From Takakia lepidozioides (Eukaryota; Plantae; Bryophyta), in the NCBI GenBank assembly GCA_030704615.1, contig CM060734.1:33294001-33358000 (forward strand): a stretch of DNA of 64,000 nucleotides, in the 5' to 3' direction. The translations under genes were made by a program, and so were the position numbers. Below the pieces are notes generated by a model. It ran no database searches and had not been told where the DNA came from. It saw only the letters and a list, made by a program, of their open reading frames with translations. This document shows positions 1 through 64,000 of this stretch, piece by piece (the first letter of the stretch is position 1; every line of letters starts with the position of its first letter).

Positions 1-3000
1 TTTTTCTTTTGTTTTAAAATGTTTTAAAATAAGTTGGCCTTTCCAAAAAGTACGTGTTTTTTCATTGGTTTCATTCTTTTTCTTTTTTCTTTTTTCTTTT
101 GTTGCTAAATTCCAAAGGGAAAGCACCTGGGAGCGACAGGAGAAAATAACCTTGGGGGGGAGCCATAAGATCAACAGAGGAGACACTGCTCAGGGACCAG
201 AGTTCCAAAAAGGTGGTCCTCTCAGAAAACTACAGGGAGCTTCTACAAAGTATCATCTTCAATTGCAGTGCACTAAAAGGAATTGAAAATGGAACCTGGC
301 TCCCTACAATTCAGGCTTTTTGTTTTTTAAAGGCTTTTATTATCCACAATGTGATTTGTTTTTTTTAAACAAAAAAAAAAAACACATGGGCACTGCTACA
401 TGCCACCGAGGCGGTTCTGGGCTCAAATCTTGAATAACTCCTTGTGCTTTCAAATTTACAAAAACTTTATTTCCTAGCCTTCCTTGAGGTGCTTGGTTTA
501 TATTGAAGAGGTGAGGGGGGGAGGGGGGTTGTTTAAGAGCTAGTAGAGGTCTCCTCGGGTCCAATAGTGTATGGGTAGTTTACTGTGCGGAAGGTGGCCA
601 TGAAGTAATTTGTGAGTTGGAAAGCGCTGAGGGGAGCTCCAACAGTGCATGGTTCACTAGTCATTGAAGAAAGGTGAGCAGTGCAAGTTTTATTAATTGG
701 CATGCTGCATGCAGATGCACTCCTAGCAGTAATATTATGTAGAGTATATCGAGGAAGGGAATGAAGTGCGCGGTGTCTCTGTTTCTCTGAAAGTAGTTCT
801 CTCAGATCTCTCACCCTACTAGAGAAACAGTCATTGAATCGAGTAGGATTACTAGTGGTTAGTTTGAAATGGAGTGATCAAGTCGAGTGAGAATGGAGAA
901 GCTCATAAGCTGGATGGAAGGATCTAATTGACCAATGAGAGAGGGATGATAGCACTATTGAGAACATGGAGGGGAAAACAACAGCTAATTCGCTGTCAAT
1001 AGTAGTCACCTCAGTTCAAACTTCAGGATTGCACACTTATTAGGACATCAGCTAGTTAATTAAAAATAAGAAATTATATTACTTTTAAGAGATTATAATC
1101 GATTTTAATACATACATGTAGGATTGAGGATTGATTTGGAAAGATCATGTGGCTGTAGTCTTAGCAGCTAAGGAGAAAGGGATTCTTTACTTACATAACA
1201 CTAGGTGAGGATCCCACACTTTATACATAATATATACGGTGTTTCTCAAAACTGCGCCATATTGTTATATAACCTAGTTCCTGACTGATAGCCAAGGGAG
1301 CCGCATGCACCCAGTAGCATCCGCTGATTAATTTCTACTATCTAGTGGTTGACATGTAAGGAGTCTGCATAGTAAAATCCCACCTTCAGTGAAATAAGAG
1401 TGACCTGGTTGGCCGTAGAGAAACAATAATATACTAGCTGACTGATTGGTACTGATAATGGGTCTCCATGAGCAAAACAGGACGTCCAGCTGTTCAATGG
1501 TACGTGACGCTCGACTACAGACCTGAAGTAGTTAACCGACACTATCATGCAGTGTTTGCAGTACAATACCTTGCTATGTACTTCTATCTATACTGAAGTG
1601 AGCAGATGTAGTTCCTATTTATATAATGTAAAGATATTATGGTGGAAATGAGTAGAGTGGTTAAGTTTGCTACGTTAGGCTATTTACTTGCACCTGAATT
1701 TTAGCGTCTGCATTTTGCGCACTCTGCAAGCTCTGAAAAGTGATCAATCAGCTGGCTGCTACTGTGCTACATGAATCCAATATGTTAAACTCTAATTCAC
1801 TTCAATAGTTGGACTATGTGCTCCTTAAGCTGGCCACAGAACTCCTGCTAATAAGCAGAAAATTGTCTGGAAGAGACACCTACATCAATTTAAATAGGAC
1901 ACCCAGGGAATGTAAAGGGCCAAGTAGCTGTCAGTGGAATGGGGAGTCCACCCTGAGACCACCACACCCCGGCCCCTCCACCCGTTGGCCTCCCTTGCAG
2001 AACTCGATAGTGACATCAACTGGCACATCAGGGTCACCTCCACCTGGCACACTTGGCTTCACCTTTGAATTATTGATGCTCTGATCTGCATTGATTATCC
2101 CACGAAACCCCGTGTCTGTGTGTGTGTTCGCTACTCGTCTTGGTAGCAGCATTGCCCTTTGGGCTCTGTTTTGGACTTCTAGCCGTGCTTAAGCTTCGGG
2201 GAGAACTTGGGCTGGTTGTTCGCCGGAGGCTAATTTTCCAATCTCCCTACTTGTGGTGTGTTTACTCAAGTCTCTAAGGATTTATTTTCCCTCCTTATTA
2301 AATTTTCTATTATAACCTACTTATAAGTTATGGTTAAAAAGTGCCCTCAAACGTAAGATATCAAAGCTTGCAGCCATGTATGTTACAATCATTACAATAG
2401 TAAAAACGCTAAGGACTTCTGGGAAATTATACTTTCAGGCCTCCATTTTCTAAGGCTAGAACTGCCCATCAGTTATTTCAGGGTCTCAACCCTTTGTATC
2501 TCGCCCAAGAACACCCACACCCATTCTGATCAGAATTCTAGAGCAATTCAACTGTCCACCTTCATCATTGTAGTGGTCAGGACTCATAGCATCCAAGGTT
2601 GACTAATGGCATTCCAAAGGAAAGGGATCAGACCACTATCCACGATCAGGACCCATACTATTCCACAGCTCTAATGTGGACCAAGAACTTTGCTATTAAT
2701 TTCTTCACACTATCCTGTACTGATTGACGAGTTTCAATAAACCTCCAAACAAACACTATCACTTGGATGTGCATTTGCTCATGCAGAAGTTGGGAGACCA
2801 TGATGCTCTATTATCTGGGTACCTCATTTCTCCTCCATGCATATGAGCACCAGGCGACATGAAGTAGTGGCAGTTGGTATGGTATACATATTCTACATAT
2901 GGGTGAACATGCCAGCTATAGTTTGTACGTATATGGCATATACCCCCCATATACCCTACCCATTAGCCAGAATCTTGAGAGGATATTGTTGTCTATGTTA

Positions 3001-3699
3001 TTGAAATGAAACTTTTGTATAGTTCTTAAAGTTAGCATTGGTGCATGAGCTTGATATTAGTGGCGAAACCCCTGGCTATAGACGCAACAAAAATAATATC
3101 ATAAAAGTACATAATACTGAAAGATTTGGTGATAACTGATAACAGTGAGAGGGAGTAGATGGGCGGCCTGGCCGGGTGGCAGCCTCGCTAAGTCGTGCTG
3201 TCTCGAGATCTGTGTGGGTGTACCCAATTACGACTCTATTTTAAAGCTTGTGTTAGTGCCACGACCTGCATTATTACTTTGTTGATGTGACATTTGCGGT
3301 GCAAATTGATGCATTGCATCGTGCTGAAAGATATCTTTTGGAGAACCCACTGGCGGACCCGGAATGGATGGCTAGACCATTCATCTTATTGGCTTGTGGA
3401 CGGCTGGTCCGTCCACCCCACAGTGGCTTCATTTCCTTCCAGTACATTTCTGCAACAGTAACTGCGGGCCCAGCTCCTTGCAGCTGTTGCACCAGAATGT
3501 GACCAGTTCTGGGCCCTCCTTGCAGCTTCATGGCTTGGACCACCTTGGCAGCTACTCACTTACTACCACTGTTAATCTTCTGATGTTGTGCAAAATTCAA
3601 TCTTTTCCATAAAAATAAACTACTAAGTCAGAGCCAAGTGATGATACCGCTAGCTAGAGTGATCTCTGCTCTTTACAGCTACAGAAACTGTTAAGGAGA

Positions 3700-4215
3700 A
3701 TCCATGAACCAAACAAAGGCTATCTTGCTCTGTAAACAACCTCGATGTCTACTCTTATTGACGAAAACCCATGCACAACAGGTACTATAAACGAAATCCC
3801 TCCAAATGAGGACTACTATCCACGAGAACCGAAGTCTCATCTCAACCAGAACCCAGCTACTATCAAACGAATTCCATGCAAAATGCTGATTACTATCGAA
3901 GAGAACCCACACATACCAATGTAGAACGACTACTATCAACGAAATCCATGCAAATAAAAAATACATCCAATATTCTACGAACGAAAACCCATGCAAATAA
4001 GCACTACTGTCGACGAAATCCAAGCAAATAAACACTACGCTCGACGAAATCCATGCAAATAAACGCTACTATCGACGAAAACCCATCCATACGACCATCC
4101 TTGTTGATGAGAACCCATGGAGAACAATTACTATCAACGAAATCCATACAAGTGAAGGTTCCTTCCAACGAGAACCCATATAGAACGACTACCATCAGCG
4201 GAATCCCTGCAACCT
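3700..4215. repeat. Degenerate ~31-bp tandem repeat (minisatellite)
   Basis: Recurring unit close to ACTACTATCGACGAAATCCATGCAAATAAAC, clearest at 3925-4090. The overlapping ORFs are periodic translations of the repeat. Confidence 0.75.
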
Positions 4216-7200
4216 TGCAGACCCATGCAGGGCCTCAACCATGGAAATGGGCATTGGGACACTACGGCTTCAATGACATCACACGCTGCATAGAAGGCCA
4301 TGTTATATAGACAACATAATTCCATTGAGGCTTGTAGCATGTGCACAAGAAAAGATGGATTGATTATGTTGAAAAGATTGCTTATATGAACGCATAGATT
4401 GTACTTGCAAGAGTGGTGGATTTCATTTGCACCATGAATGCTGTGGTATGAGTTTGATGAATTATGGAAAACAAATGGCATACAATTGCAAAAGTGCGGT
4501 GGAGTCGTTATAGCTTATGAGTTTGAAGTAACTTAATCTGCTGCAATATACAATCATGCTAGCTGACATGCCGATTAAAATTCCATTAGGAGCTACATTT
4601 ACATTACAACCAGCACTCATCAACCATGAAGATTTACACAAGAGAAAGGAACACTTTATTGCCTACAGATCAAGCTCATCAACCCTCAGGCCCAACCCAA
4701 ACGCTGAGACACTCTACTACTGCCTTCATCAACCCTTCCTCTACCCTGATCGTTTTCAAAGGGAGAGAGGAACCACTTGCTATCGGAATGTATGTTCTAC
4801 CCCACAACGTTTCCATACACCAGAGGGGTCGATCAGAACGGAACCACTTCAATATCTCTCAGGAGCATACTGCATCAGGAACAACCTGATCGGAATGTCG
4901 ATCAGACTCGGAATTCTGTATTGCGACCGTGATTTGATCACCCACACTTACAAGAACAAGAACAAGCGGAATGATCTGGGGTGGTGGAGAGGTGAGTCCC
5001 GCCTCTGTGCCCATTGCAACGATCGGTTCCTCTGCTGCCCTTCTGCTTTCTGCCTCTGGGCTTCCCAAGGGAACAACTTGATCTGCACCTACCTGTTGCC
5101 AAGTAGAAAGTTGGGGAGACTCTTCAGACATTTCCGACACATATACGGGAACTATTTGATCACCCATAGTGAGGGGTATTATATATGAGCTTATGTGAAA
5201 TGTATGTATCGGAAGCTCTACGAAAAGACGCTATATAACAGAAGGATATATACCTGGGGGAAGAATCAGTGGAGAGACACAGGTGCTTCTGCTAATGTAT
5301 CAGAACACCAAAGGAGCGATGCGAAAAGGCCTAGAGGGATATGTAGCTGCACAAACAGGAGTATGGGTCGTTTACACAATGGATTTTACTAATGTCCTCA
5401 GCTAATTAATTAGGAAGGAGATGGAGCAAGGAGTACTGGAGCTGGGATATCTAACTCCACAAACACAGAGCATAGATGGGATGAAACATCTTATAGCCAA
5501 GCCAGGAGAGGAAGGCTGAGAGCTGGAAAGAATCCGAAAGAGAAAACTAGCTTCTTCCTGATATGAAGCAGAGCCTCTGGGGGCCTCTACTCTGTAGTTG
5601 AGTGCCTGCTTGCCCAGGAGGCAGTCTGACTGGTGTACCCCCTGAACACATCAATCATAATTAGCGTGGGTTAGATCGTGGGTGGGTACAACCCGGCCTG
5701 CCCTTTCACTCATGCTGACATGTATGCATGCATAGCCATAGCATGCTTGTGTGTCCAACACGCATACCTGGAGTCCCCCTGCATGATCATTGCTGGTGAC
5801 CTTCAATTGCAGGTAATAGTTAATCAGCACTATGCTTTTCCTTTTTCTTTTTTCACAGACAAGAAATTGCCTTGAACATCTAATTGATTACAATAGTTTG
5901 TAAGGCCGTTTTTTTTTCTTTTTTTCAATTTTTATCTTTTTAGTTTGTTTACTATGATTTGTTTATTTCCTGGACGTTAATCCAACTTAAAGTTAACTTC
6001 TGTTCAACTTTATGGCCTGCGATAACTATAATCGGTTATTTGGAAGGTCCCCTTGTATCACCCTGCACACTGATCCATATCCGCCATTGTAGTGAAGACT
6101 ACACAAGGAGGACAACAATAAGGAGCGAACTAGTGGCTGTGGAAAGGGAAGGCTGCCACTATATTCTACCAGGACCAATGCTCTTCCAGTACTTCAAATG
6201 TCTACTAAGACGGTAGAATGGCAGAAAAGGGTTGCAAATCGTAACCACCCATATGATCATTTGTAGAGCACATCCTCTTTCCTGTTATCTAACCTTCTTC
6301 AGGCAGTAGGTCATACTAGAGTAGTTTGATTTCCTTTTGGTAATATATCTAGCTCTTTGAGATTTTATTTCTCCTCTTGGGGACAGTTTTACCCATTTGT
6401 ACAGTCAGCCCATTTTGGTCGTTTCGTAAAAGTATGCGGTGTGATTTACTTTTTAAATTATTATTACTGCATTCCAGAACCAGAACTTAGATACACCAAT
6501 GATGATCAGCAGAATATGGTGAATAAAGACCTTGGTTACTATTGCAATCCACAACCGGCCAGAAGGAGATGATTAGATGATTGCAGATGCCGCTTCATGA
6601 ATGTCCCCTGAGGAGCCAAGAAGTTTGCATACTTGATTGTTAGACTAAGATTACATTCCTCCAGTACCACATGCGGAGATCTACAAGGCCTACGTATAAT
6701 TTACTTGGATTGGTGAACTTGTCCAAACTAATTAAACCTTTAGAAAAACGATAGCCCATAATCGTGTGAACTAGTTGATTCACCTCCACCGTGTTACTTT
6801 TAGCACTTGAGTAGCTAATTGGTTTGCTAATAATTACCCTTCTCCATGTGGGCTGTTACGGCCAGCTTCAAGATTAGTACGTCTAGCTAATTTATTTGCT
6901 ATTAATATTCTGTTGTGCACGACTAATCTTCATTTCCTTTGCAAGAGTACGTCATGTCTGAAAAAGCACTGTGGGCCCTCATTGCAGCCTTTGCACGTCG
7001 AACTGTGTCTGAGATGTGACTTGCCTCCCCCTCCCCTCCTCTCCCTTGGTTACTATTTATGTCCTCACTTACTATCTTTCACATCTTTGGGAGGAGCTAT
7101 ACATAATCCCCTATCAATGTCCTTGGATGAAACAATATACATATAGACCATTGCTCCCCTGTTCAACCTGAATCTTTCAGAGTATTAAGAAAATGTTCGA

Positions 7201-9346
7201 TTACCTGTTTTGAAATGCCTGGTTGCATTCCTGAGCCTAATTAATCATGAGCTGATTTTACACCGTAAGGAGGGGGCTTTCCCTGGAAAATATCCTCATC
7301 CAGATATTTCATGGGCGTGACAATCACCAGGCGCATCATGGCCCAGTGGTTTGGTATCTATGGTAATCCTGTGCATTGACTGTGGTTCTCATGCTCAATC
7401 CCCTTTTGATAATTCGTAGGCCTTCTGATCTAGGGTTCAGTCCCTTATTAGCCTTATGGCTTATAATTGAAAGGAGGTTACAACTTACTATGGTTGAGGT
7501 GCGAGTTGCTCTCTCTCTCAAAAGCTGTTATTTTCCCGTCTCAATGAATTCAAAACATTCATGCCAGAAAAATCTCCTACTGGTCCAAGCTGTATAAATT
7601 GAACCCAGAATCTGTAAGCATGGATATCTTGAACCACCACATACCATCACACTACTGACCTCTTCAATGAACTAACACTCTACGCACACTCTGATTTCAA
7701 ATTGTGAACAATGATTGCAACAGGACGACAAAGCACAGAATCCAACCACCTCCTCATTCTAGCGGGGAAAGAAAAGAAGACATGCCACTGCAACCTATAG
7801 CTGGGCTGCATGGAACACGGCAGCACATGAAATAGATAATGAAGACTTCGTTTGCTGTGATAGCTGTGTTGCCATACTAGAGCTACAGAGAATTTTTGCC
7901 CTGTATACGACCACCCTTGTATTGATATGTACAGGGTATTGAATATTGAATATTCATACCCATGGAAGGTTTTATATTGAGCATGCCCAAATATGCTTTT
8001 CAGAAATCAAATATCTGCCAGATAACAGTTTAAAAGATGGAAGTTACCAAAAATACAAAATTTCATATCAGGTGGGTACGGTATCTACAGTGTTGATAAC
8101 CGGACATTATAAACTGGTGTATCTTATCACAGCCTCCCAATGCTCTCGGTTTTGAATAGATCAACTTCAAGTGACCCAATCTGAAGTCTCTAGGTTTCTT
8201 AGAAGTTAAGAGAACTAAAAGTCCCAAACAAGGTGGCATAGTAGTAAGATTGGATATGTTGTGCAGCACACATGCGTATGGGGAGTTGAATCCATGAAGA
8301 CCGCTGGAAGCTATCTTACTAATATTATTGTGTGTCCTCAATCTACTAGTTGCTTGTAGATAGAAAAAATAGAAGTGTGATGGTGAGGGACGTAAAGGAG
8401 AGCATAGATGCATTTTGCATAGGCAAGCATTTTGGATAGGCATGCATGATCAACCACATGCTCTGTTATGTGGTTGAAGGGCTTTGAGAAAGATAGGAAG
8501 AGAGAAGGGCAATCTAGTAATAATAATAAAATGATCAAACTTAGTTCAGATGGTCAAGTCTGGGGTATTTGGAGAATTCTCCATGATTATCAAATCATGC
8601 AGCATTCAGTCCGGCCCTCCAGTCAAAGAACTTCAGATTGTAAAGAGGTTGCCTTCCTTCAACACCATAGGCTCTAAAAGTTATGTAGGCGGAGAAAGTA
8701 TGGAGCCCTCCCCCCGGGGGCAGTAGCAGTGCTCTCAGTTAGGCCAGCTACGGCCGGAGGAGTCTTCTCCATCTCTCTCGGCAAGGCCACAGGTCTATGG
8801 CAAACAAAGTCTTATGAGTACATTCTCTAGGCAAGGTCACAAAAGGAGCAATGGTAAGACTCCAATGTATGAGGTTTATGTAGTAAACCCTTTCAAAGAG
8901 GAAGGGCAACAACTCTTCTATCTATAAATTAAAGCACTCATAAATAAGGACTTCAACCTTTGCTCCTTTTAGACATCATCTAAAGGCCTTTGGTGCATGT
9001 CAGCAATAAGGGGACAAGAAGAGGAAGATTAGAAACGAACAGGGAAGTCTGTGACAATCTATGACCTTACAATCCAATGGTTTTTGCACATACCAAAATT
9101 GAACTTCATCCAACGTCATGGGCTTTCACTTTCACAAATCAAAGTCAAGGGCATGACTAAGACATTACAACTACACCACAGGCTCTATTTCACATGCAGT
9201 AGCTATAATACAAAGCTCCATGGTAAACCCTAAGAAGTTACATGTGGGATTTGTCCTCCAACTCCGAGGAAGTTACTAAGAAGTTTTTCATCCTACTTCA
9301 CAAGTAGGAGCAAATCCTAGAAAACTCCTCATTAAACCTTCTGAAG

Positions 9347-12300
9347 CTATTCGTGGGTGTTGTGCTCAATTCCAAGAAAGTTACCCAGAAGTCTTTGATC
9401 CAAAACCATGCTTGGTACCTGCAAAACAAAACCTAGCTGTTGAAGTACCCTAAAGAAAAACCAATAAGGTAGAAGAAGCAATAAAGGTGTAAAAGGTTTT
9501 CCACGTCGGAAGTGTTTGTATAAAAACTACAGATCAAACTTGAAGACACCAGACACCCTAGGCATTTGGTTTACCATTGAAGCAGCTAACCTAGAATTAG
9601 CATCGGTAGTGAGTTTTCTTGTTAGAAACTGATCACATGTCCCAACGAATTGACATTCTATCAATAATTTGTAGCACCTAACATTTCAGTTCAGACCATT
9701 ACTGCAACAATGGCAAATACTTCCCCACATTTGACCAATTCTAGACTTAATGAAATCGCGGCAAACAATTAGCATTGCAGTGAGAGTAAAAGAGCTGACC
9801 TTTTCACCAAAAAACATCTTGGAGTTATTTGCAATGGCCTCAATGAACTTGAGCTCCAAGTACTCCGGCGTCAATTTCAGCTTATTGGCTTCTGCCTCTT
9901 TCAAAACCCTTTTACACACCCACATTCATGAGTGATTTAGTGCTTACATTTCTTCCTCCCAATCATTAATGGTGCAATCACAAACATTGTGTGGCACTTG
10001 TGCTCCCTTATGACCTTGTTCTCTATGGTGTCGCTGACAATTTACCTTAGCTGCTAGATGTGAAGGACTAACATGAATCCACATGATGCTTTCTTGTGTG
10101 ATGTCCATGAAATCTCAGGTTTGGTAGGGCTAGTATACCCAAAAATTAGGCCCACAAGGGCCTTGTTCAGTAAGTGAAATCTTTCTCTGGGTGATAGGGG
10201 GAAATGTGGGCCATAGTTAGGTAGGGGATTTCAGAGGTAGGTAGTGCTGGAATCAGCATCATGTGGACAAAGCATGTTGATTCCAGCACTACCATGGTAA
10301 TCTTCCACATAGGCCTGTAGGACCTTGTTCAATTACCTCTCTCTCAACCTTTTCAAGAAAATCATCTTTTCCATTTTTCAACCCTTGCCTCTCTCTTGCT
10401 GTCCAAACTAGGCATGGGGTATGTGGTTCTTACCATTCTACTGAAACTCATTTGCCTGCAGGGTCCCTCATGGATGTGCTAACATTTCATTCTTACTGTC
10501 TCTCTCACACACACAGACCTCTATCCACATTTTTGTACCCATTTTGCTTGTTTAGTCCATCTTCAACAGTGGTAATGTCACAAGCTAACCGGAAAACCAT
10601 GACCAACCTGTAGAAATTTGCGTCAGCCAACGAGCGCTCACGAGCATGGAAAATCTCATTTTCAATCTGTTGCTGCTTCTTGCTGCTCTCTTTCTCCATT
10701 ACCTTTTGCTCCATATATATCTCACTAACTTTTGCATCCTTTTCAGCGTCTGTTACTGCCCTCTTTTTGAGAGTTTCAGCCTCCTTCTCTGCCACTTTTT
10801 GCTTCTCCATAGCTATTAGCACCTGAGACCACTTTCACCCACATCAGTAGATGATCCATCAAGCCACTTCACACTAACCAGTATCTTCTGGGATACACCC
10901 TACTAAATCATTCAGTGTCAACCTCTCACAGAACAAAAAAAAAGCAACTCTTAACCATTAAGCATTTGATTTATCAGCGTAAAACAACCCAACGGCTTAC
11001 CATCTCGTTTCTATTAATAGTAGAAACATATTGAGGGTGTAGATTCCTACAGTGGTAAGGAGAGTGGTTCAAGTGGATCGTCTGAACTTTGACTACCTTG
11101 AAGGCATCAACTCCATAAGGTATTAACCCAATTAGAGCCAGCCTTCTATATGAGGTTCAGCCTGAGATTGCAATAGTGCTCAGAAAAACGAAGGTAGAGG
11201 GCTAGAGGAGCTGTGCCGGAATCAACCTCTAATGTGAGTCACATCTATAACCCCCTTGCCAGCTCTAGGAGGGTTCGTATCCTGATTCCATCAACCCTCT
11301 ACCTTGCCAGAGCTGTGGCACATGCGGCTTTGGTTACATTGCATGTCAGACTATGGAAAGGATATAGAGATGAGAGAGGACCTTAGTGCGTTCTTCCTCC
11401 ATGATCTCATAGTTGCGAGCAATCGATGCTGGAATAGTGGGCTTAGTCACACGCACGCTAATGATCTCAATACCAGGGGCATATCGTGTGCAGTCACGTT
11501 GTATAGCCTCCTTCATTTTCTCATCTATCTGCAGCAATATTAGTGTATTGTCACTTCTAGGAATACTTTGCAAAAATCAAGGACAGAAGAAACTCTGCTC
11601 ATCCCCAGAACTGAACGGATTTGGCACTCCTTGGTTATACACACTATGGGAACTTGCATTGTATGGTGTACAGCTGCACACAAATATTTGATTTTTAAGC
11701 TGAAATCAATGAAGAAAAAGATTGCACATACCTACCTGGTCAAACTTGTCAATATAGACTTCTTGAAGAGAGTGAGCACTGCAAAACTGGTTTATTTCAT
11801 GATGGATTTTGTCATAGATCCATGTCTTGTCATAGCTTACGCCAAAATCCAGAATAGTATCATACACATATTCTTTGTTGAGTCTGTTGACCACCTGTGC
11901 AAGGCAGCCCCACCAAATCTATATTGAGTTCTTGTTGCAATTTATAGGTACTTCATTAGAAGACTCTACAGCTCTAGATATCTGCAGCAACGAGGAGATG
12001 GACTTCAAGAGGCCAAGTTTTGGGTGGTAAATGAACGTTTTCTTCAACCTTGACCTTGAACTAGCTAGTACAAAGAATGTGAAATACCTCAATTTTTTCA
12101 AAGTAGATCATTACTCCTCCTTTGGTGCCACATGGAATATCCTTCACCTGCGCTTCACACCATCAACATATCTCAGCCATCTTTGCTTGTCAAACATATA
12201 TGACAACAAAATGCACAACTAATCACCTGACGCCATTTACTTGCCTTGGATCTTTGCAATTTACAAATCAAGCATTACTCCTAAACCCTAAAACCTGAAC

Positions 12301-14720
12301 CCTATAAACTTACTGCTGTGGTGAACTTAAAAATCTGCTGAAGTCATTATCAGAGGTACAAACATTACCTGGTCAGTTTGAATGGTGACTTGAATCGGCT
12401 CATACCGCGTGAGGAATGGAATCATCAAATGGAACCCTGTGCAAATCAAGGCCCAAGCAGAACATAAGCAAACCTACCAACAGTCTGTGGCTGATTTTTG
12501 TACAGACCTACCCCCAATAAATCTCTTTGTTTCTAATTGTGCACTGAAGGAAGAACACACTGACGGATTAAGCTTTGAAACGCATGTTCGCAGAAGTAGT
12601 TCTTAGTTGCCCTTAAGGTATATAAAAAAGACATCCAAACTAGTGAATGTTGAGAAAGACAAGAACAAACCAGGCCCTGATATTGTCTTCAAGAGAGCTC
12701 CACCCCGCCAATAGACCCCAACATGTCCTTCTGGAATCTGATGCAAAATTCCCAAATTTGCGCCTGCAACTGTCACCGGCACCAATATCTACATGCATGG
12801 CACCAACCACATCATTCTTGAGCTTCCCTACATGATGATGCAGACCTCATTACAGTACCTTTGTCCATTCCCCATTGGCGAGTAAAAGGTATGCCCTGTT
12901 TTTCTAATGAAGTGATGCTACTGATCTCATCTGCAAAACACTGACACATACTTAGTGACGTCAGAGGTAGAGAAAAGACCTTGTCCAGGATGAAGTAGAA
13001 AACACCAAACCACATGAGAGATAAGTGCTGAAAAGGTCATCCTGACGTCCTCCCACATGACAGAGCTATTGGACTTGAGGAATTTCTCTGAAATCTATTC
13101 AGGTGGCCCATTTCAGGCACACGGCAAAACTCTCAATCACTTCCCTGGTAGTGGATGTTGTAGAAGTCACAAATAATACAATTTAACTTTTGCACAACTG
13201 TAAAAAACCAGCCACTAAGGCTGATTCTGCTTTTCTGGAATCTCCAAGATGATAACATAAGAGTTTCTATTCAGTTAGGGGACCAAAGAGAGTCCATTGA
13301 TAAAATTTTGCCCAACCAATCCAACAACAGCACTCAAGAGGTGATGCTTCTAGGAAGTCCTACCAGTGTGATTCCCTATTGGCTAGACAGAATCCTGAAA
13401 CAAAATTTCTGGCACCATAGCATGTCACCAGGAGCCCTGAAATGCCCAACCAAGAAGATCCTGAGGAATGGAAAGGTAAGAAAGTAAGTGATTATAACCA
13501 AGACAAAATGATAACCAATTAGCCATACTGGTGAGCAGCACCAAATCAGACTTCTCGCCATTGTCCATAAGTGATAAGTTGCTCTCCCCCCACCAAGAAT
13601 CTTGATGGGAAGTCATTCGAATTTCTCACTAGAAGCTCTACCAGACCAAAGAGTAAGAGTGTACTCTGTGTAGGGGTCTAACTTTCTAGAGATAGGGGTC
13701 ACTGTTCAACCCCTACTGAAAATGACACTAAGTACTCCCAAAGCCCTGGCCAAAAGCACATCACTGGTATCATTCTTAGGGCATCCTATGCAATGTCCCC
13801 TTCCATATTGGCAACAACCAATCAGATGTCACCAGGTTGGCTTCAACTGAGTAGCTGCCTACAAGGTTTTGACCAACACCCTTAGTAGAGGATCAGCACA
13901 AGTATGATCTAGCAAACAACTTGTTGCACAGATAGTATGGCCTGCCTGAAACCTGGGATCCCTTCCCCCAGCTTTTCCCTCATCATCGTGAGTGTCTCTT
14001 GACTATTTGACTTGCAAAAAATGCACTGTCGTTCCACATACTTTTCAAGTTGTTAGCCTTCTGTTTCTTACTTGACTCTGCACACCCATATTTGCTATAT
14101 CATACCCGTTTGTGTATGGCCATACGTCTCAGTCTGCAAATACAACCGAATGGAATGGCACTTTCTTCTGCAATGAAGTACAGTCATACCACTGGCTGTC
14201 CAACTGCACTCAGGGGTGCATACACTTGCAACTTAGGTGAGCATAAGATGTATAAATCAAATTCGAAATATGACCGCCCTCAACTTTCAGGTCAATTTAT
14301 AAACCATGCTCACCTAAGTATGATCAACCTGTTGACTAAGAAATAAAGTGCCATCCACAATTCGGTCACAGGGTGTTGATTTGAGGGCCTGGCAATCGAC
14401 ATCATATTAGAAAGCACGATGTTGCTAGTGGGGCAGTAGATCTCATCATGTCAACAGATGTGCGTGACACATGCTGTTGTGGCAGCACTGCAGGTTGCAC
14501 CTATAAGAGAAGATACATAGTGAGGAAATGAAGGAAGACCTTGACTAGTTTCCTAGAAAACTTAAACCAGGTCTTCCAACAACATGCAAGTAGAGAAGCG
14601 AGGACGGGCACTTACCGCCAGAACAACTGCAATGACAGAGGTAATGGACGACGGCGGAGGCCCCTCAATAGGTCTGCCCGGGCGTGCTTGTGACCCAATC
14701 CCCCCTCTGCTCCCATCCAT
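9347..14720 (-). CDS. ERLIN2: Erlin-2-like SPFH/band-7 ER membrane protein, 9 exons, 350 aa
   Basis: Exons read by hand, all GT-AG with consistent phase: 14720-14616, 12788-12671, 12436-12369, 12147-12088, 11894-11736, 11528-11382, 10822-10608, 9908-9800, 9418-9347 (1053 nt, ending TAG). Spliced protein has erlin motifs [67 protein letters not shown] and [16 protein letters not shown]. Confidence 0.95.
10240..10293. repeat. Intronic inverted repeat (20-bp stem, 14-nt loop)
   Basis: GGTAGTGCTGGAATCAGCAT (10240-10259) pairs with ATGTTGATTCCAGCACTACC (10274-10293) at 19/20 positions. Confidence 0.7.
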
Positions 14721-16849
14721 AGTGCAGCTGTAGATACACTAAAGTCAGGCAAAGAGCAAGATCGACCAGCCCCACAGCCTGCGCATGGGAGCTTGAGAAG
14801 CCACTATCCAAGTGCGAGAAGTAGCTCAGAATCTGAGGTACATCGAAGATGCAGTGAAGGAAGACATGAAAATTGTGATCAAGAAACAGGAAGCAGGCAA
14901 CAATGGGCAGATTGTGTGGAGTGAGCGGCAATGGAGGCATCCACCCTAACACTGGCACATATCCCACGCAGGTCTGCCATTGCGTCAGAGCGCAGGATGC
15001 GAGAGGGGCCCGGCTTTCCAAGGAGAAGGGTTTATGTTCTTCGTTTCGCCATATTTCTCAGCCAATATGGCAAAACACGAAATCTCGGTATCCGCTGTTA
15101 TGAGGTTCTGCTGCTCATGAATAGCCATCCGAATGCACTGGTTTAGCCAAACAAATAGCACCCAACTCACTTGGCCGGGTCCCACAAGGAACACGCTCCC
15201 TGAGACTTCTTGTGTGGTATTTTCAGATGATGACTAGTATGGATGAGAGCGTGTTTATCCAATCACCTTAGCCCAATGATCCTATTATTTATTATTTATT
15301 ATTTTACTTTAGGGACAGAGCCTGCGGCTTTATTTGGGATTATTTGTCGGAATTGTTTTTTAAAGACAGGCCGGAGGCCCTGGAAATGCATTGAAAGGGC
15401 ATGGAAGAAATAACCATGCCGGGCGTGAAGGATTACAGCAGGGATACTACCCCCTCACCAAGAGAACAAGAAGAAACCAAAGAAAGAACAAAGCCGGAAA
15501 GGGAAAGAAAATGAAGGTTGGAATTAGTTTCAATACATGTTATTAATCTATATGATTTTATCATGATAGTATACCATATAGTATATATGAATTTTTCTTT
15601 CTTTTTTGAAACCATTGTTATCTTGGTTCCCATGAAAAACATGGGGGATTAATTGAATTGGTAATCAGGTTGTGATCTTCTTGCACAAAAAGGACAAATT
15701 AGAAGCGTTGACCAATAGTTCTAAAATATTACTATTGCTCATCTTGTCTTTATTTTATCTCAGCCTACATTCAAGAAATAAAGATAAAGATAAAGATTCT
15801 TTAACGGCCAGTGAATTTAATTCGAAGAAAAAGTGCCTAATTTAGGAAATCGTCTTCAAAGAGTGCCTATTTTTCAAAAATTTCTCCAAAAGTGTCTAAT
15901 GGTATAAAACTTGAATTTAAAATAGAAAAAATCTAAAATGAAAAAAAATCTAAAAATGATACCCAGTTTTTTTCTACTTCATACTATTTGATGTTTTGCC
16001 TCGTATCCGGCCTCAGGCTCTCCTTCGGATTCTGGACTATCATTGAGAATAGGGAAATTCTTCGTCTTCAATATACAGATTTGTCAAACATCTACTCATG
16101 CTATCAACTACACTGAGATCGAGATAGATTATATCTGGAATATCTTCCATAACAAGATCCATTTGCAAGATATCATCAGAGGTGGCGAACAAGTCACTTG
16201 CAAAGTTAGCTCACATAGTCTCTCCTTGAAACATATGTTCAAATGCACATAGAATGTACATTGTTCTTAACCGGACACAATCATCTATGTATGACATCCA
16301 ACATGACACCAAGCCTTCCACAACCAAAGAGCTACCCACTCACGCATCTTGGATACATGTGTGATCATCTTCACCTCCGCAGCTGGACACCTGCCTCAGC
16401 TAATTGTCTCTGAATTTCCAAAGCAGACCACTTTATTGAATTGCTCTGCAAATGAACATTTCAAATGTCGTTGTAATATCACATCAGCATGTTGTAGTTT
16501 AGACGTGCAATTAGTATGGATAAATAACACATATATATTTGGGTGGCTTTCTCGCATGTATGAACTTTGTTGACCTATGCACGCTCGAATAATCCATCAA
16601 CCAATATCATTTTCTGAGAAGTAGGCAATCCCAGGAGTGTCTTTTCTTTGACCAAATAAGATACAAGAGTTGTCTCCACAAATTCTTTTTATATGTGGAT
16701 AAGTCTATTACGGATGGCTTGAAGAATTTGCTCCTTGGTATGAGAGCTGTTGGGAGGTTGTTGGTTAGTGTTTAAATATAGTGTTAGTACAGTCTGTCAA
16801 TATTGGATATTTAAAGACAAAAACAACTGAGGACTTTGGTAATCTGTTA

Positions 16850-17300
16850 CATGCAACAGCTTTAAAGATCAGTCTGAAGTGGATTAAGAGATATATGCAC
16901 CACGAGCTTGAGTGGAGCTATTGACGTTCAAGCACTGCACATGGAAAAAGTTTGTTTGATTGGGAGAAGCAGGGTACGACAATGACATATTGTGTAACAT
17001 ATCTTGTTGTCATGTATGCTATTCCAGCAAGTCTTGTTGTTGAAACATAGATCAAACTGATATCTATTTAGTTCCGATGGCTGGAGAACGAACATGGGAA
17101 AAACATTATAGGAAGGATGTGGTTGGGGTAAAGGATATCAAAAGAGTTGTTACAATTTGTGTTTCATCTTCTGCTGCTGGCAATTTATTGCCTTTTCATG
17201 TGGTCTTACAGGCAAGACAAAAAGGTCTTTGTCTCATGGCATTGAGGCTCGGCGCATTGAGACTTGTGGATTTCGCTGGATAATGTATCCAAATCACTAG
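16850..17300 (+). pseudogene. Degenerate pogo/Tigger-like (DDE_1) transposase fragment
   Basis: Translation across stops and frameshifts gives YAIPASLVVET*DQTDIYLVPMAGERTWEK...KRVVTICVSSSAAGNLLPFHVV. This resembles the first-D region (N-x-D-Q/E-T) and the R-x-T...G-x-x-L-P region of DDE_1 transposases. Confidence 0.65.
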
Positions 17301-18889
17301 TCTAATGTGGTCTGTGCTAATTATCAGTCTTCCAAAAGTGATGGTGCTTTAATAACCATTGGGACTACATGAGCTTTCAGAATCTTCCGTACCTATCATG
17401 AAGATAAGAGATCACCAAGCAAAATCAAATAATTTTTAAGGCATTTGGAGGTCTTTGAAACTGGGACACACTAACGGTGAAAGCAAGCTACGGTGGCTAA
17501 GAAAAATCCATTGTGTGGCTTATACAAGAAGTCCCAAGGTTTTTCAGAATTTTTATTTGATGATCATGAAAAAATATAGACACTAGATTCATCCATCCTG
17601 AAAGATATGAACCATCCAAAGTTGACAGTAATAGACATTATGGCATTATTTCTATTTTTCTAGTATAAGTTATTATTCATTTTTTATTTTATTTTTATAT
17701 CTTCGTTATATCGCATAATGGGACTCGGGCTACTCTTCATCTACATGAAATGTACCTTTTAGTGAAGCAAGTTCATTGTTTTACTTTCTTTCTATGCATT
17801 CATGTACTTTGGCAAAAATCAGTTTTTCGATGCTCACAATAATATAGAGAAGTAAGATATTTATTTTTTTGATATTTTCTACATGACTTTAGTATCTTAA
17901 AGAGTAGAGCAATACTAATAAGTCTTTTTTATCATATTTATTTTCTATAATGAGTACAAAAATCCATAACAAGTCTTTTTATGGACTGTGACACAGCGTA
18001 TGCAGTTTTCTAAAGTCTCATTTCTTGGTGAGAATTTAAAGATTAGAACTTGTAGTAATTGAAAACATAATAGTGAGTCTCATTTTCATCATTGTAATAA
18101 AATTTTGTCTCTAAGGTACAATTGAATCAAACTACGTCATGTAAAACACTGCTGTGACACAAAAATGTAGTCACCGTAATCTGCTTTCACCCCTAAATAG
18201 TCTATCATAAGGGCCTAGAAATCCACCAGGTGCTCTATATGATTTTCTCATGTCATTAACCACATCAGTGATGTTACGATGACAGTTCATAGCAGCTTCA
18301 ACTAGTGGCAATAGATCAGCAGCAAATCACTTGGTGTAATATTGCGGAGAATTGTGCCTCTGGCTAGAATTTCCTCGAACCTCCAACTCTTGGGTCTCAT
18401 ATACCTCATATTGACTCATGGGTCTGCTGCACCTTATCAACAACCGAGGATACAAGCTGAAGTAGACTTGAATGTACCTTGCAAGGTCGGCCTACCTTCT
18501 GCTTACGACGTATAGTGCTCTAAGATGTAGTACTACTTCTACCTTTTCAAGAGCATCCAAGTGCTCCTCTCTAGTCACTCTAAAAAACCTGGATAAAAGC
18601 ATTGATTGCTTCATTCATATGTCAATCACACCAGATGTTACCTACCAAATGTATAAAATTTGTCTACATTTCATGTTTATCTTGTATTCTTATTATGCAC
18701 GGGCTTTGACTGGCAGAGATTCTAAATCTTGTCTCATTAAGCAAATAAACCAATCAATTTTATCCTAAACTTTATCTAATGAGCGGAGTGCAGACTTGCA
18801 GAGGCAGCCTGCAGATACAGCAATGGCGCGCGGACGACAGGGCGGACAAACAGTAGCAAAGCATAAGAAAAGGAAGGATTGGATTCTCC

Positions 18890-19830
18890 TCCCAAATCAT
18901 CACTTCTGCTCTGGTTTTTGAGGTGGTTTTTTTTTTTTTAATAATTGTTTTTTAATAAAATTTTAATGCATTTGGATAGCTGTGGTGATGATCGTCGACG
19001 ATCATCACTTCTGCTCTGATTTTTATTTTTTATTTTTATTTTTTTCATATGGCATTTGGGTAGATGTAGGGATGATCATCGACGATCATCGCTTCTGTTC
19101 TGATTTTTGAGTTTTTTAATTTTGTTTTTAGCATTTGGCATTTGGATAGATATGTCAACGATCATCACTTCTTCTGATTTTTTATTTTTATTTTTTATTT
19201 TGTTTTTTTGTTTTTGCATTTGGCATTTGGGTAGATGTGGTGATGATCGTCGACGATCACTTCTGCTCTAATTTTTTAGTTTTTAGTTTTTAGTTTTTTC
19301 GCCATTTGGCATTTGAGTAGATGTCGTGATCACTTCTATTATGGAATCTGAGTTTTTTTGTTTTTTTTTTTTTTTTTGGCATTTGGTATTTGGGTAGATG
19401 TCGTGATGAACGTTGACGATCATCACTTTTGCTCTGATTTTTGAGTTTTTTCTTTTTTCTTTTTGCATTTGGCATTTAGGTAAATGTGGTGATTGTCGTC
19501 GATGATCACTTCTGCTCTATTTTTTTTTATTTTTTTGCGCGCATTTGGCATTTGGGTGGATTTCGTGATCACTTCTGTTCTCGTTTCTGAATTTTTTATT
19601 TTTTATTTTTTATTTTTTTGGCATTTGGTATTTGGGTAGATGTTATGATGAACGTCGACGATCATCACTTCTGCTCTGATTTCTTAGGGTTTTTTTTTGT
19701 TTTTGGTATTTGGGTAGATTTGTGATAATTGGTGACGATCGTCACGTCTGCTATGATTTCCGATTGTGTTTTTTTAGTGCATTTGGTTGATGTCATGATC
19801 ATCAACGATCACAACTTCTGCGTTGATTTC
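18890..19830. repeat. Tandem array of ~12 units (~80 bp), each with a palindrome and a T-tract
   Basis: Unit is GCATTTGGCATTTGGGTAGATGT + GTGATGATCGTCGACGATCATCAC (perfect palindrome at 18985-19008) + TTCTGCTCTGA + a T-rich tract. Confidence 0.9.
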
Positions 19831-20089
19831 TTATAGTGAAGAGAGGTGACAGAAATGAGGAGGCAGACTGACAATGATAACTTGGGTCTATTAAATGATT
19901 CTTCCCACCTTACGAGATTGGATTTGCCGAGAGATATCAAGTTTGCTAGCTTGTCATAATGGAGTTTCGGAGGAGCGGTTGATTCTGCTCACGAATCTTG
20001 CATTGCAGTTCATATGTTCCGCTAGTTCTTGTGTATTATTTGTCTCAATGGTTCAATTTCGTCCAAATCATGAATTCTCTGTAAAATGG

Positions 20090-20730
20090 TTTGTGAACTT
20101 TAAAACCCTCTACACTAGTAACAGTTTCTATGTGTAATAGATATGTAGCCTCTCTCTCTCTAGCATACTCCAAAAAGAGAAGCATCTCTATGTGTAGTAG
20201 CTGAAAACCTTGATCATGAATATATTTTTTGTGTTCAATAAATCTATACTTTACCTCTTTTTTACTCATTGGTAGCTTATTACATCCATACACCCAAATG
20301 TATACCATGGAAACTATGATCATGGATTGAACCTGTGAAATAGTTTGTATTCACAAATACTCTACATTATGGCAATTTCCATGTTCAACTAATCTATAAT
20401 GCTCTTTTTAGCATATTCCATAGAGAAGCCTCTCCCACACACTCAAATATGTACTATATATAATATTGAAGTCTTGATCATGAATCCCCTATAAAATATT
20501 TTGTGGACACAAACCTTGTATACTAGTGTCAATTTATATGTGTAATAGGTATATGTCTCCGTCTCTATCATACTCCAAAGAGACGCTTTTCTATGGAGAA
20601 GCCATTCTATGTGTATTAGCTGGAAACCTTGTTCATGAATTATCCGTCTCTAGTATACTCCAAAGATAAACCTGTCTATGGAGAAGTCTCTCTATGTGTA
20701 GTGGCTAGAAACCTTGATCATGAATTCCCT
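20090..20730. repeat. Degenerate direct repeats
   Basis: Blocks TCTCTAGCATACTCCAAA...TCTATGTGTAGTAGCTGAAAACCTTGATCATGAAT recur near 20155-20220, 20560-20640 and 20645-20725. Confidence 0.6.
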
Positions 20731-21559
20731 GTATAATATAATGGAGGCATGTTATGTTCAATTGGGAGCCATGGAAGAAAGCACACCAAGCATAAGTGTA
20801 CTTTCCATATTGATGGAGGCAGTTTTCATGTCATGAGATACTAATTGAAAACTAATATTGCTTCCATTATCAAACCACGATCATGGATTCTATCCACTCA
20901 TGGTTTCCCTTCTGATTATGATCCATTGTGTGAAAGAGCAAAAAAATTGCAAGTGGGTCAAAGAATCAAATCTTACTTGCTTAATTCTTGATTGTTTGAA
21001 TGCTTGAGTGCTTCAGTGTGTGGAAGATAGCTACAATCTACACCCATCAATCAACCTAAAACTTAATAATGCATGAATAATCACATTAAACTCACTTAAA
21101 TGCACGCCTCAAGCATACAACTCACCTCCAAGCAAACTCCACGCTCAAGTAAGCAAGTGAGCCGCCGCCCTAAACCTCCTAAATCCTAAACCCTAAACCC
21201 TTAGATCTTCACCCTAAAGTTTGGACCATTGACCACCCTAAAGATCTAAAGTGACCATGGACCATAGTTGTGAGAGCATGGCTAGGCACATGGGACATGA
21301 CAAAGCATAAGGCATGGTGCATTGAGGGTCATGGAGCATGGAGCAAGGTGGGCATGGCTATTGAGGGTCATGGCAGCTCATGGCTATTAAGAAGTAAACA
21401 TGGCGAAGGAAAGGGCATGTGGGCCTGACAGTGGGGGCTTGTTCACTGTATTAATGGTAGAATGGCTTTATTATAGTCATTAATGACTCATATCTTGTAG
21501 GGACAAGCCTCTTTTGAGGCTGATCATAGATTACAAATATCCCAAGGTTTTTTTGCCCA

Positions 21560-22230
21560 AATCCAAACAACTAGGAAATCCCATACTTATGGTTTTCACT
21601 GTGCTAGTTGCATAAATGCATTTTTATGCTAAGTCGTAGAAGAGAACAATGGCTAAAGAAGAAATTGTCTATAGAGACAATGTGTCATTGACCTTCAAAG
21701 TCAGAAAGGAGTCGTATCACTACCGAATAGCCTATGCCATGACACAAATCCACCCTCTCATATTTTTCTAGGTACACTTCCATATTCTGAATGTATCTAC
21801 TTTTAGCCTTTGCAAGGCATCATATTTCAATTCCCCACTTGACAGGTTTTTTGGTCATATTGTTACAAATTACAGTATTTCCACTTATACTTTACCATCA
21901 TCTCGTCGATGCACAAATTCTGTTTAAGTTGATTGTAGCTCAGTATATAAGATATTTTGTGCGTTTACCAACCATCTTGTTTTCACCAATTTATCATATA
22001 CGAAATTTCCACTGTCTACAATTACAGTGGTATTGTCAACAAAGTGGACGCATCGCAAGATTGCCTCCCACCTGTTTCTGGTCATAATTTGTTAATTGTA
22101 TCACACGTGAAGAAATCATGGTTAGCCTTCCAAAACAATCTAGTGTTAGGCAACTTTTTTATCCCCATGAGGATATGGACAACCTAGGGGAAGTCACTTG
22201 GCATGAATTCCAAACCATGTGCGATAAAAC
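21560..22230 (-). pseudogene. piggyBac-like (PGBD) transposase remnant
   Basis: Minus-strand translation across lesions gives QIMTRNRWEAILRCVHFVDN...YDKLVKTRWLV...LCIDEMMVKYK...KKPVKWGI...HIVSIDNFF. These match the piggyBac motifs MSRNRF..I...LHF.DN, DKL, IDE, KP.K.G and DNFF, in the right order. Confidence 0.85.
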
Positions 22231-23739
22231 ATAGGGTCCAACAAACTCTTGAAAAATCAATTTCTTAAAAGATTTAATTTTAACAAAGGGTTGTGGTATC
22301 ATGAAAATTACATTTATTAAAAATAAATAAATAGGGGTACTTCTTTGCCTTTGTGTTACAATTGTTTTTTAAAGAATATAAGAAAAAAAAAATTGTGGAG
22401 CTAGGATTCCCTACACCATTATGATTATTGTCACTTATTAGCCAAAGAAAAACTTGTATGTGTTAGATAGCAATGATGCATACTCATTGAATGAGTTTGT
22501 TAGTGAACGATAGTAGGCCATATTTGCCTGAATAAAGTTAATGTATTTTGTTGTTTGTTGTGCATGCTACTATTTTTTTTTCCTTTCAAATTGAACTTTA
22601 TATAATACTTTAAAGTAAATTTGGGTGTTAATAAGAACAATCTAGTCTTTTTTATAATTCAAAAACAACAAGCAATGCGTGCAAAACTACGTGAGAGAGA
22701 GATGAAACCATGGGAAGAGAATGAAACAGACGAAGTTGCCCCCACCAAACCCCTGCCACTACAAAACAGAAATTTGCTTTGTTCCTTCAAATCTGCCCAA
22801 TCTGCTTTTGTATGCCCAATTGCTTTTGTATGCATGATGTACACACGGACACCCTATGCATGCATGCACCAAAAATAACAAAATCTTGGTAACATGTTTA
22901 AATTTTACACATGTTTAAGCAACCAAATCGGCCCATTTAGGGCCTTGAGGGCATTTAGGGGTTAAAAGTTCATTGATCCAAAAGCGTTTCACCAATTATG
23001 CTACAAGCTTTATTCATATACATATATTTCAAAGTTAAAAATGTGGACTCTCAGTGCCATATCAAGCCTAACTTATGGTGTCACTTCACTCTAAAAGACT
23101 GCAACCTTCCAGTAGCTTCATTTGCATATGACACTGAAGTGAGCCCTTAGCCACATTTGTTGGCTCCTCCTTTAAGGGAGAGACAATGCAGAGGTATTTT
23201 TCTCCTGATATACCTTCCCTAGGTGGCACTAGTTTTAAATAGTAACATGAGTTGAAGGCATGCTATTGTAATCGAGTGGTACAAAGTTCAAATATGCAAA
23301 GGAGCAATTTGCGATTTTTTTCAATAGTGTGGAGCAGTGGATGAAAAAGTTCGACTATTATGAATAAGGTGTCCACTAGAGAGAACTGAAAAGGTGACCT
23401 GAGAGAGGGATGGAACTGAAAAAATGTGGCATAAATAGCTGATGTTAGATGAAATGTGCAGTTTTCTATTAAAAAAATGATGAAAGGACACGTGTTAGAA
23501 GGTTTGGAATTATTCTAGCGACGACCGAAGGTCAGAAGCTAGTTTAGCGTAGAGCAGGAATAGGGTGCCATAGTGCCTCGTCATCATCGCCACATCATCG
23601 TCACCACGTCATCGTTGCCACGTTTCGTCGTCGTCAATTTTCATCGGACCTGCCCGAACTGCCCGAAAATGTCAGTGCAGCGCGAGGAAGGGATGACTAT
23701 ACCAGGCATCCTTGCACGGAGGGGTTTCACGCAATGTGG

Positions 23740-24660
23740 TGAGGGCACCTTCTTCTTCGACCTATTTCAGCCTGTTTTGCCTCTCATCAGACTCGGCCCT
23801 GAGATGCCTGTTATCAGAGTCGTCCCTATTCATGTTGAATTCTATAAGTTAGCTTGTTGGTTGATCTATGGTGCTTTTGGAGTGATTTTGACATGTTACT
23901 GCCAATATGGCAACAGGAAAGAATCAAAAAACAGATAACAGAGACGAGGAGAAGCACTGGAATGAATACCTATGATTCCCTGTGGAAGGATAGCTACATG
24001 GTGGTTTTGGAGTGATTTTGACATGTTACTGCCAATGTGGCAACAGGAAAGAATCGAAAAACAGATAACAGAGACGATTGGAATGAATACCTATGATTCC
24101 CTATGGAATGATAGCTACAAGAAACCTACATGGGTAGATGGTCAATTGGAAGCCGCAGCAGCAGCGACACAATTGATAAAATCAGGCACTGCTAATCAAG
24201 GCATTCTTCAACACATTTCACCATGTTTTTCCCTCTTATCATAATCGGCCCTAAATTTCCATTCAATTGAGCATAGGAACTAGTGTGATAAGTTGAGTTG
24301 GGTGTTTCCTCGAAAAAATCTAGGCTGTCATTGTCAGCTGCTAGCAGCAAGGCAAGGATGTATGCATGATTTGTGCATGGATAGCTGAAGAAGCAAGGGA
24401 TAGAGTGTGGCTCCAGATTCAGGCACTGCTAATGAAGGCACCTTCTTCAACACATTTCACCTTGTGTTTCCCTCTTAACAGAATCGGCCCTAAATTTCCA
24501 TGTTGAATTCTCCAAGTTAGTTGGTTGAGTGAATCTAGTTTGGAGTGACCTTGACATGATACTGCCAATGTGACAACATGAAAGTATCCAAAAACAGGTA
24601 ACAGAGACGAGGAGAAGCTGTGGAATTAATATTTTTCTGACCCCAGTCAATGGTGGTACA
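23740..24660. repeat. Shuffled modules that recur inside the downstream CACTA element
   Basis: TTCAACACATTTCACC..CCCTCTTA.CA.AATCGGCCCTAAATTTCCAT occurs near 24206, 24446, 27016 and 28800. GGAGTGATTTTGACATGTTACTGCCAAT occurs near 23879, 24009, 24542 and 28903. TAGGCTGTCATTGTCAGCT occurs near 24321, 28498 and 29117. Confidence 0.8.
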
Positions 24661-24827
24661 GACGAATGCCTGTCAGATTACTAGATGTCATTCTGACACT
24701 GCCCTAGTGGACATGTATGCCTTAAGCAGTAGCACCCGGGTGATATCCTTGTCCGAAGCTAGTTCACTTACTACACCCTTCTTAGAACTTGAAATCATGT
24801 TGAGAACTAAGATTTCTCTTGAGACGG

Positions 24828-24887
24828 GTGGACATTGCAGTACCAGAGGTTTTTGTTGCAGGCTTGCTAGGGTCAATGCTCATCTAT
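24828..24887 (+). pseudogene. Short fragment resembling a type II (AVP2-like) H+-pyrophosphatase transmembrane segment
   Basis: Translates VDIAVPEVFVAGLLGSMLIY, close to the VDIAIPEVFVGGLLG.MLI segment I recall from plant type II H+-PPases. It is fused in frame to the PPR fragment. Only 20 aa. Confidence 0.5.
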
Positions 24888-25190
24888 TTTATTCAAAAAG
24901 GTGTGACACCCAACAAGGTCACATTTGTTTGCCTTCTCACCGCATGTACCAACTTGGCGGCCCTGGAAAAGGGCGAGGAGGTTCATGCTGTCATTATCAA
25001 AGCTGGAATTGCATGAGATATCATTCTGGAGACAACCCTCATTGACATGTATGCCAAATGCAGTGGACTTAAGGATGCCCGTGAAGTGTTCGACAACATG
25101 GTTGAACGGGATGTGGTCTCATGGAGTGCTATTATTGCAGGATATACTCAGCATGGGTGTGGCGGAGAGGCTCTACAACTGTTTGAAGAA
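24888..25190 (+). pseudogene. PLS-class PPR gene fragment truncated by a LINE
   Basis: GVTPNKVTFVCLLTACTNLAALEKGEEVH...*...IDMYAKCSGLKDAREVFDNMVERDVVSWSAIIAGYTQHGCGGEALQLFEE gives L/S/P motifs with an internal stop. It switches abruptly to LINE sequence at ~25191. Confidence 0.9.
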
Positions 25191-26189
25191 ATCCCCAGTT
25201 CCAGTCTCCCCCCCACCTCTCATGTCCCTGCAGACATCCTCTGGGAAGACACAATTCCATCAGCAGAAGCTGAGCAACCAGTCCGGAAGGAAAAGTTAAA
25301 GGCTCAAGCGCAAAAGCTGGAACAAAGAGGTGATCTCATGTATTTCCCAGGCAAGATGCACCCAAGAGCCTCGATTCGCAGATGGGTTACGGAACACCTC
25401 GGGGCGGAAGGCGGCCTGGCACAACACTACAAGATATGAGCGTTTTTAGGACTACGGATTTGGCGGAGTCATAAAAACGGCACTAGGTATACGACTACAG
25501 AGCGCTAAAATGCGTTGCAGTCATAGTTTTATCACTTTATAGTAATGGATATCACTACATGACTCCGGAAAATTAGGGAGCATTGGTCAAACATTGTTGA
25601 CCATGATGACAAGGATGGTTTTATGACTAGTGTGATATGTTTGACTACACGTGGACAACGTTTCATGGAATCTTGTGACTCCATGACTGAAGATGGTTTT
25701 ACAACTCTATTTATACGACTACATCCCTACACGTGTCATTTTGAAAGCACATACATGAATGTATTCATCCATTGGATGAGTTTATCCATCGATGACATGG
25801 CATGTAAACTTATGAGTCCCTTACTGCAAATTGTTTTATTACTCTATATATATTACTACATCACTACACATGTCATTTAAAAGGCATATACATTAATGAA
25901 TTCATTCAATGGATGGGTTCATCCATCCGCCTATACGGTGTGTCGATTTGATATTTGTTCAATAAATTGGACCTGGATGGACGTGGCTTAACAAGGATCG
26001 CAAGATATATGAGATTAAAATACGTGGTTGTACAAGGTTAGATCATGTGATGGAAATTATTTTGAATCGTTAGATTTTACAGGATCTAACGGTCTAGATT
26101 GTTTAAGATCTAACAGTTTAAGATTACACCACCGAACTTTACACCGGGCTGGGACTTAGGCTTTTTTGTCTCCTGCGTTTCACCATCTA

Positions 26190-26290
26190 TTTGATGTTGT
26201 GTCATGGAACGCGATGATCGCAAGATATGCAGGGGCGTGGGATGGAGGCTTTGCAGACCTTCCTACTCTTGAGCAAATGATGCAGGAAGG
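26190..26290 (+). pseudogene. PPR fragment inside the CACTA element
   Basis: DVVSWNAMIARYA...EQMMQEG, a PPR P-motif remnant. Confidence 0.65.
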
Positions 26291-27102
26291 AGAAGAGGAG
26301 GAGGAGAGGAGACGAGGAGAAGATCCCAACATTCTTGTGAGCTCGCCGTTTTTGGGAGAGAGACGAGACGAGGAGACGCTCGCCGTTCTTGGGAGAGTAA
26401 GCTTGGTCTTAGCAGGCCGTGTTTCAATCTCTGCCTGCTCAGCTGCACCGTGGTGGTTCGATCTCACATACCAATCCCACATTACCTGACTACAGATACA
26501 AGCAGCACACACAAGGGGTCCTTTTGGGCTGATGGTCGGTCGTATCCTCTATGGGTCATGACACAAGGTAAAGGACAATGTGGTGAGGATACCTTCTTCT
26601 TTGACCTATTTCAGCCTGTTTTGTCCTGAAAGTATCCAAAAACAGGTAATAGAGATGAGGAGAAGCTTTGGAATGAACACTTTTCCGACCCCAGTCAATG
26701 GCGGGACAATGGAGACAAAAAGGTGAATGCATGTTGGACTACACTAGAGAGAAGTAGATGCAATTTAGAATTAGAATTACTGTAATAATTAGGGTTGGGG
26801 TTTGCTGGAAGAACTTCACGCCGTCAGTGTCAGCTTCTAGCAGCAAGTATTCATGATTTGTACACAGACAGGGGTAGCTAAAGGACCAGGGATAGAGGTC
26901 CAGGTTCATCCAAGAGGGCCGGATTTCAAACACAAGATTAGTTCTGATTCCCCGTGGATCAATAGCTACAAGAAATCTGCTAATGAGAAAATGGTCTGCT
27001 AATGAAGGCACGTTTTTCAACACATTTCACCCTGTTCTTCCCTCTTATCAGAATCGGCCCTAAATTTCCATGTTGAATTCTGCAAGTTAGTTGGTTGAGT
27101 GA

Positions 27103-27432
27103 GTCATGGAGTGCGATGTTTGCAGGGTATGCACAACAGGGGCGTGGGATGGAGGCTTTGGAGACCTATGAGCAAATTATGAGGGAAGGGATACTGAAGC
27201 CCGACCACATAACGTGTGTATGTGTTTGCAATGCGTGTGCAAGCCTGGCAGCCCTGGAAAAGGGCAGAAGGTCCATGGTTGCATCGTCAAAGCTGCAAAT
27301 GTACCAGATGTCATTTTGAACACTCCCCTGGTGGACAATATGTATGCCAAATGTAGGTGTAGCAAGGATGCAAAGGGAGTGTTCAACAACATGGCTGAAC
27401 AAGATGTGGTGTCTTGGAGTACCATGATGACC
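27103..27432 (+). pseudogene. Frameshifted PLS-PPR fragment inside the CACTA element
   Basis: SWSAMFAGYAQQGRGMEALETYEQIMREGILKPDHITCVCVCNACASLAALEKG / VHGCIVKA...MYAKC..SKDAKGVFNNMAEQDVVSWSTM. Confidence 0.85.
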
Positions 27433-27445
27433 ACCTTCCCCGGTG

Positions 27446-27446
<1 letters not shown>

Positions 27447-27486
<40 letters not shown>
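27447..27486. repeat. (CT)n microsatellite
   Basis: About 19 CT/TC units. Confidence 0.95.
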
Positions 27487-27488
<2 letters not shown>

Positions 27489-28069
27489 CTCTAATGCCCT
27501 CACACAGTCCAGTGGAAATACAGTTAGGCATTAAACCTCCCTAAACTTGTTTTGAATATGTGACATGGGCAAGGACCTTAAGGAGTATCTCAATGGCCTA
27601 CCTGCCCTCGTCACTAGACTGAAATTTAAACTCGGGGTGGGACAACTACAAGTGCATCCACGAGCTACCACACTTAACATACATGTTGACAAGGGTGTTG
27701 TGTAGAAAAGCATTTAATGCCTTCAATCCACTTAATATAATGTGAGCATATGCACCTGATTTTCAGTTTGCAGGCCTTTCAGCTTGATGCTCTTATGCTT
27801 GAGACAGGGGACTTAGGTATCTGAATATGCTGAAATTATGCCTAGCTGGTTGAAGTTTGTAGAGCCTCTTTCAGTTGCAGGATGGGGAAGGCAGGGGACA
27901 AGGAGGCAGGGGAAAAATAGAATATTGTTCAGTATGACTCTTGGAGCCATTCCAGCTTAAAATGTGATGATGTCTCCATTGGGGCATGGACCTCTTGGTT
28001 GTTTACAAGGGACTTGGTAGGGTCAGCATGATCATAGGAGTGTATGAAGGCTGGCAGCCCTGGAATTTT

Positions 28070-28473
28070 ATAACCAGATGTCATTCTGAACATCCCCTAA
28101 TTCTAGACATATATGCCAATGTCATGGGAGTGTTCAACACTATGGCTAAACGAGATGTGGTGTTGTGGAGTGCGATGCTTGCAGGGTATGCACAGCAGGG
28201 GTGCGGGATGGAGGCTTTGGATACCTATGAGCCAATGATGGGGGAAGGGGTGAAGCTCGACCACATCATTTTAGTGTGTGTTTGCAGTGCGTGTGCAAGC
28301 TTGGGAGCCCTGGAAAAGGGCAAAGAGGTGCATGGTTGCATCACCAAAGCTGGAATTGTACCATATGTGATTCTGAACAATACCTCGTGGACATGTATGC
28401 CAAATGTGGGAGCATTGAGGATGCGGAGGGAGCCTTCAACACTATGGCTGAACGAGATCGTGTGATAAGTTGA
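28070..28473 (+). pseudogene. Frameshifted PLS-PPR fragment inside the CACTA element
   Basis: VFNTMAKRDVVLWSAMLAGYAQQGCGMEALDTYEPMMGEGVKLDHIILVCVCSACASLGALEKGKEVH / LVDMYAKCGSIEDAEGAFNTMAERD. Confidence 0.88.
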
Positions 28474-31400
28474 GTTGGTTGTTTCCTAGAACAAATATAG
28501 GCTGTCATTGTCAGCTGCTTGCAGCAAGGTAAGGATTTATGCATGATTTGTGTAGAGGCATGGATAGGTGAAGGAGCAGGGATAGAGTGTGGGTCCAGAT
28601 TCATGTAAGAAGGCCAGATTTCAAGCTCCAGATTACCTATGATTCCATGTGTTGAAGGATAGCACAATTGATAAATCAGGCACTGGTAACGAAGACACCT
28701 TCTTCAATAGCACAGCGGCTACAAGTGGGTAGATGGTCTACTAGAAACAGCGGCAGCAGCACAATTGATAGAACAAGACACTACTAATGAAGGTACCTTC
28801 TTCAACATATTCCACCTTGTTTTCCCCTGCTATCAGAGTCGTCCCTATATTTTCATGTTGAATTCTGCAAGTTAGCTCCGCGTTGGTGGATCTCTGGTGG
28901 TTTTGGAATGATTTTGACATGTTATTGCCAATGTGGTCGACAAGAAAGTATTGAAAAAACAGATAACAGAGACGAGAAGAAGCTCTGTTCCAAAGAATAC
29001 GTTTCCGACCCCAGTCAATGGTGGAACAATCGAGGCAAAAAAGTGAATGCTTGTTGGAAGTAGACGCAAGTCAGCGAGTATGGTAAGTAGGGTTGGGGTG
29101 TTTGCTGGAACAATTCTAGGCTGTCATTGTCAGCTACTAGGAGCAAGGCAATGATATATACATGATTTGTGCAGAGGCATGGATAGCTGAAGGAGCAGGG
29201 ATAGAGTGCATGGGTCCAGATTCATCCAAGAGGGCCGGATTTCAATCTCCAGATTACCTATGATTCCTTGTGGAAGGATAGCTACAAGAAACCTGCATAG
29301 ATAGATGATCAATTGGTTGGTCTTGAGCTGAAGAGCACGACCCCTGCAGGGATGTCTCTCCATCTGTAGATCTTTTAGGAAGTGGAAGGCTAGGGCCCAG
29401 CTTTCTTATGACATTGTTAGCTGATTTTCAGTTCTTCTCCTTACCTCGGTGCCTTTCTGTTTCCAAGTTATGGCAGTAGTTTCTGGCTGCAGTCTCTTTT
29501 CCTCCTAGACTCTTTAGCTCTATGCAGACCCCCTTCTTTGCTTGCCTTCCTTCTTACTACTCTTTCTTGTCTTGGTATGCGAAGCTGTGTCTTCCTCTTT
29601 CAGCCTCTATGACACTCTATCCAGAGGTTATTTTTCCTCTTTGTATCCAAGGACATTTTATGTCCATTACCTATAATGTTCTGGAGGCCACTGTCCCCAC
29701 TGTCCCCACTGTCCCTCTTTGTTAACAAAAATAAAAATAATAGAAAAAGACAACAATGGCTTCCATTCTATTTTCCTAGAAACCTAATGAGAATTTAAAT
29801 CAATTAATAATCTAAATATTATAATTGTATGATTTAATTTAGTAAATTAAAATATTATTAAAAAACCTCTTTAGTCATGAAGTTATATACTCATGACTAC
29901 ATCATGGCAACGTGGCATTATATGATACGATATTCTTTCCCACGTGTGGGTCATATATGTTGTCCATGTGGACACGTGTCACATCCGGAGTGCTACATAT
30001 GTCTCTCTGACGCCTCTCCAATGGAGTTATACTTTGTAGACGTAGTCATATAGTTAGTCATATAGTTGTGACTACATCCTCTCTACAGCATGACTCTAGG
30101 TGCCACGCACGCAGTCACGTCTATGACTTGCAAAACGCAGTCCTAAAGACTAGTCGCTATGACAGGGCTTTTTTCACTGCAGAGTGATATAGTCATGAAC
30201 GCATATAGGACTGAAAAAATAGTCATATGTGCAGTCATAAAAACGCTCATCTGTTGTAGTGCAACACTTCTACCTTTCCCTTGGTAGAGGATTCTATGCT
30301 GTACTATTCTCCTCCACCTCCGACGCTGACAAAGCCCTGCGGCTCAACACTCAGCAATCTGCAGCCAAAGTTTTCATATTCCCCTGGACCCAAGACTGGG
30401 GTCATAAAAAAGGAATTCTCTGGAGTCCTTGGGTGATTGCCATTCCATTCCTGCCTCCAACCTACCTGACGTCGCTCCCTAAGATCGGTGCCAGCTTTGG
30501 CACATACATTGGAGCCATCAATGTCTATGAGCCAGTGCAAGACCAGATTCTCGGTGTGGACAATGACGCGGTGCACTTCGACTACAACAAAGACAACGAG
30601 GTCCCCAAGATGGTGGTGCTCATGCCTGAAATGGCCACTCTAGGATCATCTATCAATTTCCCAATTCTAGATGACTCATATATTGTGGTAGCAATACGGG
30701 AGGAGAAGCTTTCCATTATCTGTTTCACTTGCAATGGTGAGGGACATGTCAAGGCGGCTGCCCCAAAACCAAGCTGAAAACAAAGCAACGATATCAGCAA
30801 GGGGGCTTTGACTCCTCTGAGCCAGCTAGTGTTTACCCAAATATGGCTCTGCAATAGTAGAGCCCAAAGCATATGGAAATGGAGCACACAGACATCCCCA
30901 ACTTTGGTTCAAACCAGGGCCAAGCCTCCAAAAGGAGAAAGCGATCTGCTGGAGCCCTCACAACATGGAACCACCCACAACGCCCTCAGCCTTCTTCCCA
31001 GTTCGGATCATGGAAGCGTGGGCCTCATTTCCCTTCACAGAGGAGGAACTACTTCTGCTGGACAGTGCAAGCCCAGCTATTTCGTTCTTGGAACTACACT
31101 CGTTCAAAAAAAAAGGCATTGACTGGTTGGGCACCAGGCTCGGGCTTAGCACGGGAGAAAGTGGCAATCTGCATCACACCCCTCGTTTTCACATTCCAGG
31201 ACGACTACACTAATTTTTGTTTCCCAAGTGTCAAGGAGGGGCTCCGTTCAGCCTGGGTGGACGAGGAGATCACCAAGCAGTATGGGCTAGGTAAGGAAAA
31301 AGAAATCACCCTGGCTCTGGCCCAGGGGTTGCTCAAGGATTTCTTCCCCAAACTCAACCTCTCTCTGTCCAATATGAAGCATATTGGCATCATGATAGAA

Positions 31401-32723
31401 AATAGTGTCACACATCATGACCTAGCTTTTATCCATGTTTTGCCCCTCTTCTGCAGTAGAGACTTGGACACCACTGGAAACCACAATGCTTGGATTTGGG
31501 TGGAGAAGGCTTAATTGTCTTGCAGAGTTAAAGACCCCACAGAATGGGTACGAAGCAAGCTCATTTTTGAGGAGGGGCTTGATCTAGTGGAAGAAATATT
31601 CAAGATGGAAAAAGACAAGACCATTGCTTCCCAGCATGAGCCAAATCACCACAGAGAGCTGGTGCTGCACGACATCAACAATCCGAACTCGGCATCAAAC
31701 ATGCTGCCAGAAGATTCTGCTGCCGTACCTGAGCACTCAGTTACTTTCTTGCTGCCGGAGGAGACTGTCGAGTCGCCACCAGCGGTAAGCATGTTCATGA
31801 ATGCTTGCTCTCCCCCTTACTCCCCTCTCTTCTTTTTCACTTCCCATGAGTCTAAGTGCAAGAGAGTGTGGACTCTCATGTTGGCTATCCCTCTTCTCAA
31901 CAAAAAATCCTACCTGGTTGGGGAGATGACTGCAACTCCCCATCCTCCCCCTCTGAGATGCTTGCTCTCTCATCTGCCCTCTCCTGCACTCTGTCTACGG
32001 AAAATTTAGCTGTGCTTAGGGATGGTGGGGATCATTTCACCCTCCTAGGCAGCAAAAACAAAAAGAAGAAAGCCACAACGGTTTACATATGGAAACTTCC
32101 CTCCCTTTTTGCGAGCCCAATGGGTTTTAAATGGGTTGACACCTTGCCCCCCTGGGACAAGCGCACTCGGTACCATTTTAACCCCTGTTGGCCATCAAAT
32201 CGTGTCTGCACCACGGGCCACTCACACTTTCATCCATAAATATTTCTCTCCACAGCTGGAATGTAAGAGGACTGGGGTCTGACCACTCTGCCCGAAAAAG
32301 GGCAAGGGTCAGAACCTGGGCCTCGGGATCATTCTGTAATTCTTTTCATTCAAGAGCATAAGTTGGATTAGGGCAAGATAGACTCCCTGGGCCGCTCAAT
32401 CTGGCCTGCAGCCTCACCTTTCTGGAACCCAACTGTAGTGGAATCGAGGGGGGGAACTGCCTTGCTGGTCGCTCCTTCCCTGGCTCAATCAATCCAATCA
32501 TCAGCTATCTGGCTCCAAGGTCGTGTGCAGTTCCTTTCAATTTGCTTAGGCCAATCCTTGGGCAGTGTGGGCCTTCTCAACATCTACGCTTCAAATGATG
32601 AAGAGACAAGAGTGGGGCTCTGAACCCTCACCAAAGACAAGCTCCTACAACATACACATATCCAGCACTGGCTACTTGGAGGGGACTTCAACATGGTGGA
32701 AGATGAATCCGATCGCCTGGGCC

Positions 32724-34900
32724 TGGCGATTGGGACTCCAGTTGTGTGGGACGTGTCTTTTGTTCGCACGCATGAAACTGTGGATTCAGCATCCCCGAGA
32801 AACCCAGGATGTCATTCCATCACAGAAGATAGTGATTATCAATGTCAAAGCACTTAAAGCAATGATATTCCGTCCAATGGTGAGACTGAAGGGGATTTGC
32901 CTGCAGGTCTGGGGAGAGATTGTTGGAGAAACTTGCAGTGTCTTCTTCTTAGGGAGGACGGAAACGCCCTGTTCGAAGGCCGAATTCAGGCATGCATTCC
33001 TAACGAGATCATTCTGAATGACAAATTCGGAGAGGACGATGTTGGGGTTCTGGTCACCAGAACAATCTCTGGAGAGTCCGGTTCACTGATGTCGATTGTG
33101 GATGAAGTGAGGTCAGTGAGCAGCAAACCTTGCTGCAAGCTTTAGTGCTGTCAGTATTTTAATTGGAGAAAAACCTTGGCAATTCGTACTGCATTTTGCG
33201 GTTCGTCATTCGATGAGAGAAGAGAACTTGGATTGAATGTTTCAAAACGACTTCACATTATAGATGGGTCATCGCGCATGTGGTATGTTACGATAGAAGG
33301 TGTTGATGTTTGTGAGAAAGCATGGTGGATAATACACGGAATTGGAAGGTCAACGTACATGGAGTACAAAAAGCTCAGTAAAGAGGGTTGTTTGTCATCT
33401 TTCCACGGAAATCATGGCGTCAAGCGGCCGCGACCAGGGACACTCCAGGCAGAGGGGAACATTATGTTCATTATCAATGCCAATACTGACCTTATGCCTC
33501 ACAAAACACGTTGCATTGGAGAGGGACGTCGGGATACTTTGAGAATTTTGCCACCCGAAATGAACTGTAAGAGAATTCGAGAGGAGTCCAACGAGGTGAC
33601 TTTTATTCGTTGTCCCCTTTCGTTTTTCAAAATACCGTGGATGATTTTATTCTTTTTGATGCCATCATGTTTTCTTGTTCTTCCACTTTGTAGAACCTCC
33701 ACTGCCCAGTGGACGTTGACATTGTTGGGGAGTTGGGGTGCAGACAAACAGACTGCTCGGTTTGAAAGGAGTCTCGCAGCCAGCTATAAGCAGTATACGG
33801 AATCGAATATTTCCTAACGTGGAGGTTCGGAAAACATGAAGCACCTTTGCTAAGTGCACAGAATGCGAGATGTTCAAGAAGTCGATTAAGAGGAGTTCCG
33901 AACAGATCGCACATAAGCGGGCGCTTGATTTGCACTTGAGGCATCCAGAGTCATGCAGAAGGCTGTACCATAGCTGGAGGAATGAGTCCGTTATGGTTCC
34001 GGAGGAGTTCCTATATATTATTCATGATAAGATGGATCATAGGAAAACGGCTATTCCGAGGCTACAGACGACGAACAAGATGGTCTCGGGATTGGGTCAG
34101 TTGCTTGTCTCATTGACAGGAATGGTTACGCACGGACACGGAGATGAAGCGTACGCTCAATTTTCCCTTGAGTTCTGGAAAGACAATTCAAACTTCACAA
34201 TTGGGTCACTGGCTCGGTGCCTGCGCCAACTGGAAAAGTCGACATGCCGGGAATCTAGGAACATTTTCGACACTGAAGTTCAAAATGATTTTTTTGAAAC
34301 GCTCATGAGAGGTAAATCGAGATGTTTGGAGGCTCTGAAGCCCTGCAGGCCGCACGATAAACGTGGTGCTCGACCACTTCCTAGACGACTTTATTTGCAG
34401 ATGGACAACTCCTCCAAGGACAATAAGAACAGATGGATGCTTGCTTTCCTATCCCTCCTCACTGCCAAAGATGTCTTTGAAGAGATCCAGCTTGGTTTTC
34501 TCATGGTCGGACACACCCATGAGGATATTGACTGATTCTTTAGCTATCTCTCGAAGAAGCTAAAGGAACGCAACACCTACATTCTTCCGGATTTGATGAG
34601 GTCATTCATGATCTTCCAAGATATGCAACTCATTCCTCAACCGACTTCAAGAAGTTTGTTAAGGGTTTGTATTCATGATGGAAATGAGGCTTTGGTCGGG
34701 ATCTCAAAAATGCACGTCTTTCGATTTTTTAAGGATGCGGATGGCTGGCCCGTTATGAAGTACAAGAAGTCAGCTACTGATTTGGAGTGGCTTCCTACAA
34801 ACTCCAGCGTTAAGATGTGGAAGTCCAATCCTGATGGGACTCCAAATCTCCCTGAAGGAGACCCAGATGTCGTTCCAAGAAGACCGATATGGGGAGTCGG
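32724..34900 (+). pseudogene. Sola1/DUF7869-like DDD transposase, copy 1 (truncated at both ends)
   Basis: Motifs IIHDKMDHRK, LYLQMDNSSKDNKN and FLMVGHTHEDID. It is collinear with copy 2 (50455-53900) but has an internal deletion (GSLMSIV|DEVRSVSSKPCC) and stops. It is joined to the LINE at the 5' end and cut at 34900 by the terminus of the outer MULE. Confidence 0.85.
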
Positions 34901-35291
34901 CAGCGTAGCTACGACGTGAGCCCAGCCCCGTGAGCTTGGGAGCTGAGCTCATGTTGTAGCTGCAAAGCGTGAGCTGAGCTCACGCTTCAGGGAAGCGTGA
35001 GCGGCACAAATCTGCTGGAGAAGCAGGTCCTATTACCGTGGACAAAACAAAGGGGGCCACCATGCACCATGTCTGCAATGCCTGCACAAAAAGAAGAATA
35101 TGAAAATATGGCAGATTTGAGCACAGAATGATTGACAGACTTTATTTCAATTCACAGATAGACGCTTACAATAAATGGCATGTGCATTTGCCTTAGTTCC
35201 GTGAACGAAATGTATGTGTTTGTCCTAAATGCAAAGTCTTCACACGGTAACCTGGAAATCAGCATGGGAAGCGGGCATGGCTCGTATGTGT

Positions 35292-37389
35292 TCAAAGAGA
35301 ATTTAGCGGAGCCCTACGTGAGGTGTCCCGCTGCAGAAGGGTGATGACTTCTCCGTAGCCTAGTGTGGCTTGGTGAATGAATTGGTCTCTCTTATCGTCG
35401 CAGCACATAATAACAAGGTATATGTAATATTGATGCTTGCAGGGGACCCACTTCCCTCTCATGCCGAGAGCGCCCTCACGCATCGTTACAAAATCCGGAC
35501 AAGTGCACGCAGGGAAATTCCCCACGGTAACCTGATATTCTTTGCCATGAAGAACTGAGCCAATAGACAGCACTGTGTAAATCTGTCCATACCCCGGGGC
35601 AGGGACTTCGGTGATACGAGTCACCCGAGCCTGCAAAATTCTAGCCGATTCCATCTTGCATTCGTGATCTGCACCCGAAGCGACACGGCGCACTGTTTTT
35701 CCATCTTTTTTTGTTGGGTGGTAGTCGGCACCGGGTGGAGGCATTGCCGGAGCATGTGGCACATCTATGCCGACAGTGCATGAGGGCACCACCCGGGACC
35801 GTGCAAGACAGAACCCTCCCTCCTCCAGCATGCTTATCTCGGTTGATGACAGCGACGTCCCAAGTTTCACAGGCCAAATTGCGAGGGGAGGGGGTTTCAT
35901 TATCACCGAAGGACAAACTGTTCCCTTGACGCATTGTGCCATATCGTCTGGGCAGAACTAGAACTTGTGGTCCTTTGACTCCCCACTATGATAAGGTCGG
36001 AACAACCCTGTGAATGTTGGAGCTGGAGTCCCCCTAAAGCCTTTGCATATTTTTTATTTGCATTTCTTGAAAGAGGGGGTCTGAATTGCCATGCAAGCCA
36101 CTCTAGATCCTGGTGGGGTGCGTTCTATATGCCACTCACTATCAATGCAATTAGATTCATGCACCATGGCCACCACCTCCTCTAATGGGATTCCTGCTGC
36201 TGTGCTTGCATGATCTGCACCTGCTCCACTGGAGGAGGACCCACCTGGGAAGGGGCGGGCACACGACTTAGTCTGCACTGGAGACACCTTTGGTACAGAG
36301 AAATTGACCCTATCCGGCCGATGGGAATCTCCATCCGACCCTGGAGGAGTGTTCAATTTCCTTTTGCATGATCCAAATCTTTCCTCGCCTTCCAAATGGG
36401 GGAGCCTGGATTGCAAAGGGGAGCCTTCAGTGCACCTGTTCAGAGCTATGGCCATCTTCGATGGGTCTCCGGACTTACTCGCAGCCCTTAGCATCAACAA
36501 AGTTGTATCAGGGCCCTTGCCTCCACCCCGTCCCATCAGAAAATTGCGGTACCTGGTTTGTTGTGTAAGTGCCCGCACCATGTCATCAGCAGTGGCCACA
36601 TACAAGTCAGGTCCTGCTTTGGTAGACTGCTGCATCCAGGCGATGTGAACAGTCTCCGCCAAATTACAGGATGGCATGTCAGCCAAGTCCTCCAAGGATA
36701 TGTCCTGCAGGAGGCATTGCATGGAAATGTGAGGAACGAAAAGAAATAGAAGAGGTTGTGCAAGTGACAATCCAACAACCCCAAATGAACAGGCACGATG
36801 CAAAGTGAAATTTGTGTTTCTAGGATTGAAGAGGCTTACCGTCGTCATGAAAGCTCCCCACTGTCTGTACTTGAAGTGCCAGAAAACCAACCAGTCCTCC
36901 AACTCCTTCAGGTGGATACCAGTAGCAGCACCAGAGGAGAACCACCAAGCCCGGATTGCTTGGTAAGTGCTCTCAGCTTCTCCCATTGAGGTGGCATTTT
37001 TGTACTTGAGGCAGAGCCTTCTGTGCTCCAACTGAAGGTTAGGGCGAATGCAGTGCTTTGTATGACGTGCCAGAGATTGACTCCAATGGAAGAGGCATGT
37101 GCGCTCCCTATTTTGCATTGGGACCTTAGGATCCCCCGAACCAAACACGCGCCGTACTGCATTGAAATTTGCCTGTGCACTATCAGCCATGAAGCCCGCA
37201 AAATTTGTATTCTGTATTCCATTGCGCTGCATGACGGCCAGGAGCGAATTCCACATGAGCATCTGGGATTCAGTGTCCTCCGACTGCATATCACAAATTG
37301 CTATGGAGAGCACACGCTGGTACACTGGATCGTACACATGGCACGCCATGGTTGTCCAACCCTTCACCCGTTTGCAGTGATCAAACATT
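35292..37389 (-). pseudogene. Outer MULE transposase, 3' half (DDE core and SWIM finger)
   Basis: MFDHCKRVKGWTTMACH...GFMADSAQAN...RTCLFHW (MULE D, D and CxxH), intron 36705-36839, SCNLAETVH (E), and SWIM CTCPDF...PCKH. A frameshift and a stop lie near 35960-36060. Confidence 0.9.
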
Positions 37390-37565
37390 CAACGACGCAA
37401 TGGCGTGAGCGTTGCACGTGAGCGCGCGAGCGTACGCTCACGCAGGAGTGACGTGGCGTGAGCGTACGCTCACGCCAGCTGACGTGGCGTGAGCGTCATG
37501 TCAGCATGCTGATGTGGCGGTAAATGATGACATGGCACTGTCCGTCAACTGCCACGTCAGCATTA
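37390..37565. repeat. Left TIR and subterminal repeats (GCGTGAGC, TGACGTGGC)
   Basis: Multiple CGTGAGCG/CGCTCACG and TGACGTGGC copies, mirrored at the right end. Confidence 0.85.
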
Positions 37566-38012
37566 ACATGCGCCGCCTATAACCGTGGATGGTCCTATGA
37601 CCGTGGAATTAATGCAGGGAATCTTGCCTAAATAGAATCAAGACGAGCGTTGAGGCCTACAATTACAGCATCCAACATTGTACAATTACAAATGCTTGTT
37701 TCACTTTTACAATTACGAAGACGACAAAATATCCTCACAAAGTGTGCGCCATAAAGGCTGCCACGAGAAGACTTCCTCCCTCCTCAAATAACAATAAGAG
37801 TTATGATCATCTTCAAAAGATGATTGTAGTGCATAGCGACAGCAAGACATGTAGACTTCGAACGGTGCAATGACAAATGTGCACTACCTAAAAGTTGTCA
37901 CTCAGAGCTCACTCCGTATAATTGGAGGCCATATCATTGCACAGCCGACGAATTGATGTGAATTACACATTTCAAATCATGGTCATCCACATACCACATT
38001 ACATAGTTCATG

Positions 38013-41000
38013 CTACCCATGTGTTGTATCCCGCTGCAAAAGAGTATCGACCTCGTTGAAACTCATAGTGGCCTGGTGAATGAAGTTGTCACGTTTGGGA
38101 TCGCAAACCATCCTCCTCAAAAATATGAAATACAAAGGTTTGCAGGGTATGAATTTACCTCTCTTGCCCAAACTGGTTGATAGCATATTCACAAAATCAG
38201 GACATGTGCAATTGGGGAAATTGGAAACCGTGATGTCGTAGGTCCTGTCATGAACAGCAGATGTGGAAGTGATGATTGTGAATACCCGACCATATCCTGG
38301 ATCGGGTACTTCCGTGGTGCTTCCGACACGAGCTTGGAGCATTCTTGCGGACTCCACTTTGCCAAAGTGTTCAGCGGTTGGAGGGAAACGCCGAACGAGC
38401 TTTCCATCTCGTTTGGTTGGCCACAAGTCAGGATTTGCCGGGGGGACCCGGGAGGACGCAGAAGTAGTAGCACATGCATGGAGTTGGGGTTGTCTCGCAA
38501 GGGAAAAACCTGCCTCCTCCAGCATTTCAATCTCCTGAAAGCTGAGATGTGTTCCCACCTTCACGGGCCAAACGGTTGGAGGAGATGGCTTCATCACTAC
38601 GGAAGGACGCACAGTTCCATGTACACATCTGGCACAATCATCTGCGCAGAACCAGAACTTGTGGTTCTTGCTTCTGGTTGACCGTATGGACGCATCAAGC
38701 CCGTGAAAGTTGGAGCAGGAGTTCGGGCACCACCTCTGGATATAGATGAAGTGCACTTCTCGAAATTAGTTGCCCTGATCGCTGTACATTTCACACGAGA
38801 CCCGACACTTGTGCGTTCTATGTGCCAAACGTGGTCGGGGCATGCGGACTCAAGCACATCAAGGGGGTTGTTTCTCTCCTGCACCATTTCAGTGGCACGG
38901 TTTGATGCTGGAGCTTGCCGTCGTGTTGGAGGTTCCTCCACAATGGAGGTTCCGGACATGGAGCTGTCATGCAGGGGAACACGAGGCTTCGAGAAGTTAT
39001 CACGGTCTGCCCTGTGGGAATCTGAATCCGAACCAGGTGGAGTGTTCAATTTCCTCTTACAGGAGCCGAATCTCTCCTCCCCTTCAAGATGTGGAACTCT
39101 AGAAACAAGTGGCGTTCCCTGGGCATACATGCTCACCGCCCGTGCTATCTTGATTGGATCCCCAGATCTGTTTGCAGCACGCAACATCAACTCCCATTTG
39201 TCCGGACCCTTGCCACCAACCCCACCTCGTAAGAAATCACGGTATCGGGTTTGTTGTTGCAAGGCACGTATCAAATCATCTGTTGTTGCCACATACAAAT
39301 CCCGACCTCGTTTCCCAGACTGCTGCAACCATGCATTGTGCACAGTTTCTGCCAAATTGCAAGATGGCATGTCCGCCATTTCCTCAATGGACATGTTCTG
39401 CAAAGAGGATAACCACACTTCAGAACAGTGCACAGGAAACAACATAAAGAAAGCAATGAGTCAAAAATATGGAAAGCAAATGTATGAATAAAGCATGAAA
39501 TAGAAGCCTCGTACCATTGTCATGGCTGCTCCCCACTGTCTATACCGGAAGTGCCAAAACGCCAGCCAATCTTCCAATGCTCTCATACTCTCAAGTGATG
39601 CAGCTCCAGAAGAGAACCACCAGGCACGAATTGTCTGGAACAAAGTGTCCGCCTCCTTCATTGTTCTAGCATCTTTGTACTCTTTGCACAATTTACGGTG
39701 CTGAGTCTGCATCTCTGGTTTGATGTCCGACTTTGTATGTTTTTCCAGAGATTGTGTCCAATGGAATAGACATGTACGCTCTCTTCCTGGCATAGGCACT
39801 TTTGGGTCGCCCGATCCGAAGACAACACGAATAGCATTGAAATTTGCTTGAGCACTATCCGCCATGAAACCTGCGAAATTTGGAGATGGCATCCCATGGC
39901 AGCCCATGACACGTATCAGGGAATTCCACATGAGCTTCTGGGATTCGGTATCCTCGGATTGCATGTCACAAACTGCAATTGTCATAACTCGTTGGTACAC
40001 TGGATCGTAGATATGACAAGCCATTGTCGTCCAATCCTTCACTCGTTTCACATAATCAAACATAAGAAAACAGTTCTGCAAGTCCCCAGTCTTCTGCATC
40101 CGCTTCACGAGGCTAACCCCACTGCCCTCCCCAACAGTCGACATTTTGAAAAGAAATACTTTGATGGCACCTTGACCTGGGAATACATTGTCCTGGATGT
40201 AATCGTACTTGCTCACTCGTTTCAATTCCAAAATATTGTCTATGTAGCCTCTGATCCCAGAGCCCATTCTCAATGCATTGATCTGATGCCGAATGTTAGG
40301 TGAACTTAAAGTGGAGAAATGATCCATGACCAGGTCCAATGCTGCACCGTCAAGTTTAGTCCCCACAGAATCTCCTTCACTCAAAATATGGCTTTCCAAG
40401 AAGGACTTGCTTGCGCCAAGAGCAATTGCAGATGTTGTTGCGGATGGGTTTCTCCCGAACTCCTGTTTGATCAACCTCGATACTGTCTCAACACTCTCCC
40501 TGTAATCCCCCTTCGAGACAGGATGGTTATGGAATCCAAAATGCACACAAGCTCTCGTCATTGTATTCAAACGGTGGACAACATAGTACATTCTTGCTCC
40601 GCAGAGCGCCAAACAGGATAGCACAAGTTTGCAGAATTTGCAGACGAAAGTGTTTGCCGGTGGAGGGGCAGTCCCAGGCTGAAATGGATTTTCCGCCAGA
40701 CCCTCCCATTCGCTTTGATTATGAACCCCAGAAGTGTCTGCAATTCAAATTATCACACCTAAGGTGTCCATTGCAAACTGTCCTCCTGAAAACAAGCTTG
40801 TCATCATTCTGAATATTGGATGTTTTTGTTCTGCACCACGGGTGCCCGTCGTGTTTCTTGTCCATTCCATGCATCATGATTGTTACACCTCCAACTCGCG
40901 GAGGAGGAGGCAGCTCGAATAGGATATCGCCATCAAAAGTCTCCGGCAAGAACTTCACAGGCACCTGCTTCAAAGATTCCCAATCAATTCCCCGCAACTC

Positions 41001-41518
41001 ACTTTTAAATCCAGCCATTCCTCCCATCGCCCGCAATTTTGGAATGACACTACAAATCTCTTCTTCATCAGCTTCTCCAATCACAGTAGGAAGGACTGGA
41101 TTTGGAATTTCACTTATGTCATCATCGGAAGAATCCGAAAGCTCAACGATTGGAGTGGAGGACGTCTGTTCTTTTTTCACCACCACCTCCCTCTTGTCTT
41201 CAACGACCGAAGCAGCAGTCCCGGGCGTCACATATGACCCAAGGGACTTTGCCGAGGCTCTCCAAGTACTCTGTATCGACCAGGACGCACTCTCCACTGG
41301 CTGATATGAGCCGTCTCATCACGGTTTTGGAAAGAATATTTCACCAACTTCCCTTTCAGATCGTAAACCTCTTTCTCCAAAAAGATGGAGCCATTCTGCA
41401 GCTGAAAACGGGTAGCCAAGACATGTTCCAGAACAATTGCAAATCCATTGTCAAGGACTTCCTGGGAGAACGGCACTGGTTTGTCGTCTGAGAAGAACTC
41501 CGCTTCAGAGGAAGCCAT
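38013..41518 (-). pseudogene. Inner MULE transposase: GCM-like Zn domain, DDE core and SWIM finger; full length with frameshifts
   Basis: ATG at 41518. DGHPWCRTKTSN...RRTVCNGHLRCDNLNC...CKFCK...C...CGARMY...ACVHFGFHNHPV is WRKY/GCM-type. The core has MFDYVKRV, FMADSAQAN and CLFHW, then intron 39398-39514, then NLAETVH. The SWIM finger is CTCPDF...PCKP (His replaced). Frameshifts lie near 41290, 40720 and 38700. Confidence 0.9.
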
Positions 41519-42750
41519 CTTCCTTCCTCGAGTATGTTTGTACCTTGCTATCGCAGATCTAGTGTAAATCGGTTTACTGCTGTCTCCAGAACACAGTTGA
41601 AGAATGAGCAGAGAATATGGCGGAGGAAGCTCAGATAACGACTGTGCATATTATGTTATTCTTTCCAGATATGCAGCCGTCCATTTTAATTACTTTTCTT
41701 GTGGGCCCAGTGGTCAGAGTATCCCTAGGGGCAGTGTCGGCAACTGTTAAACCGTTAATCAGAACCTCATAAATAAACCCAATAACAAAGCCGACTTCCT
41801 GGAAGCATGCCACAGGATCTGAGAATGGGATTGCAGATTAAGTAAATGTATCTATATACTACTACCAATGATCATGCGCACCTGGAAAGTTCCAAATGTG
41901 AAACGAATGTGGGGTTTGGCTAACAAGGATGACCGTGTATGATATTCCAAAATTTGTCATCAAACTCTCGTTCATTTATATTTATTTGTTTAAGACTGCG
42001 CATCAATTTCTGGGATTCGCTGTTATTTTTAAATATTGAACCCGTTCTAATAAAGAACACGCCGTTTTTTTTGGGCGGCACACGTCAGACATCCATAACT
42101 GAATACGAACAGCTGTACACCAATTGCTGGCATGTGCACTAATAAGGAAACGACTATGTGTAACGGTCACGCGGGAGGGAATCCGATGCTTCTAGAGACA
42201 CGCAAGAACGCAGGCAATCCCGCAAGAAATCGGGAGTCACTGCGTTTTTCTACTTTTCGCGCTTAGAGGGAGAGTGGTAGTCAAGCTGGAGAGGGTTCCT
42301 TCTAGAATACGAAAGAGCAGAAAGTCTCTTTATTTTACTTCCCTTAGAGAGAGACGCAGAGCAAGAGAGCAAATGACGAGGCGTCGTTTGTTGGAGAACA
42401 CAGGGCCAAGGCAGCAGGTGAACCGGTAGACTGATTCACAAGAGCAGACGGAGACTGAGGCAGCGGCTGCGACACAGTCGGCGATAAGAGTGCGCCAGCC
42501 TGTGGAGGCAGAGATGATTCGCAGGGACACTGAAGAAGGTGGAAGCACGCGGAACGCCGAACCTGGAGAAGGTCAAGAAACCCTTGCGCAGACAGAAACT
42601 CCAGCAGATGTGAGAGGGAAGAGGAAAGCTGCTGAAGGGGATCACATTTCAAAACCTAAGAAGGTGCCAGTAAGTTTTATCATATAGTCTGTCTGATTGC
42701 CTTTCAAGGAGTCCTTCCTCTTCCCTTTTTTAGCAGGAACTACTGAATTG

Positions 42751-43068
42751 CGAGCGTCGTTAACGCCATTCGATTCTCCTCATGAGATTTATATACCTAT
42801 GTGTTTGAAGAGAGAGTCTGCACTTACTATTCTCCCTAAACTACACTGAATGTCGTTGCCGCCAATCAGTTGCACATGTATGTCATTACACAACACCGAT
42901 CCGGCAGGTCGTTATCTTTTGTGATTGTCGTTAACGCCGTTCGCTATCGCTCTCGCTTTTGTTTTGAATACGGCAGTTCAGCTTTGCATGTGTAGATTGT
43001 GCTGAATTCTTTCACACCATTCATGGTGAGTTTCCTTGATAGAGAGTGATGGTCGTTACCGCCATTCA
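42751..43068. repeat. Four degenerate 22-bp palindromes in cargo-gene intron 1
   Basis: CGAGCGTCGTTAACGCCATTCG (42751), TGAATGTCGTTGCCGCCAATCA (42847), TGATTGTCGTTAACGCCGTTCG (42922), TGATGGTCGTTACCGCCATTCA (43047). Confidence 0.75.
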
Positions 43069-44939
43069 CTATTTGCAAATCACTCAGTCAGAACTGAATG
43101 GCATCATGCAGAAAATTGTGAGGTCGAAGCCTACAGGATCAGAGGGGAAAGGATCTGGAGATGGGGACGAGTCCGCAAAAAGCTCAGAGAATACAGATGA
43201 AGCAGATGAATCCGAAGTGCACTACCTTGACAAGGTGAAAGAACTCATGTCATTCCAGAAGGTAAACTCTCAGGAGGTTATAAGGGACATGCTCGTATCT
43301 GGAGGGCGTCTGGACATACCTCTGTGCCGGATGATATCAATGCCTGTTGTGCGTCCACCTCTTTCCCATGACATAACAAAATTGGAGAGTGATTTTGTGC
43401 ATGGATATAGACTTGGTGCACAAGTTTTTTATGTGTCACTGACGGATATAAATGGGAAAAGCACATTAGTGTCTCCAGAGATCAGTGATAACTGGGATGA
43501 GTGCTGGAAAGATGTCAATGAGGAGTTCGAGCTGGGCCTCATGATGGGAAAGAACACCCAGCAATTCTGCAACCACATGTTCTACGTCTGGGACGGCAAC
43601 CACCGATTGCTGGCATGGATGGGATACATTCAGAAACACCATTCGAAAGACAAAGACAAGCATGTTGCTGTGGAGGCAATGGTTTTGGATCCAGGAAACG
43701 ACATCGCTAGGCTTCTTACAGCTATGCACGACGTGAACAAGTAAGTCATCCAGGAGATTTCATTCCCTCTGTAGTGTCTTGTTAATCCTCAAAAAACAGT
43801 GTTAAGGAATGCAATGTTTCCAATGTTTTTGCAGATCGACAGAGAAATCGCATGTGACAACAAGCTTGGTTCACACACTATTCCGAATTCAGAGGATTGG
43901 TCTGATGAAGCTGGATGATTTTCGGACAGTACTACCACCCAATATCATCAAGAAGTGCGAAACAGGAAGAGCTGCAGGCACTTGGTATTCTTTGACACGA
44001 GAGGACGTTTCTGGAGTACATGTATGCGGTAAGCCCGAGTCTGTAATCTGTTTACTTTTCGAATACATGTTTGTAGTCCCTTCGGAGCTAATCACTACTT
44101 GAATGAATGCAGCAAGAACTGGCAGAGGCAGCTGAGAAGGGAAAATCCGAATATTACCGCACTACACCAGAAGAACTAAGGACATCAAAGGTGTGGAAGC
44201 TGCAATAAAGAAGGAGTTTGAAATGCGAAGAACCAAATTGAGTCAGCCTTCGGAAAGCAGCTTAGAATAGTAGATCCTGGACTTGGTCCTGAGTTCCTTC
44301 AGCAGATCAAAACACACTATGACAAGCATGTGCATCCGGAGATGCAGCAGGAGAAATTGCACCGGCTGGCCATATCGATGGTCGACCCACAAACAAAAAT
44401 AAGGTGGCTGGAGATATGGAACTCAGATCAAACAGTAAAGGACTTGAATCAGTTCCCAAAGAGCACCATACAGCCTGGCACAAAGGTGGAAGGAATCAGT
44501 GATTTGGTGTTTGATAACTGGCTCCACAAGGCTACATTTTGGAGTCAGGTGTGTATTCGAACATGCTGTTTCTTCTCTTCAAGTATGTGATGTGTATCTT
44601 TTTTGCAATTCTGACAAATATACTATTTGCAGCTCGAAAAGCGCGCCGTCATTGTGCTGGATCAGACTTTGAAGGACCTGAACATTGCGATTGTTTCCCC
44701 TCCCCAAATGTCATTGGAGGCATACATAAGGAAGTGGAGAGGTCTCACCTGGAGATACTGTTTTTTCCGGGAGTTCTCCAAAGATGGTAACATTTTACGG
44801 TCCAACGACTTTGACAGTCAGGTTGGAGGAGAGTGGGCCATGATGCGAGTTGTGTACAGGTGCAATGTCATACTTGAAACTCTACTGTTTTTTTGGGAAA
44901 AAATGTGGCTTCATATGGATTGCAATCTTAGATCCAGAT

Positions 44940-45641
44940 TGAATGTCGTTGACGACATTCACTTCTTTGTCTAAGTCATTCTTAAGCGAGTATATGAATT
45001 CACCTGGTTAGGATCTAAGGGTGCAATTATATTGTCCCTGATTAGAATTGATAATGTCCTTGAATGGCGTTGACGACATTCACATACGGAGTTGTTGAGA
45101 GGTCCTCAGAGTTATTTAATTTTTTATAATGTCCATAGAGGTTACAGTGAGGGTTCCTCACTTCATTTTGCTGAATGTCAATGCAGACATTCAGTTGTTC
45201 TGCATTGTTTTTGCCTCTTGCGATGAATGTGGAGGCTTGATAAGCTCTGTTTTAAGAAATCCAAAGTGAATGTCGTTGACGACTTTCACAGCTGTGTCTG
45301 TATTATTCAACAGCGACAAATTCAATTTACATGGATTGGGGAGCTAAGTAATTGGTTTCTTTTTTGTATTTTTGTGAATGGCGTTGACGCCATTCACATA
45401 CAGTGATGTTGTGAGGTCCTCAGTGATAGGTTCGTTATGAATGTGCATTGAGTTTGCCTTGAGGGTTCTTTACTCAATTTTTTGATTTCCATCCTGTGAT
45501 TTTGCTTCATTTAAGTAATAATTTGGCTTCATTAGTGAATGTCGTTGACGACATTCACTTCTATAATTTGCATTCATCTGGATTAGGGTGTATTTACAGT
45601 GTCATTGAATGGAATGTTCTGAATGGCGTTGACGACATTCA
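44940..45641. repeat. Seven 22-bp palindromes (TGAATGTCGT-TG-ACGACATTCA) in cargo-gene intron 5
   Basis: Copies start at 44940, 45061, 45172 (degenerate centre), 45267, 45375, 45536 and 45620, within ~250-320-bp higher-order duplications. Confidence 0.92.
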
Positions 45642-48554
45642 TATCTGGAGCAGTAGTGTGGTCCTGAAAGGTCCTTGGAGCAGTTCTCACAGCCATTTCA
45701 ATCTATGTTTTATTCTTTCTGTTCTACTTGCATCTTACTCACTGAGCGCTTTTGTGGGTTGGGATTTATCTCCTTTTTTCAGGTACACGAAATATGTGCT
45801 TATGGAAGGAAATCACCTGAGCGGAATTCCCGACTATCTTGACATGTGGTCGGACCCTGCAAACGATCCAACCATGTATACTGCAGGGATATTGAAGGAC
45901 TGGAGTCCTTCTCACTTCAGAGACTGTGGGTGGTACCTTGACTGCCCACCTGAGCACACGACCTTTCAAGAACATCATATGAAATACTTGAACAATAACG
46001 CTGAGATGCTGGCGCCTTTGACTGACGAAGAGTATCAACGAAACATAGCAACATTGGCTGCCAAGGAGCCTGATGCTCAGGGAACGCTGCAGAAGGGAAA
46101 GAAGGCGGGCCGCAAACCAAAAGACAAGGCTGTTGATGTCATAGCCATCTCACCAGCAAAGCCAAAGGACAAAGACAAGTCCAAAGAGAAGGAAAAAGAC
46201 AAGGGGAAGGAGAATGAAAAGGAAATGGAGAGTGGGCAGGACTTTACTGCTGGAAGATATACCCGCACTCTTCAGTGCGTGTTCGATGCCAAGCCACACC
46301 CTTCCCGTTCTGATTCAGCAGGAGAGATGAAAATTGTTAATGAGGGTTGGCTTTCGATGATGCAGAGTCGAAAGAGAGGATACACTGGGGTGCGATCCCC
46401 TACCTGGGACAATATAATCTCATTCCTCAATCTGGTGAGAATTCCAGTTTCTTTCCTTTTTCTCTGAAAGTTTCGTTGGCAGTATTTCAGTCTCGTTCTT
46501 TGAAAACAATCTTGCCATCGTTCTTATAAAAAACATGTCTGTTGCAGGTGAGCACAGGTCCCACCTTCGTGTGCGGTGTGCAGAAAACTTATGCGGCCGA
46601 CATTGTCATTCTCGACATCCCGGATGGCCAGGCTGTGCCAGAAGTTCTTCCAAAGGGCAAGACGCCAGGCTGGAACAAATTCGAGGACAACTACTGGAGT
46701 TGGGTGTTCGGGTTCTGTAACAATTTCCTCTCTGATGCAGGGACACTTCTGCTTTTTCAGTCATGTGACAATGATAGTCGTCGGGCATTGGCATCATACC
46801 TCAAGTCTTCAGGGTTTGAAGTTTTGCGCACATGGAATTGTGTGAACAGCCTATACCTTGTGAAAGGGGGTTTCCCTGGTCAGCTGGTATGCCGTCTCCC
46901 TTCTGCTTGTGCTTTGATCATGAGTTTCAATTTTCTCTGCAGGTCCACTCTAGTAGAATGTTTTATGATCGACACCGATCATCACCGATTCATGATTTTT
47001 TTGTGTCAGAGTTCTGAATAGCCGATGTACACACTTCCACTATAGATTGTGTTTACCACACTAACCTGCTATCTTTGCCAGACGAGGATGTTCGAGGCGA
47101 TCTGCCTGCGGAGGATTCGCACATCAAAGACACCATCCTCCATCCGCAGCTTTGAGATTTCTGACCAGGGTTGTTTCGTCAACCCCCCCTATGAGCCCCA
47201 TGTCGATGACATTTTGTACAACTTCATGCAGTCCAGTCAGACTCTGAAGAGACCAGATGACACTCCCTGGAGAGGTGCAAATGAAAAGTCACCAGCATTC
47301 ATGCAAATACTGCTGGAGTCATGCAGCCACCGCTCTGCACGGGTGGTCGATCTTTCTGTGTCCACAGGTTCGTTTTTTCCCTTCCGAATTTGTTTCCTTT
47401 CAACAGTTTCATCTGCGTAAATCCCCCCCTCCAAACTGTTCATGTTATCCTATCTGGTGCAGGAGCAACTTACCACGCATGCAAGGCAGGCGGAAGAAGC
47501 CTTTTTGGCATGGAGGGTGATTCTGACCTCTACAACACCGTGCTCCTCCCCCTTTTGTCTGGCTCCACTTCAGGCACACAGACTGATCGGATTCAAATTC
47601 GAAATGATGACGATCCCGAAGATAAGCAGGTCGACAACGACTTTTCATGTGAGTAAGTGCTAAACCCTCTTTGGGAGTCATACTCAATTTCTCGATAACA
47701 TCAAAGTTACAGTACTAACTTTTTCAGGCTGTCTTTCAGGAAAGGCAGCGGTGGATCTTCAGGAGATACAGTCATTTCTGGCGAGTCTGTTTTCGACAGC
47801 CCCCTTTCCAATTTTCTGCTTCCTGTTTATGCCGAAGCAATGGCACTTCACGCGGCCGAGTCCCTATCCCCTGACTTTTTAGTGGCCAGCCGTAGGTGTA
47901 TCCAGCGTGGATCCGGTGTTCTAAAATACTTAGACTTAGATGCAGAGGAAGAGGGGATACATTGTACTGACTCTGAGTCAGACTGAACTGTATTCTTTTA
48001 ATATTCATTTTCATATTATCTGGAAAACGTTGAATCCATTTCCTCCACCGTAGTTGTTCCTTTAGAACAAATAATAATCACAGAATCAACTTTCGTTTAA
48101 ATTGCTATATGTATGAATCCATCTCACAAACCTCCCTGACTCTTCTCATATCCATTGTGCATTCATCTACACTGTATTCATGCGTGCTCCATTCATGAAA
48201 GCTTCCTTTGTACAACATCCATTGTACATTCATCCTCTGTACTCTTTAATCCACACCACAAACCTTCCACACTCATTTCATATACGTTGTGCATTCGTCA
48301 AAAGATTTGGTCATGCATCTTCCTGTCATGAATTTTTGTCATTGCTCAACATCCACTATACATTCATCCATTTTACTCTTATCCATCCGTCATTCATCCA
48401 TCTACATACATTTTTCACACTCATCCATCTGTTTATCATCCAACTGTACATTCATCCATCCTTTATTCAATGCCTTTTATTATGTCGTCCAGCTTGTTTA
48501 CTCGGTAAAGGGTGCCAATCCGTGGGAATACACTCCACTTCTTTCTGGGCGCGT

Positions 48555-48683
48555 GGTGACGCGGCCTTCACGTGTGATGACGTGGACTGAGCCCCGTGAC
48601 GTGGCATTTGCGCAAGGTGACATGGCGTGAGCGCAGTTGCGCTCACGCGCTCACGTGACCAGGCTCACGCCGAGGCATCCCTG
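48555..48683. repeat. Right TIR and subterminal repeats of the inner MULE
   Basis: TGACGTGG and GCTCACGC repeats, ending GCTCACGCCGAGGCATCCCTG immediately before the TSD. Confidence 0.85.
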
Positions 48684-50159
48684 TCAAACATTAACCAACA
48701 TTTTGCCAAATCTCCTCCAGGTTGCATTCGGCGGACAATGCTCACACCACTGCCTTCGCCCACTGTGGACATCTTGAACAAATACACCTTGGACGAGCCC
48801 TAGCTAGGGAAGATATTGTTTTGAATGAATTCATAGCGACTCCTCCGTCTGAGGTCCATAATGTTGTCCATGAATCCAGCAGTGTCTGTGCCCATTCTGA
48901 GTGCATTCACCTGGTTTCGAATATTAGGAGAGCTCAACACGGAGAAATGGTCCATCACTGCATCAAGCGAATCTGCATCCAGCATTGGTTGTGTCGCATC
49001 CCCCTTCACCCAGTACGTGTTTTTCCAGGAATGCCTTGCTAGCTGCAAGCGCTATAGCAGAAGGTGTTGCACAAGGGGCATTGTGGAACTCCTGCCTCAG
49101 CAGATTTCTAGTGATGTCCACCATATCCCTGCAACTTCCTTTGGACACAGGATGCTCGTGTGTACCCATATGAATGCAGGCACGAGTCATTGTCTTGCAT
49201 CGGTGTGCCACCTGGTACATACGAGCGTGATACACAAAAACACAGGACGAGGAAAGTTTGTAAAATCTGCACACAAAAGTATTGGTCTTGGGAGGAGCAA
49301 GCCCTGGGGTGAAAGGATTCAGGGGCACACCTTCCCACTCACTTTCATTTGGTTTAGCGCTATTTCTCAGGCGAGGGCAAGAAATATTCACGCACTTGCA
49401 ATGCCCAACGCAAACCGACCTTCGAAATTTCAATCCAATGTCGTTGTGGATGTTCGACGTTTTTGTCCTGCACCAAGGGTGTCCTTCATGTTTCTTGTCC
49501 ATGCCCTGCAGAAGCCCAGCTAGTCCACTGGAAGACGTGGGAGGGTTGAGCTCAAACAAGATGTCCCCATCAAACTCTGCTGGCACGTATTGAGCCCGCT
49601 ACACACGAAGGGACTCCCAATCAACAAAACGCAGCTCGCTCTTGCACCCAGGCACCCCTGCGAGGGCTTTCAATTTTGGAATGACACTCGTTATCTCCTG
49701 CAATTCGTCATCATCCAAGAATGGAGTATGCACTAGCGGAGGAATCTCAGAAACATCCTCCGAGGACGAGTCTGAAATAGTCACGAATGTAGTGGATGTG
49801 CTCACCTCTTGTTTCACATGAACTGTGCCATTCTGCTGCATGACCGATGCTGCAGTGCCAGGGGTAACTACTGATCCTGTTGATTGTCTTCTCTCTTTTC
49901 CAAGGACCCGGTATGTGCCTGGAAGGACTCTCTACTTCCTTCCACACTCGCCAACCAATGGTTTCTCCAACTGCCCAGAATCCAAATTCCCATCCTCGTC
50001 ATACACCTCTTTTTGAACAAGCAAAGAACCCAATTCCAGCGGGAACACTGTAACCAGCTCATCCTCATGAACAACTGCAAACCCATCGCCATCTGCAGTG
50101 GCAGTCAGTGGAAGACTACCTGCATTGGAATGAAATCGAGCGAGTCTAACCATATTCAT
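48684..50159 (-). pseudogene. Outer MULE transposase, 5' half (GCM-like domain up to the first catalytic Asp)
   Basis: Collinear with the inner transposase N-terminus: EGHPWCRTKTSNI...RRSVCVGHCKCVNISC...RACIHMGTHEHPV...RMQPGGDLAKCWLMFD. Contains stops and frameshifts. Confidence 0.9.
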
Positions 50160-50204
50160 CCACTAGTATTCATCCGTCCGACTTTTTTCATCCGTATCTC
50201 ATGC

Positions 50205-50446
50205 AACCTCCACTGTACAGTGGAGGTTATATAATTAGACTCAATCTTCACATGACATGTTCCAGACCAAACAGTAACTCCATTTCTATTCTATTTCTCT
50301 GAAACGTTCATACGCGAGGGTTTTTTTTTTTTTTTGTATTGATTCATCTCTGAATAGAGTTTTAACTCATACTGCTTATTACTGTGAGTAAGGTTGTTAC
50401 GGAGGGGTTTTCAGTTTCTTGAACCTCGCGTGTGCAGTGGAGGTTC
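50205..50446. promoter_or_regulatory. Palindromic motifs in the divergent intergenic region
   Basis: Perfect palindrome AACCTCCACTGTACAGTGGAGGTT (50205-50228) and the variant GAACCTCGCGTGTGCAGTGGAGGTTC (50421-50446). A regulatory role is inferred only. Confidence 0.55.
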
Positions 50447-50454
50447 CGGTGATC

Positions 50455-53400
50455 ATGAGCTTAGAGACTGGTCAAAGAATGTTTCTTATTCTTCCCGGGT
50501 CTTCATCTTCAGTAGCAACTGGGGACTGCCTTAATGTCTCCGGGGTTGGGACCTGTCATGGACACCAATTATCTTCCTCAACCATTTCAGTGGTTCTCAT
50601 CTCATGTGATAAAGCAAACTCATTATGTCCTCTTCCTTATGGACATATGGATGCTAACATCTTGAAGAAGGCCATTGGGACCCTGGTGGTGTGGAATGTT
50701 GGCGAAGTTCATGAAGAGAATAACGAGTATCAAGGAAGGCATGACATGAATCCTGATTTTACGCCGGAGAGAAGGTATACTGCCGAAAATTCTGACGTCG
50801 ACGAGGATGAATCAAACCACATACCATCGAAGAGTTCCAAGAATCCGAGCGGAGGACTTGGACGAAACAACTGGAGAAACTTGCAGTGCGTACTGTTGGG
50901 TAATAATGGGGGTGCACTGTTCGAGGGGAGGATTCAAGCCTGCATTCCGGACGAGGTGATCCTCAATGACAAACTGGGAGAGGAAAATGTTGGAGTTCTT
51001 GTCACCAGAATACTTTCTGGAGGATATGGATCTTTGATGTCTCTTGTAAAATGGTTTTTAATAAAAACACGACTTTTGGAAAGTGGGAGACTACTCTCAA
51101 ATGATCTGGAGAATTTTATTAGATCTTCTGACAGTATCTTGTACGAAGATCATGAGGCAGGTGTGAAGAAAGCGGCGTATCGGCATTTTACGAGGAAGAA
51201 GAGGGATCGAGATTTGGAACACTCAAAAAAAAGAATGAAGAATCTTACTCTAGAGGAAGTCCGGTCCGTGAGCAGCAAACCTTGCTGCAGACTTCACTGC
51301 TGTCAATATTTCGATTGGCGAAAAACCTTGACTATTCGTACTTCGTTTTGGGGATCCACTTTCGATGAGAGGAGAGAACATGGACTAAATATTTCAAAAC
51401 GACTTCACATGCTGGAAGGGACCTCTCGCAGGGCATATGTTACAATTGAGGGTGTAGATGTTTGTGAGACTGCGTGGTGGACAATTCATGGAATTGGCAG
51501 GTCTACATACATGGAGTACAAAAAATTGAGTAAACAGGGTTAGTTGTCAAGTCTCTATGGGAACCGTGGAGTGAAGAGGCCACGCCTACGGGCGCTTCAG
51601 GCAGAAGGTAAACCGTAACATTATGTCCATTATCAACGAAAATACTGACCTCATGCCCCATAAGACAAGATGCATTGGGGAGGGAAGGAGGGATACTATG
51701 AGAGTCTTACCACCTGAAATGAACTAGAAGCGAATACGAGACGAGTCCAACAAGGTATGAAATCTCCATTTTTCAATTTCATTCCTAGAAGTTTTGTCTG
51801 ATTCAATGTGGATGACCCTCCCTTCGATTTTGTCTCTTTCAACTGTGGTTCTAGTTTCATGAACCTCCACTGTCCAGTGGATGTTCCTTTCCTGACCGTT
51901 CTTTATTGTAACAGACGAACAGAATTTTCGGGTTAGAAGGAGTCTCGCAGTCGGCTGTTAGCCGCATCCAGAGTCGGATATTTCCTAACGTGGAGGTTCA
52001 TAAAACTGGGAGCACATTTGCGAAGTGCACGGAGTGTGAGATGTTAAATGACTTGATCAAAAAGTTTGTCAAGAGAAGTGCGGAACATGTGACACACAAA
52101 CGAGCGCTTGATAAACATTTGAGGCACCAAGAGTCGTGCAGAAGATTGTACCATAGTTGGAGGAATGAGTCTGTTATGATTCCGGAGGAGTTTCTCTGTA
52201 TTATTCACGACAAAATGGATCATAGGAAAACAGCTATTCCAAGGCTCCAGACTCTGAACAAGATGATTTCTGGATCTGGTCAGCTTCCAATTTCACTAAC
52301 AGGAATGGTCACGCACGGACATGGTGATGGAGCTTACGGTCAGTATTTCTTGAGTTTTGGAAGGGGAATTCAAACTTTACAATTGGTTCTTTGGCACGTT
52401 GCCTGCGCCAGCTGGAGAAGCCAACCTGTCGGGAGTCCAGGAATATTTTCGATTACCGACTTCAAAACGAGTTTTTCGAATCATTTTTAAGAGGTAAATC
52501 GAGATGTTTGGATGCTCTTAAACCCTGCAGGCCGGAAGACAAACGTGGTGCTCGTCCATTTCCGAGAAGACTGTACTTGCAAATGGACAACTCCGCGAAG
52601 GACAATAAGAACAGATGGATGCTTGCTTTTCTATCCCTCCTGACCGCCAAAGATGTTTTTGAAGAGATCCAGCTAGGGTTTCTAATGGTCGGACACACCC
52701 ATGAGGACATCGACGGGTTCTTCAGCTACCTTTCGAAGAAGCTAAAGGAACGAAGCACTTACATTCTTTCGGATTTGATGAGGTCATTTATGACCTCGCA
52801 AGATCTACAGTTCATTCCACAGATTATTCAAGAAGTTCCCGACTTCAAGAATTTTGTAAAGGGCTGTATTCTGGATGGAAAGGAGGCATTGGTCGGGATT
52901 TCGGAGATGCACGTCTTCCGTCTTTTTAAGGATGCGGAGGACTGGCCTGTCATGAAGTACAAGAAGTCCGCTACTGATTTGGATTGGCTTCCAACAAACA
53001 ATAGCGTGAAGATGTGGAAGTCCAATCCTGACGGGACTCCCAAGCTCCCTGAAGGAGACCCAGATGCCGTTCCAAGGAGACCTATGTGGGGGATCGTTGG
53101 GTGAATAAGACTGGCTGGGTCTGTACTAGCTGGGGACTCCTCCGAAAACAGTCGTTCACTAAGAATGGAATAAAAAAATACATGGATTTTTGGACGAAAA
53201 GAATGATGCTTGACGATCATTACAGAGGTCGAATGGAACAATACGACCAGTACTGGGGAAACATTCTCGCCGAGCTGGATAAGCCAATTCCAGAAGCTCC
53301 CGAGCGTATTCATCTACTTGAGGGATTCTGGCCGAAAACAAATTGGTCCACGAATCATCTCAGAGATGGAGTCCATCCACATATAGTGCCAGATGTAGAA

Positions 53401-53900
53401 GAAGAGGATGAAATCCTAGAATCTTACTGTGGCTCGAGGTGTGAGACCAAGAATATCCTTGAATCCGTTCAAGGATATTGAGAAAGGGTTTTTTGTGCTC
53501 GTTCGCCCTCATGACCCAAGTACGTGCCCGGTCTGGATGGGGGTGGCAATATCTGACGTGATCCGTGAAAGGGAGGATCCTAATTTTAAGAAGGTGAAGG
53601 TGGAGTGGTGGAGACCGAGGAAAGGTGGTAACCCAACAGACTTGGAAAGGTACAGGGACTGTTGGTCAAAACTTTGGGAGTATAACTCGTCAGATCCTCC
53701 TCAATGGATCCATGTGAACAATGTTGTGTGGACAATGCCTTAAAAAAAAATCCGACAAGGAGTAGCACTAAGAGAATTACTGTCGCCGAAGCAGTGAAGG
53801 CGCGCGCTAATTTGGAGGAGGCTAATCGTCAGTCAGAAAGCGAGTTCCAGACCAAGGACATATTGTTGAGGTCAACTCCAATACTTCGATTTAAGAAATA
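50455..53900 (+). pseudogene. Sola1/DUF7869-like DDD transposase, copy 2 (near full length, one intron ~51755-51913)
   Basis: N-terminal domain resembles the Tnp1/En/Spm-type module (VATG...CHGHQL...LPYG...AIGTLVVWN). It is followed by Cys clusters (KPCCRLHCC, DVCETAW, FAKCTEC), the catalytic-type motifs IIHDKMD, LQMDNSAKDNKN and FLMVGHTHEDIDGFFS, and a C-terminal beta-rich domain (FVLVRP...PVWMGVA...KVKVEWWRP). Stops at 51541 and ~51725, plus frameshifts. Confidence 0.85.
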
Positions 53901-54619
53901 CATTTTTTCTTCTCTATATTGCCTTTCTTGTTTGCGTTGGGGGATCCTTTTTGTTATCTTCTTATGTCGCACTGAACCTCGAATGTCCAGTGGATATTCT
54001 CGTCCTTTATTTCTGGTGTGCTGGATTTAGGCCTGCTGTATGTTCTGGTCAACAAGAAAACCTTGTGGGGGAGTTTCGCCTACATAACATATAGATCACA
54101 AGAACAAAAATGGTGGCACAACCACTGGAGTCTTCAAATTCGGTCAAAGAGGTTTTTAACAACGAAAAAAAATAGCCCATTTCCAGTCCTTCTCTCAAAG
54201 ATTGAACTTGCTTTTCGCATAACCAATTCTCCCACTGAAGTCTCCCACTAAGAGGAGCCTTACCCAATCGTTGTTGACATACTTTTCAATTTGTCAGTCC
54301 TGAAGTTTTTCTCTGAGGTTTTCCTCCATTTTCCCTCTAAGCTCTACGACTTTTCTGCACCAAATTTTCATTTCATTTCATTTTCATACTTCTCATCTTT
54401 GGCCCTGGTTTAAGAGGGAATTTCACATGTCATTTTCCGTTGTTCAAATTTTAAACAATTTTCATTTCTCTTAGTTTTTATTTGGTGGTCTTTCTTTTTA
54501 TCCTCTCTCATGTTTTCTTCAGATCCATTTTCTCCCATGAGATCCAGGCGCTTCCCAAAGTCGTTATATAATGCCATTTTCTTTCCAAATCTCATAGGGT
54601 GTATTTTATTTATTTATTT

Positions 54620-56340
54620 TTGGCAATTTAGGATTTAGGATTGACATACATTTTTTATACCTTGCTTTTTATGTTAGCATTATCCCTAACCCTTACCCTT
54701 TTCTGCAAATGGTCCATGAACTATTCATACCATAACCATAGCCATAACCATAACCATTATGGTTATTGAAATGTCTTCTCCCTTCACATATGCGCTAGCT
54801 TTTTCTTTTGTTTTGGATTGACATGCATTTAGGCATTGTTACAATTTGCTTTTTATGTTACATCTTAATACCAGGTTCCAAAGACGAGTCTTTCATTTAA
54901 ATACTTGTCCATAATATTAGGTTTTTATTTTTATTTTGTTTACTAGTACCCTACTAACAACACTAAGTTCTAGCGATTGGAGTCTTCCATAAGTGTTTGT
55001 CAATTTTGTAACTTAAACAAAAACCCTAAACCCCTATCCTAAACCTTTACTATAAAACCTTAAACATTTACCCTTAACCCAATACCCCAGAACCCTTTCC
55101 TTTCCCTTTGCAAATGAGAATCAACTATCCATATCATAACCATAACCATTTTGGTTATCCAAATCTCTTCAATGTATCCAAATTTCCATTTTGTACCCTA
55201 CTAACACACACTAAGTTGTAGCGAGTGCGAGTCTTCTGACATGTATGCTCACAATTTCTACCTTCAACCCAAACCCTAAACCCTCGTCGAAAACCCTAAG
55301 CAAAACCTTACGCCATTGTTACGTCTAAACCCTTCTCCTTCCCCTGCAAATGGGAATGAAGTATCCATACCATAACCATAACTATTATGGTTATTCAAAT
55401 CTCTTCGCCCTTCACTTTGCGCAAGGTTTTGCCTTTGGTTTGGATTGACATGCACTTACCTTTTTTTTATCGAACTTTGCTTTCTATGTATCTCAGGTTC
55501 CAAGGACGAGTCTTTCATTTAAATACTTGTTCGATGCAATGACTACACTTCCATAATATTAGGTTCTTCATTTTTATTTTGCTTACTACCTTACTAACAA
55601 CACTAAGTTGTAGCAAGTGCGAGTCTTCCGACATGTATGCTCACCATTTCTGCCTTCAACCCAAACCCTAAACCCTCGTGGGGAACCCTAAACAAAACAC
55701 TACGCCATTGTTACGTCTAAACCCTTACCCTTCCTCTGCAAACCCCCTGCATGGGAATGAAGTATCTTTACCATAACCATATGTATCTTAATACCAGGTT
55801 CCAAGGACGAATCCTCAATCTAAATACTTCTCTGGCCCAATGACTCTTCCATAATATTTGTTTCTCCATTTTTATTTTTATTTTTTATCCTACTAATACA
55901 CACCAAGTTCTAGCGACTGTGAGTCTTCCATATTTGTTTGTCCATTTGTACCTTAAACCCAAACCGAAAACCCTACCTTTACCATCACCCCTAAACCATC
56001 AATCTTACCATAATCCAATAACTTTAGTGTACTACCCTAGTTACACTCCAAACCTTATTGTACTACCATGTTATCTATTTTCAATGTTTTATGCTTTTTT
56101 AATATATATTTTTGTTGGATAATGTATGATAAAATGATTACAGGGATATCAAATTCCTCAACCATTTCTTAATTCTACCGAGTGTGAGTCCATCATATTT
56201 GTTTGTCCTTTTGTACCCTAAATCCAAACCCTAAACCCTTACCTTTACTGTAAACCCAAACCTTATTACACTTCTTTTTAGTTACACCCCAAACCTTATT
56301 GTACCATCCTAGTACCTCTTCCGAATGTTTCATGCTATTC
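54620..56340. repeat. Complex degenerate tandem repeat with telomere-like AAACCCT motifs
   Basis: Recurring blocks CTACTAACAACACTAAGTT (~54951, 55198, 55592, 55890), CAGGTTCCAA.GACGA (~54872, 55494, 55795), CCATAACCATAACC and AAACCCTAAACCC. Confidence 0.8.
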
Positions 56341-56899
56341 TAATATTTTACTGCCCTTGTCACATCCAAAACATGATCCATTCCAATGGCGTGGTATGTG
56401 AATATTGTGCTTGATATGAAGATTCAATCAATAAAATTACTAGCAAGTTGTATCAAGTATGGTAGAATAGGAGTCTGGCCATGTTCGATGCGACCCATTT
56501 GTTTATCGTGATCCTGAAATGGAATATTACTTTATTTGATTTTCAAGTGGATGTTCAATGAATTGTTCAATACTGCTACTTCACATTGAGCACTTCAATG
56601 TCAAATGGACCTCTTATATGACACATGTTGAAACAAGTATGACATCACTTGTAATTTCACAAAGTTCAATCACACATTACACCATGATATTATTAATATT
56701 TCAATTAATTTTAATACAAATATATATTAAGTTTAGTTCGGATTTAAGCCAAAATCCAGAATTAATTAAAATAGTGTTACTATATTCATTCAGTAGTAGA
56801 TCAAGTTTGGGATGTGATTCTTTCACGCAATCCGTTTTGGAAAGTTCATGCGCGCTAACAGCAAAAAGCTAAAAGTTGCGCATCTCCTTCATGAATGTA

Positions 56900-57360
56900 T
56901 AATCTTTTCATCTACAGGGCTGATAAGACTGGGACATTAGGAAGGGTCCTGGTACTTTTCAGGTTGAATGTCTCTCCGGTTGGCAAAATTCCACTAATTG
57001 TCGAGCTTGCAGGCTACCACCACATCCACCGGATCCAACCACTGCATGTCGATGATGCAATCGTACCAAACTCCAACCTCAACCTCGAAATCAGGCGTCG
57101 TGTGTACACCTTGCAAGATCATAGGTATGTTTGACAGATGCCTGTGCGTAGACTCCACACCACCATTGGGTAGCAGAATGTGGAAAGGCTGCATGTCCTC
57201 TTGAACTAAGTTCATGTTGTTAGCAAAATTCTTGGACAGCAAATTGTGGGATGCTTCGAGTGTCTATTAATATCTGGTTGGCAGATCTAGCCACACTGCC
57301 ATAAACCCAAATAACACTAGGTTTATAGGCCACGTGATCCTCAACAACAGCCATTGAAAC
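56900..57360 (-). pseudogene. Ty3/gypsy-type aspartic protease remnant
   Basis: VYGSVA...ILIDTR(A)SHNLLSKNFA...FHILLPNG...YDCIIDMQWL resembles retropepsin LIDxGAxHNF...YDxIxGMxWL, with a frameshift. Confidence 0.6.
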
Positions 57361-59248
57361 TCGGAAATGAGCCAGTGTTTTTTTTTTCATATTTCCAAAA
57401 TCGCTGGCGGGGCCACATGTGAATTCCACCTAGTGCCCATGTGGCGAGAATACTGAGGTGACAAAGTTAGAAAAATGGCTATACTCGAGGTGTCGTGTTT
57501 TCATTGGTCCACGTCGGCAAGATAAGGCTATTGAAATTTATCTCCGGGTGTTTTTTTGGCGAAAATCTCGGATTTTACCCCCCATAATTCTTTTGTACAA
57601 GTAGCTGACCGAGTTTCCAGGTCGAAATCTGGCGATTTTTCGCAGGAAAGAAAAACACGATATGAGCTCCTTTTCCATGACTTCTTCGTCAACTACTTCA
57701 GTTATGGTCAGGGGAGGGGTCCTGTTGTTTTCTGAACCGTCACTGCGGCTGTATGCCAAAGCTGACCTTTGGGACACTCCCTAGAACTGTGACCCCACTC
57801 ATGACAGGTAAAGCACAATCCTTTGCGCTTATGCTTTTCCTGTTCTTTGGCACTGAGCCATTTCAGGGGTTTCTAGTTTCTACATGCGATAGCCTTCGAA
57901 TATGGCCATCGCATATTTGAGCCATCCCGCCTCTAAACATTTTCCAGTCTTGGTCGTCACAAGGGTGCGTACTCACCGAACTGAATGAAACTCGACTCAT
58001 TCACAAAGTTTCTTTATAGTTCCACGATCAGTAATCACCGATCGGTGATATGCTCTGATATCACTTATCACGATACTCACTAGCTTTCAATCGTAACATA
58101 AGTCCAATCTAAACCGTGACAGGAGCCCAACTCAGTTTGATCTCATTCCAATTCAAAGCTCGTTCGTTTGATTTACAAGGGTTAACTTTGTACAAAAGAG
58201 ATGCTCATAGTTCTGGTTCCTGATAGCAAGAAAAACTAGCAACTATCTCTACTTCGACTAATTCTAACTGCACAGTACCGAGGAACACTTCCGGTCCACC
58301 CAAGCCACCACACCGTGCCTTACTCTCTGTACATTATTTCCTCAATTCCAGAATTGCCCAAAGATCTACAGCACAGTCTTCTTCGCCATCGTCCCTAGTT
58401 CTCATTTCCACATCTGGAATCCCTAGCTTTTTGAGACTTACGAGCTTGCCCGATTTATCACCCACAGCTGTCCGTTAGTTAGTTGCCGAAATTTTAGCTG
58501 TTGTCTTCTGCGTTTGAGAACTGGTTCACAGTTCCAGTTCTAGTTCCAGTCCGAGGTCGGTTGGCCCGTAGTACACCACAGCTGGGGTCCTTCACATGTC
58601 GACAATAATACATTACAATCTTGTACCAGTCCCTTCACACACATATCAAACTCAAAGAGAGTAGAAGTCGTTGGCGAGGGAGATAGACCGTGGATGTTCA
58701 GAATTGGAATTTTTGCCTGCAGAAGGCCAGAGGAAGAGATTTACTCAATAGAACCAAGACCCCTCCCCAGGAGGAAGAAAACAACCAAGCGGCAGGAAAT
58801 GCCCACTTTAACCAAGCCCCACATCCTCAAAAGAGATTCCTGAGAGGCCCAACAAACAATGAACTCTTGCTCACCTAGGAGTTTGCCAGGTGAAGAGGAT
58901 TTCGTAGTCCAGAAGACAAGCTTTGAAGTCGACATTCAAATACGTAGTGCGACAATCGTTCACACAAAGGAAGAGGAGGATGTCCATGATCAATATAATT
59001 ACTCTTAAACTGACATCCCTGCTGATTTCTGACTGGCAGTAAGCTAATCTAAATATGAGATCTCACCCAACAGCGGAGGGGAGCTGCAAAACCTTTATCC
59101 TCGATCGATCTAGAAAAGAAGTTCCATTTCCAATTGCTTCGACAGTAATGTAAAGTCGAACTGTGACGAAATCTTTCATTTGTGGGCAGAATATATAAAC
59201 CCAAATCCTATTTTACATGGCAGCCGAATGAATGTAATGTACAATATA

Positions 59249-62200
59249 TCAGCGGTCGGGGCCAAGATCAGCAATTTCTTTCAGTGTTGCTACAACGTGC
59301 AGCATATTTGGGCGCTGAGAGGGTTGGTCTTCAAGACATGCGCATGCAATTTGGAGGTACCCGAGAATCTCATCATCATATCCCATGCCTCTTAGATCAC
59401 GGTCGACAACATCTTGAGCCATGTGTTCACGAATCTTGAGTTTCGTCCATCCCACAAGATTGCTATCTCCAAACTCCTCCTTATCGGTAGGGCGTCGCCC
59501 ACTGATCAACTCCAGTAAAACTACGCCGTAGCTGTATACATCTCCTTGTCTTGTGCAGCGGAAGCTCTGGTAATATTCCGGTGGCACATATCCAGGAGTC
59601 CCCGCCAAGGTGCTCACGCTCAAATGGGTGTCCTCCGCACTCATCAGTCTGGCCATTCCAAAATCAGACACCCGAGCCTCTAGGTTCTTATCCAAGAGTA
59701 CATTGCTAGACTTGAAATCACGGTGAATTATGTGGGGTACGCAGCTATGATGTAAGAATGCCAGCCCCCTAGCTGCTCCAATAGCGATCTGTTTTCTTAG
59801 TTTCCACGTCAAGCTCATATGACCACCCAAACCTTTTTCTGGCATTGACCTATCTCTATGTAACATCTTTTCGAGGCTCCCGCAAGGCATGTACTCATAA
59901 ACAAGCAATCTCTCTTCCTTCACGTTGCAGTATCCAAGCAATGCCACTAAATTATCGTGCTCGACCCTGCCTAACGTTTCCATCTCCGACGTAAACTCCC
60001 GCTCCCCTTCGTAAGTAAGGTAGACGAGTTTTTTGACAGCAACCACCGAGCCATCTCTGAGATGAGCTCTATAGACCTCTCCAAACCCCCCCACCCCCAC
60101 AATGCATTCGGAACTGAAGTTGTTAGTGGCTTGGAGCAGATGACCAAAAGTCAGCTTCTTCAAGGGGCCGGCAGCTTCAAATGACGCCACATTGATGCGT
60201 AAATCGTCATCCTTCCATGCTCCTAGTGAACTGCTATCTGCAGATTCTGTCTCCTCCAGCCGAGACCCGTGGCTATGCCGAGCCTTGATGCTTCGCACCA
60301 CTCCCAACAAAAGCATAAGCACCACCAATGCAATCCCAGAAAGCAGCAGAGCTAAGTAGTTTTGATTAAGAATGCGTACAGCCCTGCCTTTGTGCTGATT
60401 TCTCGAGGTGGCGGCAGCAGGGCTATCTGACTGATTGTGTACTCCTTTACATGAAGTTGGCAAAGGCTGCCCGCAAAGTCCTGGATTGTTCGCATAGACC
60501 GAAGCAGGTTGTGCAGTGAGCTGGCCCCCTTGCGGAATAGGACCTGACAGCTGGTTGCTAGAAAAGTTCAAAACCGCGAGTTGCGTTAGGTTTGTGAATG
60601 AATCGGGTATGGAGCCAACCAGAGAATTAGAAGATAAATCTAGAACTAGGAGGTCTGCGCAATTTCCGAGGTTTGACGGCATCGGCCCGCTCAGATTGTT
60701 GTGGGCCAAGTCTAGCACGTGAAGAGAATGCATATAATCTCCTATCCCCAGAGGTATGGAGCCCTGCAGATTGTTATAAGAAAGATCTATGTACGTTACA
60801 GTGGGCTCGTCGTGCCAATCGACATTCTCCCCGTAGTACAAACGTGTGCGCCGACAAGAGCCAAGTCGGGGCATATCCTTGATCCGTATCCCAGCCAAGT
60901 CGACAAGCCCTCCGAGTCCGGCACATGAAGGGTCTATGTTGCCCACAAATGCCACCAAGACTCCCATCAAGGTCCCATTGACTACACCACCGTTTCGGCC
61001 AAGTCGAGTCGGAATTTGTCCAGTTAAGTGATTGAAGTAAAGGTCCAGCCAGAACAGGTTACTGCAATTACTGATCTCTAGCGGGATACTTCCACTGAGA
61101 GAGTTGTCTCCAAGCTGAAGAACTCCCAGTCTTTTTAGCGTAAAGATCTCAGGAGGTATTGTTCCCGTCAGAGCGTTACTGGCCACAGAGAGCCACTCCA
61201 GAAGAGTACAATTTGAAAGCTGGGGAGGAATACCACCTGCATTGCGCTACAATGAAATAACAACTTAGGAATTACTGAGGAAATTGAGGGTCTTCACTCA
61301 CAACCTCCCAACAAATAACTATGACGACGCTGCCTCTGTGATCCTAGAGAGCTAGCTTCAGCTTTAGTTAACCAAATAACCAAAAGTTGCAAGATCTCCA
61401 GACCCCGTTGACAAGTTTTCGTTTTGATCATCCTCAGGACTCGAGGAAGGAGTCCGCGCAGCCACGGGTGCTGCGGTCACTCCCAACCCAGTATAAATGC
61501 TGGCATTCAACGAAAAACTGAGGCAAAAGGACAAGTTAAGAAGGATCCGTAAAAGGGAGCTCCAGTGCAGTGATGAGTGCACTGCATATGCAGCTGTGCA
61601 GTAGTTTGATCAGTTCTACACTAGCGGCATGTGCCCAACTGGGAACTATAAACTTGTATGTTCCCATTAAGGGCCGTACCACACTAGCGGCAAGAGGGCA
61701 AGCTGCACTCATTTCTTCCCCTCAATTTTGGACCCTCCTACTGGTTTAAGGGAGGGCAGTGTGCCTACCCTGTCTGCTCCTTGCCAGTCGTCAGTTGACT
61801 GAGTCAATTCCGAGTATTTCTCTTTGACAACACTGAATTAAGTAAATTTCTAGTTAGGGATGTCTAAACGAGATAATGTAGAAATTCGTATAGTCAGGAG
61901 CATGTATACGCAAACCGATGGGTAAAATACTTGTAGACATCGTAATTGTTGACAGCAAGCAGGTGTGGTATATATGGTACACACCCGGGGTGCAGCAGGG
62001 TCGTACCTCTGAGGTGATTGTTGTTGAGAATGAGGTGCTTGAGCTTCGGAAGCCCACCAAGATTGGCAGGAATGGTGCCTTCCACATGATTGAACCACAA
62101 CATCAAGCTCTCCAAGTTGGCTAGATTCCCGAGCTCTGGTGGAATTGTTCCGGTAATATAATTGAAGCTGAGATCCAGCGTTATAAGCTGTGTACAGTTG

Positions 62201-63711
62201 GAGAGCTGAGGAGGAATCATGCCAGAAAAATTATTGTCTGGAAGGAGTAGACTCTGCAGTTTCGAAGAAACCGGGCAAAGTCCAACAGGTATGTCCCCAT
62301 AAAAAAGGTTTGAACTCAGGTCGAGAAACCTCAGATTTGAGCAATTGGAGACAGCTAAAGGGAAAGGCCCTTCAAAGGAATTATTGCCCAAGATCAACAC
62401 CTCTAAAGCTTGCAGTTTTCCAACGTCATCCGGAATTTCTCCTCCTAGCAGATTGCTACTCAGATCTAGAACCTGTAGTGAGAGACAGTGTACCAACGAG
62501 GGTGGAAAGTTACCAGTGAGGTTGTTCATTGAGAGGTCAAGCTCCTGGAGACCATATGGAAGCTGGGGTATACTCTCACCAGTTAGGCTGTTGTGTGATA
62601 CTTTCAGGAAAGTGAGACCACTGCAATTTCCAAGCGTCGAAGGGACAGGACCCGTCAAATTGTTGAACGAAATGTCCACTGACAACAAAACTGGGCTACA
62701 ATATCCACTGACTGGAAGGGGACCTGTGAGCTGGTTCAAGGACAGATTTAAAGCCCTTAATTGACCTGTAGGTGTGGGACACAATTTCTGCTCTGCATCG
62801 CTACAGTTTCCTGTAAACAGATCCGATGGAATGGAACCGGTCAGATTATTCGAAGCAAGTGCCAGCTGAGTGAGTTCGGAACATACTCCAAAACCTTTGG
62901 GAATGCTACCTGAGAAGTTGTTGACTGAAAGATCCATATATTCCAAGCTGCTGCAATTCGAAACAAGATCCGCTATGAGGCCCGAGCCCCAAATGTTATT
63001 GTGGGATAGATCTAGCGTTTGAATGGCCAAAGCCCCATTTCCTCCAAAGACGCCCTTAGGAATTTCATCTTGTAAAATGTTGCCTGAAAGATTCAAAAAC
63101 TGAATGCCCCAGCATCCACCAAACACATCCCCGGGAATAGATCCTTTTAAAGAATTTGAGGACAGATCCAAATGCTTCAAGCTGCAGTTACCTCTACTGC
63201 TCAGTCTTAGAGTAGAGAGATTCCCAGAAAACTTATTTCCAGCCAAGGAGAGAGATTGGAGCATGTCCAGGCCACCAAGCTCCGAAATTGAGACTGTATC
63301 CCCAACCAGTCCTGTCCAACTGAGATCAACCGTAGTTACCCGTGATGATGTGCAATTCACCCCATCCCATGTGCATGGATCTGTTGACTGATGCCCTCCA
63401 GAGCTATTGCTGCCCCATCCACTGAGATAGTTTGAAGGGTCTCGTTGCAAATTCCCCTTGAATTGAAGTAGGGCTGTGGCGTCATTAATACCCTCCGAGC
63501 CTGGTAGAGAGATGCCTTCAACCACACTAGCTTGTAAGCCAGTAGCTATGAGAAGAAAAAACATTAGTGCATACATGGAGCTTTCAAGTTGAATAGATTC
63601 GAACGATCCTCCTTGACCGTCCATGAAAGTATACCTCTGAACTTCAATGATAACTTTGGATCTCAGGGACATAGCTAGTCGGGAGATGAAGCCTGCAAGA
63701 AACAGTGCCAT
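59249..63711 (-). CDS. BRL2: BRI1/BRL-family (BRL2-like) LRR receptor-like kinase with island domain; 2 exons
   Basis: Exon 1 runs from 63711 (or the more signal-peptide-like ATG at 63576, MYALMFFLL...) to 62007. A GT-AG intron spans 62006-61237 and exon 2 runs 61236-59249; the junction reads [15 protein letters not shown]. About 1185 aa from 63576. Domains: LRRNT ([10 protein letters not shown]), many LRRs, island domain, TM, and a kinase with [47 protein letters not shown] and [17 protein letters not shown]. The symbol is a nearest-family label, not proven orthology. Confidence 0.93.
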
Positions 63712-64000
63712 ATTATTGAGTCTAATTCTACTATCATTCTCTAGGAGAAGCCCTGGACCAGAACCAGGACAGAACTGTGAAGATTACAAGCTCTAGATCA
63801 TGTACAACCTCCAAGCTGATGCTGGAGTTACATCGGGCACGGGCATTGTCTTCTCACAGATCAATCCGTATTTAGGCCATAAATCTATAAATCTATAAAT
63901 CTGTAAATTGAAGATGCAAGCCAAGAAGACTCGGGAGAGATCTTCGATCGAGGCACTAAGGAAGAGACAGCCAACTAACAACCGAATGGAAAACAAGACT

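Follow-up and report, generated by a model that had tools for sequence, protein, structure and literature searches.

Selectively conserved palindromes in the introns of a ParB-like transposon cargo gene of Takakia lepidozioides: candidate binding sites for the encoded protein

The VANDAL elements of Arabidopsis are MULE-type elements with an accessory gene, and their family-specific motifs lie in introns and other non-coding parts, are amplified by tandem repeats, and turn over between families (PMC5735166). The accessory protein VANC acts from such tandem-repeat-built intron motifs, and the authors themselves raise the puzzle of a transposon factor acting over kilobases from short sites (PMC5735166). 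ParB-parS, Noc, KorB, and VirB have a ParB/Srx fold with a GxxRxxA motif (PMC11229316, PMC10245682) and repeated palindromes beside or within the protein's own locus; VirB, a ParB-family anti-silencer, spreads from a palindrome (PMC10245682). Element-encoded proteins acting on sites of their own family are also represented by Spm TnpA and the AtMu1 transposase, where the binders are transposases or derivatives, and transposases can bind and de-silence their own elements (10.64898/2026.08.24.746577). The AtMu1 transposase binds terminal repeats, and the words "ParB" and "palindrom" are absent from that text (10.64898/2026.08.24.746577). A phage-type pairing of ParB with a methylase was described by Iyer et al., whose eukaryotic fusion joins a ParB-type HTH to a group-2 methylase in chlorophytes and chytrids (PMC4738411). 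Fungal DNA transposons with TET/JBP dioxygenases carry a DNA-modifying type of enzyme with a proposed anti-silencing function (PMC12730594).

We analyzed a 64-kb stretch of Takakia lepidozioides DNA (64,000 nucleotides; the window) containing a MULE-like transposon with a ParB-like cargo gene. As in VANDALs, the non-coding sequence of the element holds family-specific motifs in tandem repeats. The motif of VANC21 is a short 9-mer, YAGTATTAY (PMC5735166), whereas the element in the window has 24-bp palindromes with a CpG core, and its protein differs from VANC in its predicted ParB/Srx fold and methyltransferase-like domain. No VANC-related Pfam family matched the exons or 87 homologues, an indirect comparison with VANC. 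By analogy, the element would work like VANC/VANDAL, from unrelated parts. Unlike ParB systems, the gene is eukaryotic and intron-containing, reads DGNHR for GERR, and gives a faint match to ENxQRE; its sites are 24 bp long, compared with 16 bp for parS. The fungal TET/JBP transposons differ in enzyme class, and no cognate palindrome arrays are reported in the available part of that work (PMC12730594). No prior description of such a system was found in the open-access literature.

The element is 11.3 kb long and sits in the transposase-like gene of a related, outer element (Table 1). Its 9-bp flanking repeats at 37381 and 48684 fall within the 8 to 11 bp range of MULE target-site duplications (PMC6446971). 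The ends are short, imperfect inverted sequences composed of GCGTGAGC repeats, which by their inferred role are likely transposase sites; the left set includes a 24-bp CG-N2-CG palindrome at 37454. The transposase-like gene gave a weak match to the IS256 family (E 0.15), and no Pfam MULE family matched it. A SWIM match (E 0.27) fell on the paralogous exon of the outer element, whose transposase-like protein is 55 to 70% identical to the inner one. The transposase-like and cargo genes are arranged head-to-head, likewise in six distinct related loci (L027, L044, L046, L047, L057/58, and L066/70/71). In the window, the terminal repeats are common to the inner and outer elements and the intron motif is present only in the cargo gene. 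In run X1, 26,164 contig pieces, a depth that does not equal copy number, aligned to the cargo gene at 80 to 100% likeness, thereby indicating a multi-copy family. The observed/expected CpG ratio was 0.61 to 0.94 over most parts of the element and 0.36 to 0.48 in the flanking host DNA and a LINE, which fits less methylation of the element but also its youth. The outer element could be followed at 34905-35005, 35292-37388, and 48693-50000, with one end carrying GCGTGAGC repeats and its gene split by the inner insertion; a second end was not found in the window.

Table 1. Coordinates of the inner element and its parts in the window
Feature	Position	Strand	Remarks
MULE-like DNA transposon, 11.3 kb	37390..48683	.	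9-bp direct repeat; host gene resumes on both sides
Left target-site duplication, 9 bp, TCAAACATT	37381..37389	+	
Right target-site duplication, 9 bp, TCAAACATT	48684..48692	+	
Left subterminal GCGTGAGC repeats	37403..37495	.	
Right subterminal GCGTGAGC repeats, inverted	48625..48670	.	
Transposase-like gene, MULE-like	38013..41521	-	Weak matches
Cargo gene	42373..47990	+	ParB/Srx-like N-terminus, helical middle, N6/N4-methyltransferase-like C-terminus
Predicted intron 1, four palindromes	42670..43111	+	Splice signals and stops in all six frames
Exon 2, predicted ParB/sulfiredoxin-fold domain with DGNHRxxA	43112..43740	+	Model, structure matches, conservation
Intron 5, seven palindromes, three tandem units	44860..45782	+	GT..AG; skipped by one contig
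Exons 7-8, methyltransferase-like core	46551..47367	+	DIPD at motif IV position, then VVDLSVSTG at motif I

The sequence-only reading had noted about 11 palindromes confined to the introns of this gene. A scan of the window for the 22-mer, allowing at most 5 mismatches with the two central bases free, returned exactly 11, with 4 in intron 1 (starts at 42751, 42847, 42922, and 43047) and 7 in intron 5 (44940, 45061, 45172, 45267, 45375, 45536, and 45620). No site was found elsewhere in the 64 kb at this threshold. The expectation from 30 order-3 Markov shuffles was 0.37 sites on average (maximum, 2), and a stricter scan (at most 3 mismatches) found 7 sites against 0.00 expected. All sites lie inside the two intron stretches of Table 1, both with GT..AG ends in the gene model, and intron 5 is skipped at GT..AG by one contig of run X8, which was guessed to be an RNA run. 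The repeat unit is better read as a 24-bp sequence, GTGAATGTCG-TTGA-CGACATTCAC, in which the half-site of the window's family, TGAATGKCG, is arranged around a 4-bp spacer. Intron 5 consists of three tandem units with periods of 327 and 269 bp; the sequence-only reading had put the tandem duplications at about 250 to 320 bp. Its CpG dinucleotides are concentrated in the motifs (12 in 154 motif bases, compared with 6 in the other 769). The designation "parS-like" is an analogy: the sites are 24 bp long and have a CpG core, and neither ParA nor a role in partition is apparent. A reading of the repeats as coding was rejected for the window and most arrays, which have stops in all frames; an open frame is kept in three short arrays (L001, L032 downstream, and L036). 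In addition, a strong acceptor at 42736 would lead the exon 1 frame into a TAA inside the first palindrome (42670-42770), a possible poison exon.

The palindromes are selectively conserved islands in the cargo gene introns. Between the tandem units of intron 5, the motifs were identical at 42/44, 44/44, and 42/44 positions (95 to 100%) and the flanks at 58 to 70% (P ≤ 5e-5 for the difference). Between family copies, none of the 40 listed substitutions and none of the 8 listed indels fell inside the seven 22-mers, which make up 16.7% of the intron (P = 7e-4); this variant list leaves 26 further, weaker sites beyond the 40, and cross-mapping between units is possible. Thus, the greater divergence claimed for the sequence between copies was borne out across tandem units, and the motif was better conserved than its intron flanks across family copies as well. 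Among the differences between family copies, transitions were not in excess (44 of 122 places in run X1, and 13 of 50 in a second comparison; window 42200-48100), which contrasts with the CG-to-TG/CA decay in many related loci.

Next, we compared related loci. The best 80 of 128 metagenome stretches encoding a relative of the cargo protein represent 58 distinct loci. None of the 58 carried the window's own motif as an array, and the exact motif gave no match in metagenome and viral contigs. Instead, relatives have palindrome families of their own, such as TGAGGTGCC in L004 (17 copies), GGTATTGGCG in L019, CAACTTTCG in L032, and AAGCATTCG in L036. A family was defined as at least three copies of a 10-4-10 palindrome, and the loci scored were those whose sequence extends 1 kb or more upstream of the ParB-like exon. 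An own 24-bp family was present just upstream of this exon in 13 of 26 loci, compared with 1 of 60 distant control tiles and none of 33 tiles over exons 2 to 4 (P = 1.4e-7 for upstream enrichment). The 10-4-10 geometry was fixed after these loci had been searched for the window's motif, and odd spacers gave 1/26. The other 13 loci yielded no de novo family in the upstream tile, and seven of them had at least two loose matches to a relative's motif, a count made without a control. Conservation of arms relative to flanks in the relatives' tiles was partly circular and was set aside. Downstream arrays recur in differing introns, after exon 4 in L004 and before exon 7 in L032. Among 20 family rows, CG or its decay products occupied arm positions 9-10 in 14, positions 10-11 in 2, and neither in 4; the CG-N4-CG core is thus missing from 6 rows. 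For one clade, nothing in the intron except the palindrome can be aligned (L003 compared with L005 and with L013), and the arms stay while the spacer varies. These results indicate that the palindrome system is real, selected, and widespread. Because homologues carry different palindromes at the same position, the motif does not belong to an unrelated MITE, a possibility that the sequence-only reading had itself named. A check for co-variation of motif and cargo protein was also among its proposals; motif type tracks the clades in a protein tree of 57 rows, from which two short ones were omitted, but descent alone would give that. Motif and protein have a common descent, which means that the tree does not demonstrate co-evolution; nor do loci from the same clade count as independent. 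Two interleaved families, usually one with and one without CG-N4-CG, lie upstream of the ParB-like exon in L019, L038, L043, L046, L047, and L060.

The cargo gene is broken in the window copy, with an in-frame stop near 42427 and 1-bp indels, relative to other copies, near 44005, 44189, and 44241. Structure prediction covered exon 2. Folded with 87 sequences, it gave a model with a pLDDT of 89.5; the single-sequence fold (pLDDT, 35.7) was unusable. In VIA-align, all 12 rows were ParB/Srx-type or related nucleotide-binding proteins, with KorB at the top (Z 7.6; rmsd 2.6; 90 aligned), followed by PadC (7.4) and ParB-N (6.5). Foldseek placed Noc and ParB in its top rows (best E 7e-3) and gave no match at E ≤ 0.001, and the Atlas score for the assignment was 0.95. 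Sulfiredoxin was also among the structural matches. Because these individually middling scores agree, exon 2 is assigned a ParB/Srx nucleotide-binding fold on the basis of the model, which supports the earlier description of the cargo as ParB-like; the whole is thus a predicted ParB/Srx-fold protein, and membership in the CTP-clamp ParB class is putative. No ParB match above noise was found at the sequence level in Pfam, NCBIfam, or PHROGs, and no significant sequence match in PDB. In the 87-row alignment A1, the G, R, and A of GxxRxxA (motif definition in PMC11229316) were present in 87/87, 86/87, and 82/87 rows, although the word search may favor the motif; the invariant DGNH of exon 2 fits it. 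The helix end that may correspond to EN(I/L)QRE reads MHD(I/V)NK (N in 74/87, with 10 gaps), a faint match. No sequence-specific DNA-binding domain was located in the protein, of which exon 2 alone was folded.

By alignment, the methyltransferase-like core would fit a permuted order, with the motif IV position before that of motif I, as in beta-class N4/N6 methyltransferases. The Pfam N6_N4_Mtase family matched the motif I region only, with E values of 5e-5 to 9e-6 in Riccia homologues, below the curated cutoff, and the Atlas score was 0.83 to 0.89. The catalytic motif [DNSH]PP[YFW] (PMC4738411) is absent, and the homologous position reads DIPD, DVPE, DLPT, DYPE, DIPE, or DVPR, with DVPF in P0200. 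Among the beta-class N4/N6 DNA methyltransferases named for comparison, which include rotifer N4CMT, MpDN4MT1 of Marchantia has TSPPY (10.1101/2021.02.12.428880), compared with D-x-P-x in the cargo homologues (DIPD, DVPE, DYPE, DLPT, and DVPF). Judged by sequence, the cargo protein thus lacks the catalytic motif of a canonical methylase, and because of this the domain may be catalytically altered or serve binding only. A profile search gave 1,286 representatives of the cargo protein at E ≤ 0.001; the named homologues are from Riccia sorocarpa and two Adiantum species. Prokaryotic matches amount to a motif of 16 to 18 residues in L081 and L083. No longer exon 2 homologue was found among 710 candidates and no exon 7 homologue among 3. 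A supposed bacterial relative, L082, comes from a cyanobacterial bin, but with its GT-AG introns and the exon pattern seen in plants it is probably mis-binned plant DNA and was rejected as bacterial; its positions 1-4691 hold a seemingly intact intron-containing homologue. It was fetched after the upstream test and has four upstream copies of its own palindrome.

Our preferred reading, to which we assign a probability of about 50%, is that the palindromes are sites for a dimer of the cargo protein and that each family thereby recognizes, and likely keeps active, its own copies. It follows from the different palindromes that relatives carry at the same place, which make the sites likely docking sites marking the element's own copies. 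The parts of this reading differ in strength. Judged by their arrangement and conservation, the palindromes are very probably protein-binding sites, and the cargo protein is the favored binder, with some reserve; an anti-silencing or self-marking role, rather than feedback repression only, is argued by analogy and falls a little short of an even chance. Two subunits would read the two half-sites around a loosely specified 4-bp spacer, and in helically phased arrays the bound dimers would all lie along the same side of the DNA. Loading at the sites and action on neighboring element DNA would be the part of the ParB-type nucleotide domain, and the methyltransferase-like domain, as an enzyme or a binding module, would engage CpG-containing DNA and offset host 5mC silencing. 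The cargo protein would then act on the element that encodes it, much as VANC works from motifs in introns and VirB spreads from a palindrome. A bolder version is doubtful: a ParB-parS-like device in liverwort, fern, and other plant transposons, in which a nucleotide-gated dimer loads on phased CpG-core intron palindromes, slides along the element, and, by means of its divergent amino-methyltransferase domain, sets or shields a mark other than 5mC, so that its family alone is protected from silencing, with protein and site drifting together into many orthogonal pairs.

A ParB-fold protein would give a concrete, testable answer to the kilobase-range action noted for VANC, by loading and sliding. 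Each family offers a readable candidate site, so that a protein-by-palindrome matrix is directly assayable. If true, a eukaryotic ParB-type clamp or a transposon-borne, CpG-aimed N4/N6 methylase would be a novelty in plant epigenetics and would supply orthogonal parts for epigenome editing. On the cautious reading, too, this is an apparently undescribed, widespread accessory system in transposons of non-flowering plants.

The palindromes might instead be internal sites for the transposase or another element protein, acting as enhancers or in de-silencing, with the introns serving just as non-coding room. The AtMu1 transposase binds and hypomethylates its own elements (10.64898/2026.08.24.746577), and several loci have two palindrome families, suggesting two binders. 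The DUF7869 genes of the window are also relevant here. Their 24-bp palindrome family, AACCTCCACTG-NN-CAGTGGAGGTT, occurs in non-coding sequence of two gene copies, at 33694, 50205, 50422, 51862, and 53975, and the two copies share the palindrome at 22/24 bases in an otherwise diverged intron. No ParB domain was detected in the DUF7869 gene, no open-access literature on DUF7869 was found, and its product is inferred to be a probable transposase. A conserved intron palindrome in such a gene means that such palindromes can occur in introns independently of a ParB domain, so that the pattern is not specific to ParB and the transposase stays a real rival. However, the repeat at the termini is a different one, which also occurs in the outer element, whose transposase-like protein is similar, and the intron motif was found neither at the termini nor in the transposase-like gene or the present parts of the outer element. 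The AtMu1 transposase binds at terminal repeats (10.64898/2026.08.24.746577). We consider internal transposase sites unlikely as the explanation.

Feedback alone is slightly less probable still. The cargo protein would merely repress or tune its own gene through a KorB-like operator array, with element silencing unaffected. In the window, the sites are confined to introns of the gene itself, with none at the promoter or the ends, and the plasmid repressor KorB gave the best match in structure. However, feedback leaves unexplained the methyltransferase-like fusion, which is kept from liverwort to fern homologues, and VANC sites, intronic too, act across the element (PMC5735166).

Hairpins of RNA or single-stranded DNA, with pre-mRNA pairing that affects splicing or yields small RNAs, are improbable. 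RNA folding of intron 5 gave a z of -5.98 against 20 shuffles, with copies pairing with each other, and symmetry is retained while the sequence changes between families. Such a strong fold would be expected of any such array. The Rfam match was weak (E 0.089; 25 bits, compared with 85 needed), and the conservation of sequence goes beyond mere pairing. Arm mismatches showed no wobble bias, with 72 G-U and 73 A-C; five little-decayed loci had 6 G-U, 9 A-C, and 39 other mismatches. A paired change that keeps symmetry had been claimed for the 45375 copy, but this change is not compensatory: at the T/G position each half varies on its own (left/right T/A in 4 copies, G/A in 2, G/C in 1, and T/C in 4), and the G on the left was passed on with the duplicated unit. 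The lack of G-U bias and of compensation argues for double-stranded protein sites rather than hairpins, and each palindrome is read as probably holding the half-sites that a dimeric protein would contact on the duplex. In eight regular arrays, the repeat lengths of 32, 51, 64, 75, 107, 116, 127, and 138 bp, or 3.05 to 13.14 turns, lie near whole helical turns (R 0.84; P = 0.0008, post hoc test); phasing was tested on these eight, and a pooled version was dropped as non-independent. The window's own spacings showed no phasing (R 0.32; P = 0.41).

CpG-containing palindromes are typical of dimeric factors, and this, together with the intronic position, would suit sites for host transcription factors collected by the element to drive its expression. 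We regard host-factor sites as slightly more improbable than hairpins, since from one protein clade to the next the sequence is replaced entirely and only its length and symmetry are kept, a pattern that suits a private, rapidly changing binder better than a conserved host factor. That the sites are neutral remnants of tandem duplication, or an unrelated MITE, is largely refuted by their selective conservation and their recurrence with unrelated sequences at a homologous position, although the arrays did grow by tandem duplication and unit number varies among copies.

Other repeats were also observed in the window. An orphan array at 18985-19815 follows a short ATG-led frame at about 18825 and contains about nine palindromes, GTGATGATCG-TCGA-CGATCATCAC, in 70- to 87-bp units of CG-N4-CG design. 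No ParB-like exon was found near it by tblastn, and it is possibly a deleted relative. Intron 7 of the cargo gene has a lone site (46962) similar to the orphan palindrome. A 31-bp tandem repeat, PPR gene fragments, and a LINE-like remnant with a zinc knuckle occupy 3767-4229, 23500-29700, and 30240-32900. Tandem units at 54700-56300 are degenerate and include ATAACCATA palindromes and runs resembling AAACCCTAAA; in L069, a ACCATGGTTA family is present in 14 copies upstream of the ParB-like exon.
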